Of a stretch of 64,000 bases of DNA, positions 1 to 64,000 are shown in pieces. Under the pieces are notes generated by a model, which worked only from the letters and a program-made list of their open reading frames with translations, was not told the DNA's origin and did no database searches. The position numbers were made by a program, and so were the translations under genes. Positions within the stretch are counted from its first letter, which is position 1. Each line of letters begins with the position of its first letter. Origin of the DNA: Antedon mediterranea. Taxonomy: Eukaryota > Animalia > Echinodermata. The DNA lies in NCBI RefSeq assembly GCF_964355755.1, contig NC_092672.1, positions 16,244,001 to 16,308,000 on the forward strand, given 5' to 3'.

Positions 1-54
1 GTTTTTCAAGGCGAGAGAGGCAATACAATTACAAGAAAGAACTAAAACAGTCAA

Positions 55-74
55 ATGTCACTTCTTGGGAAACA
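55..74 (+). CDS. NSRP1: NSRP1 coding exon 1 (MSLLGK + 2 nt of the Q codon)
   Basis: ATG TCA CTT CTT GGG AAA CA|GTAAGT, a perfect donor. Phase 2 joins exon 2 to give MSLLGKQFGLI, which parallels the vertebrate NSRP1 N-terminus MAIPGRQYGLI. Confidence 0.8.
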
Positions 75-186
75 GTAAGTAGGGGCCCAGTTTGAGTAAT
101 ACTAGGGCTAGGCTAGTAGGCCTAGCTCTAGACCTAACTATTGAAATATTAATAGGCCTAGTTAGGACTAGGGTAGGCCTATAGGC

Positions 187-3007
187 GGATGCTAGTCAAG
201 TCGCCCCATCGCAAAGTCGCCCCATACAAAGTCGCCCCATACACAGTCGCCCCATCGCAAAGTCGCCCCAAAACAAAGTCGCCCTGACACAGTCGCCCCA
301 TTGCAAAGTCGCCCCATCGCAAAGTCGCCCCAACGCAAAGTCGCCCCATCGCAAAGTCGCCCCAACACAAAGTCGCCCCATCGCAAAGTCGCCCCAAAAC
401 GTTAAAAAATGGTTTAAAAGTGCGTAAAATGTCGCAATGATACACAAAATAACACGGAACGTGTAGGCATAAAAGGGGAAGCCCCGCCATGTAGTCTCAG
501 GTCACACGATCGGCACGATCGGCACGCTCCCCAATCATCAGAGAGGAAGCCCCCAACTAATCACTCCGCGGTCACACTAACGTGCTAGCTCTCACCAGAG
601 GGAAACCCCGTAATTACTCCGCCGTTGTCGCACTACAACGCACCATCTGAAGATGGGGAAACCCCGTCGGAGTTTTACGATGATATCAGTCGCGTTCGAA
701 ATCGGTGGCGTTTAATTTTGGTCGCGATAAAATGATGTTATACGATCTAGATTATTTTTACTTTGGTCGATGAATATTTATTATTATTAGGCCTATATTA
801 ATAATTGATTTTTGTATTTATTTTACACTGAGGTCTATGATGAGAGAAAGATGTGTGCCTTAAAAATGACAATTTGTAAACATAGTTTAAGATTATAGTA
901 AGCCTATTATTCAGCATAATGTCATTTTAATAACAGTACATATATTTAAATGTGAAATATTTTATAGGGAACGTAGGCTACGTCTGTGTCTTTTATTTTT
1001 TATATGCAACAAATTAGGTAAAACAATTTATTTATAAACATTCAGTTTACTATTATATACATAGTATTACAATGAACATTGATTATAAGCATGGAAATGC
1101 AATCCCATCATTATATCCATTATAAAATTGCATCATATCGCCACTATATGTCGTAAATGATGACGTACATGTGTATTCGTCGTACGTCCGTGTACGTATT
1201 ATTCCGTGCCTCTTCACTGTCTTGTTTATTAAAATTAAATAAACACCCGATATGAGGATATTTATTAGGCATGATAATTAGAATGTTCTATAACCAAAAG
1301 GGTTGAAAAGAATTTCTTCAGTAAAATGATCATTCTGCTGTTGAATAAAAAGCGACTCGCAATCTGAAACATTCTCTGAAACCAATCGGAGCTGCTCCTT
1401 CTGGTATCTGTTTCTACGTCTTTCTGCTGCCCGTCGGGGATTCCCCTTTTTAAAAAACGCGCACACGATAATCATACTGTACGATGGTTTTTCCATGGTC
1501 AAAATGTAGCGTTTTAATTTTACTAATATACCTGCATGTGTAAAACGATCATATCGGCGAAGAAATCCCCTTTTTTTTATTTCTTTATTTTGAAAAGTCA
1601 TAATTAAAATTAAATAACTATAGGCACATAACTTGTCAATACCGTACTGACGCGGGTATAAGCCCATACTCGGGTATAAGCCCACCCCCGACTTTTGACT
1701 AATTTTCATGAAAAATGAGGCACTCGGGTATAAGCCCACCCATTAATTCGAAGATCTACAGTGTGTGTCGTAATACATTATTTTGTATTTGGCGACGTCC
1801 ATACACCGAATACACCTACCTTTGATCATAACCAAGCTAGGCTAATATACGCTAGGCCATATGAGGCCTAGCGGTCCTGTTTTGTTTACACTCCATTGCG
1901 GTCGAAGATCGCTTCACACACGACGCTACAAGTCGCCAAAACGGAAAACCCCTATTTTAGTATTTGGTATCGGCTGCCATAAACAAGCTTATTAAATTTC
2001 TTTGGTACATTTCTATTTAACGAATATTGTATACTTGCTTTTCTGCTTGATAAATTCTTGTTCAATTGATGTTTAAAATAATATATTCTACGATAAATTA
2101 CACAAACTATAAGCTTAATTTTCCGACACTCTACACCTCGTGTATTTAGAGGCAACGTCGTACACGTGAGGGCGCTCGCTCGCATGGTGGAATACACAGT
2201 GTACATGTGCTGTTTTTGACGATCTGCATTTTTGGATCCTCGGGTATAAGCCCACCCCCCAAACTTGACGTGATTTCATGTTCGAGGGGGGTGGGCTTAT
2301 ACCCGCGTCAGTACGGAATGCAAAATGATCAATAAGTAGCCTATAAAACATTTATTGTCTTACAATGCTGTTATTGTTTTAACTACTGTAAATATACGAA
2401 GGCCTACTATTTATACACTTATTATATTATCCTAAAAAATGAGCTGGTATTCACGCGTAGGTTGAAGAAAGATTCGTAATTGTGGCTCTGGTAATTTTAA
2501 AATCATATTAAATTAACATTTTCGAAACTATAAATCAGGGATAATCTTTTCGAAATCTTTTTAGAACTTTCAAACAAGGGACTATTTTTTAATGATTTTT
2601 AAAAAGCACATCACTCCATTAAAACCTGTAAAATAAAAATTAAAACACAAATTATGTATAGGCCTATAATAGGATAAACATTATAATGTATACGACATTT
2701 AGCGCGACCAAAGTAACAACGCAATCGATATCAAACGCAACCGCTATATGATTAAAACAGCGTACTACTACTAGCGGCGGCACTTCCGAAATAAAACTGT
2801 GGGCGACTTTGAGATGGGGCGACTTTGCGTTGGGGCGACTTTGCGTTGGGGCGACTTTGCGATGGGGCGACTTTGTAATGGGGCGACTGTGCCGGAGCGA
2901 CTTTGTTTTGGGGCGACTTTGCGATGGGGCGACTTTGCGATGGGGCGACTTTGTATGGGGCGACTTTGTATGGGGCGACTTTGCGATGGGGCGACTTGAC
3001 TGGATCC
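187..3007. mobile_element. Non-autonomous foldback/Mutator-like (MULE, TU/Phantom-type) DNA transposon
   Basis: Inverted arms of tandem 16-bp units (AAAGTCGCCCCATCGC at ~195-396; reverse complement at ~2800-3000). GGAT...ATCC ends and a 9-bp TSD CCTATAGGC (178-186, 3008-3016). Confidence 0.85.
1642..2316. mobile_element. pogo/Tigger-like MITE (family A) nested in the foldback element
   Basis: TIR CCGTACTGACGCGGGTATAAGCCCA at both ends, TA on the left flank, repeated GGGTATAAGCCCA subterminal motifs. Confidence 0.8.
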
Positions 3008-3079
3008 CCTATAGGCTAGGCTAGCGCCTAAAGCTAGGTCTTGCCTAGGCTAGGTAAGGTTAGGCCCCTAGTAATATTC

Positions 3080-3270
3080 GGGGAACAGACGATCGGGACG
3101 ATCGGGCCCAAGACGATCGAACCCAGAAAACGTGGTCCCGATCGTCTTCAGCGTTGGGCCCGATCGTCATACCAGTTGGGCCCGATCGTCCAGTGTTTTT
3201 AGAACCACGTTGGGCCCGATCGTCTTACCAGTTGGTCCCGATCGTCTAATAGCGTTGGCCCCGATAGTCT
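3080..3270. repeat. Cluster of GGGCCCGATCGTC motifs in both orientations (probable arm of another foldback element)
   Basis: About 9 copies of GACGATCGGG/CCCGATCGTC, with more copies near 3550-3590 and 9220. Confidence 0.5.
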
Positions 3271-4438
3271 TTTGTGTTATATAAAATAATGTGCCACATT
3301 TCATCATTTTTCATTCCTAGTGCTTAGTGCCAACGTGCTTTTCTTGCGTAATTAAGATTTTAATTAAAAAGGTTATAAATTAGATTTTTTTCTGATTTAT
3401 CATAATTTTCCCCTAATTAACACAACTGGTTTTAAGAATTTCTTACCAATACTCTCGATTTATGAATAAATGTGATTGATTTTGATTGTTATTATTGTGT
3501 TGTTTGTATTCGCATATTTATTTTTTTAAATTTTCCGAGAATGTTTTGGGCCCGATTCATTGTCTTGTTTGCTGGGCCCGATCGTCTTTCACCCTTGATG
3601 GGATATTTTTCAATTTATCTTTCAGCATTTGAATAGTGTTCAGTTTGAAAGAGTATTATATTCATAAGCATTTTAAACTTTAAATCAACAATAAAATTGA
3701 TTGAGTATTTCGAAAGTTATGAATAAAGATACGATACCGTATCCAAATTTCCGTCTACTAAAGGTACGGTAAAATTGCATTACGTCATAATCTGCCAATG
3801 GGGTGCTGGTACGTGTGTGACGTCATCATATAAGGATTTTGGATTTTTTTCACATCGCGTCTGTAGAGAATGCCTATCGACGGCGCCAGGCTGCATGGAT
3901 GTGTGCGCTGATGATTCTGTGACTCAGCCTCGGGGCTAGACCTAACAATGTTGAATCCAGAATTGTTGAATCCAGAATCGTCGATTCTGTAGTAATAGAG
4001 CAAGATAATGGGTTGGTGGACGGTACATAAAGTGTTCAAAACATGCACTCAATCTCAAATATTATTTCATTATACAACATTTAATTAAAACTTCAATAAC
4101 GCGACCAGTTGATACGGTTGGCCGGCTGCCGAGACTAAACATGGAGGTTGCGTAGCGAAACATTGACACTGAGATGTCAATTTACTATTATTTTTTGCTT
4201 TTTTTTAGTGTTTATCCTTAAAATTCATGAAAGTGATATAGCCTATCGTGTGCGGCCCATCAAGAAACATTCAGCAGTGCATGTAATAAGAGATATGTAA
4301 AATTACGCGATAAATTTAGTAGCAGTAATATAGATAATAGCAAACCAGTATACAGTAGCCACAGCTATGTACATATACATTCAGCCATACCCCGGCGAGA
4401 GTCTAGCTATCCAATCGAATTGGAACAATGCAATGAAA

Positions 4439-4511
4439 GCCCCAGTGGTCTAATGGTTAGAACATCTGCATATCAAGCAGAAGGTTCCGGGTTCGAATCT
4501 CACTTAGGGCT
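4439..4511 (+). pseudogene. tRNA-like sequence (Asp-like ATC anticodon); pseudo-tRNA or SINE head
   Basis: GCCC...GGGC acceptor stem, A box TGGTCTAATGG, anticodon arm TCTGC-ATATCAA-GCAGA, B box GGTTCGAATC. T and acceptor stems are imperfect. Confidence 0.6.
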
Positions 4512-5220
4512 TTCTCTCATTCTCACAGGTTTCCTTATTTTTATTGTTTCTAATTAATTAAATTTCATTATATCACCGGACGGATTAGAATTTATTTTGT
4601 GCCTGTGATGTTTATATACTGTATAATATAAATTCAAAGGCAAATTACTGAAAAAATGACAATGCTGTGGTTATCAGCGGCGGGATCTCAATGGAGATAC
4701 AAAAAAGGCGAAAAGCTAAATCAAAACGATAAATTAAAACAGCCAAAAAAGTTAGCAGAGCTTTCGGGCAACACTAGCCCTTCATCTGTATATATATGTG
4801 TATGTGTGTGTGTGTGTGTTAAAAATAGGCGCCATCTTGGTTTTCAACATGGCGGCTGTTTACAGCTTTAATATCAATATATTTGAAATCCTCAGTCTCC
4901 CAAACATAGGTATAGACATCATTTTTAACTTGCTACGTCAATTAAAAGTCAAGTTATAAGCCAAAATAAGTCTGAAATGGCAGCCATTTTTTTTTCACAT
5001 TTTAAGGGTGAAGATCTAAAAATTGAACCGGGTAAACAGCAGATTTGAATTCAGCACCCCGAAATTACCCTAAAACACATGTTTTTTTGCTTTTAACACG
5101 AAATGTCTACACCATTTCATTTTTCTCAAATCTGGACTAGTTTATACACTACACTACAGTAGAAATATGTTGATAGCCATATTAGAAAATGTAAAATAAA
5201 TGTTGGAAATTGTGTTGCAT

Positions 5221-5240
5221 CAAAGAATATATATTCTTTG
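5221..5240. mobile_element. 20-bp remnant of a P-like element (two fused termini)
   Basis: Palindrome CAAAGAATATATATTCTTTG matches the ends of the element at 37672-38508. It is flanked by GTTGCAT/GTTGCGT (7-bp TSD, 1 mismatch). Confidence 0.75.
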
Positions 5241-7918
5241 GTTGCGTCTAGTTCATTTGTCCATAGTTACTATGAGGGTTTTATTTTTCCAAATGGCCTA
5301 TTTAGGCCTATATTTTTTAATAAACTTTGTTTACAGATGGTGACCATTAACAAAAAGCAAATGCGGACAATAAAGGGCCCCTCAAATACTATGATTTAGA
5401 CAATAGGCCTAGCCCCAGGTCTTAGTCACAGAAATCAGCACACACATGCAAACAAACTCATATACCGAAGCTATAGGTTATAGCATGGTTATAGTACATA
5501 GTAGGCGCCTCTTTTGAAACGGTATATTTCTGTATTCTAAAATTAAAATCAACATGTTTTGGCCTATCAATAATTACAGACGTAGGCCTAGGCTACATTT
5601 ACTTTTTGTCACACGACGGGGATATTTTATAATAGCGATAAATGAAGCATAAAGAAAATGTTAAGCCGCCGGTTGATGGGTGTGTAGAAAGCGATGACAA
5701 CGAATTGGACGACCCCAACGACCCGGGCGACCTCGAATTGGACGACCTAGAATTGGACAACCCATAACACGAAACCGACTACCCCTATAGCCTAGCCTAG
5801 CCTAGACCTATGTGTGGTATAACATCCCGAAGCCGAACATAGCCAAAGATCTTTAAACCATACCTTATATAATACTCGCAAGCAAGCAATTGATTGAAAA
5901 AATACAGAAATATCGCCATTTGATACTGAATGTGTCGACACGGGTAATCTCTTCTTCCTCGGTCACATTTGCCTCATTTTAATATATGTCACGCTAGGCT
6001 GAACAACACTCTCATGAATAATAAACAGTTGATTACGTCATACTATACAACTGGGATTTTACCTCTTGAATATTCAATAACAATTTTAAAGACCATGATG
6101 TCATTTAAATTCCATCTGAACTAACTCATCCCAAATTTATGTGATGAGGTCATAATTAAGGCACCTTAAAGTGGAGCTCCACCCAGAAAATTACTATTTT
6201 TCATACATTTCAACTATTATTAAAAAATATCCCTCATACTTCATATTTTTTTGAATTTTTTTCAATGAGTATGATTTTCTTGAAAATCACGCCTTTTTGC
6301 GTTTTGGGGGGGGATACCTTGTAATTTCCTATTCTTTTACATCCAAAAGGGGGGTATATTTGAATAATCCTAAAAAATTAATTTGTTCACTAAAAAAAAA
6401 ATTTTAAATGTACTTTTATGTAATTTTTCCAGATCTTTATATTTCTGGTATTTTTATCGCGTATACATTGCGCAATTTGCGTAAATAGACACATTCCCCC
6501 GTTCGGGTCCAATTGGGTTTTTTATTTCGCTAGGGAGTATGATCACGTGACATTTTTCACAATCACACAGCTGGCGATCTCTATTTGTAGCGGTATTATT
6601 TTTGACAGGCGAAAAGTATATTAAAACATTCTGAATGTGACCCTATCATGTTTCACAGTGGAATAATGTGATTATGAGACTATTACTAAAATGTCAAATT
6701 TTATTTATTTATTTATTTTATTTTATTTAATTATTCATTTCCCAACCAACAGTGAGCTCATGGTTCACCACTTACAAGAGGGAACGAGATTTTGAGAAAG
6801 ACGTGGCTATATATTCAATAAAGTTAGGCCTAGGCCTACTAGAGTGTAGGTATGTACCGATGCTGCTTGGCCTCTAGCTAGGCTGACAGCAGTGAAGTTT
6901 GTTCTGCTGACACCCAACCTCGGCCTACCCATGGGCTATGATAGGGTGCCTGAATAGTTGCTTTTCAGTTATAGGCCTAAGCTTCCACATCGCTTATACT
7001 ACTCTTTACTTCTCTTGTTCTGTATAGGATTTTGTGTTTCACAATTCTTAATGTGCGAGAAAACCCAGAAACGATAAATGGGGCGAAACGATCAAGCATT
7101 TTCAAACCCTTGAATGCAAAGGCCTAGACAAAAATTCAAGGCTGAGCAGACGGCTTAGCTAGGCCTAGGCCTAGCTTAAGTTAATAAGCAATCTGATATG
7201 ATTATTATGCTGTTGTTGTACAGTGCAAATGTGACCGAGGAAGAAGAGATTACTGTCGACATGAACAAACGAACAGATATGGAACGCCAAGAGTGCATCA
7301 TTAAAACTGCATTCGACTCGATTAGCACACGAAATATCATAAACATGGTAAACCAGGTCAAAACGGCCTCTTTTTAAGCGGCAGGTAAGGTTTGACCGTA
7401 TACAATGCATGCGTGAAATGTAATGCTTTCTTATGGCCCTCCCCATGCACATGTTCGCAACACGCTGCTTGGTAGGCCTATAGTGTTCGTTATAAAAAGA
7501 CGAGTATGTAATTATACGTCCATGGTTTAACCATGTACCGTAATGTATAATATTTATTTCTTTTTAATTTATTTTTAATATGTTTGTCGAAATACCATCT
7601 TTGTTTACAGGCATGTCTGCCACAAGCATCTGATTTTGGATCATGCCTTCTTCAATTTAATTAATCTTGTTTATCTCCATTTGTAAACTGCTTTTATTTG
7701 ATAAAAATAAATTGATTGTGTGATTGGTTATAGAACATAATAAACATAACGTATTATGAACAATGCTCAATAGATTGATGCACTCTTGGCGTTCCATATC
7801 TGTTCGTTTGTTCGTGTCGACACATTCCACATTTAGTATCAAATGGCGATAGTGTATGTTCGGCTTCGGGATGTTATACTATACTTATTAAGCCTAGGCT
7901 AGGCTAGGCTAGGCTATA

Positions 7919-10900
7919 TTGATTGATTGATTTCTTTATTAACTGAGTCAACACAGATACATACAATAAAAACATGTAAACAATTAAAATCAGTACAACA
8001 GACTCGAGTTAAAAGAAACAAATTACACAGATTCCTTATACAAAAAAGAGATTAGATTAACAGTTAAAATCCAAAATGTAAAATACGAAATATTTTAAAC
8101 TAATAGTAAAATATTTAAAATTTGTATAAAATGCTTTAAAAAAAAAAAAAAAAATTAAAAATACAATGATTTTAGAGTCTGTTTAAAAGAGTTTATGTTC
8201 GACGATTTCTTGATATAAAGAGGAAGATTGTTCCATGCTTTAATAGCGTTAAAATAAAACGTTTTGCTAACACATCCTTTAATTATTGGGATACGGAAAT
8301 TACACATAGGGCTACTTCTGGTCACCCTCTCATGAAAATCCCTGATAAGTGTAAAATGCTCATTTAGGTACAATGGAGCAGTGTCGTTAAAAATCTTAAA
8401 AACATAGCATAAACTTAAAAAATTAAACCTATTTACCACATTTAAAGGGGGATTCTGGGTTTAAAATTGCTTTTAAATATCGTTTATTTATTAAATAAAA
8501 AATATTATAACAATATAGACATGTCAGACTGAAGAAGTAATAACGAGAAATTAAAAAAATTAAATTTCATATACATTTTAGGGTAAATTCATGGAAAGTC
8601 TGTTTTTCAGCAGCTTTGGGAAGCTCATTAATATTCATGAGATATTCACAAAATCACGTCATCAGTGGATTCCAAACTCGTGACGTCATGTACGTTGTGT
8701 TTGTCAATTAATTTACATCTCTCTCCCCTGTCAAATGACGACCACCCGATCATTGTGAAATACATTTTTTTTGTAGATTTTCTAAGCTAGGCCTAAAGTG
8801 TAATAATAACAGTAGTACCATTTATTTGACATTTAATAAAATACAAAATTTAATACAGATTACGGTCATAAATTATATACTATTTTTATACCTCGAATAG
8901 TACAGACAGATCGTATTATTATCGGCTTCGAATCACGTACTAGGTTAGGCCTAGCCTAAATCATTTTTTTTGTCATGGGTGAGAGCCATTCTGACTAGGG
9001 ATTCCATGCCATGATGGCTACGTTAAAACATTGGGGCCCATCATGGGCCTAGCTAGACTATTACTAAACGATTGGCCCATAAATAACAAAACTCAGTGAA
9101 TTCCAAAACCCATCCTATCAACCAAACTCCTAAACAATCTAAACCTAAAACATTCTACAAAATCGGCTGTAAATATTGAGGCAAAACAAGGTCCGATCGC
9201 CGTCCGCACGTATGGTGTCCCGATCGTCTAAAGTAGGCCTAAAATAGGCCTAGCCTAGTTTACTCTCCAAAAATTGCATCAAGCAAGTAGACCAGGTAGT
9301 AGGAAGGAGACCTAGCCGATCCGGCCCAGTTAAAAATTGAGCTAGCTAGTGTAGTAGACCCTATGCGAATTGATACTACCAGGCCTTTTACTCCCGCTTT
9401 TACTATAGGCTACACTTGTTAAAATTAGCAATACTTATGTTTACAAATATTCCAACTCTCTCATTCGAGCTATATTATCTATACCATTCCGGTAGGTCGA
9501 GCCGACCTTCAATCAAATACTGTTATGTATGTACATCGTTCATGTTGTGATTATAGACGGGGTATACTTGACCCGACCAGTTTGGTATTGTATACTGTAT
9601 CTGCTTATCACGTGACGATGCCAGGCATGGGCAGAGAGAGCATGTGTAATCGTCGTCTCGCTCTCCTCGCTCAGCAGGAATGTATACGTTACGGTTACGC
9701 TTCATTGATTTTGAAGGCTTTCCCTAAGTCAGTGCGAAAATCGGCAAACGTAAAGTGCAAACATATCTAATTTTTCACTGTTTTGATGAATTTTCATAGA
9801 AAATTGACTTTATAAATGGGAAGACTGACTAAAATTACATCAGATAAGTATAATTTTACAAAAGTAATTGATATGGTTAATGATAACGAGTCGTCGGAAG
9901 ATTGACCATTTCACAAATTTCCTATTCTGTAACACAGTGTCATATCGCCGTAGCTGCACTTGTAATCTGGCCTCATTTCACAGCCTTTGTTCTGCTTCAC
10001 TGGGCGCTTATATAAATTGAAACTTTTACCGTTCAAGAGACAAACAAATATATTTTACATTTTTTACTATTCATTTTAAACCCGGAACCCCCCTTTAAAT
10101 GTCTTAATTCTTGAAGTTCCGATTGGCCAACATGAGATCTAACATTAGATTGATTAATAAACCTAACTATTTTATTTTGAGATGTTTGAAGTTTTTAGAG
10201 GCTGTGATACATCGTAACACCATCGAAGAGCGGTTGGAGTAAAGCGGAACATAGTAGTTTTCTATTAAACTTATCTAGATTTTTATTTTGCCTACAGGTA
10301 CAAAAATTTAAGGCGGCTATTTATTTTATTAATTATAGAATTGGCTATTAGGTCACCAGAAGCCTGTTGGTCTATTTTTACACCTAGATAATTTATCTTT
10401 GCTGGCTACAATGTCTTGACCAAATGCATTTAATTTAAAATTAACATTGTTTAGACGTCGTTTAGTACCAAATATGATACTCTCAGTTTTTCCGGCGTGC
10501 ATCGTGAGACCATTGTCAACTAACCAGTCATTGCAGTTATTTAAACAATCGTTCAATTTAGCTTCAATAATATTAGGATTTGGATCGCTATACAAAATAG
10601 CACAATCGTCGGCATAAAGTAAAAATTACATTGAGGATCTATTGATGTAACAATGTCATTAATATACACTAAGAAAAGTAGGGGGCCCAGAATACTACCC
10701 TGTGGCACCCCATGTTCTATGCTATTATGACCCGACGTTGCATTCTTAACAGCAACATATTGTTTTCTGTATGATAAATAAGACCGGAACCAGCCAGTGG
10801 AATCACAGCCTATATCATACAATTTTTTACATATAATGCCATGATCAACTGAATCAAAGGCTTTACGTATGTCCAACAAAATCATCCTGGTAAGTTGACC

Positions 10901-12110
10901 ATTAGCCATTTTTTATTTAACATGGTCGATGAGATGAATGAGACAGGTCTCAGTTGAGAAACCTTCTCTGAAGCCAGATTGTAGGCTATATATCAGATTG
11001 TTGTTTTTAAGATGATTAGCTAGTTGGATATACGTTGCCCTTTCAAGAACTTTAGAAGCAGTGCATAAAACGCTAACAGGTCGATAGTTATTGGGGTCCA
11101 TACGATCACCCTTTTTGTAAATAGGCTTAACTTTAGCCAGTTTAAAGTCATCAGGTACATTATTACTAACAATTGATGCATTAATTACATGTGTCACTGT
11201 CAGTGGAAGGTTGAGGATACCTGCCCCATCTCGTAAGAAACGAGCAGGAATTTCATCAGGGCCAGCACCTTTACTAACATTTAATCTGCTTACTATTCAG
11301 CGTGTACAAAATCATCACTAACAGGCTCCAGTTTAAATCTAATTATGTTTTTATCATAATAGTTTTTAAATTTTGCTGAATGTGGGTTATATAAATTTTT
11401 CCTAGGAGGAAGGTTTTTTTTAAGGTTGTTAGCAATATCAGCAAAAAAATTGTTAAAACGAGTTGCAATGTCTTTGGGATCATGTAAAATTTCACCCCCT
11501 TCGTTTTTGAGAACTAGATTAGAATCATCTTTATAGTTATTTTTGTAACCTAAGCTACTTAAGGTAGACCATAACTGTTTTGGATTAGATTTACATTGAG
11601 ATATTTTGTTAATGAAAAATTCAGACTTTTCATTTTTGACTGATCTTTGAACTTCATTTCTTAATTTACAGTACTTCTTATAGTTCAGTTTGAGTTTGGT
11701 TCTTTCGAAATTCTTTGAATAGTCTATATCTTTCATGAATCAAACTTAGAATTTCGGCCGTCATCCAATCTTCGGTCTTGTCTTTGATACGTATGCGCCT
11801 TAGTGGGGCATGTTTCTCGATCGCAATTAGGAGAAGTTTTTTATATAACATCCAAGAGTCATTTGCATTTGTAGCATTGTAAACGCTGGACCAGTCAGTT
11901 TTTGACAAGGTATCATTGAATGATGCAATGTCGTAATTTTTCAACGCCCGAATTGATGCGAATTTTTATTCATTCAGTTTAATTCTATTGCGTTTTCTTT
12001 TTCTGATACAGTACGTAATGAGATGGTCACTAAGACCAATGTTTATTGATGCAAAGTATGTGATCAATCAGTGTTGACATGTTATCGGTTATCCTAGTTG
12101 GTTCTTGAAT
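7919..12110 (-). mobile_element. 5'-truncated, degenerate CR1/L2-group LINE (end of APE plus RT), interrupted by a Kolobok element
   Basis: Frameshifted ORFs carry [48 protein letters not shown] and WNNLP. The 3' end has AATAAA plus an (AATC)n tail at ~7920. Confidence 0.92.
8446..10094. mobile_element. Kolobok-type non-autonomous DNA transposon inserted in the LINE
   Basis: TIR AGGGGG(A/G)TTC(T/C)GGGTTTAAAAT, AG...CT ends, TTAA TSD (8442-8445, 10095-10098). LINE sequence resumes on both sides. Confidence 0.85.
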
Positions 12111-12112
12111 AA

Positions 12113-12164
12113 GTTGGGGCTTGACGTGGGGCCGAGACGGTTTGGGGCCGACTTGACCTGCACC
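12113..12164 (-). mobile_element. Isolated terminus of the MULE family seen at 41088
   Basis: Reverse complement of GGTGCAGGTCAAGTCGGCCCCAAACCGTCTCGGCC, the left end at 41088. It abuts the LINE 5' truncation point. Confidence 0.7.
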
Positions 12165-12285
12165 CCTAGCTACTACTACTAGGCTAGGCCTACTCTATGG
12201 TAGGCGTAGCCCATCATAGATAGGAGATAGTACACTAGCCAGTACAGCTGTACTCTGGGCTAGCTAGGCTTCCTATACTAACTAA

Positions 12286-13378
12286 TACCCCTTTTACACT
12301 ATCACTGTAACAGCGGTGTAACCCCGCAGTTGTTAGTACACCGGGCCGTTAAACTCCGGTGTTGTGGTTTTTATTGACTGGTGTAAATGGGAAAATCCAA
12401 TCTCCCCGGGGTGAAACGAAGCTGAATGTTTTCCGGTGTACCTTCTCCGGTGTAGTCGAATCTACATCGGAGACACGAAGTGTAAACGGTTTTTGTGGTT
12501 CAACACCGAGCTGTTAAAGGTCATTGACATGAAAATTTAACATGTTGTCACAGAAATACAATATATTATGCAAACAAAATAGGTTTTTTTGCTTAAAACA
12601 ATAATTGTACGATATGTTGTGCTGTTCGTTATTTTCTTTTAAAGGCACAAACAAATTTATGACTTTTCTTTTCTGCTGAAAATATTGAAATGTTCGTGTG
12701 CATTCTACCTTACCAGAAAGCCTAAAATAATGTAATATTGTGTAACTCTGCCCTGGTGGCCGATTCTATGTAGGCTTAATTATTGAAAAAGGGAAAAATA
12801 TATATAATACTGACGTCTCAATGGATGAAAATGATATCTTTTTTAGGAACTGAAAAAGTACCATATAATAATTTTCCTTCATTGATTGTTATGCTAATTA
12901 ACAAATACATTTTTTATTTTAAATACTTACCGTACCTACCCTATTTTTACTGCAACCTAACAATTTAGGGCCTATTTAATGTATGTACAGTCTACAAGGC
13001 GGAAATGCAGTCATTTTAAAAAGAAAAATAATTGTTAGGCCCTAATTTTTAAAATAATAAATGATAATCTTAATAGCCACAAAGAAAATATAACACTGGA
13101 CTATATTCAAAATTAAATAAATTGTGTGTAAATTCGGATTATTATGTTTTTATATGAGATTTGTCGATATGTTCCAGTGTTTAAACGTTTAAACCATAGT
13201 CAGTTAAGTTCCACGTGTGCGCTTGCAATAGTAATTTGATTGACAGCACCGGGGTGATCGATGTAGTGTAAATGGGCGCAACTCGAGTTCATCTCGCAGT
13301 TTTTTTGGCTAGTGTAAATGGAAATTGCCTCCGAGTTCAACTCGTGTTCCTCTCTCAGTCGATAGTGTAAAAAGGGTA
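12286..13378. mobile_element. PIF/Harbinger-like MITE
   Basis: TIR TACCC(C/T)TTTTACACTATC, TAA TSD on both sides, repeated GTGTAAA/TACACC subterminal motifs. Confidence 0.75.
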
Positions 13379-13878
13379 TAACAAAGCTGCACAATAGAAA
13401 CTACAGTTCTTACTTACCAATCTGCTAGGGCCTAGCCATAGTCTTTTCTTCAAGATAGGAGTTGTTTTTTTGTTGTTAAACTACAGAACTTTCACACATC
13501 GTCGTCTCGCCATAATTATCACGTCATATTTTTTTTGTGATGACCTAGAGGTCACATACACGCACAAGAATCATACAATAATATGCATAATTCATAAGCT
13601 AATTTAGGTCAAGGGTTAAATTAAACCGGAAGCCAGCTGGCTGCCAGCCAACCGACTTCCGGTTGACTATTTTTTACCTTAAATTACGATTTTCTCAGGT
13701 AAATATATATTTTTTTTCGATCAAATTTTTTTTCAAAGTGAATAACTTTTATGTATCATTAAAATGGTCTATTCAACAAAAATATTTTTAAAAATTATTT
13801 GTTCAGGGGGACAATACATCTTTAAACTACTGTACATAAAAATATCACTTCCATAGTACAACATTGCGATACTTTTAC

Positions 13879-16172
13879 CATGGAGTAAAGAATAAGAGGA
13901 GACACAACTTGAATAGTTCAGTCAGTTCATCGTGTTTACCGCTTGCTTAAGGCTATGCTTGTAATGAGTATTTAATAGGTGCTAAACACTGCCGTTACGT
14001 AACCCAATTAGCAAAGATTACAATGTTTACTGCCCGCGGTCAATTTTGGTGTTAGTACACATGCGTATTAGGACGTCGCAATACTCTTGCTAGGCGATGT
14101 GCGTTCAAGCGTGAAAGGTGTACTCTACTGTTTGTAGACCTACTGAACTTGTATTCCGACCTTGTTTATTAATTTTTATAAAAAGCAGCGCTGTTCTACT
14201 GGATATCTTTTATTAATAAATAAATAATACGGGTTTTATACGGCACCAATAAAGGAATTATATTTATATGGTTTACTGTGTACTAAATGTTGGTAATTTC
14301 TCCAGACAACTTATCATGAATCATGATTGATTGGATTTAGTAAGGACCAGTGGTGGTGCCAGCGGGGGCTGTATCCCCTCGTCGTCTCCCAAATAAATAT
14401 GTCCATCATTATGGGATTAAATATTATCCTTATTTAGGCTATTTATTAAATAATAATATATTACGAACTGTGGCCTACTATGTAGTAGGCCTATGTGTAG
14501 CCACAAATCGTTAAACAATATATAATTTAGTCCTACAATTTCACTGAACTCTAAGTATGTGATCGTAAAAATCATATATTTTATGATATTAATATCATAA
14601 ATAATTTACCGTATATTTCGGTGTATAAGTCGCACTTTTGACACGCAAATTTGACCTCTAAATTAAGGGTGCGTCTTATACACCGAACATAAATGCCTCA
14701 CCACACAGATTGTACATAGGCCTAGGCCTAGTAGGCTATCGTCACCTCGTTTGCTAGGCCTAGCTACAGTAACTAACTAACGTAACGGCAACCTGCTTCT
14801 GCCTAGTTTTCAAGTCATTTTAGCATGATGTTATACTAAATATGATGAAAAGACTTGTTCATTATGGCGCTTCGAATTTCAAAATTTCATTTGTAAACGT
14901 TTACGTAATTGGAATAGTATTTATTTATACAGTAGTTATACGCACGATCACCGTACCCCAAGCGCAAGCCCTTCTTTTGGTGTGGTGGCCACATGGTGTA
15001 CGGTATTCGACTAGTATATTCTCCAGGTGATTATAGCATGGACCTAGCGTACACACTTCTCAGATACATAGATACTAATCGAATACGATTTTCCGTGAAA
15101 ACGTGCGCCCTCTCGAAATGATCGAGCGAGGCTAGCCCACACACGTGCGTGTTACACACACGGTCATCATGCACTCGATGTTGCGGCGAAACTCAAGTTA
15201 GAAAGAACTTGTTGAGGCTGGGCGCGGCCGAGCCTAGGTAAGAAAAAACCTAAATAAAGGACGCCGTTGTAGATATAACAAAATATATTATTACAATAAT
15301 ATTGATTACAATTTAAAAAAACATTGTTTTGATGAAATATAAGGTGCGTCTTATACATCGACGATATAAAAAATACCGATATTTTACTCTCAGTTAGGGG
15401 GTGCGTCTTATACACAGGTGCGACTTATACACAGGTGCGACTTATACACCGAAATATACGGTAATTTATCAGAATAAAATAGAAGAATTTTAGTTTTGCT
15501 AAACGGTCATAATATAGACTGAAACATAAATTAAATGTCATACAGTAATAGAAATAAGAAATTGTGTCGTTGGAATTCTAATATACGTATATTTTTGAAT
15601 ATTCATGAGAACAAATTATATAATTTTTTTTCATGCGCGCCTTTGCGCGCACTAAAATATGATTTTAAAATAAGTTGGAGTCTTAATAATATGCTACAAA
15701 ATGCACTAGGGTTCGAAAATTAAAAAGTTGCTTAAACGGTAAAATTTCGATTTACCAAATGATACGTCTATGGCTTGATAAAAAATATGATTAATTTGTT
15801 AGCTGGTATAAAAACTGCGATATCTCCGTGAAAATTTACACGATTTTTAAACGGTTTTTTCAAGAAAAAAGCTGAAAGAACAATGAACAACTGCTCAAAG
15901 GTCATGCTTCACTATGATGTATTAGAAACTACTGTGCAGCCTCTGTTTACTTTTCTTGTCACCGATGTCATGCCTGGCTTCTTCCTTAATTAGGGTGTTA
16001 CGTAATCAGAGCCGACTCTGCAGCGAGCTGCACGGGTAAACAGGATATTCTTCAAAGGATCGTTATGGGAAGTTTTTTACACTATGCTTAAGCACTACCG
16101 CACAGCGTGATACTAATTGGATTAACTGGATAGCTAGGCCGTGTTGTGCCTCCTCTTATTCTTTACTCCATG
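13879..16172. mobile_element. P-superfamily-like non-autonomous element (contains a nested MITE)
   Basis: TIR CATGGAGTAAAGAATAAGAGGAG(A/G)CACAAC and a 7-bp TSD CTTTTAC. Confidence 0.8.
14609..15461 (+). mobile_element. pogo/Tigger-like MITE (family B), intact copy
   Basis: TIR CCGTATATTTCGGTGTATAAGTCGCAC and TA TSD. Paralogs at 41009-43980 and 44959-45595. Confidence 0.88.
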
Positions 16173-16329
16173 CTTTTACAACCAACTTAGTCAAATGACA
16201 TTGATTTAAAGCTGGGAAAACTGACAAAATTATAGGTTTGCTTGTCACGTGTAATGGGGACACCAATAAATATGCTTGCCAAAGATTTTAGTTACAGTAT
16301 ATTCTGAACTTAAAATGTTAAATGCTCAA

Positions 16330-16505
16330 AATTTACAATACCGTCAACTGTTGACGCTTGTTAAACGATTTTGATAGATGCTATGCTGTTTGTACAATCG
16401 TTGTGGTACAGCTTACTGTAGACTAAGCCTAATGAATAGAATGTGCTTGTTGCGATGCGTTGTGCGATAGCCTAACTCGTCACCATGACGAGTTCAAATT
16501 TGGGC
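16330..16505 (+). mobile_element. 3' end of Helentron-associated element (HINE family 2)
   Basis: subTIR GCGATAGCCTAA plus hairpin CTCGTCA-CCA-TGACGAG; homologous to 34440-34600. Confidence 0.65.
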
Positions 16506-17503
16506 ACGTAAAACTGAGATTCGCTCTATTTTTAACGCGATGAATTTTTACGAAAGAGATAAAAATCTGACTTTTTGAATTCAACTGGCCATATGATGAT
16601 ATCATGACATCAGATAGACAACATTTTTATATGAATTCATATCTGCAATTCAACAATTTCCATAATAAGTTTTAATCACATGGGTCACTTCATTTCGATG
16701 AGCTGTAACAGGTTAAAATATACTGTAAAGAAGAAATTAAGTAACTCGCGTTATTCTAATATTTTTGTATGATGACGTCACAAAAATTAAAATCTTTGTA
16801 TTACTCTGTGGAAGAGAATGGATAGAGAATGATTGTATTAAAATCTAGGAGAAAATGGGGAACGTGTTAGCGCGATGTGCTCTATTTAATTGGATTAAAC
16901 TAGTACAAAAGTAAAAAAAATTATTTTTTTTTAAATTTGGTGACGTCAACACAACCGGTAGCTACAAATTTTACATGATTCTTGAATTGATCTACAACTC
17001 ATCAGCTTCCATAATTAATTTAAAAAAATGGAGGTAACAAATTTTCATTATATTACCTATTCTTAAGCACAAAATTTCTAAATTTTAACATTCATGTGCG
17101 TAGTTAATTGGCAATAAAAGTTCTTCAAAATGAATGGAATCTACTACAGAATGTATGAAAAACAAAAATCAATTGCAAAAAACATTTTCTACGCTTTGTA
17201 CGAGCTGTGCGGCCAAAAATATAGAGCATTTTAGAAAATAATTTTGCGCATTTTCTAAATTTCAAATACGTGTACTCGTGTAATTTTTTGCATAGCATGC
17301 CATTTTTATCATGTCAAAAGTTGCTCCATATTATGAACACTTTTCATTAAAAAAAAAATGTTTGTTGAAAATTTATGAGCAACCATAAATTTCATAAAAT
17401 CACGCATAACTTGCGCTGCGCAACTCTAACGTCATATATATAACGAAGTTTCTTGCACATCTACAGCTACAGCTCAATCTTATGGCAAAGTTATACAATC
17501 TTA

Positions 17504-19240
17504 GGGGCCGTCCAAAAACTAATTTTCCGCGAGTTCCGCGATTTTACCTTCATAGTTCATTGAACCTCGTTTCCGCGGAACATGCGATACAAAAATATTC
17601 ATTCGGAATGCTTGCGGAACGCAATATCAACAATCAAAATGTTGCCGCCCACATATCGCGAGTTCCGCGGGTAGCGGCCTAATAAATAGATGAGATCATA
17701 GTACAGAATAGCACGGTTTTTTAGGCCTAGCTAGGTTGGCCGAATACGACTACAGTAGGCTAGTACTCTACTAGGCCTAGGCCTAGTCCTACTTAAACTA
17801 CTCTGATACTAACGGAGAAAATAATACCAAAACAATTTGTTTGTAGGCATAGTACAACTATTCATACACAGTACAACTATTCATACACAGGGTTTCAACC
17901 ACGGTAAAATTCAAGCCAATGACATCATGTAGTAGAATATAAATTATAGTTATTTTCCGAGTTTCGATTTTTAAAGCTTTTTTTTAATATAAAATTCAAA
18001 ACACGGACGGACGCCGACCCCTCTCTCTCTGTTAATTTAGAATTAATTCTGCACATGTATTGTGGACTATACCATTTCTTTGAGGTCGGTAAAAACGCGT
18101 TCGTTAATTTAGTGTACGACGTTGTTAAACAAGATTTTTCGATGATCTGTCGGCTGGATTATTGAGGTGGGTGCGATAAAATATAAATATACTTCCAACG
18201 ATCTTCGGATTGAGGTGCGTGTTTAACTTTGTTATTAAAAGTGGACACCCCTAATTTTAGACGTATAATGGACTGCACCATGCAGGAACGCACATGCTAT
18301 TTTCTTATCAGAGGGTGCGTGTACGTCAAAAGGAATTGTTTTTCGAACGATCCTTCTAGATCTTTCGTGCGTGGATGTATGTACACGACACGACGCCCCG
18401 TGTGAAATTTCTTATCAGAGGGGTGCGTGTGCGTCAAATGGAATTGTTTTCCCAATGAATTGAATTGCATGTGTTCTCGATCGGATCGGCGGTGGGAGGA
18501 TAGGCTAGGAGTGCGTGTAATGCGTAATGCGTAATCTGATTTATTATTTTCTTTCTGTACTGTACACAGGGGACTATCATTGTTTAACAAGCAAGCATTT
18601 CATAATAAATCTAGGCCTACCTTGGTAGTTGTTTTTACCAGGCTAGCGGCGTGGCAATGACAATGTGGCGACAACGTTAAAAAATGTAAACGCAAGAAGG
18701 AGGGCTCTGCAAGCAAGGGAAATCCCCTTGCAAAGAAGTCAGGCGATGTTTGCGTCTCGTCCGAGTCGTTGTGTAAACAAATCTTCTTGACATTATTTTC
18801 TATCTACTTCAGTGGTTTTTATTGTTGTAAAACTCGGGGCACTCACATTTCATTTATTATTATCTATATATTTATTAATAACAAAAACAAGATCAGACAC
18901 ACGAATGGAAATAATAATTGTAAACAATATTGAAATATAATTTGTTCTTCTGTAAAAATCAATTACCGTAATACTAATACTTAATAGTAATACCTGGCTG
19001 GCAAAGCGTTATTCAAACGAGCACTATATTCTCTAGTATTGGCAATACTGCCGCGAGTTCCGCGATATTGCAAGGCTTTCGCGAGTCTCGCGATATTAAT
19101 TAATATTCATGAGTTCCGCGAGAAAATCAAGCTTGAATGATTTTGCCTCATTACCGCAAGAGACGTTCACTTTCATGGTTGAGTAAGTAATAGGGTATGT
19201 TATCGCGGAACTCGCGGAAAATTAGTTTTTGGACGGCCCC
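17504..19240. mobile_element. Zator- or PIF/Harbinger-like non-autonomous element
   Basis: Perfect ~39-bp TIR GGGGCCGTCCAAAAACTAATTTTCCGCGAGTTCCGCGAT, TTA TSD, repeated subterminal GAGTTCCGCG motifs. Confidence 0.82.
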
Positions 19241-20724
19241 TTATGTTGTCCAGAATTAGAGATACGCTGCGAACAAAATTTGTGGAAAGAAAGAAGAATG
19301 ACACGTCACTATGGACGAGGTATCCGCCGCGCAAACACCACGTGCCTGTCATACGTTACAATATTGCGCACAGAAAAAACGATTATGCCATTGTGACCTG
19401 AAGAAAATAAAATGTTATTGTACCCTCTATTTTGTGTCTAAGCCCCCTCTGATTTCGTGTCCGTCGGCACATCATCGCGTCCGAAAAAAATAAAGTCAGG
19501 CAAATAAGAATAAACTATTATTCTGACAATAATTGAACTGTAAACATAATTCTTTTGAGTGTTTTTTTATTTACATATCATATCATTCCCTTCAGATCAG
19601 CTATTTTTTATTTTCATTACATCTAACCCAAACACGTAAAAAATGTGGTTAAAATATCTTATCATCTAGCACGTACGTACGGCCGTACGTGCTAGATTGT
19701 TTTCTCAAAAGTCTTTGAACGGTCCGGTGACCTTACCCTATTCAACATTGTTTTTGAAGTTGAGCCTCTCATGACCTAGGATTTGTATGTCTTCCTACGC
19801 TAAGATTATATAGTTCCACATGCCATGTGCTTTTTTCTCTAAAAGATATATTTATTATGAGTGCCAAAAACCCGTTTTTTTTTCTCGATATGAGGCCTTT
19901 ATTATTCAAATTTTTTAAAGGAAAAGTACACATACCATAAAAACTATCCATGTATTTTATTTTTGGAACCGAATATTCCAGTAGGCTCAACTACAAAACC
20001 ACCATTTTGTGATATGATGTCATCGTAAGCCAATCAAAGCTGAGCTTTCTCGTGATTGGCATTGCTCACGGTTGAATGATTTTGGATTCTAGCTGATTTG
20101 ATTGGTGGATGCGAATCACCCGCAGCGGAATGTTTTCTCTCGTGCGTGTACCATGAACCTCTCTGATCGTTACTACACAAAGTTAGAGCAATTAATTTGT
20201 CCGAATTTTGCATCGTTATCCCATATAAGACAATATGACTATGCAACCCTAGAACATATATTGATCAGGTGTATGTATGTATGTAACTAATTTTGTCGGC
20301 AAATTGGCAATTCCCGGCCCCCCCCCCCAACTTCAAAATCCTGGATACGCCACTGTGTCTAAGTATATACAGTGCAGAATAGATGGAAATACCGCAACCC
20401 GCCTTTTTATTTCAATTTGTAACATGATGACGTCATCATAATGAAACATGTAGATAGCAATTTTGGAAGGGAATTATCTGAGCAACAACATATTAACGTG
20501 TTAAATTTGTTAGAATATGGATGCACACTCTTTTAAATGTTGTGAACTATGACGCAAAATTTGAAAATACGACTTTCATAATTCAACTGGCCATATGATG
20601 ACGTCACAACATCCAATGCGCAAAATGTGTCATAAACAGCTTCCAGAAAATGTTTTAATCATGAGTATCACTTTTCATTCTGAGGAGCTATAACATATTG
20701 AAATTTGCTGTAATGATGAAAAAA

Positions 20725-20860
20725 AAAAAGATTCTGACAATAACAAGGGGTTATCCGCCAAGTGCGGATAACCAAAAGAAAAAAAAGATCCTGACAATAA
20801 CTAGGGTCTTGCGGATAACCAAAAAAGATCCTGACAATAACAAGGGATATCCGCAATACC
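20725..20860 (-). repeat. Three tandem copies of a HINE-type 5' end
   Basis: Repeated AAAAGATCCTGACAATAACAAGGG, with hairpin GGTTATCCGC...GCGGATAACC. Confidence 0.55.
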
Positions 20861-21071
20861 TTTTGATGATCATTTTATTCTAAATGATCACCTAATAATA
20901 AAGATTTCATACAATAACAATAGTATAGGTGATTTATTTTATTCAAAATTGTGAATTATTAATGTTCATAGGCCCTGTTTTTGCTGCCAAATAAATACTG
21001 TATTTAATACGGTATTTTTTTAATACCGTATATATTTTCGGTATTTTTTTGGCAGCGGAAAGGGCGCTCAT

Positions 21072-21881
21072 AAAAAACAAGGCCAACAGCCATTAAGTCG
21101 CGTGCTACAATGCATAGTGATACCGGACCGACAGACAGACCGACCGACAGACAGACAGACAGACCGACAGACAGACCGACCGACCGACCGACATAGTGAA
21201 CTATACTGACCGAAATTACTGAACATGTTTAAAAATGTTGAAATGTTTAAAAACATTAATATTTTTTTAATTTACACGTGCGTAGCCTGTCACTTTTGAC
21301 GTGCTCGTATAACGTAATTTCGAGTTGAAAAGTAAGTCAAGAAAACAGAAATCGGGCAAAAAGAGCGCGCAAGAACATTTAACGCGCAGTGCGCGCGCAA
21401 AAATATGCGCACTCATGGCAATTTTGTAAACGCTTAAAATTGCCTGAAACGTACTCATATTTCATCGAAAATAAATTTTGAAAATTTTAAGCGCGCGTAC
21501 GCATGCGTTACATGCGCTACGCACGTAATTGTATTGCCATATGATGATTTATGCCCTGAAATTTATGAGTACCAAATTTTATTTAATTGTGATTCATGGT
21601 TGTGAAGATATGATTACAAACGTGATTTCGTTAAATCGTGCGTAGACCGCGTAATTTTTTATTGCGCACCGTGAAAACATAACCACATTGATTCCTGGCC
21701 ATAAGGAATATACTGTGAAAAATTGACCTAGCTAGATTAAACTGATATCAAGATAAGGTCAGAAAGCGATAAAACGCATAGTGATACCGGACCGACAGAC
21801 CGACAGACAGATCGACAGACAGACAGACAGACCGACCGACCGACATAGTGAACTATAGAGTCGCTTCCACGCGACTAAAAA
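21072..21881 (-). mobile_element. Helentron-associated interspersed element (HINE/DINE-like, family 1)
   Basis: subTIRs AGTCGCGTG/CACGCGACT, (GACC/GACA)n microsatellites, 3' hairpin GGC-TGTTG-GCC followed by a T run. Near-identical to 27100-27868. Confidence 0.85.
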
Positions 21882-22154
21882 TACCGTATTTTGTATTTTC
21901 CCCACAAAATTTGTGGATAAAATATGGTATTTTCAAATTTATACAGTATTTTCTGTATAGATATATTCGGCGAAAATGTGGAGCGAAGATGCCACAGTAT
22001 TTACTATCTGTGGGGAGGGGAGGCTAAAATATCCGGCCAACTAAAATGTAATAAAAGGAACAACCACATTTATAAAGACATTTCTTTAAAAAATGAAGCA
22101 GGAGTACGGAATAGACTTGTCTCCAAAGCAAGTAAACTCGAAGCTGAAGAGCAG

Positions 22155-22460
22155 TTTTATTTATTTATTTTTTTTATTTATTCGACTTCTCACTAACTCA
22201 GTTAGTGAAAGATCTGGACCAACAGGTGGTAAACACCTCTGAAACGGTCCAGTCCCAATTTACACAGTGGCTGTGTGTGACAGTGGCTGTGTTTGTGTGG
22301 ACTAGTACACCGGGGTAACCCCCTACTCATCTCGAAAGATGTACTAGGTTCTTTAAAGTGCGCATGAGCTATGTGTACACTGGACCTACGGTTTATAGTC
22401 CTTATCCGAGAAGACTCGTTCTACCACCAGAACCATGGAGCGAGTGAGCCTCGAACCCAT
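22155..22460 (-). mobile_element. tRNA-derived SINE, 5'-truncated at the B box, (AAAT)n tail
   Basis: GGTTCGAGGCTC B box and core nearly identical to the SINE at 53334, but a different 3' tail. Confidence 0.82.
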
Positions 22461-23099
22461 GCGAAAGCAGTGTGACAACATTGCAAAAGACAATAACTCG
22501 AATTACTTGTTCCTATTTCGATGTTTTCTGTGCTCTCACAACTTCTCTATCACTAGGGCTAGGCTGTTGAAAGTGAGGCGTAAAACTTCCATTATTGCGA
22601 CTTTTAATTACTGTATCGACCAAATAAATGGCAATTTGGGTAAAAAGGATAAATTTTAGCACAACCTCCCAAGAAGTATTGTTAGCAGAAACGGGGTACT
22701 AAAAATACGGTATAAAAAATACCGTATTCTATACCGTATTTTGAGCAGTTGCAGCAGAAACAGGCCCAATGTAATTTAGTTCGGTTTTTGTGTGTTTCTC
22801 CGAGTTGAATGGTACTCTCGTACGTAAAAATCATGATAAATGGCACCTTTAGTTCGCCGGAAATGACACTTTTCAGCTCGCTAGCAATACAGACAGCAAT
22901 ACAATAGCCTATTTTTTCAACTTGCAGTTTGCTGCAGCACGTTGCGGAGGCTGTGCCATACATTTATTGCATATGCCTTGAGGTAGACCCAAGTCTGTAG
23001 TTATTTAGAGGCTTTTGTCTGAAATACAAGCTCAAGTAGTATACGTATAAAAGATTTATATTATTACTAATATAAATAAATGATAAAGACGCTAGTAAA

Positions 23100-23890
23100 T
23101 TACCAACTGAACATTTTATTGCACTACAGGCTGTTTCATGAGTATGAACTCAATCTTCAGGTGCTTGGCTCTGAATGATAGTCACAAGTGAATACAAAAA
23201 GCTATAATGAAGTTATAAGGCAAACTGTTTATGTGAACAATAGTATGTTAATTAGCAAGTACAACACATCTCTATTTCCTGGACAGTCTATTGTTAACCA
23301 AATTCCTATTATCTAAATTACTGATACCTTAATAGAAACTTTCTCCTATGTCTACATGCACTGACTAATTCGTTCCTATGGTTAAGTGAGCTGGTTTCAG
23401 GCTTGCATATGATATAATACTTCTCTTGTAAGCATAGATTACACCGTTTGTAACATTGGAATATGGTTTACACTTCTTTATTATTCGCCATATAATGTTA
23501 TACTTTATGTTATCATCTTTTAGCTTCCAGATATACTGGCTAAGTGTTGTGCTGTTTTTGTATTTAACATTACGGAATGAACTATTATGTGCGTTATATC
23601 TACATTTAAATGTGTTTTCGGTTAGTCCGACATATGTTTCAGCTTTATCATCACTATTTGTTGTTACTGTAGCCTGATAAACAACACCACTGGTTAGGCA
23701 TTTCCCATCTAATGGGCATTCATTTCGACAGTTGCATTGCTTGATGTTATCACAGGGCATATCATTACGTAATACATTTTTGTTGTGGGCCGATATTACA
23801 GACCCTATATTAGGCATGCAGCTATAGCTGATTTTAATGGTGTTTCTATTAAATATTTTTCTTAGCTCATGGTTATGTGGAAAACATTCA
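23100..23890 (-). mobile_element. Penelope-like retroelement 3' fragment (GIY-YIG endonuclease plus 3' region)
   Basis: ORF 23365..23817 and flanks read KIFNRNTIKISYSCMPN, CNCR..CPLDGKCL..GVVYQATV, YVGLTENTFKCRY, TTLSQYIW and [14 protein letters not shown]. Confidence 0.9.
23121..23164 (-). ncRNA. Minimal type I hammerhead ribozyme
   Basis: Minus strand reads GCAC-CUGAAGA-U[UGAGU UCAU ACUCA]U-GAAA-CAGCCUG-UA-GUGC: complete core, stem I, stem II and a near-palindromic stem III. Confidence 0.8.
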
Positions 23891-24055
23891 TTTTTACTAA
23901 TATATATCTTTTTACTAATATTACGTCACCTGGAACCCAGACTAGCCTTGAAGTATTGCCTGCAAATGAATATGCTGTGGGTATCAGTTGCTGAATCTCA
24001 ATGGAGATAAAAGAAATAAAAACATAGGAGGCATATATTTATATTTATTTATACA

Positions 24056-24296
24056 GTATAATTTTTAAGATCAAAATCGTAAACATGAATCTATGGAACT
24101 ACATTTTTATTTATCACTGGCTCCTACAACTGGCTTTATATATCAACTTACACATTCTAAAACATGAGAAAAATAGTTCTAAAACCTATTAAACAAATAT
24201 GTAGAGCCGTTTTGTAGGAGCCAGTGATAAATAGCAATGTAGTTCCATAGACTTGTTTAAACTTAAATTCAGAGATTTTAATGATCTTAAAATATA
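24056..24296. repeat. Long imperfect inverted repeat (hairpin)
   Basis: TCTATGGAACTACATT...TTTATCACTGGCTCCTACAA (24090-24130) pairs with TTGTAGGAGCCAGTGATAAATA...AATGTAGTTCCATAGA (24212-24251); the pairing extends outward. Confidence 0.7.
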
Positions 24297-24312
24297 AGTT
24301 TTGGCACTCTTA

Positions 24313-25230
24313 AGGTCTGTTTCTGCTGAAAAAATCAAAATAATCGATTTTTTCCAGTCACCGCAAACCACAAAAATAATCGCGTTGCAATTGAAAATTG
24401 CTACGACTTTAATCGGTTATTCAGGTAATCGGTTTTTAAAATCACGTCATCATTCCCCACAGCGCAGTTCAAGTTATGAATATGAAAGGCCGATGAGAGT
24501 TGGTTTGTTTACATCCTATCGCTGCCTAAAATTCTCACATGTAGGATTAAAAATTACTCTTACGTAAAGCTTTATTATTTCTAAAATAAACATCTAGGCC
24601 TACTACCGTACCACATACAACAGAATAATGATGTTATATTAATAAGGACACGTCGGCGAAAAAAGTTCGTTTCGCCGTTCGTTGGTTCTACCTTCGGCCT
24701 GCTAGGCCTATGCTATGGTATGGGCTATATATTTCTACCGAAACAAGTCAACAAACAACAGGCCTAAAAAATGACATGTAAAACATCGTTAGCCTGGACT
24801 GGTGGTATGTAACAGGTGTACTTGTAACACAGAATCCTGGAGTCTCTCGGTATAATTCTCCCCCACAAAATAATAAAAATCAAATGTTTAACATTTGATT
24901 TTTATTCGGTCTACATCGCGATCGTGGTTTTGCTGATCGTCGTCGATGTCGCGCAAATAAACAGCATGCTTTGTGACGTGAATAAGTTTGTCATACTCTA
25001 GAGGTCAAAGTGAGGTCAATAATCGCTATTTGTGTTGCAGCTCAAAACTGCTCCGCAATAATCGGTTAAAACAAGAAATAATCGATTAAAACACGCAATG
25101 GATTGAGTGTTTTTAATCGGTTATTTTTAATCGGTTATTTTATTTTGCGCCGTTTCTGCTGCCCAAAAATAATCGATTAAAAAAATAAACGGTTAATAAT
25201 CGATTATTTCTGCTCAGCAGAAACAGGCAC
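24313..25230. mobile_element. Harbinger/Tourist-like MITE related to 20971-22767
   Basis: TIR ..CTGTTTCTGCTGA / TCAGCAGAAACAG.. with subterminal AATCGGTTA/AATCGATT repeats. Confidence 0.65.
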
Positions 25231-25323
25231 ACAAAGACCTGCACAGACGATCCTCTTTAAAAACGTTTAATAAAATAAATCAATATTATAGTTCAGCAAA
25301 TGAAAATAAAATTTTGCACTTAA

Positions 25324-26174
25324 CCCTTTCACTGCGGAGCATTATTCCCACCTCTGTGCGTAATATACATTTAAGTAAAACATATGATATTTTAATTAAT
25401 TGCAAAAAAATACTAATTGAGATAATTGTGTAATTATTTTTGTGGTGTGTGATGGGCAAAAGGTTAGTCTACAGTTAGGTATAAAAAAAAAGTAATTTGC
25501 ATATTGATGACGTCATGTGACGTCATTACAGGTATTTTGGATTTCGTGTTTTTTATCGAATCAATGATAAAAACTATATTTTCTATAAGAAATTCTTATG
25601 GAATACGTTTTTCCAACTGGATATCGATGAAGATACGTATAACAAATAAAAATATTAAAAAAAATTGAATTATTTTTATTGTTTTATAAAAATTATGCAC
25701 AAATCAAAGTTTTGGGGAAAAATCGTGAAAATAATGACATTTTCAAAAAATTCACTATAGTACAAAAACAAACTATTGTTTCAGAATTTTTTTTTTGCGT
25801 GTTGTGATAAACACCATGTTGCCCTATTGGGGATGGTAAATTTGTGTTACTTTCAAAATGGCCGCCATTACGGTACTCAACACAACTTTCCAAGATAGAA
25901 ATACTATTATATATACTATACTATAATATAACTATAGAGGACGCATTATTTTCAAGACAATAATACAACTATAGAGGGCCGTTTTTTTTGCTGGAAAAAT
26001 GTTTTAATGACTTGCAAAAATATTCAAGTTCATCGAAAAAATACAGAGGGTACTATATATTATAGGCAAATACGATTAAAATCATTGTTTTACCCAAAGC
26101 CGGTATTACCGGGTATACGTATTTCAACGACGTCTGTTTATACCCGGTAGTACCGGGTATACGCAGTGAAAGGG
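25324..26174. mobile_element. piggyBac-type MITE
   Basis: TTAA|CCCTTTCACTGCG ... CGCAGTGAAAGGG|TTAA. Confidence 0.85.
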
Positions 26175-26312
26175 TTAATTACATTCCACAGAACTTATTT
26201 TCTTTTTTGTAAACAATACAAAATAAGTGTGGAAAAGCCGTGCCACCGCAAAGTCTATCCTTAGTGTAAGTCACTTGTCTGATAAATATGATTTTACCCT
26301 TTTTTAACGTAG

Positions 26313-26394
26313 ATTTGGTTTGATTAAAAGGACATCAAAGAAGGTATCAGTTTTTGTTAAAAAGCCATCAATCTTTGGAGATGATAGTGATGAG
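26313..26394 (+). CDS. NSRP1: NSRP1 exon 2 (FGLIKRTSKKVSVFVKKPSIFGDDSDE)
   Basis: Pyrimidine tract plus TAG acceptor, GT donor at 26395, 82 nt. Carries the KPSIFGDDSD motif of NSRP1/DUF2040. Confidence 0.88.
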
Positions 26395-26687
26395 GTAGAT
26401 ATTTGATTAATAAATATACTCAAAAGTGAAAAATAATAGGTTTACTGTACATTATATTGAATCTCAAATACACATTATTCTTGCACTCAGTTTAAATACA
26501 GTAGTAAATTCAATATAAATATTCTAAAACAATACTGTACATAAAAAAATGTGAATAAATATATTACTTTGATGGTTTCTTTCCTTATGTTAAAATACTG
26601 GTGGACTGTGTGGAGAACCTTCAATTTTCTGCCTACACTGCTACATGAATGAAATTCATATTAATTACTAAATAAATTTGATTGTAG

Positions 26688-26756
26688 GAGCCTGCTCATG
26701 AAGCTGTTAATCAAAGCCTAATGCAGGAAGCAACGAAAAGTAACGTTAAAAAGCAG
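26688..26756 (+). CDS. NSRP1: NSRP1 exon 3 (EPAHEAVNQSLMQEATKSNVKKQ)
   Basis: TAG|GAG acceptor, CAG|GTAT donor, 69 nt, phase 0. Similar to vertebrate VSESLQREAAKKQAMKQ. Confidence 0.88.
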
Positions 26757-26880
26757 GTATTACTGAATTTAAATTGACATTTTAATTCATATGTCTACTA
26801 TGAAGAAACCTAGTAAAATCTAATACTGTATTTGTATACTTATTATGTAGACAAAGTTTATTTTTAAACATATTTTTTAG

Positions 26881-27009
26881 ACAAAGATAGAGATACAGAA
26901 GGCTTTAGAAGAAGATCCAACAGTTTATGAATATGACAGTATTTATGATGAAATGGAGAAAAAGAAGCAAGAAATGATTTTACAAAAGAAAGCAGATAAA
27001 GAAAGAAAG
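26881..27009 (+). CDS. NSRP1: NSRP1 exon 4 (TKIEIQKALEEDPTVYEYDSIYDEMEKKKQEMILQKKADKERK)
   Basis: TTTTTTAG acceptor, GT at 27010, 129 nt. Contains the highly conserved EDPTVYEYDSIYDEM motif. Confidence 0.95.
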
Positions 27010-27099
27010 GTTGGTATTACCACAGAAAAATTAGTAGTTTATGTTATCAATAATGCATATACTGTACTTACACAAAGTTAAATTTGGAGAAAGTCAATA

Positions 27100-27868
27100 T
27101 TTTTAGTCGCGTGGAAGCGACTTTATAGTTCACTATGTCGGTCTGTCGGTCCGGTATCACTATGCGTTTTATCGCTTTCTGACCTTATCTTGATATCAGT
27201 TTAATCTAGCTAGGTCAATTTTTCACAGTATATTCCTTATGGCCAGGAATCGATGTGGTTATGTTTTCACGGTGCGCAATAAAAAATTACGCGGTCTACG
27301 CACGATTTAACGAAATCACGTTTGTAATCATATCTTCACAACCATGAATCACAATTAAATAAAATTTGGTACTCATAAATTTCAGGGCATAAATCATCAT
27401 ATGGCAATACAATTACGTGCGTAGCGCATGTAACGTATGCGTACGCGCGCTTAAAATTTTCAAAATTTATTTTCGATGAAATAAGAGTACGTTTCAGGCA
27501 ATTTTAAGCGTTTACAAAATTGCCATGAGTGCGCATATTTTTGCGTGCGCACTACGCGCTAAATGTTATTGCGCACTCTTTTTGCCCGATTTCTGTTTTC
27601 TTGACTTACTTTTCAACTCGAAATTACATTATACGAGCACTTCAAAAGTGACAGGCTACGCACGTGTAAATTAAAAAAATATAAATGTTTTTAAACATTT
27701 CAACATTTTTAAACATGTTTAGTAATTTCGGTGAGTATAGTTCACTATGTCGGTCGGTCGGTCTGTCGGTCTGTCTGTCTGTCGGTCGGTCTGTCGGTCG
27801 GTCTGTCTGTCGGTCCGGTATCACTATGCACTGTAGCACGCGACTTAATGGCTGTTGGCCTTGTTTTT
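27100..27868 (+). mobile_element. HINE family 1, full copy, ~90 bp downstream of exon 4
   Basis: TTTTAGTCGCGTG start, (GTCG/GTCT)n microsatellite, CACGCGACTTAATGGCTGTTGGCCTTGTTTTT end. Confidence 0.87.
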
Positions 27869-29039
27869 AGTCAATTCAATTTATCTATAATATTAATAGC
27901 CAAAATAGCTACACTCCAATTTTTTTATTTTTCCAAATGACATGCAACAAAAAAAATAGACAAATATGCTATATAGCTGGTCGCCGTCCTGTAAGTTTGG
28001 GTAGTCTTCATCAGCCATGTGTCGCGTAACATCTCTCTCTCTCTCTGTTCTGCTACTTTCATCATACGGAAACACTATACCATGGAAAGGTATTGTTTTT
28101 GCATCGCGATACTACGAGAGACTTGTTTCCAGTGTTACCAACTATCAAAAGAGAAAAATGCTAGTATAATAACCCACCTTGGATCGACGAATTCTATCTC
28201 TACATGTAGGCCTGCTAGCTACAGGCCTTGGCTAGGCCCAGCCAGAGCCTAGTGATTGTTGAATTTAAATTTTAAAAAAATGCTTCGTTTTCATTTCGTC
28301 GTACCAGAGTTTCTCAAAAATTGATTTAAATCAACATATTCCATGTTAAAATATCACGAAATAATATACCATGATACTTGCGTAAAAAGTAATTCTAAAT
28401 ATGGCTTCATACGAATGAGTCAGCCAATACAGCTAAATAATATATTCATTGAATAAAATCCAATAACCCATGACCCACATTACAAAGTGCACAGACTGGA
28501 GCTAAAAAACATGTGGAACATCGGTGGTCGACCGAATTTCATTCTCACATGGCAAAAACAATGCAAATCAACCATGTGGATACTTGTCGGGCAATACACA
28601 AACTGGATGAAAAAAGTTGGCCCACTTCGCTGAAGGTCACCGGCCGCACGTGTGCCGTAGGCCTAGTGGTAAAATTTATATTTGATTTAATTTGATTAAA
28701 TCACAATGTGACCGTATAATATTTTTATTGCATTTAAGGCAAAATTCTGACGTATTTCATTTACGGTAGGCCTAATCTAGTAATACTGCATGCTAGATTG
28801 AACTATAGATACGAACTCAAAAGCATAGGGTGCGTGGTACTTCATAGTTTTTTTAAAACATAAATTGCTAGACTCTGGGCCTTACTAGGCTAAATAAAAA
28901 TATCGGGCGTAACTGCTGTATTTTCAATCATTGTTTCCCTTTAGGCTAGTCAAATCTAGCCAAAAAAAAACAGCCCAAAGTGAAACAAATTGCAAACAGA
29001 GATTTTTCTTTTTTAAATGGTCATATATGATAAGGAGAT

Positions 29040-30560
29040 CAAAATTTGAGCATCACACCTCTGTCACTCATCCCGATGATATGCAAATTAGCTTAAATAT
29101 GTAAATTAGGGTGAAATTACAGGGTTACCATATCTCAAAAACTACTAGTCCGAGAGAGTTGATTTTTTCACTGATCTATTCAAAATGTATATATTTATAT
29201 TTACTCTAATGAAACATTTTACGAAAAAATGACCGGAAGTACAACATTTGACCTTCGACCCCATTTCTCAATGTTTGCATATACAATGTGACTAAAATGT
29301 CTGTAGAGACTTTATTTTGCCCTCAAATGACCCAGACATAGGTTCCTAATAGCCAGCATAGGATCACTTTGTAATTCCCAAAATCACACCTTTGTCACAC
29401 ACCTCGAAAGTATGCAAATTAGTAGTACAATTTAAATAAAATATGCAAATAAGGGGAAAAAATTACAGTTGTCCTATATCTCAAAAACCACTAATGCTAG
29501 AGAGCTAATTTTTTCACAGCTGTATTCAAAATGTACATATTTCTATTTGCTCCAATGAAACATTTTACAAAAAATTGACCGGAAGTATGACATTTGACCC
29601 TCGACCCCATTTCTAATATTGCATATAAATGAAACTAAAATGTCTGTAGAGACTTTGTTTTGCCCTCAAATGACTCCGATACAGGTTTCTAATAGCCAAC
29701 ATAGGACTGTTTTAGATCTCAAAATCACACCTGTATCACTCACCTCCAAAGTATGCAAATTATTAGTACAAGTTACATGAAATATGCAAATTAGAGGGTG
29801 AAATTAAAGGTTCCTATATATCGAAAACCACTAAGGCTAGAGAGTTGATTTTTTCAATAACTTGTTCAGAATTTACATATTTATATTTACTCTAATGAAA
29901 CATTTTACGAAAAAATGACCGGAAATACAACAATTGACCCTCGACCCCATTTATCAATGTTCGCATACATAATGCGACTAAAATGTCTGTAGAGACATTG
30001 TTTTGGACTCGAATAACTCGGATACATGTTTCCTATAGTCAGCATAGGACCGCTTTGTAATTCCAAAAATCACGCCTTCGTTTTGGCATGGTTGGAATTC
30101 CCTTTTTTCGTATTAGTTTATGTACAGCGCTTAGAGGTTTCACAACATTAGGCGCTATTTAAATCCAGGATATTATTATTATTTCTCAATATTTGCATAT
30201 AATGCAACTAAAATGTATGTACAGACAGTATAAGTCAAGCACCTCAAAAGTATGCAAATTAGTAGTACAAGCTATATGAAATATGCAAATTACAGTGAAT
30301 TGCCTTATGTATCTCGAAAACGCTAATGACCGAGAGAGAGAGAGATATGGCAACTTTCTTGTACTACTGATTGGCATACTTTCAAGCGAAGTAACAGAGG
30401 TGTGATTTTGAGAATTACTAAACAGTTCTATGCTGGCTATAGAAAACCTGTATCTGGGTCATTATTGAAAAAAAAAATTATCGAAAGTATGACATTTGAC
30501 CCTCGAACCTATTTCTCAATATTTGCATATAATGCAACTAAAATGTATGTACAGACTTTG
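29040..30560. repeat. Tandem ~350-bp repeat array, partly rearranged
   Basis: Motifs TATGCAAATTA, GACCGGAAGTA, TTTGACCCTCGACCCCATTT and CTAAAATGTCTGTAGAGAC recur at ~350-bp spacing. There are partial copies and one inverted piece at ~30400-30465. Confidence 0.8.
30080..30184 (+). mobile_element. Short L2-type LINE/SINE 3' tail
   Basis: TGTACAGCGCTTAGAG...AGGCGCTATTTAAAT followed by (TAT)n. Confidence 0.6.
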
Positions 30561-30561
30561 T

Positions 30562-33500
30562 TTTATTATTATTATTATTATTTTGATTATACCCGGGGAC
30601 GTCGAGCGCAATCCAGGCCCAAAAACACGAACGACACCGATACGGCTGGATGGACAAACTGGGCACTCCCTAACTTTGACGACTCTCTCTTTGTTGACGA
30701 AACAAATTTAAAACCTCACAACATACAGGACCTGGATATACACCTGGAACGCGACATGCTAGGCCTAGATGAAGAGCTAAAATGTTTTAACCAAAAGGGA
30801 ATGCACTTTCTACATGTAAATGCAAGGTCAGTTACAAAAAACTTGTCGGAACTTAGAATACTTACAAATAAAATCAAGCCCACCATCCTTGCTGTATCGG
30901 AAACATTTTTGGATGCATCGATTGCTGACAATGAGATATGTATACCCGGCTATAGTGTCATCCGACATGATTGAAAATCAAAAAACCAACGCAGTGGTGT
31001 ATGCATGTTTATCAACAATCAGTGTGCATTTAATCATAAACCTGATTATGAATGTCATGATATTGAAACAGCCTGGATTGAACTACTTCTACCCTGCTCT
31101 AAACCTATATTGGTAGCTGCGTGCTATAGACCTCCAGATTGTACTAACTTTACCGAATATCTAGATGAGACACTTCACACGCTGCCAGCTGGCTCAGAAA
31201 TATATATTTTGGGTGATATTAATCTATGTTGTCTAAAGAAAAACCCAAGCTACATTAAATATGAAAAAATTCTTTTACAAAATGGCTTCAAGCAACTAAT
31301 CACCTCGCCCACCAGAGTGTGTTCAAAATCACAGTCCTGCATTGACCATATTATTTCGAATAGCAAGTCTAAGATAACACAAAGTGGCTTTATACATACC
31401 AGCTTCAGCAATCATTACATGATTTTTTGCACTAGGAAAAAGGTGAGAACAAAGAAAAACTCTCATAATACTTTCAAGATAAGACAATTAAAAAACTACA
31501 ACAAAGAAAGTCTTATTGATGAACTAAAGAAAGCTATTCCTGGAATGGTGTTTTTTCAGGTGAGACCGCAGATGAAGCGTGGAATAGTTTCTCCAACACG
31601 TTTATTGAAATTCTTGATAAAATTGCACCCCAAAGAGATGTTAGAATACGTGTAGAGACGGAACCATGGATCACAAACAAAGTTCTAGAGGATATATCGA
31701 CTAGAAATAAGCTAGCTAAAAAAATAAAAATCTGAAAATACTGGGTCATGATATTGGAGAGATTGAACTAAAATACAGAAAGATAAGAAACAAAATCCAT
31801 AGGGACATAAAAACCGCAAAAAGTAATTACTACATAAACTGTATTGAAGAAAACAAAAATAACCCCAAACGTCTTTGGGAAGTGTTGAAACAACTGGGAT
31901 ACGACAATAAATGCCAAATCCAACACGAACATAGTCTTGGAAATCAATGATGAAAAATGTTACGAGAATAAACATGTGACTAACCACATGAATAATTTCT
32001 TTACAACTGTTGCAGATAAACTTGCTGAAAATCTACCCGTACAATCCCATAACGCCTGTAAAGAAGTGTCTTCTCAATACTACAATCAAGTAGAAAAAAA
32101 CGTGTTAATTCTGGAAGAAATTAGTGAGGACTTTGTCCTAAGTGAACTCTCAAAATTTAATGCTAAAAAGAGCTGTGGCCTAGATGGGATAGCTGCTCGC
32201 TTTTTGAAGGATGGACGCTCTGTTATTAGTAAATACCTAAAACATATTATACATAACATAAATTAAAACGGAATCAATCGGACTGAAAATAGCAAAAATA
32301 AAGCCAATTTTTAAAAAGAACAGTTGTCTAAAGGTAGAAAACTATAGACCAATCAGTATTCTCCCTATAGCTTCCAAAATTCTGGAGCGAGCAGTCTATT
32401 CACAGTTGTATAATTATCTTGAGGAAAAAAATCTACTTTTTAAATTTCAGTCAGGATTTTGCAGCGCTCATTCTACTGAAACTTGTCACATTTATTTGCA
32501 GGACCACATCAGAAAATGCCTGATAAAGGTAATTTTGTTGGTATGATCCTGCTTGATATTCAAAAAGCGTTTGACTGCGTTGATCATCGTGTGCTATGCC
32601 ATAAACTATCCGAATTAGGTATTAAATCTGTTAAATGGTTTGAGTCGTACCTAGAAAATAGAAAACAAATTGTTTGTATAAATAAAGCTATGTCGGAGGC
32701 TAGAACGGTTAAATGTGGTGTCCCTCAGGGCAGCCTGTTGGGGCCTTTTCTCTTCTTGTGTTACATGAACGACATGCCTTCATCAGTTGACTGTTGCAGT
32801 ATGCTGATGATAGTGCTCTGCTAGTGTCACATATGGACATTGATGTGGTCAAGGCAGAATTAAAAATGAACATTGAAAATTGCCAAAGATGGATTATAAA
32901 CAATAAATTGTCCCTTCATATGGACAAAACGGAATTTATTATCTTTTGCTCCAAATCTAAAACGAAGTATACTAAGAATGCATCTATCAAAATTTGTAAT
33001 TCAACTATCAAAGCCAAACCATCTGTAGTTTACTTGGGTCTTGAATTGGACCAACATCTGTCAGGGGAGGTGATATGTTCGCATATCCTCAAAAAGGTCA
33101 ACTCGAGACTCAAATTTCTGTATAGATCTGCTAGCCACCTTGATCTTAAAACAAAGAGATTATTGGCATCTGCTTTGGCTCTATGCCTTATTGCTGTTGC
33201 TCTTGGTACTGTGGTATTTCAAAATTGTATGTCTCCAAACTCCAACGTGTCCAAAATAAGGTCATTAGATTTGTCCTAGGAAAGGGACCACGATATCACC
33301 TTTCTGCCTCCGACTTTAAACTTGCTGGCTATCTAAATATTATAAATAGAGTGAATCAACTGCAACTCAATCATATTTTTAATTTAATGCACAATTTCTC
33401 CCCTGTGTATATGCGTGAAAACTTTTTGAAAGTTTCAGAAAGACATCACCATAATACAAGGGGCGCAGCATACACGATTTTGTTAATCATTTATAAAAAA

Positions 33501-33877
33501 TCCAGTTGCATTGCTTCTACATTTTTTTATAATAGCATAATTCTCTGGAATAGTTTGCCTCAGAATATCAAAGAAATTAATTTAAAGTCCACCTTCAAGC
33601 TTCATATAAAGAAAATCCTCAAAGAGCGAATTGACTAATTTAGCCTTTTCTAACTTCCTGCCGTCTGATTAATTGTTCATTTTTCTTTCGGGACCCCTCA
33701 GGATACAAACCTCCGGGTTTAGAGGGTTATCCTTTGCTCCTACTCGTTTTTTGTTGTTGTCTTTGTTCTGATTTTGTTGTTTGTTAAGTCTGCGAGTTTT
33801 GATGTATATATATATATTTCTGTACCACTGTTATTTTTATATGAGAAAGAAATAAAAACAAACAAACAAACAAACAA
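30562..33877 (+). mobile_element. Degenerate CR1/L2-group LINE ORF2 (2A-APE-RT), sense orientation in intron 4
   Basis: APE motifs HVNARS, SETFL, YRPP, LGDIN and IDHI. RT motifs LDIQKAFDCVDH, GVPQGSLLGP and YADD. The 3'UTR ends in AATAAA plus (AAAC)n. Many frameshifts and stops. Confidence 0.93.
30595..30621 (+). other. 2A-like (StopGo) ribosome-skipping motif GDVERNPGP
   Basis: Exact D(V/I)ExNPGP consensus, preceded by a hydrophobic run, upstream of the APE domain. Confidence 0.85.
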
Positions 33878-34017
33878 GTGTCATTTCTGTACTTATTCTC
33901 ATTATCAAAGAATCAAACCACAGAAACTCATGGCATTCTATACAGTAAATCATAACAGATTTTGCTGAACCAGCCTTCAATAGTGAAAATGGTATATCAG
34001 TTTTACTGATTTTACTG

Positions 34018-34603
34018 ATTTATTAGGCTATCGCTCTCTGTAGAGCGATAGCCTATTGTTATTGTCCAAAATTTAATTTTTTCTGCTCATTTTTTTGTGC
34101 GCAGCCACGGCAGTGGGCAGTTATGTTGTAACTTGGCCAGCAGATGCATGTACTGTATATAATGTAGTTGTGCAACAAACTTTAATGGAAATATGGTCGC
34201 GTAGCATAACTACGTGCGATTTTCTAAAATTCTTAGATTGACTATAAATTAGAAACCAATAGATATTTTTAAATACCACTTGACACACGTATGCTTCATT
34301 TCAAGGATCATTTTTCTGTATCATCAGCAACATTTTAAACATTGGTATTTTTTTTTTGAAAGGTTATCATACTCAAACAATTAAATAAATGTGAGTGGTG
34401 TAAACATAAAAAAAATAACCATCGTTTAAATCATTTACAATGCCAATACCGTCACCTTTTTAAACGATTTTGATCGACGCTATGCTGTTTGTATCGTTGT
34501 GGTACAGCTTACTTGTAAACTGAGCCTAAATGAATAGAATGTGCATGTTACAATGCATAGCATGATAGCTTAACTCGTCACCGTGACAAGTTCAAATCTG
34601 GTT
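34018..34603 (+). mobile_element. HINE family 2, full-length-looking copy
   Basis: 5' hairpin TAGGCTATCGCTCT...AGAGCGATAGCCTA; 3' subTIR GATAGCTTAA plus hairpin and TTCAAATCTGGTT. Confidence 0.72.
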
Positions 34604-34750
34604 AAAAGTTAAATTGGTTTGACTAATATCTGAGCATCAACTAGCCAATTCAGCTCATAAGATAAATGAAGAGGTTCATGTAAAACAAGATAATTCATTG
34701 CCCGATTTTGTTTGTGAAATAATTGTTTAATTATAAGATCCCCATTTCAG

Positions 34751-34955
34751 CCCAAGTACATTGAGGGACTAATGAAGGCAGCTAAAGTGCGAAATAGGGA
34801 AAAAGAAAAAATAATGGAACGCAAGATCCAAAAGGAAAGAGAGGAAGAAGGAGATATCGGAGAAACTGATGCTTTTGTTACATCAGCATACAAGAAGAAA
34901 CTAGAAGAAATGAAAAAAGAAGAAGAAAAGGAAAAAAGGGAAGCTGAGAGAGAAG
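34751..34955 (+). CDS. NSRP1: NSRP1 exon 5 (PKYIEGLMKAA...DAFVTSAYKKKL...EAERE)
   Basis: TTTCAG acceptor, G|GTAAAT donor, 205 nt. Contains the PKYI and FVTSAYKKKL motifs; overlaps ORF 34772..34963. Confidence 0.95.
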
Positions 34956-35612
34956 GTAAATAAGGAAAACCACTGCTTTGTAATTGAAAACTAAAATTAC
35001 TGTGTTTTCTGTCAATTACCCCAATATATATACTATTAATATTATTATATGCTGTTATACTCCTCAAGTAAATGCGTAAAAATCTTATGTGAATGTGAAA
35101 TTTTAAATCTTGTGGTACCAAAGGATTTGGACGTGGTAGTACCATCTTTTGTTGCAAAGGTTTTATATTTTATAATAGAAATTTTTTAATACTGTAGTCC
35201 GTGGCAGGAGGGGAAATCACCACCCGAAAGGGGACAAATTGCCATCCAACTTTTCTAGACCAGAATTTTTTGTAGATTACGAATCTGAAGGTAATCGGAT
35301 AGGAAGCGTTTTCGAGATATAAGGAGTCTAAGTTCAAAATTGACTATTTACAGCTATTATGTATATGTATTATAACAAATTTATTGAAGCACAATTTGGT
35401 CTTTTATTACATTTTTATGATTATGGGTGTCTATTCAATCACCTTATGAAAAAAAATCCTTTGTGATTAAGGGTCAAATGTCAATATTGACCAATCATAA
35501 AACGTACCTATAAAACCAAATAAAAACAAAAAGTGCATGTTTCCTCATCCTGTTAATCAATCATATGCAATGTAAAAGAGTGAATACATCATTTTATCAG
35601 TTGATATAAGAT

Positions 35613-35998
35613 GTGTCGGAAAATTAAGCTTATAGTTTGTATAATTTATCGTAGAATATCTTATTTTAAACATCAATTGAACAAGAATTTATCAAGCAGA
35701 AAAGCGAGTATACAATGTTTGTTAATACAAATTTACCGCAATGGAGTGTAGACAAAACAGGACCGCTAGGCCCCATATGGCCTGCCGTACCCTAGCGTAT
35801 AGTATTAGCCTAGCTTGGTTATGATCAAAGGTAGGGTATGGACGTCGCCAAATGTAAAATAATGTATTACGGCACACACTGTAGATCTTTGAATTAATGG
35901 GTGGGCTTATATCCGAGTGCCTAATTTTTTATGAAAATTAATCAAAATTCGGGGGTGGGCTTATACCCGTGTATGGGCTTATACCCGCGTCAGTACGG
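35613..35998 (-). mobile_element. Partial copy of MITE family A
   Basis: Reverse complement of ~1642-2130, ending GCGTCAGTACGG|TA. Confidence 0.8.
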
Positions 35999-36636
35999 TA
36001 ATGTTCTATGATTTTGGGGTCCTAACGGGACACAGATAGCCCACAGTTATTCCTGCCAGCTTACTCTGCTATATATCGGGGTTTCACTCGATTTCAAACA
36101 AAAATGTTATCATCAGTTCATGTAATTTTATATACTATTCCCCACAATATACTCGGATGCTTTATGGCGTATATTTAATTTGATCTTTATTAATTTGCAG
36201 TATAATTTCTATTTTGTTACTGCACCTTCACACGAGCGGTTCTAAAAATAAACAACAAATTAAAATCAGGAAGTTGCAAGGTGAACCCAGAAATTACTTC
36301 CAGCGCACACACAGTTGAAAATCTACTGATGAAATCAGAAATTTTGTTTCAACACCCTTTATTATCTTCCTAAGATAGAATTATGGAACAGTATCGTAAT
36401 AGTGGAAACTAATGTTATCAAATCTACGTTTCGCGGTACATCTGGGATAGATAAGGTAGGTATCCAAGGCAGAGATCTGTCCCTGACCCTGTGTTGTCAG
36501 TGTAGTTATGGTGCTTAATGTTAATTGCTATTTCGCATCAGTACATTACCAGCATGGGTAGACAATTCCCGCTGGAGAATAGCATTCACAGTCCTTATTT
36601 ACTTGTTTTATTTATTTTTTAATGTCTTATTCTCAG

Positions 36637-36778
36637 CTAAATTAGATGTCACAAAACAAAAAGATTTGAGTGGGTTCTACCGATATTTATATCGAGAGAC
36701 CAATGTTGATGCAGCAACCAAGCAGGTCACAAAGTCTGAATCACAAGATGAGAAGAACGTTTTGGTGGAAACAGAAAG
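36637..36778 (+). CDS. NSRP1: NSRP1 exon 6 (AKLDVTKQKDLSGFYRYLY...VETER)
   Basis: TTCTCAG acceptor, AG|GTAAAT donor, 142 nt. Contains the LDVTKQKDLSGFYR motif. Confidence 0.95.
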
Positions 36779-37129
36779 GTAAATCTACTGTATATCTATA
36801 TATAAATTTACGCAAGGGCAAAATTCGGTAAATAGAGTGTTATTTCTAGAATGTTTACTCAATGGTATATAAAGTTGGTTCGTACTTTCGATACTGATTT
36901 TAACCACCTCATGTAACCCTGTTTACTAATTGAATTGAGTTCGATAATAAGTTATTGACAATTAAAACGAATTTAGGTTCAACGATTTTCCCCAAATAGG
37001 GGTGTTTTCCGATCATGGTATACACTGTCTAATGCATGGCCATCTTAAAAAATACCCGCATACAATAATACGAGGATGATTCGCATTTTTCTATCTCCTC
37101 CTACGATAATTGTTTTTAATGACTTAAAA

Positions 37130-37473
37130 ACTGGTTGAACAGCTCGAGTACAGTATCATAATGTTGAAGACAGGCTGATTTTCTTTAAAAAATACTATTA
37201 GGCTACGACCTCCAAGAGCAAATCTTTGTAGAACTAGAAAATCCTTCGTTGTAAATAGCATTCATATTTTTAATTCTAATGTAAGACGTTAATGCAATTT
37301 TTAATAGTTTTACATTTTTAACAGTATTTTTAACTTTTTATCTTGTATTTTTAATCTGTTATAATACTGCTCGTTTTTAAATTGTTGCAATATTGTTGTT
37401 TTAATCTACCAAGCAAAGTGAATTTCCATTTTTATGGACAAATAAAATTTCTTGAATCTTGAATCTTGAATCT
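37130..37473 (+). mobile_element. 3' end of a Rex/Babar-like LINE
   Basis: RTRKSFV-like C-terminus plus AATAAA and a (CTTGAAT)n tail, shared with the copy ending at 60391. Confidence 0.55.
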
Positions 37474-37671
37474 TTAATATACGTTTATACAAATTTTTTT
37501 TTGATTTGCGATGAATGGAACATTCCAATCTCTCAGGCCCTGTTCAGACCCATGGCATTAGACCGTTTTAGCGTACGACGCTAAAAGAATGTGTGTCTGA
37601 ACAGTTGGAGATTAGCGTACAACGCGTCGTACAACGGTTGTAGCGTTGTAGTGGAAAACGGTTGATAGTAC

Positions 37672-38508
37672 CAAAGAATATATATCACAAGAATGAGTAT
37701 TCCGCGATTTTTGCATGAGAAATTTGTAACAGAGAGCTCCAGTGAGTGATGCCCGCCCTCATAAGGGCAGATGTATACATACTAAATAAGACTTGATTTA
37801 ATAGATATTATACATGTCACATTAAATAGAATTATGATAATATATTTTGCAATTGTAAACTATTTTATAATACATATTTATTAACAAACTAGTGTACATT
37901 TACTTTTACAGACAATTATTTACTAACATGCTAAGTTAGTTCACAAAAAAGGCCTAACACAGCAACACCAAAAATCAACGAATTGTTACTCAGCACGGCC
38001 TATTCTTTACCATTGCCGTGTACTACTCTACGCCCGGTAAATTAAGTATTGTTTTTATGATATAAATTAGTATAAAATACATGTTATTAATAGGACAAAA
38101 TGTTAAATGTCATTAACATTTATTTGTTTTACCAGAAACAAGTTAAATATAGGAATATTATTAAACTATCCTTCGTGAAAACGCGTAAACACCAACACGC
38201 CCGGTCACGCTATCGTAGCGCCCGGTTGATAAAGCAAACTGTTTATACGGCAGTTTTTACTAAATAAATTGCATAAAACGAACAATTAAATATCCAAATA
38301 GTATTTAACATGATGTTGGCATGTAGTTGATAACATTTTTTATCATGAAAATACTACCGGTGGTCTAGCCTTTGATTATTGAAACCGTCACAAAAAGTTG
38401 TATACATCCCAGATACATCCACACTTATGGCGGCGCCCTACCACATGGACAATATTACTGTTACAGGGAAAATCACGGATTACTCATTCTTGTGATATAT
38501 ATTCTTTG
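37672..38508. mobile_element. P-like MITE inserted in a Harbinger-like element starting at ~37536
   Basis: TIR CAAAGAATATATATCACAAGAATGAGTA and a 7-bp TSD ATAGTAC. Host AGCGTACGACGCTA repeats continue on both sides. Confidence 0.83.
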
Positions 38509-39259
38509 ATAGTACCGTTTCAGCGTACGACGCTACTGTAAGTCAATGTTGTATCCAATCAGAATGTTTCCTGTTATGACGCGAAACAAGGGTTGACCTA
38601 GGCTGACATCTTGTATCATCAATTCAATGTGTGAGAGATGGATTTCAACAACAAAAAGGCCAGAATAAATAAGGCCTAACTAGGCTACAAATACAATTGT
38701 TAAAAAAAACTAGGCTAAAAACTACATGTATCAACTGATTACCATTGTATTTTCTAACAAATGACATAAATAAATGCACCTTGTATTTAAACCTATAGTG
38801 TCTATGATCTCGTCCCCTTTTAGGCCTAGCTAAGAGCCATTCACGCATTTCATTCAAGCTAAAAACTAGCGTGGAACATCAAGTTACTCATTCATATATA
38901 TACACACAAGGCAGTAGACTGGACAAGTTTAATGCTGAAACCCCCCTAACTCTTAAAAAAATCAGTAAACAAACAAGAGGAAAGCTGTCTCTTTTTTATA
39001 AGCAAGTTAAGGGTTATTTTCAACCGACTGGACTGGACTAATCACAATCAATTTTTTCCACCATGTGGTTAACACAATCTCCATCTTCAATAGGCCTGCT
39101 TTATTTTTGTAACAACACAAGGCCTGGGGAAAATGTTTTTTTACTACAAAATAAAAACAATAGAAACAGAAATTTTGCTTTACTATATTTTTGTCAAATA
39201 AATGCTGAGGTATGTTTTATTTATGGAAAGTTTTGTCATTTTGCTTGGTGATCAGCTTT

Positions 39260-39600
39260 GAGCTTTGAGTTTCTCGATGCTTCTGATTCTTTACATATTG
39301 TGCTGCACGTAATTGATTGTCCAATAGTCCACAAACAATTCTGTCTCTTATAAAGGGATTCTCCTCAATTTCGCCAAACTCACATGTCTTGCTCTTGTTC
39401 TCTAAGTCAGTCACATATTGGTCTATCTTCTCACCTCACCTGGTAACTGGTTTTGTTCAATTGTGCCACCATGTAATATCTTCAGACACAAGAGAGGTTT
39501 CTTATAACACAATACCTTTATTCATGTATACCTAGACATCAATGTTTTACAATCTTTGTCATGAGGTCTTCTATACTGAAGCCATGTTTTTTAATGTACT
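39260..39600 (-). mobile_element. Gypsy LTR retrotransposon remnant (LTR end, PBS, gag fragment)
   Basis: Minus strand reads ...ATTACA|TGGTGGCA (LTR end and PBS), then GEKIDQYVTDLENKSKTCEFG...IRDRIVCGL, typical of Gypsy gag. Confidence 0.7.
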
Positions 39601-41008
39601 GCCTTATTGGAGGTATTAATAATTATATTCAGAGCGTCATTCTGACGATGGAGCATTCTCTACTTCACTACGGAGCGCCATTTATGCCTTTATTTCCTTC
39701 AGAAATAGAAATAGTACTACGGTAACTGGTCCAGTGGATTAAATTGGGCACCGGTGGAGCACAGTGATATAGAATAGAAATAAGTCACTAATTTAAATAT
39801 ATTTTTTCGTATGTTAATACACTGTGCTCAAGAAGTGGACCCAATTTAGCACAATGGGAGCACAGTGATGTAAAATAGAAATGAAGTCAATACATTTTAA
39901 TACAGTATCTCATTCGTATCTATTACACAGAGGTCAATGGACCCAATTTGGCACGAGCGGAGCACAGGAATATAAAATAGAAATAATACACTGTGCTCAA
40001 GTGGACCCAGTGGATCACAGCGATATAACAGAAATAAAGTCACTAAATGTTAATATCTTTTCGTATGTTAATAAACTTTGGCAACAGTGGAGCACAATGA
40101 TATAAAATAGAAAAAAGTTACTGAACTTTAATACCTTTTTGTATGTTCTATACACTGTGCTCAAGTAGACCCAATTTTGTGCCAGTGGAGCACAGATAAC
40201 ATGTAAATAAAGTCACTACAGTAAGTTTGTATAGTTCATTCGTATGCTAATACACAGTGCTCAAGTGGACCCAATTTGGTGCTAGTGGAGCACAGTGATA
40301 TAAAATAAAGATAAGTCACTGCATTTTAATATTTTTTTTATGTTAATACACTGTGCTCAAGTGAACTCAATTTGTCACCAGGTGGTATATAGAAATAATA
40401 AAGTCACTAAATTTTAGTAAATTTAAGTAACAAAAATGTCCTTTGTGTTCCCTTTAAATGGTTACATCAGTAGTTTAGGTTTATCTTATAATAGTTTAGT
40501 CCAGGCCCATTCTCGTATCAATATTTTTAATTCCAATCTTTATCTGTTTCGTCGTAATTTATGTGTTTCTGAGTTTTGTTTCTACTGTTGTTTCTGGTTT
40601 AAAAAAAAAAATACATCTTTTCGTATGTTAATACACTTTGCTCAAGTGGACCCAATTTGGCACTAGTGGAGCACAGTGATATAAAACAGAAATAAGTCAC
40701 TGAATTTTCATATCTTTTCGTATGTTAATACACTGCTCAAGTGGACTCAATTTGGCGCCAGTGGAGCACAGTGATAAAATACAAACTAGAATTTAATTTG
40801 TCACTTTGACGAATTATAGGTGATCATTTTTATCATTCTATTGACATTAATTAATTAATTAATTATTGATATTAATTAATTACTGAAATTAATTTTTTTA
40901 AACATGCACGTACGTTAACATATGATCGGAAAATGATGATGTATGCCATCCTATTATGCTATAGTGTTGACTTGTGCCTATTATATGCCATATACAATAT
41001 GTACAGTA

Positions 41009-43980
41009 CCGTATATTTCGGTGTAAATAAGTCGCACTTTTGACACGCAAATTTGACCTCTAAATTAAGGGTGCGTCTTATACACCGGGTGCAGGTCAAG
41101 TCGGCCCCAAACCGTCTCGGCCAAAGTCAAGTCGGCCCCACGTCAAGTCGGCCCCAAGTCAACTCGGCCCCAAGTCAACTCGGCCCCAAGTCAACTCGGC
41201 CCCAAGTCAACTCGGCCTCAAGTCAACTCGGCCAAACGTCAACTCGGCCAAAAACTAATCGGTCAACTCGGCCACAATAAAGTATGGAACGCAAAAAGTG
41301 CTTAATATTATTATGATTCTTACTATCCACGCTTTAAAAAAAATGAAGAAATAAAAAATATAATATAATTAAATAATATCATATAAAAAAATGAACTCAT
41401 TGCCGATATGAATAGAAGTACCAGCATTTTAGTAAATCGAAGACGGAGGCCTACGTTCCACCATTTGGCCATAGAAAAAATGATTGTACATCGTTTTTGT
41501 CAATGATTTTCGTTTTTAAAAAAGGGGAATCCCTCTGTCAGCGAAAACACGTAGCAGTTGTAGATATCGAAAAAGCTGCCAAACGCGCAGGGAGGCTCAG
41601 CTACGAATTGTTTTCAATGCAATTTGAAATTTTATTAAACGTAAATAAAGGAAAGTTGGTGAAATCATTCCTATTTTTTTTGCTAAATATATTATCTATA
41701 TATAAATTATGGTTAATTCTGACATAGGCGAGCACAATGCAAAAACTTCGGTACAAATCTCCGCCTTGGATACCTACCTTATCTATCTCAGATGCACCGC
41801 GAAACGTAGATTTGATAACATTAGTTTTCACATCGACGCTATTGTTCCATATTTCTATCTTAGGAAGATATTATAAAGAGTTTTTTAACACAATTTATGA
41901 TTTCAACAGTAGATTTTCTACTCAATTTCAATTCTTCGCGGGTCAAAGTAATTTCCGGGTTCACCTTGCAACAACCTGGTTTCAACTATTTTCTCTCTTT
42001 TATACACAAGGGAGCAGTTAAAATAATAGATTTGACCCTAAAAGTGACTGGAAACAGGCACTTTCCATCAATCAATACAGTGTCCCTTTGGAAGAAGGAA
42101 GAAAAAAACCGATAGTAGGACTGGAGCTATAGTCGCATAGCCATTTCAGTTTTTTGTTTATTTTAGGAACGGACCGCGCGTGTGTGAAGGTACAGTAGTT
42201 AAAAAATAAAAATAATACTGCAAATTAATAAAGATCAAATTAAATATACGCCATAAAGAATCGGAATATATTGTGGGAAATAGTATTATAAAATTACATG
42301 GGGAGATTTGATGATAAGACATTTTGTTCAAAATCGAGTGAAATCCCGATAGTTGATTGAGTAAGTTGGCAGGAATAACTGTAGACTACCTGTGTCCCGT
42401 TAGGACCGAGATGTCTGCCCATGTTGCAAGCCGTAATGTCTTCTTTCTTGGGCCCACTCTGTCACGGCAGTTAGTTTAAAAAAATGTTTAAATTAAATAA
42501 TGTATTAATAATTATTAGGATGGTATTTATTTGAATAAACGCCTCTCCAATAAAACATCACTTTGAATAATAATCATTATACTATTTGTAGTAGAATTCA
42601 TCGCACTGTTATCTACAATTTACCAAGCATTTGTTATTCTTTTTTACCACTGACTTTTCATATCTATTAGAGGATTTCATTTGATTATAAATGTTAACCA
42701 TATTATTAAAACTAAAAAAATTAACATATATCCCTCGAATAAGCACCTCCCTCCAATGAACTCCGCCTCCCAAAAGGGCCCTACCAAAAAATAAACACTA
42801 TACTTTAAAATTAATCATCTAAAACACTGTGAAAGAGAACGTAGTTTTACGAATGTCAAGCATTTTCAATAATGGTAACCGACAGAAAACGTACAAGGAG
42901 AACATTTTCATCATTCCGAGAACCATCGTCTACACTTCCTAGAGGGGCAGTGAGCGAAGCGAGCTCACCCTCTAGTTGTCTAAATATTAATATTCATTAA
43001 AAGTCAAAATTATTCATAGTTAAAAAATTGTGAAGAAATATTATTTTATCAATCCCCTTCATTTGCACTTTTTGCGTTCCATACTTTAACGGGGCCGAGT
43101 TGACCGATTATTTTTTGGCCGAGTTGACGTGAGGCCGAGTTGACTTGAGGTCGAGTTGTCTTGGGGCCGACTTGACTTGGGGCCGACTTGACTTTGGCCG
43201 AGACGGTTTAGGGCTGACTTGAATCGAAATCTATACACCGAACATAAATGCCTCACCACACAGAGTGTACATATCGTCACCTCGTTGGCTAGGCCTGAGT
43301 AGGCTAGGCCTAGCTACAGTGTACTAATGTAACGGCAACCTGCTTCTGCCTAGTTTTCAAGGCATTTTAGCGTGATGTTATACTAAATATGATGAAAAGA
43401 TTTGTTTATTATGGAGCTGTTTTAGGCGCTCCGATAAAATTTCATTTTCATTCATAAACGTTTACGATTGGAATAGTATTTATTTATAGTTATACGCACG
43501 ACCGCCGTACCCCAGCGCAAGCCCTTGGCGGCCACATGTTGTACGGTATTCGACTAGTATATTCTCCAGGTGATTATAGTATGGACCTAGCGTACACACT
43601 TCTCGGATACATAGATACTAATCGAATACGATTGTCCGTGAAAACGTTCGCCCTCTCGAAATGATCGAGCGAGGCTAGCCCACACACGGTCATGCACTCG
43701 ATGTTGTGGGTGCGAAACTCATGAATAACAAGTTAGAAACAACTTGTTGAGGCTGGGCACGGCCGAACCTAGGTAAGAAAAAACCTAAATAAAGGACGGC
43801 GTTGTAGATATAACAAAATATATTATTACAATAATATTCATTACAATTTAAAAAAAACATTGTTTTGATGAAATATTAGGTGCGTCTTATACATCGACGA
43901 TATAAAAAATACCGATATTTTACTCTCAGTTAGGGGGTGCGTCTTTTACGCAGGTGCGACTTATACACCGAAAAATACGG
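41009..43980 (+). mobile_element. MITE family B interrupted by a MULE insertion
   Basis: Same TIRs and TA TSD as 14609-15461, and collinear with it once 41088-43240 is removed. Confidence 0.88.
41088..43231. mobile_element. Non-autonomous foldback/MULE element
   Basis: Inverted arms of 16-bp AAGTCAACTCGGCCCC units and a 9-bp TSD TATACACCG (41079-41087, 43232-43240). The empty site is seen at ~14677-14690. Confidence 0.9.
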
Positions 43981-44958
43981 TATATACTGTATATCTATCT
44001 ATATACAGTGTAGCATAGGTGAAATTACGGGACACACACCATGTTCTAATTTTTTGATATGATGAAATTATCAAAATAAACTCGAAGTTGACAATTTCGA
44101 AAGATAATGAATTGAGCAAATAAATATAAGAATTGGAATAGAATTTGGCACGTAGAAGCGCAATGCGCGCTCTTTGAAATTTGTACAACTTTGTCTAAAG
44201 AAATTTAAAAACTACTTTTTAACTTCAACTGGCCATATGATAACATCGCAACATCCGATAAGCTTATTTTTTGTATGAATTCATATCTACATTTCATCAG
44301 CTTTCATAATAAGTTATAATCTTCAAGGTCACATTTAATTCTGAAGAGCTGTAAGATATTCAAATGTATGGTGTATGTGAAATTACACGACCTACGTTAT
44401 TCAAGTTTTTACGCATGATGACGTCATCAAAATGAAAACGCTGACCACTCATGGAAAGATAAATAATTAAGCAAGCACATGCTGAAATTTGTGCAAAATT
44501 CGAGCACAAATAACCGAGATTCGCTCTGTTGAATGTAATAATCTACACAAAAAGATAACAAATCCTTTTTTTTTAAATTCAAGTGGCCATTTGATGACGT
44601 CACAACATTTTGGACGTCAAATGTGTACATGAATTCATATCTACAACTCAATGGCTTGCTGAATAAGTTAAAAAAATTGGGGGTCATCTTGCATTCTGAA
44701 GAGTTATTTTCATTTAAAAAAAGACCTATTTTTCACCATTTTCAGAACTTTTGTGAAATTAATGTGCGCATTTTGTCATTTTTAACTTGCTTGTATAGCG
44801 TTATTTTAAGTCGGAATGGACTTAAAATCGGTGAATGGACTAAGGATTGTGAGTAGAATGTGATTTACACATCAAATTGTATTTTTTACGCATTTTAAGA
44901 ATCGCACGCGCAAAAACGCATTTTTGCGCAGTAGTTTTTTGAAACACGCAATGGCTTA

Positions 44959-45595
44959 CCGTATATTTTGGTGTATAAGTCGCACCTGTGTATAAGACGC
45001 ACCCCCTAACTGAGACTAAAATATCGGTATTTTTTATATCGTCGATGTATAAGATGCACCTTATATTTCATCAAAACAATTTTTTTTAAAATTGTAATCA
45101 ATATTATTGTAATAATATATTTTGTTATATCTACAACGGCGTCCTTTATTTAGGTTTTTTCTTACCTAGGCTCGCCCGCGCCCAGGCTCAACAAGTTCTT
45201 TCTAACTTTTTATTCATGAGTTTCGCACCCGCAACATCGAGTGCATGACCGTGTGTGTAATCGTATTCGATTAGTATCTATGTATCCGAGAAGTGTGTAC
45301 GCTAGGTCCATGCTATAATCACCTGGAGAATATACTAGTCGAATACCGTACACCATGTGGCCGCCAAGAAGGGCTTGCGCTGGGGGTACGGCGATCGTGC
45401 GTATAACTATAAATAAATACTAGCCTAGGCTATTCCAATCGTAAACGCTTACAAATGAAATTTTATCGGAGCGCCTACAACAGCTCCATAATGAACAAAT
45501 TTTTTCATCATATTTAGTATAACATCATGCTAAAATGCCTTGAAAACTAGGCAGAAAAGGTTGCCGTTACGTTAGTATACTGTAGCTAGGCCTAG
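44959..45595 (-). mobile_element. Truncated inverted copy of MITE family B
   Basis: Starts TA|CCGTATATTTTGGTGTATAAGTCGCACC; reverse complement of ~14755-15461. Confidence 0.85.
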
Positions 45596-46542
45596 TGTTC
45601 ACGTTGGCATTATGACCTGAACAGAAGAATATGATATGTTGTTATTGCTGAATTCTATTATTTTGATTCATATATAGTATACACAGTATAAACTGTATCC
45701 ATATCACATACAGTGTAGAATAGGTGAAATTACGGGACCCGCTATTCATTGCAATTTTTAACATGTTGACGGTTTTAAAATGAAAGTGAAAGTGAAGGTA
45801 GCAATTTCGGAAGGAAATTATCTCAGCAACAACATATTAACGTGTAGAAGAAATTTGAATACGTGAAATATTGATACTCGCTCTTTTAAATGTAATGAAT
45901 TATGACGCAAAAGATGACAATACGACTTTTTTTATTTAACTGGCCATATGTTGACGTCACAACATCCGATTGGAAACATTTTCACCATTTATTTAAAAAG
46001 GGGTGTTTTTCAGTTTTTATTAATTGTTAAAAACAACTAAACTTTACTTCACCATAACGCCCAAAGTGGTGTATTTTTTAAGCTGATTTATTACAAATAG
46101 GTAGTTCTAATGTTTAATAAGTTAAAATTAAATAGTAATTTAAAAATCTACAAGCAGTGTTGCCAGAAACATAGGCATTTTTATAAAAAAAAAACATGGT
46201 AAATTATTAAAAACATTTTATTTTCTTTGATTATGTGATTTTAAACCCATTGGTCAGAACAATTCTTAATGTTTTATATAATTCTAGTTGTGTTGTGACA
46301 AAAAAAACCACAATTTAATTATAGATTATGTATTTCCCAGTTTTAATGTAATTTTATAGGTTATATCCTCTGAAAATTAAATAATATAAATTATCAGATC
46401 GTTGTGAATTTTAATATTTGCAACAGATTACTCCTCTCCTCCTTTTGAAGCTCCTCTTTCATTTTTTTACTTCTTCTATTTGCTAACATAGGCAGATCCC
46501 ACATGCCCATCCACCATCACTTCCGACTCAAATGCTCAATTA

Positions 46543-46735
46543 CAGTGGCCACCTCCCGTAAGCGGTCACCTCCCTTAACAGACGCACTTTCAAAAGCATG
46601 TTTGTTCTTCCTATCTAATTAGTGCATTTGGTACCTCCCGTAAACGGCCACCTCTCGTAAGCGGCTGCAGCCACTTTTTTTACTAAAAATTAATTTTTTG
46701 TATGGTAAATTATCTCCCGTAAGCGGCCACCCGAA
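46543..46735 (+). mobile_element. Tigger-like left terminus
   Basis: TA|CAGTGGCCACCTCCCGTAAGCGG with repeated CCTCCCGTAAGCGGCCAC motifs. No right TIR found. Confidence 0.55.
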
Positions 46736-46752
46736 AAATGTGATACTTATTG

Positions 46753-46779
46753 CATGGACCTATGAATTAGAGGTCCATG
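46753..46779. mobile_element. 27-bp remnant of a P-like element
   Basis: CATGGACCT...AGGTCCATG flanked by CTTATTG/ATTATTG (7-bp TSD, 1 mismatch). Confidence 0.6.
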
Positions 46780-48587
46780 ATTATTGTAGTTTTTGATATA
46801 TTAGCTTTATTTCAAAGCGGTGTAATATAAAAAATAGCATTGAGACAAGTGTACATTTAATTCATTTATTTTCATTCAGCAAGAAATTAAATAAATATAA
46901 AATTATATAGGCCCTACTCTTTCAAATTGACTAAAACATTTATTAATATTATTTATTATATAATTAAAATGTTTATAAATCTGAACAATACTCCTTGGTC
47001 CACATTTTAAGATTCTTCTATGTTTAAATAGAATTATTATAATGCAACATAAATCTACAATGCTGTAAAATCAGTTTTTAATTCCTTGCATTTCTTGCCA
47101 CAACAAGTCAATATTCCATCTGCAAAGATAAAAGATAGTAAGTATATACAGTAATATATATAAAGGTAATTGGTATAGCCCCTAAAACTCGACTGGTACC
47201 ATACATAGGTAGCTACTTAATCCAGTCAATCTAGTGATATTTAGAGGTAAACCCACCACAAATTGCAATAGTAACGAAACATTGATTTTTTCATTCCAAA
47301 TGTACTTTAGAATGACATATTAAAAGTCACCGAAAATTGAAGCATTGGAACACATTATTTTTTACGTAATCTCAACAACTATATAGCGATTTTATTCCGT
47401 AAATATTTTTGGTGTAGGGGGTAACATTTATGCCCATAACTTGTGGTTTTATAATCCAATCTCAATAATCTTGATATCGATGTGTAGAATATATATTTCT
47501 TTCTAATATGCAATTTAAAAAAACAAAATACAACACCTATTTATATTATATAACTAGAGGTCAAATGGTTATTGACCTTTTACAAAAACTCATTTTTTTC
47601 TATTAAAAAATGATTAACTGTAATATCATATGCCATAATTGTGGATGCATTTAATAAAAATTGTGTTTTTTCTGTACCTATCGATATATAAAATAAGAAA
47701 CATGATGTTAACTAGAAGAATTTTAAAAGTAATGATGTACTATTCTTATTGAAATTGATTCTTGATCAAATGTAATGTAAACAATTTTGTGGTAGGGGGT
47801 AGCGTTTATGCCTATAATCCATTGTTTTATAATCATATCTAAATAGCTTTAGTACCAATGTGTATAGTATATATATTCTACTAATATACATTAAAAAAAC
47901 AATTAATACAACAGTTATACGTAACTAGAGGTCAAAAGGTCATTGACCTTTTACAAAAACTCAAATTTTTCCTAACAAAATTATTAACTGCAATGTCTTA
48001 TTCCATAATTGCTGATGCATTTGATGAAACTTGTGTTTAGAGATAACATTTATGCTTGCCAATAACATCTAAATAACTACAAATGTGTATAATATGTATT
48101 TCTTACTTTAAAAACTAATTGATACAGCAGTTGTTGTGTAACTATAGAGGTCAGTGACCTTTTAGTTTTACGAAAACTCAAATTTTCTTAAAATAGTGTA
48201 AAACTAAATTATGTATTTAGTGCAAATAATGTTTTTCCTGTACCTATTGTATCGTCATGAAATAGGGAAAAATGATGCTAGCTAGAAGAACATTGAAATT
48301 CATTAGCGGTATGTACAGTACTATTGCTGATTAATTAATGAGTCTTGATAATTTGGAATCAACTCATGATTTAATATAGATAGATTTTTGATGATTTTAG
48401 TATCAACGAATGTACGTAATGACAAGTATTGGATCTCCCCAGGGTTGCGTCCTCTCTCCTCTCCTGTATTATATAGACGGATGATTGTCGCAGCAAACAG
48501 GACAGTAGTCATCTTGTCAAATTTGCTGACGACACTGTCTTGCTGTCTCTCCTTAAAAATTCACAGGACGGTCATGGTTCCGCGCAT

Positions 48588-49270
48588 TATGGAACTCAAT
48601 GTGACCAAAACCAAGGAGATGATTGTAGATTTTAGGAAGGAGAAAGGACGCAGCCCTCTGGTATCCCTCATAAATGACGAACCAGCAAAATTGTCCATTC
48701 CTTTAAATAACTAGGACAATCTCAGCTGGGAATTAAATACAGAGGCAATAGTAAAGAAAGGGCACCAGAGACTTTATCTCTTAAGGAAGCTGAACCATTT
48801 TAATGTGGATAAAGTAATTCTCAGGGTTTTTTATAATTCCTTTATTGAGAACATTTTAACTATTTTACTTTATATGCTGGTTTTTTAGTCTTAGGGTCAA
48901 AGAGAGAAACTCACTACAAAGAATTGTTAATTTAAGTTCTAAATTACTGTAATAGGTTGTTAACTTCGTAGCCTTCCTTCTGTGACATGCAAACTCTAGA
49001 AAAAAAGTAGAGCTATTCTAAAAAATGTTAACCATGCCTTGTTCAGTGATTTCGAGCTCATGCCTCATGGGCGTCGCTTTCGATGCCTGGCATGTAGAAC
49101 ACACCGTAAAAGAAATTCTTTTTTGCCAGTTGCCACCCGACTCTTAAATTCTTGAACTTTGACTCTTGTTATATTGTACTGTGTATTGTGATATTTTTGT
49201 ATATTTTGTAAGATCATTTTAATCCAGGCCTTTTTATTTGAATTGCCCCGTGTGGGATGACATTGTTTAA
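48588..49270 (+). mobile_element. Rex/Babar LINE 3' fragment inside Academ
   Basis: ELNVTKTKEMIVDFRK, LSWELNT..VKKGHQRLYLLRKL, FYNSFIENIL, GRRFR, NSFLPVATRLLN. Confidence 0.8.
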
Positions 49271-50555
49271 TCCTTCAAATAGAAAAGGACTCACAACTAT
49301 GTCATCAGTATCACTTTCTTGTTCGGGTATATCAGTACAGTGCAATGTCGTTGCATTCACCACATGTAGTTATAGTTACCCCTGAAGGCTTCAAGGAGAT
49401 ACTCGGGTGCTGGCTTTAAGTCTGTGTGTAGAGGAACCATGTTTCCATCATCTGATCTTCCATCCCCAATCCTCGGTACACATATCAACCCCACACTCCA
49501 TTGCTAAAAGATAACTTCAACTTGAACTTGAACATGATGTTATGTACCTTGGTTGTGGTACGATTATGAAGTTATATATGCGAGGTTGTACTTGTAGATG
49601 GGATGGAGTCAAAGGCATTCCACGTTGTTCAGGTCGTCCATTGTACAGACACACTAAATCATTTTCTCTAGCAACCACAATGTCATCTTTTATAGCTTGT
49701 TTGCATCTGAAGACTATACAGCATAATGTCAGAAATAAGTGCAATGACAAGCTTTTTTTAGAGCCACATGTTTTCCAATTCCGAAAACTCTGGATGTTTT
49801 GTCACCAGTATCGCATGAGCAAACAGAAGGTTATCACAGATGTCTCTCAAAAGTACTGTTTGAACCAGTTTGATAGTCCAGCATCTCAGTTCCAGTCTAA
49901 AGAATATCACAAGATGTTTTAAATGCTTGACTGCAGAGGAGCACTAGATAGATCTGTGTCATCGGATAATGACAGATGTTTTCCTGTTTGCTGATTCAAT
50001 GGTTTTTTGTACTATCCGAAATAACATCTGCATCAGCAGCTGCATTCACTCATTGCCATTTTGTTCAAATACTAATACGAAGATTTATAAATTGTTGTTT
50101 GTTACAGAAAGTGATCCTATTTTGTGGAACATGTCACTGGTAAAATGTACAGGGATACTACCACCTGATCCGCCTTACCATGTGCGCCGTCTTTGGTGGA
50201 TGAGCTGCTTTCATAATCATCAAAGACTATGATGGCAGAGCAATATTTTTTACAGATCGCATCATAAGTCTCTACACTATTCCATGGAATGCTGTGCAGT
50301 AGAGCACTACCATCTAGAATGTAGGCCTACTGGACATCATTCAGTGAGTTGGATGGCATCATGTTGGTTTATTAGCTGAAAGTATTGTAAGTTGGTTGTT
50401 TCAAAAAGTGCTGGTGGATAACAAAGTTCATGTTCAAAAACTTCCTTGTTGTCACCTCGAGTCTCCTCTGGAACTGTAGGATCGATGCACACATATTTGC
50501 CTGTATGTAATTTATTGCCAGGATCTTGAATACAGTGCAAGACTTTCTGGCCTAA

Positions 50556-52611
50556 CATCCGTCCAAAATATTCAATGCTTAAGGCGTCATTTACAAATTA
50601 TTTCAGACCACAGAGACGCGTCTGAAAACTTGCAACCCATCAGACGCGTCTGTCCAATGCTGAACCTCATTAACGATCTATTATGAATATTCATGAGCTA
50701 CCCAATCGCGGCGAAGACGCGTCTGTGTGATTAAAACCCGTCTTCGCTGTTTAGTAGGTAAAACAATAGAAAACGCGTCTGAGTGATTAAAACCCGTCTG
50801 TATTGCTTGTATGGTGAAACAAAATTGGTATCATTTCACAGAACCAACAAATCTGAGACTAGGCCTAGGTTATCCTAATTTGGACGGAAATTCGCCGATG
50901 AGACGACATCGGGCCTGTGGACCTCAGCTCATGCAGAGAGAAAGAAAGTCTAGGCTAGCCTAGTTTCGGCGGCCTACACTAGGGCCTAGGCCTATAAATT
51001 ATTTAACGCTCCTACCTTGGGTTAGCAAATTATAAAAACAATGACACCTAGGCCTAGGCTAGGATATGAAAAATAAATATAATATATTCAATATTAAGAT
51101 AAAACATGTGAGCAGTTTAGAGCTAGAGAGAGAGAGTATTATGTTTCATGTCATGTGACACAAAATCCAGGTACACGATCTTAATTACTGTTTTATCGTC
51201 GTCAGACGGCAGCCGCCAGCGTGTTTTTTTTTCCCAGGACGAACGTGGGCAGAAGTCATGAATAATTCATTACCTTAATTATTTTCTATTATAAAGAATT
51301 GAAAGATAGCTGATACTTCCTAAATATGCTAAACCTAACCCTCTAAATAATCTCTCTCAACTATTAAAAAAAACATGTTCATGAAAGAGCTCGAACTGAG
51401 GGCTTCAGCGTAATAGGTTAAAGCCTTTACCACTAGACCAAACATTTCGGTTGGCAAACGTTGTTTACACTAATTATTTAATCTCTCTGCATTCTTATAT
51501 AGCGCCCTCTATAATGTTCCCTATTATGTCATAATCATGAATTATTCATGATTTCTGCCCACGTTCGTCCTGGAAAAAAAAATTACGCCAGCCGCCAGAG
51601 TATCGCGTTTCATGCCATGTGACCAAAAAAACTAGGTCTGTATTTATTACGGTCTTCTGTCGGCAGTCTTTTTGAGCGACCGACTGAAAACGTTCTGATA
51701 CTATATTTAGAATGAATTGTTTACGATCTTTTTTTCTCGGCATCGTTCTGGATGGACTGGACGTTCGCTATAATATGTTTATTAGTTGGCCTGTTCGTTG
51801 AGGTTCACCTGTGTTGAATCGCGTGTCTCTATGTTTACATCGTGGGAAATTTATATTTATATTCGCCGTTGAGTAGGTAAACACGCATGAAGGAAACGAT
51901 TACGATTAAAAAATATTATATATTTACAACTTGGTCCTCCGCCAGTTAAATTTAACACATTAATTTCACACCTTCTTACTTCACTAAGAACATCGTAGGG
52001 TTGTTTATTTAGGTTACGAACTCCCTACAAAGTTCAGAACGTAGTTCATTGAAAGTTGTTTATTGAGGTTACGAAGCCAAACAATGGAACCTACGAAGCC
52101 AACAATGTAGCCTACGAAGCTACTTCGTAGGTAAAGTTGCAGTATTTTCTTTCTGTACTGTAGGTCAATAGTTTGAGTAATTCCATGTTCCAAAAGTTAA
52201 CTTTAACGTTTTTGCATGTGGTAAATTCACTCTTTAGCACAAGAAAAATAAATCGCAAAAATAAAAGGTCGCGAATAAATAGAAACGAAAATTTGCGCTT
52301 TACAGTATACTCTGTCGGCGGTAAAAGGGTACTGTACTGATTTGTTTGTCTTACTGCCGGTTGTAAATAATAATTTAATATCACGCTCTCAATGAATTCA
52401 CTTGTATGTAGCGCGTTTAACACCAGTACACAGTATAACAATGTGCAGTCAGCCGTATATAGGGGCGGGGCCATAGTCGAACATGCATATTGGCGTCTAG
52501 ACGCAGCCAAATCAGACGGGTTTTGAGACGCGTTTTTGGGTAAACAATAGAAAACGCGTCTGGACGCTGATTTATGGTCTGAAATAATTTGTATAATATT
52601 TGGTCTGGATG
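50556..52611. mobile_element. Unclassified TIR element nested in the Academ transposase
   Basis: Inverted ends CATCC..CCAAA(A)TATT and TACAAATTATTTCAGACCA, with repeated AGACGCGTCT motifs near both ends. Confidence 0.65.
51375..51447 (-). pseudogene. Degenerate tRNA-like sequence between ~50-bp inverted repeats
   Basis: Minus strand has TGGTCTAGTGGTAAAG (A box) and AGTTCGAGCT (B box). Flanking inverted repeats lie at 51225-51272 and 51537-51585. Confidence 0.45.
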
Positions 52612-53333
52612 TACTCATTCCTAAATCTCTTGTCAAACCTCTGGTTTTCTTCTCATAGAAACCTTTTCAATCACCAGGTCTGTTGACAATCATCAATCAT
52701 CTAACATGAACGTCATACAACATGGAGGTCATTGTCAAACTGCTGTTGAACATCTTTGTATTTCTACTGGTTAAAAAATCGTTAAAATACTTACACATCC
52801 CAATATAAATACTGTAACCATGGCAACACAAATGCCATCTGGAAAAAATGGAATGTAGATCATCCAGAAGCAACAGGAACAGGAACTCATCTGCATCTTG
52901 AGCTGGTCATGTGTATCGCTTTGGACTGAAATGTTCACCCCAGGGTATCCCTGTGTGTATACCATTGTTGTTTACAGCGAAAACAACATTTTTAGCCAAA
53001 ACTGACACATTATGTTGTGTTTTTCCGCAAAAATGACATGCTAAATAAAATGTTATGACTATAAGTTTGATATCACTGAATAGGAAATTTAATAAGCTTT
53101 CGGATGACATAAATCACACTTGTATATATATAATGTATTTCAAATGGTTAAATATATGTAATTAATGCGGTATATTAATTTTGACTTAAAATGACCTTTA
53201 TTGACCTCTGACCCTTGACCCAATGCTTGGATTTTCGGTGACTTTTAGTATGTCGTTCTACACTTTATATGGAATTCAAAAATACTTGCTTTGTTACTAT
53301 TGCAATTTATGGTGGGTATATCATTAGATTTAA

Positions 53334-53652
53334 GTGAGTGAGTGGCCGAGCGGTTAAGACAGTGGAACCGTAATCACGTAGCCATAACATCGGCAGGGGT
53401 TCGAGGCTCACTCACTCCATGGTTCTGGTGGTAGAACGAGTCTTCTCGGATAAGGACTATAAACCGTAGGTCCAGTGTACACAGCTTGCTCGTGTGCACT
53501 TTAAAGAACCTAGTACATCTTTCGAGACGAGTAGGGGGTTACCCCGGTGTAGTAGTACATCACAGCCACTGATCACCAACTGGGCCCTCTGGGAGATCAG
53601 TCTTTGACTGAAGAGGTCACCCAGTATAAAGATAAAACAAACAAACAAACAA
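53334..53652 (+). mobile_element. Full-length tRNA-derived SINE with (AAAC)n tail, inserted in the Academ TIR
   Basis: A box TGGCCGAGCGG, B box GGTTCGAGGC, core GGATAAGGACTATAAACCGTAGGTCC...CACTTTAAAGAACC, stem-loop tail. Confidence 0.88.
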
Positions 53653-56600
53653 GACTGGACTAACTGCCGAGTAATGTTCGAGTAAACAAAGTTTGAGTAG
53701 GTCAAGCTTGTAACTTGAATTAACAGCAGTATTTTTAGTAAACAAAAGGTTAAATTAAATAAATAATATAATTCATATATTTATTAATACTGTACTACAG
53801 TTTATATGATGGCCATTATTTAGAGTCACGAATAAAAAAGTAGAGCTTACCCGGTTTTTTTTCATCAGGTACAAATTGTCTACCTTTTAGTTTACTGCAC
53901 GATGCGCGTGATATTCAAGGCAATCCATCATCATTCAAGAGGTACTCTCGTCTTTTGCCATCTACTACTACCATTGTCCTTCATTGGGCTTATATCATAT
54001 TAGCTTTTATGCAAAAAAACTTCACTAGGTAAAACTGTAATGAGGCTTTAAAACCAACTTTTCATCTTGTAGAATGTACCCAAGTTTTCGGAGAAAATGT
54101 AAACACTTGCGGCCGGCCTAGCCTAGAATCGGCTTGACATGTGTGTATCGTGTGTGATGTGTGACGTGTGTTGTTTACGTTCGCTTCCTGTCCGCTTTGA
54201 AAGAAGCTCACGAAACAGCTGCTGCCGTGGATACAAAAGCGGGCGTTTTAAATTAATCGGAAGATTCCGCATACGTTTGTTTAGAATGTTAATGAAATCC
54301 AAGATGGCATGATGGTTGGTCGGCCATCTTTCGATGGTTTTACACTGAATTTTAACTTATTTCTCGAGTTTTACAAGGTATTTAAACCTAATTTTTGGTG
54401 TGTTGTTATTTCATATGTAAAGCATTCATACAAAATTATTTTTGTTGATATTTTGATATTGTTTCATATCCATTTTAACACACTGTGCTTCAGTTGATCC
54501 AATTTGGCGCCAGTTGAGCACAGCGAAATAGTCATCAAATACAAAAACATTGAGAAAATATACTTCTGGAATTCAAAATGCAGCACTATTTTTCAAAATT
54601 TGCTCAGCACCAAGCATGGTGGGGTACTGAAGATTCTTATACATGTTGTTTGAAAAAATAATAGATGTCATTTCCAGGGACCTTGCAGCTCTATTTTAAA
54701 CAGTTTGCTATGCCGTGTGTTGTTATGCAAATGAGTTTGTGCCTGGTGAATTAGAAGGGAAGATGGTAGGTTTGTCATTCGCGGTCAACACGCCACACTG
54801 TTAAATTTTGATGTTAATCTTTACATTAGAAGATTGTTCAAATCATGTAAATAAAACATTTTCCGGGCGGGAACCTAGCAGCTCCCCTCTCAGTTTGCAA
54901 AAGTAATCTTGAAAAGAACTCCATGTGGAAGAAGCCCAAGAGTACTAAAAATGAAGGAGCACATTGAATTCTACTTTGCCCTTTCCACCACACATCATGA
55001 GGCGACAACATCAATGCATCTGGTGATGTGCTTGAAACGACCCCAAAAGGCTGTGGCAGGGCCTTAGTGCTGAGGAAGGGAGAGCACATTTTTATTTAAT
55101 TTTTTTTTTTCAAACTGTATTCGATCTCGTAAATCTTATGTTTGCCGCCCTCAATTTTAAAAGAAATTGCATTTATATTTTCATCGCAAGTGTACAAAAC
55201 GGTTTGGTATGCCGTGCGTTGTTATGCAATGGTTGTGCAGCTGGTGTAGTGTTAAAGATGGTATTGTTAGTCATTTGCGGTCAACACGCCACACTGTTAA
55301 ATTTTGATAATCAATGTTGCTACATTGGTAGCGAAATGTCCAATTCATGCAAGATATTGTATTGTATATGTTATGAATAAACGTTTATGGTAGTTGGTAA
55401 ATGTGTATGGCCTCACCGTCCCAGAATAAACATGTTTTAAACAGATAATTTGTCTCCGATGGTTTTTGTATGGGGTTAATGGAGAGTGAAATAAGATCAA
55501 ATATAGAACATTTGCAATTTGCGAGTTTTAAAGTAGAAAAACCCACCTAAAATGTTGAAGTCGCATCTGGATAGTTGAATTTCTTTTGCATTACGGATGG
55601 AGTAACCGATATTGAACATATATACCAAGTTTGAAATATTTTTGAATTCCAGAAATATTTTTTCTTGATGTTTTTGTGTGTGACTATTGCGCTGTGCTCC
55701 ACCACTGGCGCCATAATTAGATCTACTGGAGCACGTGTATTAACATACGAAAATATATTGAAACTTAATTGGGGTCCACTGGAGCACAGTGTATTAACAT
55801 ACGAAAAGATATTAAAATTAATTGACTTTATTTCTATTTTATATCACTGTGCTCCACTGGCGCCAAATTGTGTCCACTTAAGCACAGTGTTTTAACATAC
55901 GAAAAGATAGTAAAAAATTTAGTAACTTATTTCTATTCTATATCACTGTGCTCCACCGGTGCCAAATTTGATCCACTGGACCAGTTACCGTAGTACTAAT
56001 TCTATTTCTGAAGGAAATAAAAGCATAAATGGCGCGCCGTAGAGAAGTAGAGAATGCTCCATCGTCAGAATGATGCTCTGAATATACCTCCTTATGGGTA
56101 GCACTATCTGTAGAGGGCGTCATCATAGTATATATGATACCATCATATAACAGACTGTCAATCCTCATCAATCTCTTCTTCCCTGTTGACACAATTTTTT
56201 GCCGCATATTTTCAAAATGGCCACCAATTTTATATAAAATGTGCATAAAATTGGATCTAAACAAAGTATATACACAATCTTGGTTGCTAAACACATGTAC
56301 TTCAGACAAGGAATCCATATACTTATAATAAATATGATTTAGTCCTAACTGGCTGCTAATTTTTTAAATGTCTGCTAAATTTTTCTAAAAAAGTGCTTAA
56401 TGCAGAACTAATTAGGCTAGATGATGATCTTGGTGTCCAAGAAATCCATTAAATCTATAATAAATCAATTTAAATAGTTTGATTAATTAATTTTTAAAGT
56501 TAAATTTGATTTAGGATTAAATACACAGTAGACTCGAAAATCTTGAATTTTGTTCACAAATTGGTAACGGTTTAGTTGTTATTGAGCCATGACTAGGATA

Positions 56601-57749
56601 GAATTTATATCCTACAATTCTACAAGGTGTAACTGCCGGTAAAGAAATTTATGATATACTACAGAATTACCTCTGCCCAAATCATCCAAACTGATGTCCG
56701 ATTCAAAAAACGATTAAGCACCAAATAATTCACACATCTCTAAAATTTGTCTTTCAATTCAAATTTGACAGCAGGAGCCTGCCACTAAATCACAGAATGA
56801 AATAGATTTAAAATGAAGAGACAACAAGAGCAACAAGAACAATTCAAAGCGCGTAACCCTTGCCTTTTAACATTTCTTATTTTTAGACTTTAATAAAGAT
56901 ACATTAAATATAAAAAAACCATCAATAGCAATACATTTAAGAAATATTGGTAATCTGAATTAAGAAGAAGAAAGTAGGCTACTTTTAACTGAAAGTCCAA
57001 ATAACAAAATTAGTATAGTAATAATTCTTTTATTATTTATGAAGAAAAATACAATCAAATAAAAGTAGATCATCTTTGCCAACTGAGTGGGTAAATGACA
57101 TTATAATATTTAGAAATACTTTTAATAAATCGTTGTTGCACCAGATTTACAAAACTACGTCCCTGGTCCAGATCAACGTGACAAATTGCATCAGCATACT
57201 GATATTATTAAACCTGCTGATAAAGGTTTTGCCACTGTCGCTATGGACGTCAAATTTTATGAAAAGGAGTCCTTTTCGAGATATGAAAGAAAAAAGAGGA
57301 TTTAATTCCAGATAAACTTCTGATGCAGATATAATGGATGATCAGTTTATATCATAAATGTACAGTATTTTACAGTTTAAAATGGTTTTGATCACAAATA
57401 TGTAAAATTGGCAGTTAATATCTAAAAAATTCAATTATTGTAGTAGCAATTCCCAATAATTACAGCATTTTTTTCGAAAAGAAGCCCCCTTTTTAGTTTG
57501 CAAAAGTAATCTCGAAAAGAAAGCCATATCGAAAAGAGGCTAAAAAATAATGAACACACATAGGATAGGTGTAATTGTGAAGTCTACTGCATGTAATGAA
57601 TGTTACAAGTACAATTAGAATGTACTGTTACTTGTGGAAATCATGTACAGGACTCGGTTACTTACAATAACTTAAGGTGACTATGAAGTATATATAGTAC
57701 AATATGTATACTGTAGTACTGTAGTACGTCTGTATCTCTGACATTACAC

Positions 57750-58386
57750 CCCAGGGGGGGGGGGAGGGCCCCTTGTATATAAACCAAACGGGGAGGTGCA
57801 GCAGCCACTTCAAGACATGAGGCACTTGCGCTACCTGTTTTACTGAAAAATACTACGGACTTGAACTACCATTTACCAAAATCCAGTGTTCTCTAAAAAG
57901 ACGGCAGAAACAAGGCCACGCCAGAGAGGGCGCAAAATTTGTACTGGTTCCCAGCATGATCTGCGCATGGTCAAAGAGACCGTTCATGAAAAAATCATGA
58001 ACGTGTTTTGAAACTTTATCGCGCATCCGCGGGGGTGCATGACGATGATCAAGAGTGGTCACAGTTGAATGATTTTGTCCTAGGCTGGATGTTTCGTGTT
58101 CTTCTGCTGATGCGAAAACTCTAGGCCTATTCAAAGGTATTTAGCGATAGGCTAAATGGGCTTATAGCATCCAGTATGCTAAAATACCTGCAAAATTTGG
58201 CGATAAATCGCGACATTTTGACACGGGTGGGCGGGCTAGGGACTTAAACTACTAATTTCACCCTGTCATTTCCCACACTTGTGCTACCAACTCTTCATAT
58301 TTTCCCACACTTGTGCTACCAGGCCCTCGAAAATATACCCGTAAATGCGGCACGGTATGGAAATATTTAAGAGTGACCCCCCCGGG
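57750..58386. mobile_element. Non-autonomous DNA transposon with 8-bp TSD (hAT-like)
   Basis: CCC(A/G)GGGGGG termini and TSD CATTACAC (57742-57749, 58387-58394). Confidence 0.78.
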
Positions 58387-59014
58387 CATTACACATACAT
58401 TTCAGTCAATATAATGCAATTTACAAATGAAATCACATACAAAAGTAATAATGTTCGTGGTTCATAAAAACAATAGAAAGGGTAGCCGTTTATCTAAACC
58501 AAAATTTACAGAAAAAATGTTAATTTTGGACAAAAATCACTCAAGCGTGACTTAAATTGAGTTTTCACCTGTTACATGGTATTTGATCACTGATTTTATA
58601 GCTAATTTGCACATTTATGCTCATTTGCATATGAAAGCGGTGGATGACGGAGGGTTGATTTGTTGTATGTGGTTAAAACCGAAAAACCTTTGCCTACAAT
58701 TTTGTCCCAGTTTACCATATTTTTTAACTACCAGATTCAGTAGCCTAATAATGCACCACATAGTGAAATCTTTCAACTAATTTGCTGTTATTGCGCGTTG
58801 ATCGGCCGGCTAGGCCCAGCTAGTCGGCGTCACTATTTCTTAGCTAGAAGGGACTCGTATGTTTTCATTAACAACTCATCATATAACAAACCAATTTTTA
58901 TAAACAGCTTATTTTAACTCTTATTAAATAGATTATGGATATACAGTATAAAAATCTAAAAAAAATTCCAACACTACTCCGATTTTGTTAATTTTATGTT
59001 TGCATTCATTTCAG

Positions 59015-59630
59015 GTTTATAATTGAAGAAAAAGATTCAATAGCAAAGGAAACAAGGACTAAGAAAAAGCATAATTCATCTTCTGCTGAAATAGATAAAT
59101 CTAAACATGATTATAAGATCAAATCATCACACAAAGAAGATTATTACAGGAACCAAAGAAGTAATCAAATGGATGAACATATAGATCTTAAGAAACGATC
59201 AAACTCTAAACATAATGCAAAAAAGAGAGAAGAAAGGGACAGTATGAGTAGTAGAGATGATCGATGTTATATTCAACAGAGTAGTGAAATTGACGAATTG
59301 CATTGCAAAGATAAAAAGTATGATTATGAAAAGGACTTTCATAAAGAAAAATCAAGAAGTAAAGAGTCAAAGACAAATCATGACAATGATGAGTCAAATT
59401 ATAAAAGAATGCAAGGTATAAACCATAAAATTGGAGATGATTATCAAGAAATATCAAATGGTAAAAAGACAGAAAAGAGAAAGAATGTCCAAGAAGAGTC
59501 CAAAGTGCCATGTAAATACTCAAAGAGGAATGTTGGCGAATCTGTTAGATCAGCAAAAGAACGCTACCTAGCTCGTCAGATGGCACGAGTAGTTAGTCAG
59601 GTAACAGCACCTATTGAAGAGGATGAATGA
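59015..59630 (+). CDS. NSRP1: NSRP1 terminal exon 7 (charged low-complexity region and C-terminal KRNVGESVRSAKERYLARQMAR)
   Basis: TTTCAG acceptor; phase 2 matches exon 6. In frame with ORF 59169..59630. The C-terminus matches vertebrate SARDRYLARQMAR. Confidence 0.92.
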
Positions 59631-59652
59631 TAGTAAAACAAGCTTGATACAA

Positions 59653-59672
59653 AATAAAATACCATTAATAAA
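59653..59672 (+). promoter_or_regulatory. Candidate polyadenylation signals of NSRP1
   Basis: AATAAA at 59653 and 59667 just after the stop (another near 59743). The background is AT-rich, so usage is uncertain. Confidence 0.4.
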
Positions 59673-60390
59673 TAACTGTTGAAAATGATCTAATCATGTT
59701 TTGATACGATCAAGAACAAATTTATTATTGTATTTTTACAATAATAAAGTAAGTATTTAAGTATTTTTGTTTGTTTTTTTTCAAACACAAAACAAACAAA
59801 CATCACAAAACAATTAAATAATAACAACTATAAGCTAGTATGTAAATAAACCAAAAATCATGCAATTTATTGTATATTTGTATTCAATTTTTTTAAAATA
59901 CTTTACTATATAATGTAACCCATCAATAGTTACCTTTTAAACAAAAAAATATCTTCGAGGCAAACAAATCAAAGTACAGAATTATAGTCTAAGATGCAAT
60001 TTGAAACAAAAATTAAGAGGTTACTGTAAACAACAGCAAAACTTAGCAATACCCAGTGTCTCCACGTTGGTTTTCCTGATTTTCTCCAATGAAATGTTAG
60101 CTTATAACCAATTTCAGCTAAAATCCTTGTTAAAATGTAATTTAAAAAATAGCTTCAAGTGTACATGGTAGCTACTTTATATACCCAATGGTAGATGTGA
60201 TTAAAGTATGTTTTTGCAGTAAAAACTGTATTTTTAACACTTTTTGGGGAAAAAAATATTATTTCCTTCTTAGTCAAGGACCTGAGTAAGATATGTATGC
60301 AATTAATTTAGGAGAGAATCTCAACTGTTATAGGATAATTTGACCCCTAGGAACATGAGATGTGTGCAAAATTTGCTATCTGGGAAAAAA

Positions 60391-61485
60391 ATCAAGATTC
60401 AAGAAATTTTATTGGTCCACGTTAAAATGGAAATTTGTTTTGCTTGACATAATTAAGACAAAAAACAACTACAAAAATACATCAAATTGCAAAAGGCAAT
60501 GTTAAAATACTATTAAAATGTTAAAATACAGTAATGTAGTGGGTGCATAGGATCTATCATAATAATTAATTAACTAATTATGTTAATTAGATCTGCTTTA
60601 ATGATACATTGTGCAATTTTATGTGGTCTCTTTATGTTTCTTTTTATCCATAAAAACATCCAATGCTAAAAGATAAAATTCTTGAAATAATACTTTGATA
60701 AAATAGGAATAAAATAGTGTTGTCAATTCTAATTCGTTTAAGCTTTCTGAGAAAGTAGAGTGTTTGAGATGCTTTCTTGATCATAAGAGAGTTAGATTCC
60801 CACTTCAATTTGTTATATTTCTATTGCATTACTCTTTCAACCCCGATTTCTTTAATCGTTAATACATTATGTTCTACTGCAATTTTACCAAAGTAAATTA
60901 TCATCTCTTTGGTTTTGGTAATACAGTATTAAGAATTAAGTTCATGTCCTCACACCAATTTACAAATCTTTCGACTTTATTAAAATACTCATTTACATCT
61001 TGCTTTCCGTCAAAAAGAAAACTACTAATTAAAGTATCGTCGGCATATTGCAATTTTTACTTAAAACATAAAAACTACTAGAATAAAATGAAAATAAAAT
61101 AATACAACCTTGTGGAGCTCCAACATTGACAAATTCTTTATCCGATAGAATACTATTGCACTTAACCATCTGCGGTCTATTTATCAAGAAACCATGTATA
61201 ACTTGGCAAGATGAGAAGAAACAGTTCAAAAATGAATCTATCAATTAAAATAATATTAAAGGCACTGGAGAAATCGATAGACCGTACATAATTTTGTTTA
61301 GAATCAAGATGTTGGTAAATATCATGGCGGAAAGAATTAAAAGTGTCGTCGACACCTATTTTTTGTTACATGCAAATTGGTTTTTATCTACATTACAAAT
61401 GTTATCTCAAAGTCTTGATACAATTTCATTTTTTAAATTAGAAGTAATTGCAACCAGTCTAAAATTTTTTGGAACAATTGGTCTA
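60391..61485 (-). mobile_element. Degenerate Rex/Babar-like LINE (RT and 3' end)
   Basis: Minus-strand motifs IDFSSAFN, VGAPQGCII, YADDTLI and FLRKLK; tail (CTTGAAT)n at 60391-60402. Confidence 0.72.
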
Positions 61486-61489
61486 TATA

Positions 61490-62950
61490 CGTTTGATTTG
61501 AGCACCTTTAGCTTCCAGTAGGTAAATTTGCTCAAGTTCATTCTTTTTTTGATCTAATTCAGTTTCATACTGGATATTATTATCAGTATTATCCTTTTTC
61601 ATAATTAAATCATTAATGATAGCAATTTCCTGTTGAAGTATTTCTTTTCTTTTGCATTTATTTTTATTTTTCATTTTCCCATATTTTATGGAGAATTCCT
61701 TTATTTTTACTTTAATCATTTCCCATTTATCCTTTGGGTTAAATGGGTCAAGAGTAAAGTGGATAGAAGATGGCGAACGAAACACTAAATATTTTCTTGG
61801 TTTAGAGAAAAATAATAGTAATAAAAAACATATTAAAAAATTTAAAAAACAGACGGATCCATTATATCAAATTCCACAGAGATATTGAAGGAAGAGGTTA
61901 ATTTCTTCAAAAAAATATATGCAAAACAAGATGTTCCTTACAAATCAATTGATAAGTACCTATCTCATGTTAATTTAACTAAACTCAGAGAGGCAGAACA
62001 AGAGATGTGTGAGGGTCATCTCTCTCTCTCTCTCTTCGAATGTGAGCAAGCAATAAAGAAAATGAAAAAAAAAATAAAGCTCCAGGTAGTGACGGTTTAA
62101 CAGTTGAGTTTTATCAACTCTTCTGGTACCTTATCTGTGACCTTGTTTGTGATGCACTAAATTATGGTTTTGTCACACAAGAAATGTCTGTGTCACAAAG
62201 AAGGGGAATAATCAACCTCAATCAAAAGGTGATCACAAAGAATTAAATAACTGGGGCCCTATCACTTTACTCAATATTGACTACAAAATAGCTTCTTTTG
62301 TTCTTACAACAAGATTACATCTAGTTGCAAAGTCTATAATAAACAATGACCAAAAAGCGTATGTAAAAGGTCGCTTTGGTGGTGACAATATAAGACTAAT
62401 AGAGGACATAATTACTTATATGGAAAATGAACAGCTTGAAGGTATACTTATAAGTTTAGATTTCCAAAAAGCATTTGACAGTGTCAATAGATCATTTTTG
62501 ATAGAAGCCTTAAATAAATTCAATTTTGGTATTTCATTTGTGAACTGGGTAAAAGCACTGTATAACAATACAAATCTAGCTCTTTCTATTATGTTTTTGA
62601 TGTTGTTTATATATCTTCATTTTCTAAGTGAGAATTGTTCATTTTCCACAATCCTGGGCCTCTTTCTTCATTAGTTAAACTTATTTTTAAGGATATGGCT
62701 TGGTGATCAGACATGATTGACGGCCTGATATCACATGTGTTAACATATTCACATAAGTCGTTTGATATAAAAAAAATAGTCCAACCTTCTGTACGGTTGG
62801 GTGGATTTCCTTCCTTCCTTATCTTGAAAACATTGTTAGAAAAACTCGTGACTGATTATAATTAGGTTATCATTTTTAATAAACGATTTAGGTTGAAAAA
62901 AAATGATTTGCACATTTGTAGAATTTCATTTGCACATTTAACGTCAAAAC
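61490..62950. mobile_element. Scrambled L1/Tx1-type LINE fragment
   Basis: Minus strand: RLDYFF, SDHQAI, GPGLWKMN (62580-62950) and KWEMIKVKIK...AKGAQI (61495-61740). Plus strand: SRVKWIEDGERNTKYF, APGSDGLTVEFY and LDFQKAFDSV (61745-62575). Confidence 0.82.
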
Positions 62951-62956
62951 TAATCG

Positions 62957-63540
62957 TTTTTAGTCGCGTGCAACGCGACTCTACAGTTCACTATGTCGGT
63001 CGGTCGGTCGGTAAACACTAACTTGTATATATGGCTTTGTCTTGATACCACTTTCATCTAGCTAAGTCAATTTTTCACAGTATGTTCCTTATGGCCAGGA
63101 AAGGATGTGGTTATGTTTTCACGGTGCGCAATCAAAAATTACGCGGTCTACGCACGATTTAACGAAATCACGTTTGAATCACAATTCAGAATCAAATTCA
63201 TCAGCATGAATCACAATTAAATAAAATTTGGTACTCATAAATGCATAAATCATCATATGGCAATACAATTACGTGCGTAGCGCATGTAACGCATGCGCAC
63301 GCGCGCCTAAAATTTTCAAAATTTATTTTCGATGAAATAAGAGTACGTTTCAAGCACTTTTAAGCTTTAAAAAAATTGCCATCAGTGCGCAGATTTTTGC
63401 ACGCGCACTGCGCGGTAAATGTTAATATGCACTCTTTTTGTCCGATTTCTGTTTTACAACCTTTTACAACCAACTCGAAATTACGTTATACAAGTGACAG
63501 GCTACGCACATACGTGTAAGTTAACAAAATGGTGAAAATA
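62957..63540 (+). mobile_element. HINE family 1, more diverged partial copy
   Basis: TTTTTAGTCGCGTG start, (GTCG)n, and a body collinear with 27100-27700. Confidence 0.8.
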
Positions 63541-64000
63541 TGCTAAATTTTTAAATTAATATAGATCGTCAGAATGCTCGGGAACACCTATTTTGCATTT
63601 CATTTTCTTAAAGTATAGCCTATGTATGATTTATTATGACATTAAGAGAAAAAAGGTTGATTAAGTCATCATTAATTGCATATTAAATTTTTTTTAATAA
63701 TTTCGAAAATCAAACAAATTATGACATTTTCATAGGCCGAAATAACAAACTTAACATTAACTTTATTCCTTAAATTGTTCATATATTAAATTTAATAGTA
63801 TATAATTTGACAGTGCATAATTTTTTATATTTTTAAAGATTTCATCATAGTAACAAGTTATAATTCATTGCGGTATGTAATAATCTATCTACACCAAAGT
63901 GGTTACTGATTAGTAAATACACGGAGGAGTCTTTCTACAACTTTTAGTTTATACCGAGATCGAGTCCCACCTTGGGAAAAGAAACGAAATAAGAAGCTTA

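Follow-up and report, generated by a model that had tools for sequence, protein, structure and literature searches.

TA-flanked GGCC, GGC and GCC modules in 64 kb of feather star DNA: candidate excision scars of a TA-targeting transposon

We analyzed a 64-kb stretch of feather star DNA (hereafter, the window), which was repeat-rich and had a G+C content of 35%. An NSRP1-like gene was located on the plus strand at about 26319–59630; the exon at 34751–34957 showed 99% identity with an NSRP1-family protein of Antedon mediterranea, and the six approximate exons contained no module of the kind described below. The modules at 24595 and 24703 lay in a CpG-rich stretch, which may be the promoter of this gene. 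A tRNA-like sequence (Asp, anticodon ATC) was found at 4438–4512 in a very high-copy stretch and is probably the head of a SINE. Three copies of one MITE family (A, B and C), the family of copy A being multicopy by read depth, were identified along with numerous chains of short words (Table 1). A core module was defined as a GGCC/GGC/GCC-type word with TA on both sides.

Table 1. Positions of MITE copies, module chains and a scar word in the window.
Feature	Coordinates	Strand	Description
Host MITE copy A	14609..15461	+	853 bp, CCG...CGG ends, TA at 14607-14608 and 15462-15463
Four-module chain GGCC, GGCC, G, GGC in copy A	14717..14738	.	TA-GGCC-TA-GGCC-TA-G-TA-GGC-TA
MITE copy B, 5' part	41009..41087	+	Interrupted by nested element with 9-bp target duplication
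MITE copy B, remainder	43232..43980	+	Chain-free TAs 43272-43273 and 43474-43475; chains there in other copies/alleles
MITE copy C	44959..45595	-	Truncated before the 14717-equivalent site
Two-module chain GCC, GGC in copy C	45421..45432	-	TA-GCC-TA-GGC-TA
Two-module chain in repeat	9245..9257	.	Other copies are 5 nt shorter and hold one module
Chain built into the MITE family	14755..14766	.	Copy A without 15 nt of the family form; X5 loose ends at 14753, X1 contig 1
TACAGTA (Sleeping Beauty-type scar word) in MITE copy A	14928..14934	.	5-nt insertion at TA
Chain cluster, left end of 9-bp-TSD element	109..181	.	
Chain cluster, right end of the 9-bp-TSD element whose left end adjoins 109..181	3012..3052	.	
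Pure (GCC-TA)x3 chain	5788..5804	.	
Three-module chain	7156..7173	.	
Pure (GGC-TA)x4 chain	7895..7916	.	
Six-module chain adjoining end of 16-bp-subrepeat element	12167..12192	.	
Three-chain cluster, one chain abutting a TACAGTA word	17722..17785	.	
Cluster of three two-module chains	50951..51061	.	

The 9-bp-TSD element at 187–3007 landed within a chain-rich stretch, and ends related or similar to those of the 16-bp-subrepeat elements near 12166 and 5786 likewise adjoin chains. A multicopy element with long inverted arms occupies 5788–7916 and is bounded by mirror-image arrays, with (TAGCC)3 at its left and (GGCTA)4 at its right border; these arrays may be part of the element ends and not scars. 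The modules at 34024 and 34049 are arms of a 32-bp hairpin (34024–34055, arms ending in TAGGCTA and TAGCCTA), not new insertions.

Public runs covering the region were X4–X7, from one sample (organism B), with 0.45–0.54 of the window words, and X1, from one sample (organism A), with 0.11. Fixed differences from the window sequence suggest that X4–X7 derive from another individual or a sister species.

Word counts in the window were compared with those expected under an order-2 Markov model. The GGCC module, TAGGCCTA, was found at 40 sites versus 1.06 expected, and TAGGCTA/TAGCCTA at 48 sites versus 8.3; by orientation, there were 31 GGC, 17 GCC and 40 GGCC cores. The 5-nt cores GGGCC/GGCCC (TAGGGCCTA/TAGGCCCTA) occupied 5 sites versus 0.44 expected, the GG/CC core (TAGGTA/TACCTA) was not enriched (29 versus 36.7), and GGGCCC and GGCGCC cores were both absent between TAs in the window. 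TA stood on both sides of 40 of the 185 GGCC words. A short fixed core of 2–4 nt was thus present in both orientations, with a minority of 5-nt modules, and one X4 chain carried the off-series modules GGAGC and GGCCT. The words TACAGTA/TACTGTA were also enriched (54 versus 13.9).

Altogether, 93 core modules were located at 72 loci, 55 of which held a single module; with 6036 TA sites in the window (1.5%, about 1 in 65), the statement of an earlier note on this DNA that chains "saturate" it was overstated, while each of the eight regions it listed did contain chains. Loci that held GGCC or more than one module (n = 41) were CpG-rich, as that note had proposed (median of 4.2 CpG per 100 nt versus 2.6 at TA sites generally, circular-shift p = 0.006). 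Modules were also found within LINE bodies (10982, 30760); TAGGCCTA at 30760–30767 lies in an open frame upstream of the LINE endonuclease region, where a 6-nt gain would preserve the frame.

The strings quoted earlier from copies A, B and C were all recovered at their positions. The copy A chain was a 20-nt insertion (14719–14738) at one TA, corresponding to a single TA in copy B (43272–43273); within the window this site can be compared in these two copies only, copy C ending short of it. The copy C chain was a 10-nt insertion at a position where copies A and B have one TA. Contig 1 of run X1 spanned 43232–43333 in the chain-free form with 2 substitutions and 0 gaps; therefore, the chain-free form is that of the family. 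No insertion at 43272 was found among the indel rows listed (12 of 26; four runs aligned to copy B). Alignment of the copies confirms that the chains of copies A and C are derived insertions at TA. Gain at TA with duplication of TA was observed for A versus B, for C versus A and B, relative to the family form, and in two metagenome pairs described below. The earlier claim of TA-anchored insertion into a chain-free family form is therefore upheld, and the family consensus does not already contain the seed modules. One chain, present in three copies (14755, 43300 and 45583), was inherited with the family and does not represent new insertions.

Different chains occurred at one and the same TA. 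Among 396 aligned X4 contigs, loose ends at 43272–43273, read as consensuses of unequal-length, possibly chimeric contigs that represent alleles of loci A/C or other copies, carried the chain GGCC, C, GGCC, GGC (5 contigs) and a second form, GGCC, GGAGC, GGCCT, GGC (3 contigs). Both shared their outer modules with the copy A chain and had different middle modules, a pattern that suggests a two-module ancestor struck again at its central C-TA-G. A loose end at 43476 (1 contig) opened a chain starting with (G)GCC, GCC, C, unlike the copy C chain. A gain of 6 nt at 43347 (5 X4 contigs) added a module and was also a perfect tandem duplication. The same was true of the module difference at 9248, where the 5 nt were absent from an X1 contig and from 42%, 50% and 50% of depth in X4, X5 and X6, respectively; for this reason, neither gain has power to discriminate between mechanisms.

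The TACAGTA insertion in copy A (indel row 43486) was subfamily-wide, with depth of 8395/22862 in X5 and 8946/21129 in X7; no such row was present for X1 or X4 among the rows listed. A filled allele, with an element opposite the scar, was not seen among the indel rows listed. The second of the two TAs in a TACAGTA word (41002–41013) forms the start of MITE copy B, whose target may therefore have been an older scar left by a different family.

Lone modules were not copies of adjacent sequence. No tandem duplication was detected at lone TAGGCCTA sites in the window (0/18), and 14 of these 18 sites were free of further modules within 50 nt. In chain-free copy B, the nearest TAGGC or GGCC was more than 50 nt from the site of the copy C chain. 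The neighboring family chain was rejected as a template of the copy A insert: their 17 matches with 1 gap were equaled by random four-module chains (p = 0.29). Slippage-type copying was seen for some chain additions only, and the seeds agree with the earlier note in being TA-anchored without copying their surroundings. Its assertion that the chains are not a microsatellite holds for the lone modules and is weakened by the identical neighbors reported below and by the duplications at 9248 and 43347. One-mismatch neighbors of TAGGCCTA numbered 36 versus 21.7 expected, an excess of about 14 sites; therefore, mean decay is near 4–5% per base, and the module class is young.

Paralogous MITE/repeat copies were dropped from the counts of adjacency (three intervals), of the −4 base (3 loci) and of the −1/−3 flanks (6 loci). 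Core modules abutted core modules at 34 of 174 sides, compared with a base rate of 1.5% (about 13-fold) and a local rate of 4.3% (50/1153). TACAGTA/TACTGTA scars abutted each other at none of 104 sides, and GGC modules abutted TACAGTA-type words at 1 of 174 sides with 1.55 expected, i.e., at chance. A general hot-spot model was rejected, since GGC modules stood beside CAG or CCG words at 1 and 1 of 174 sides, not above chance. Because TACAGTA scars do not chain, the chains belong to the GGC process and not, as proposed earlier, to general transposon traffic.

Target sites were reconstructed and their half-sites symmetrised, palindromic symmetry being assumed. A palindromic preference was found under this assumption: C stood at −1 in 42 of 132 half-sites (32% versus 17% in the local background, p = 2e-5; 36/126 after removal of remnant-like flanks, p = 7e-5), and T was avoided at −3 (27/132 versus 35%, p = 3e-4). 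Lone GGCC modules had A at −4 in 21 of 36 cases in the window, which was not repeated in the metagenome pool. The −1 C odds of about 2.3 per side, applied to the local rate of 4.3%, predict adjacency of roughly 7–8%, about half of the observed 15–20%. Adjacent core pairs were identical in 10 of 17 cases versus 33% expected (5/12 without the two pure arrays) and mixed in 7 of 17. Pair order had no left/right bias, 4 pairs fitting a two-ended single repair and 3 not. Given the half-explained adjacency, the identical pairs and the off-series chain, slippage or template switching likely adds some modules.

For contrast, metagenome contigs were scanned for triple modules, which yielded 112 loci of about 510 estimated; 31 were set aside (21 telomere-like, the rest high-GC or near-duplicates), and seed chains were masked. 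The resulting pool of 81 loci (259 kb) is of mixed organisms, each locus being chosen for one triple chain, and provides one contrast only. No BLAST match between the window and the pooled loci was obtained, and a MITE-specific scan of metagenome contigs gave 0 matches. The pooled loci likely come from animals other than the source (e.g., Pfam domains MH1 and LRR-TIR). Enrichment was found in the pool for GGCC (131 versus 3.0), GGC/GCC (123 versus 26) and GGGCC/GGCCC (11 versus 1.2), with GG not enriched (88 versus 92) and GGCGCC absent (0). Among 61 indels of at least 4 nt, two were clean TA-anchored module indels (L014/L026, 99.5% alike, and L030/L077). Module density, 1.45% of TA sites, was the same as in the window. 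The −1 base of the pool was rich in G (160/519 half-sites) and poor in C (73/519), i.e., G-TA-C, and at −3 A was increased and T decreased. Pooled modules abutted at 10 of 570 sides versus 34 of 174 in the window (Fisher p = 7e-15). In this single contrast with a mixed pool, chaining accompanies the C-TA-G preference, a link that would not be predicted from slippage alone.

Telomere-like arrays were noted at L010, L012, L105, L110 and 17 other metagenome loci, several of them mixing TTAGGG, TTAGGC and CTAGGC in both orientations; many lie in high-GC contigs, and they create TAGGCCTA by another route.

The search for a donor element covered the 64-kb window and the 259 kb of pooled loci. In the window we failed to find TA-flanked inverted-repeat elements whose ends are GG or GC, and the 81 pooled loci likewise gave no TA-flanked element with such ends; a Tc1/mariner or IS630 domain (Pfam) was not detected in the 71 ORFs scanned, out of 107 long ones in the pooled loci. 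The 16-bp-subrepeat elements at 187–3007 and 41088–43231, whose repeats are subterminal, were rejected as donors: they are flanked by 9-bp duplications (178–186/3008–3016 and 41079–41087/43232–43240, respectively) and are therefore Mutator-like, not TA elements. A GG-ended inverted-repeat element at 17504–19240, with precise empty-site joints in other copies, duplicates TTA and not TA, and was rejected as well; we take it to be Zator- or PIF/Harbinger-like. Zator and PIF/Harbinger elements have GG ends and a 3-bp TWA duplication. Their scars were rejected as the source of modules: T preceded TAGGCCTA in 10 of 80 half-sites only, and the insertions add the core plus 2 nt. A 28-bp GGC...GCC palindrome (34026–34053) is TA-flanked, but the hairpin containing it (34024–34055) presumably resembles the 5' start of a Helentron-type element, and it was not retained as a donor. 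An inverted-repeat element at 12283–13378 had an empty-site joint compatible with TAA duplication.

The visible CCG MITEs left no clear scar excess: TACCGGTA was absent (0), and the 26 TACCGTA/TACGGTA sites were mostly element ends or internal repeats. A family without a visible copy would thus outscar the visible family by far.

We consider it moderately probable that the GGCC/GGC/GCC words are scars of an IS630/Tc1/mariner-like element with predicted GGC or GG ends, which re-targets its own scars. Elements of this kind, which are TA-specific cut-and-paste transposons, duplicate TA on insertion, and their excision leaves both flanks with 3' overhangs made of 2–3 nt of terminal element sequence. 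Cleavage 2–3 nt inside the element is described for Tc1/mariner in an excerpt of PMC2170065, and the general Tc1/mariner-type mechanism also in one of PMC2874221. Annealing of two GGC overhangs over 3 nt, with a mismatch in the center, would yield GGC or GCC; annealing over 2 nt, with GC perfectly matched, would yield GGCC and, rarely, annealing over 1 nt GGGCC/GGCCC. An almost identical series is expected from GG(G) ends whose overhangs are 2 nt long, and the data favor neither version. Every core module starts with G and ends with C, so both of its TAs would become better C-TA-G targets. Later rounds would stack at the TAs of scars, slippage likely supplying some identical neighbors, and the chain at 14717 would correspond to four separate rounds of insertion and excision. 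As to the earlier proposal of stacked insertion and excision scars, the module series fits repair of excision overhangs, and a GG/GC-ended TA element was not found in the searched sequence.

A possible but rather unlikely explanation is that transposon scars supplied only the seeds, from which chains grew without new transposition by slippage, template switching at palindromes or polymerase-theta-type multi-module repair. This would account for the identical adjacent pairs (10/17), the two arrays that are pure pentamer repeats, the polymorphic additions at 9248 and 43347 and one X4 chain that differs from the copy A chain by exact inversion of the middle 7 nt; in C. elegans, templated inserts are also reported for 24% of the deletions that follow excision of Tc1 (PMC4490562). 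However, scars of the same density in the pool barely chain (10/570 sides), and TACAGTA scars in the window do not chain (0/104), although they should undergo the same repair. Moreover, 7 of 17 pairs are mixed, the copy A insert is no closer to the neighboring family chain than random chains are (p = 0.29), and pair order fits two-ended single repair in 4 pairs but not in 3. It is improbable, in our view, that no transposon was involved and that a host enzyme or repair process (e.g., a domesticated TA-cutting transposase or an end-processing activity) writes a fixed GG(C)/CC module where TA sites are broken in open chromatin of the germline. In favor of it, the donor was not found in the window or the 81 pooled loci, the window and the unrelated pooled loci have similar ratios of modules, and scar density is far above that from the visible CCG MITEs; yet the donor search spanned just 64 kb and 259 kb of other loci, flank preference differs between window and pool, as for different transposases, and Tc1/mariner excision is known to yield TA duplication with a fixed core of 3–4 nt. 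We know of no host enzyme that writes GG(C)/CC modules at TA breaks. In its broadest and equally doubtful form, TA-to-TAGGCCTA would be a donor-less germline mutation class across animals, a host or domesticated TA-cutting enzyme writing GG(C)/CC in open CpG-rich chromatin; depending on flank preference, scars would remain single in G-TA-C lineages or, in lineages of the C-TA-G type, to which this feather star would belong, give self-feeding chains from which new repeat arrays and candidate regulatory words would start.

That the modules are transcription factor sites, or a microsatellite, retained or expanded by selection in promoters seems very unlikely. The CpG-rich setting (median 4.2 versus 2.6, p = 0.006) and 44 occurrences of AGGCCTAG on both strands versus 1.1 expected, a word which we take to be a vertebrate ZFX-type motif, are compatible with selection, but the words arise as whole-module insertions in MITE copies and lie in LINE bodies, and their forms of 7, 8 and 9 nt make up a single series; retention could be influenced by selection, which leaves the origin unexplained. 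Least credible of all is addition of G by telomerase to TA-ended breaks on both sides, followed by head-to-head fusion to TA-GG-CC-TA. It draws on TAGGCCTA inside telomere-like arrays at 21 of 112 metagenome loci and on enrichment of TAGGGTTA in the pool (35 versus 5.1); against it, TAGGGTTA does not rank with the leading 4-nt cores in the window, fusion leaves the TA duplication unexplained, and a TTAGGG telomere, presumably that of the source group, should favor GGG, whereas three-G products are not favored in the window (TAGGGTA 8 versus 7.6, TAGGGCTA 3 versus 1.7, TAGGGCCCTA 0).

If the reading of the modules as scars of a self-targeting transposon is true, one of the most frequent short words of non-coding DNA in this and other animals would be a fossil count of transposon excisions. 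With about 1.3 excess scars per kb in the window, jumping would far exceed the surviving copies. The scars would mark germline DNA that was open, searches for motifs in genomes of this sort could report them as factor sites, and a route would exist from target preference to microsatellite-like chains. The contrast of C-TA-G with G-TA-C can be tested directly across species, and the ends of the missing element can be predicted from the scar series. The window itself contributed family-level polarity, different chains at one TA, CAG scars without chaining and the flank-preference contrast.

Among the literature matches listed, which were a partial set, there was no description of scars of the TAGGCCTA class or of a TA element with GGC ends. 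According to an excerpt of PMC5607494, teleost 6-mers (GCTAAC and kin) are enriched in linkers of hypomethylated domains, and most match no known transcription factor motif. They resemble the present modules as short TA-containing words concentrated in CpG-rich DNA; however, the words are other ones, and that excerpt treats them as nucleosome-positioning, proposing no insertion origin. Repair of Tc1 excision breaks by polymerase theta (PMC4490562) is likewise germline repair that leaves small scars and some templated inserts, but its products are varied, whereas the present modules have a nearly fixed core and gave a negative result in the local templating test. Stowaway elements were repeatedly inserted at and excised from a single TA in intron 4 of Triticeae beta-amylase (PMC1925063, excerpt); as in our chains, several footprints occur at one site, and a new element entered at the TA of a former footprint. 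That case is one plant locus with elements present, in contrast to many loci, a fixed core and no element found here. IS630 targets CTAG, and Tc1 and Sleeping Beauty have target motifs with A at −3 (Table 1 of PMC2577343). IS630 duplicates TA, belongs to the same superfamily and has the C-TA-G preference proposed for the window; unlike the present case it is bacterial, and the preference here is weak (32% versus 17% C at −1) and read from scars, not insertions. The chains work like Tc1/mariner footprints, of which they are putative members, membership requiring that the core be an element end. They differ in the GGC/GCC core, the equally common 4-nt GGCC, the chaining, the occupancy of about 1.5% of TAs and a donor that was not found. 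Sleeping Beauty excision leaves TACAGTA/TACTGTA (PMC6943129, excerpt); as in such footprints, TAs surround a short fixed core with two mirror forms gained as TA plus core, the −3 flank bias is as in the Tc1 and Sleeping Beauty target motifs (PMC2577343), and the Sleeping Beauty-type word itself was inserted in MITE copy A (14928).
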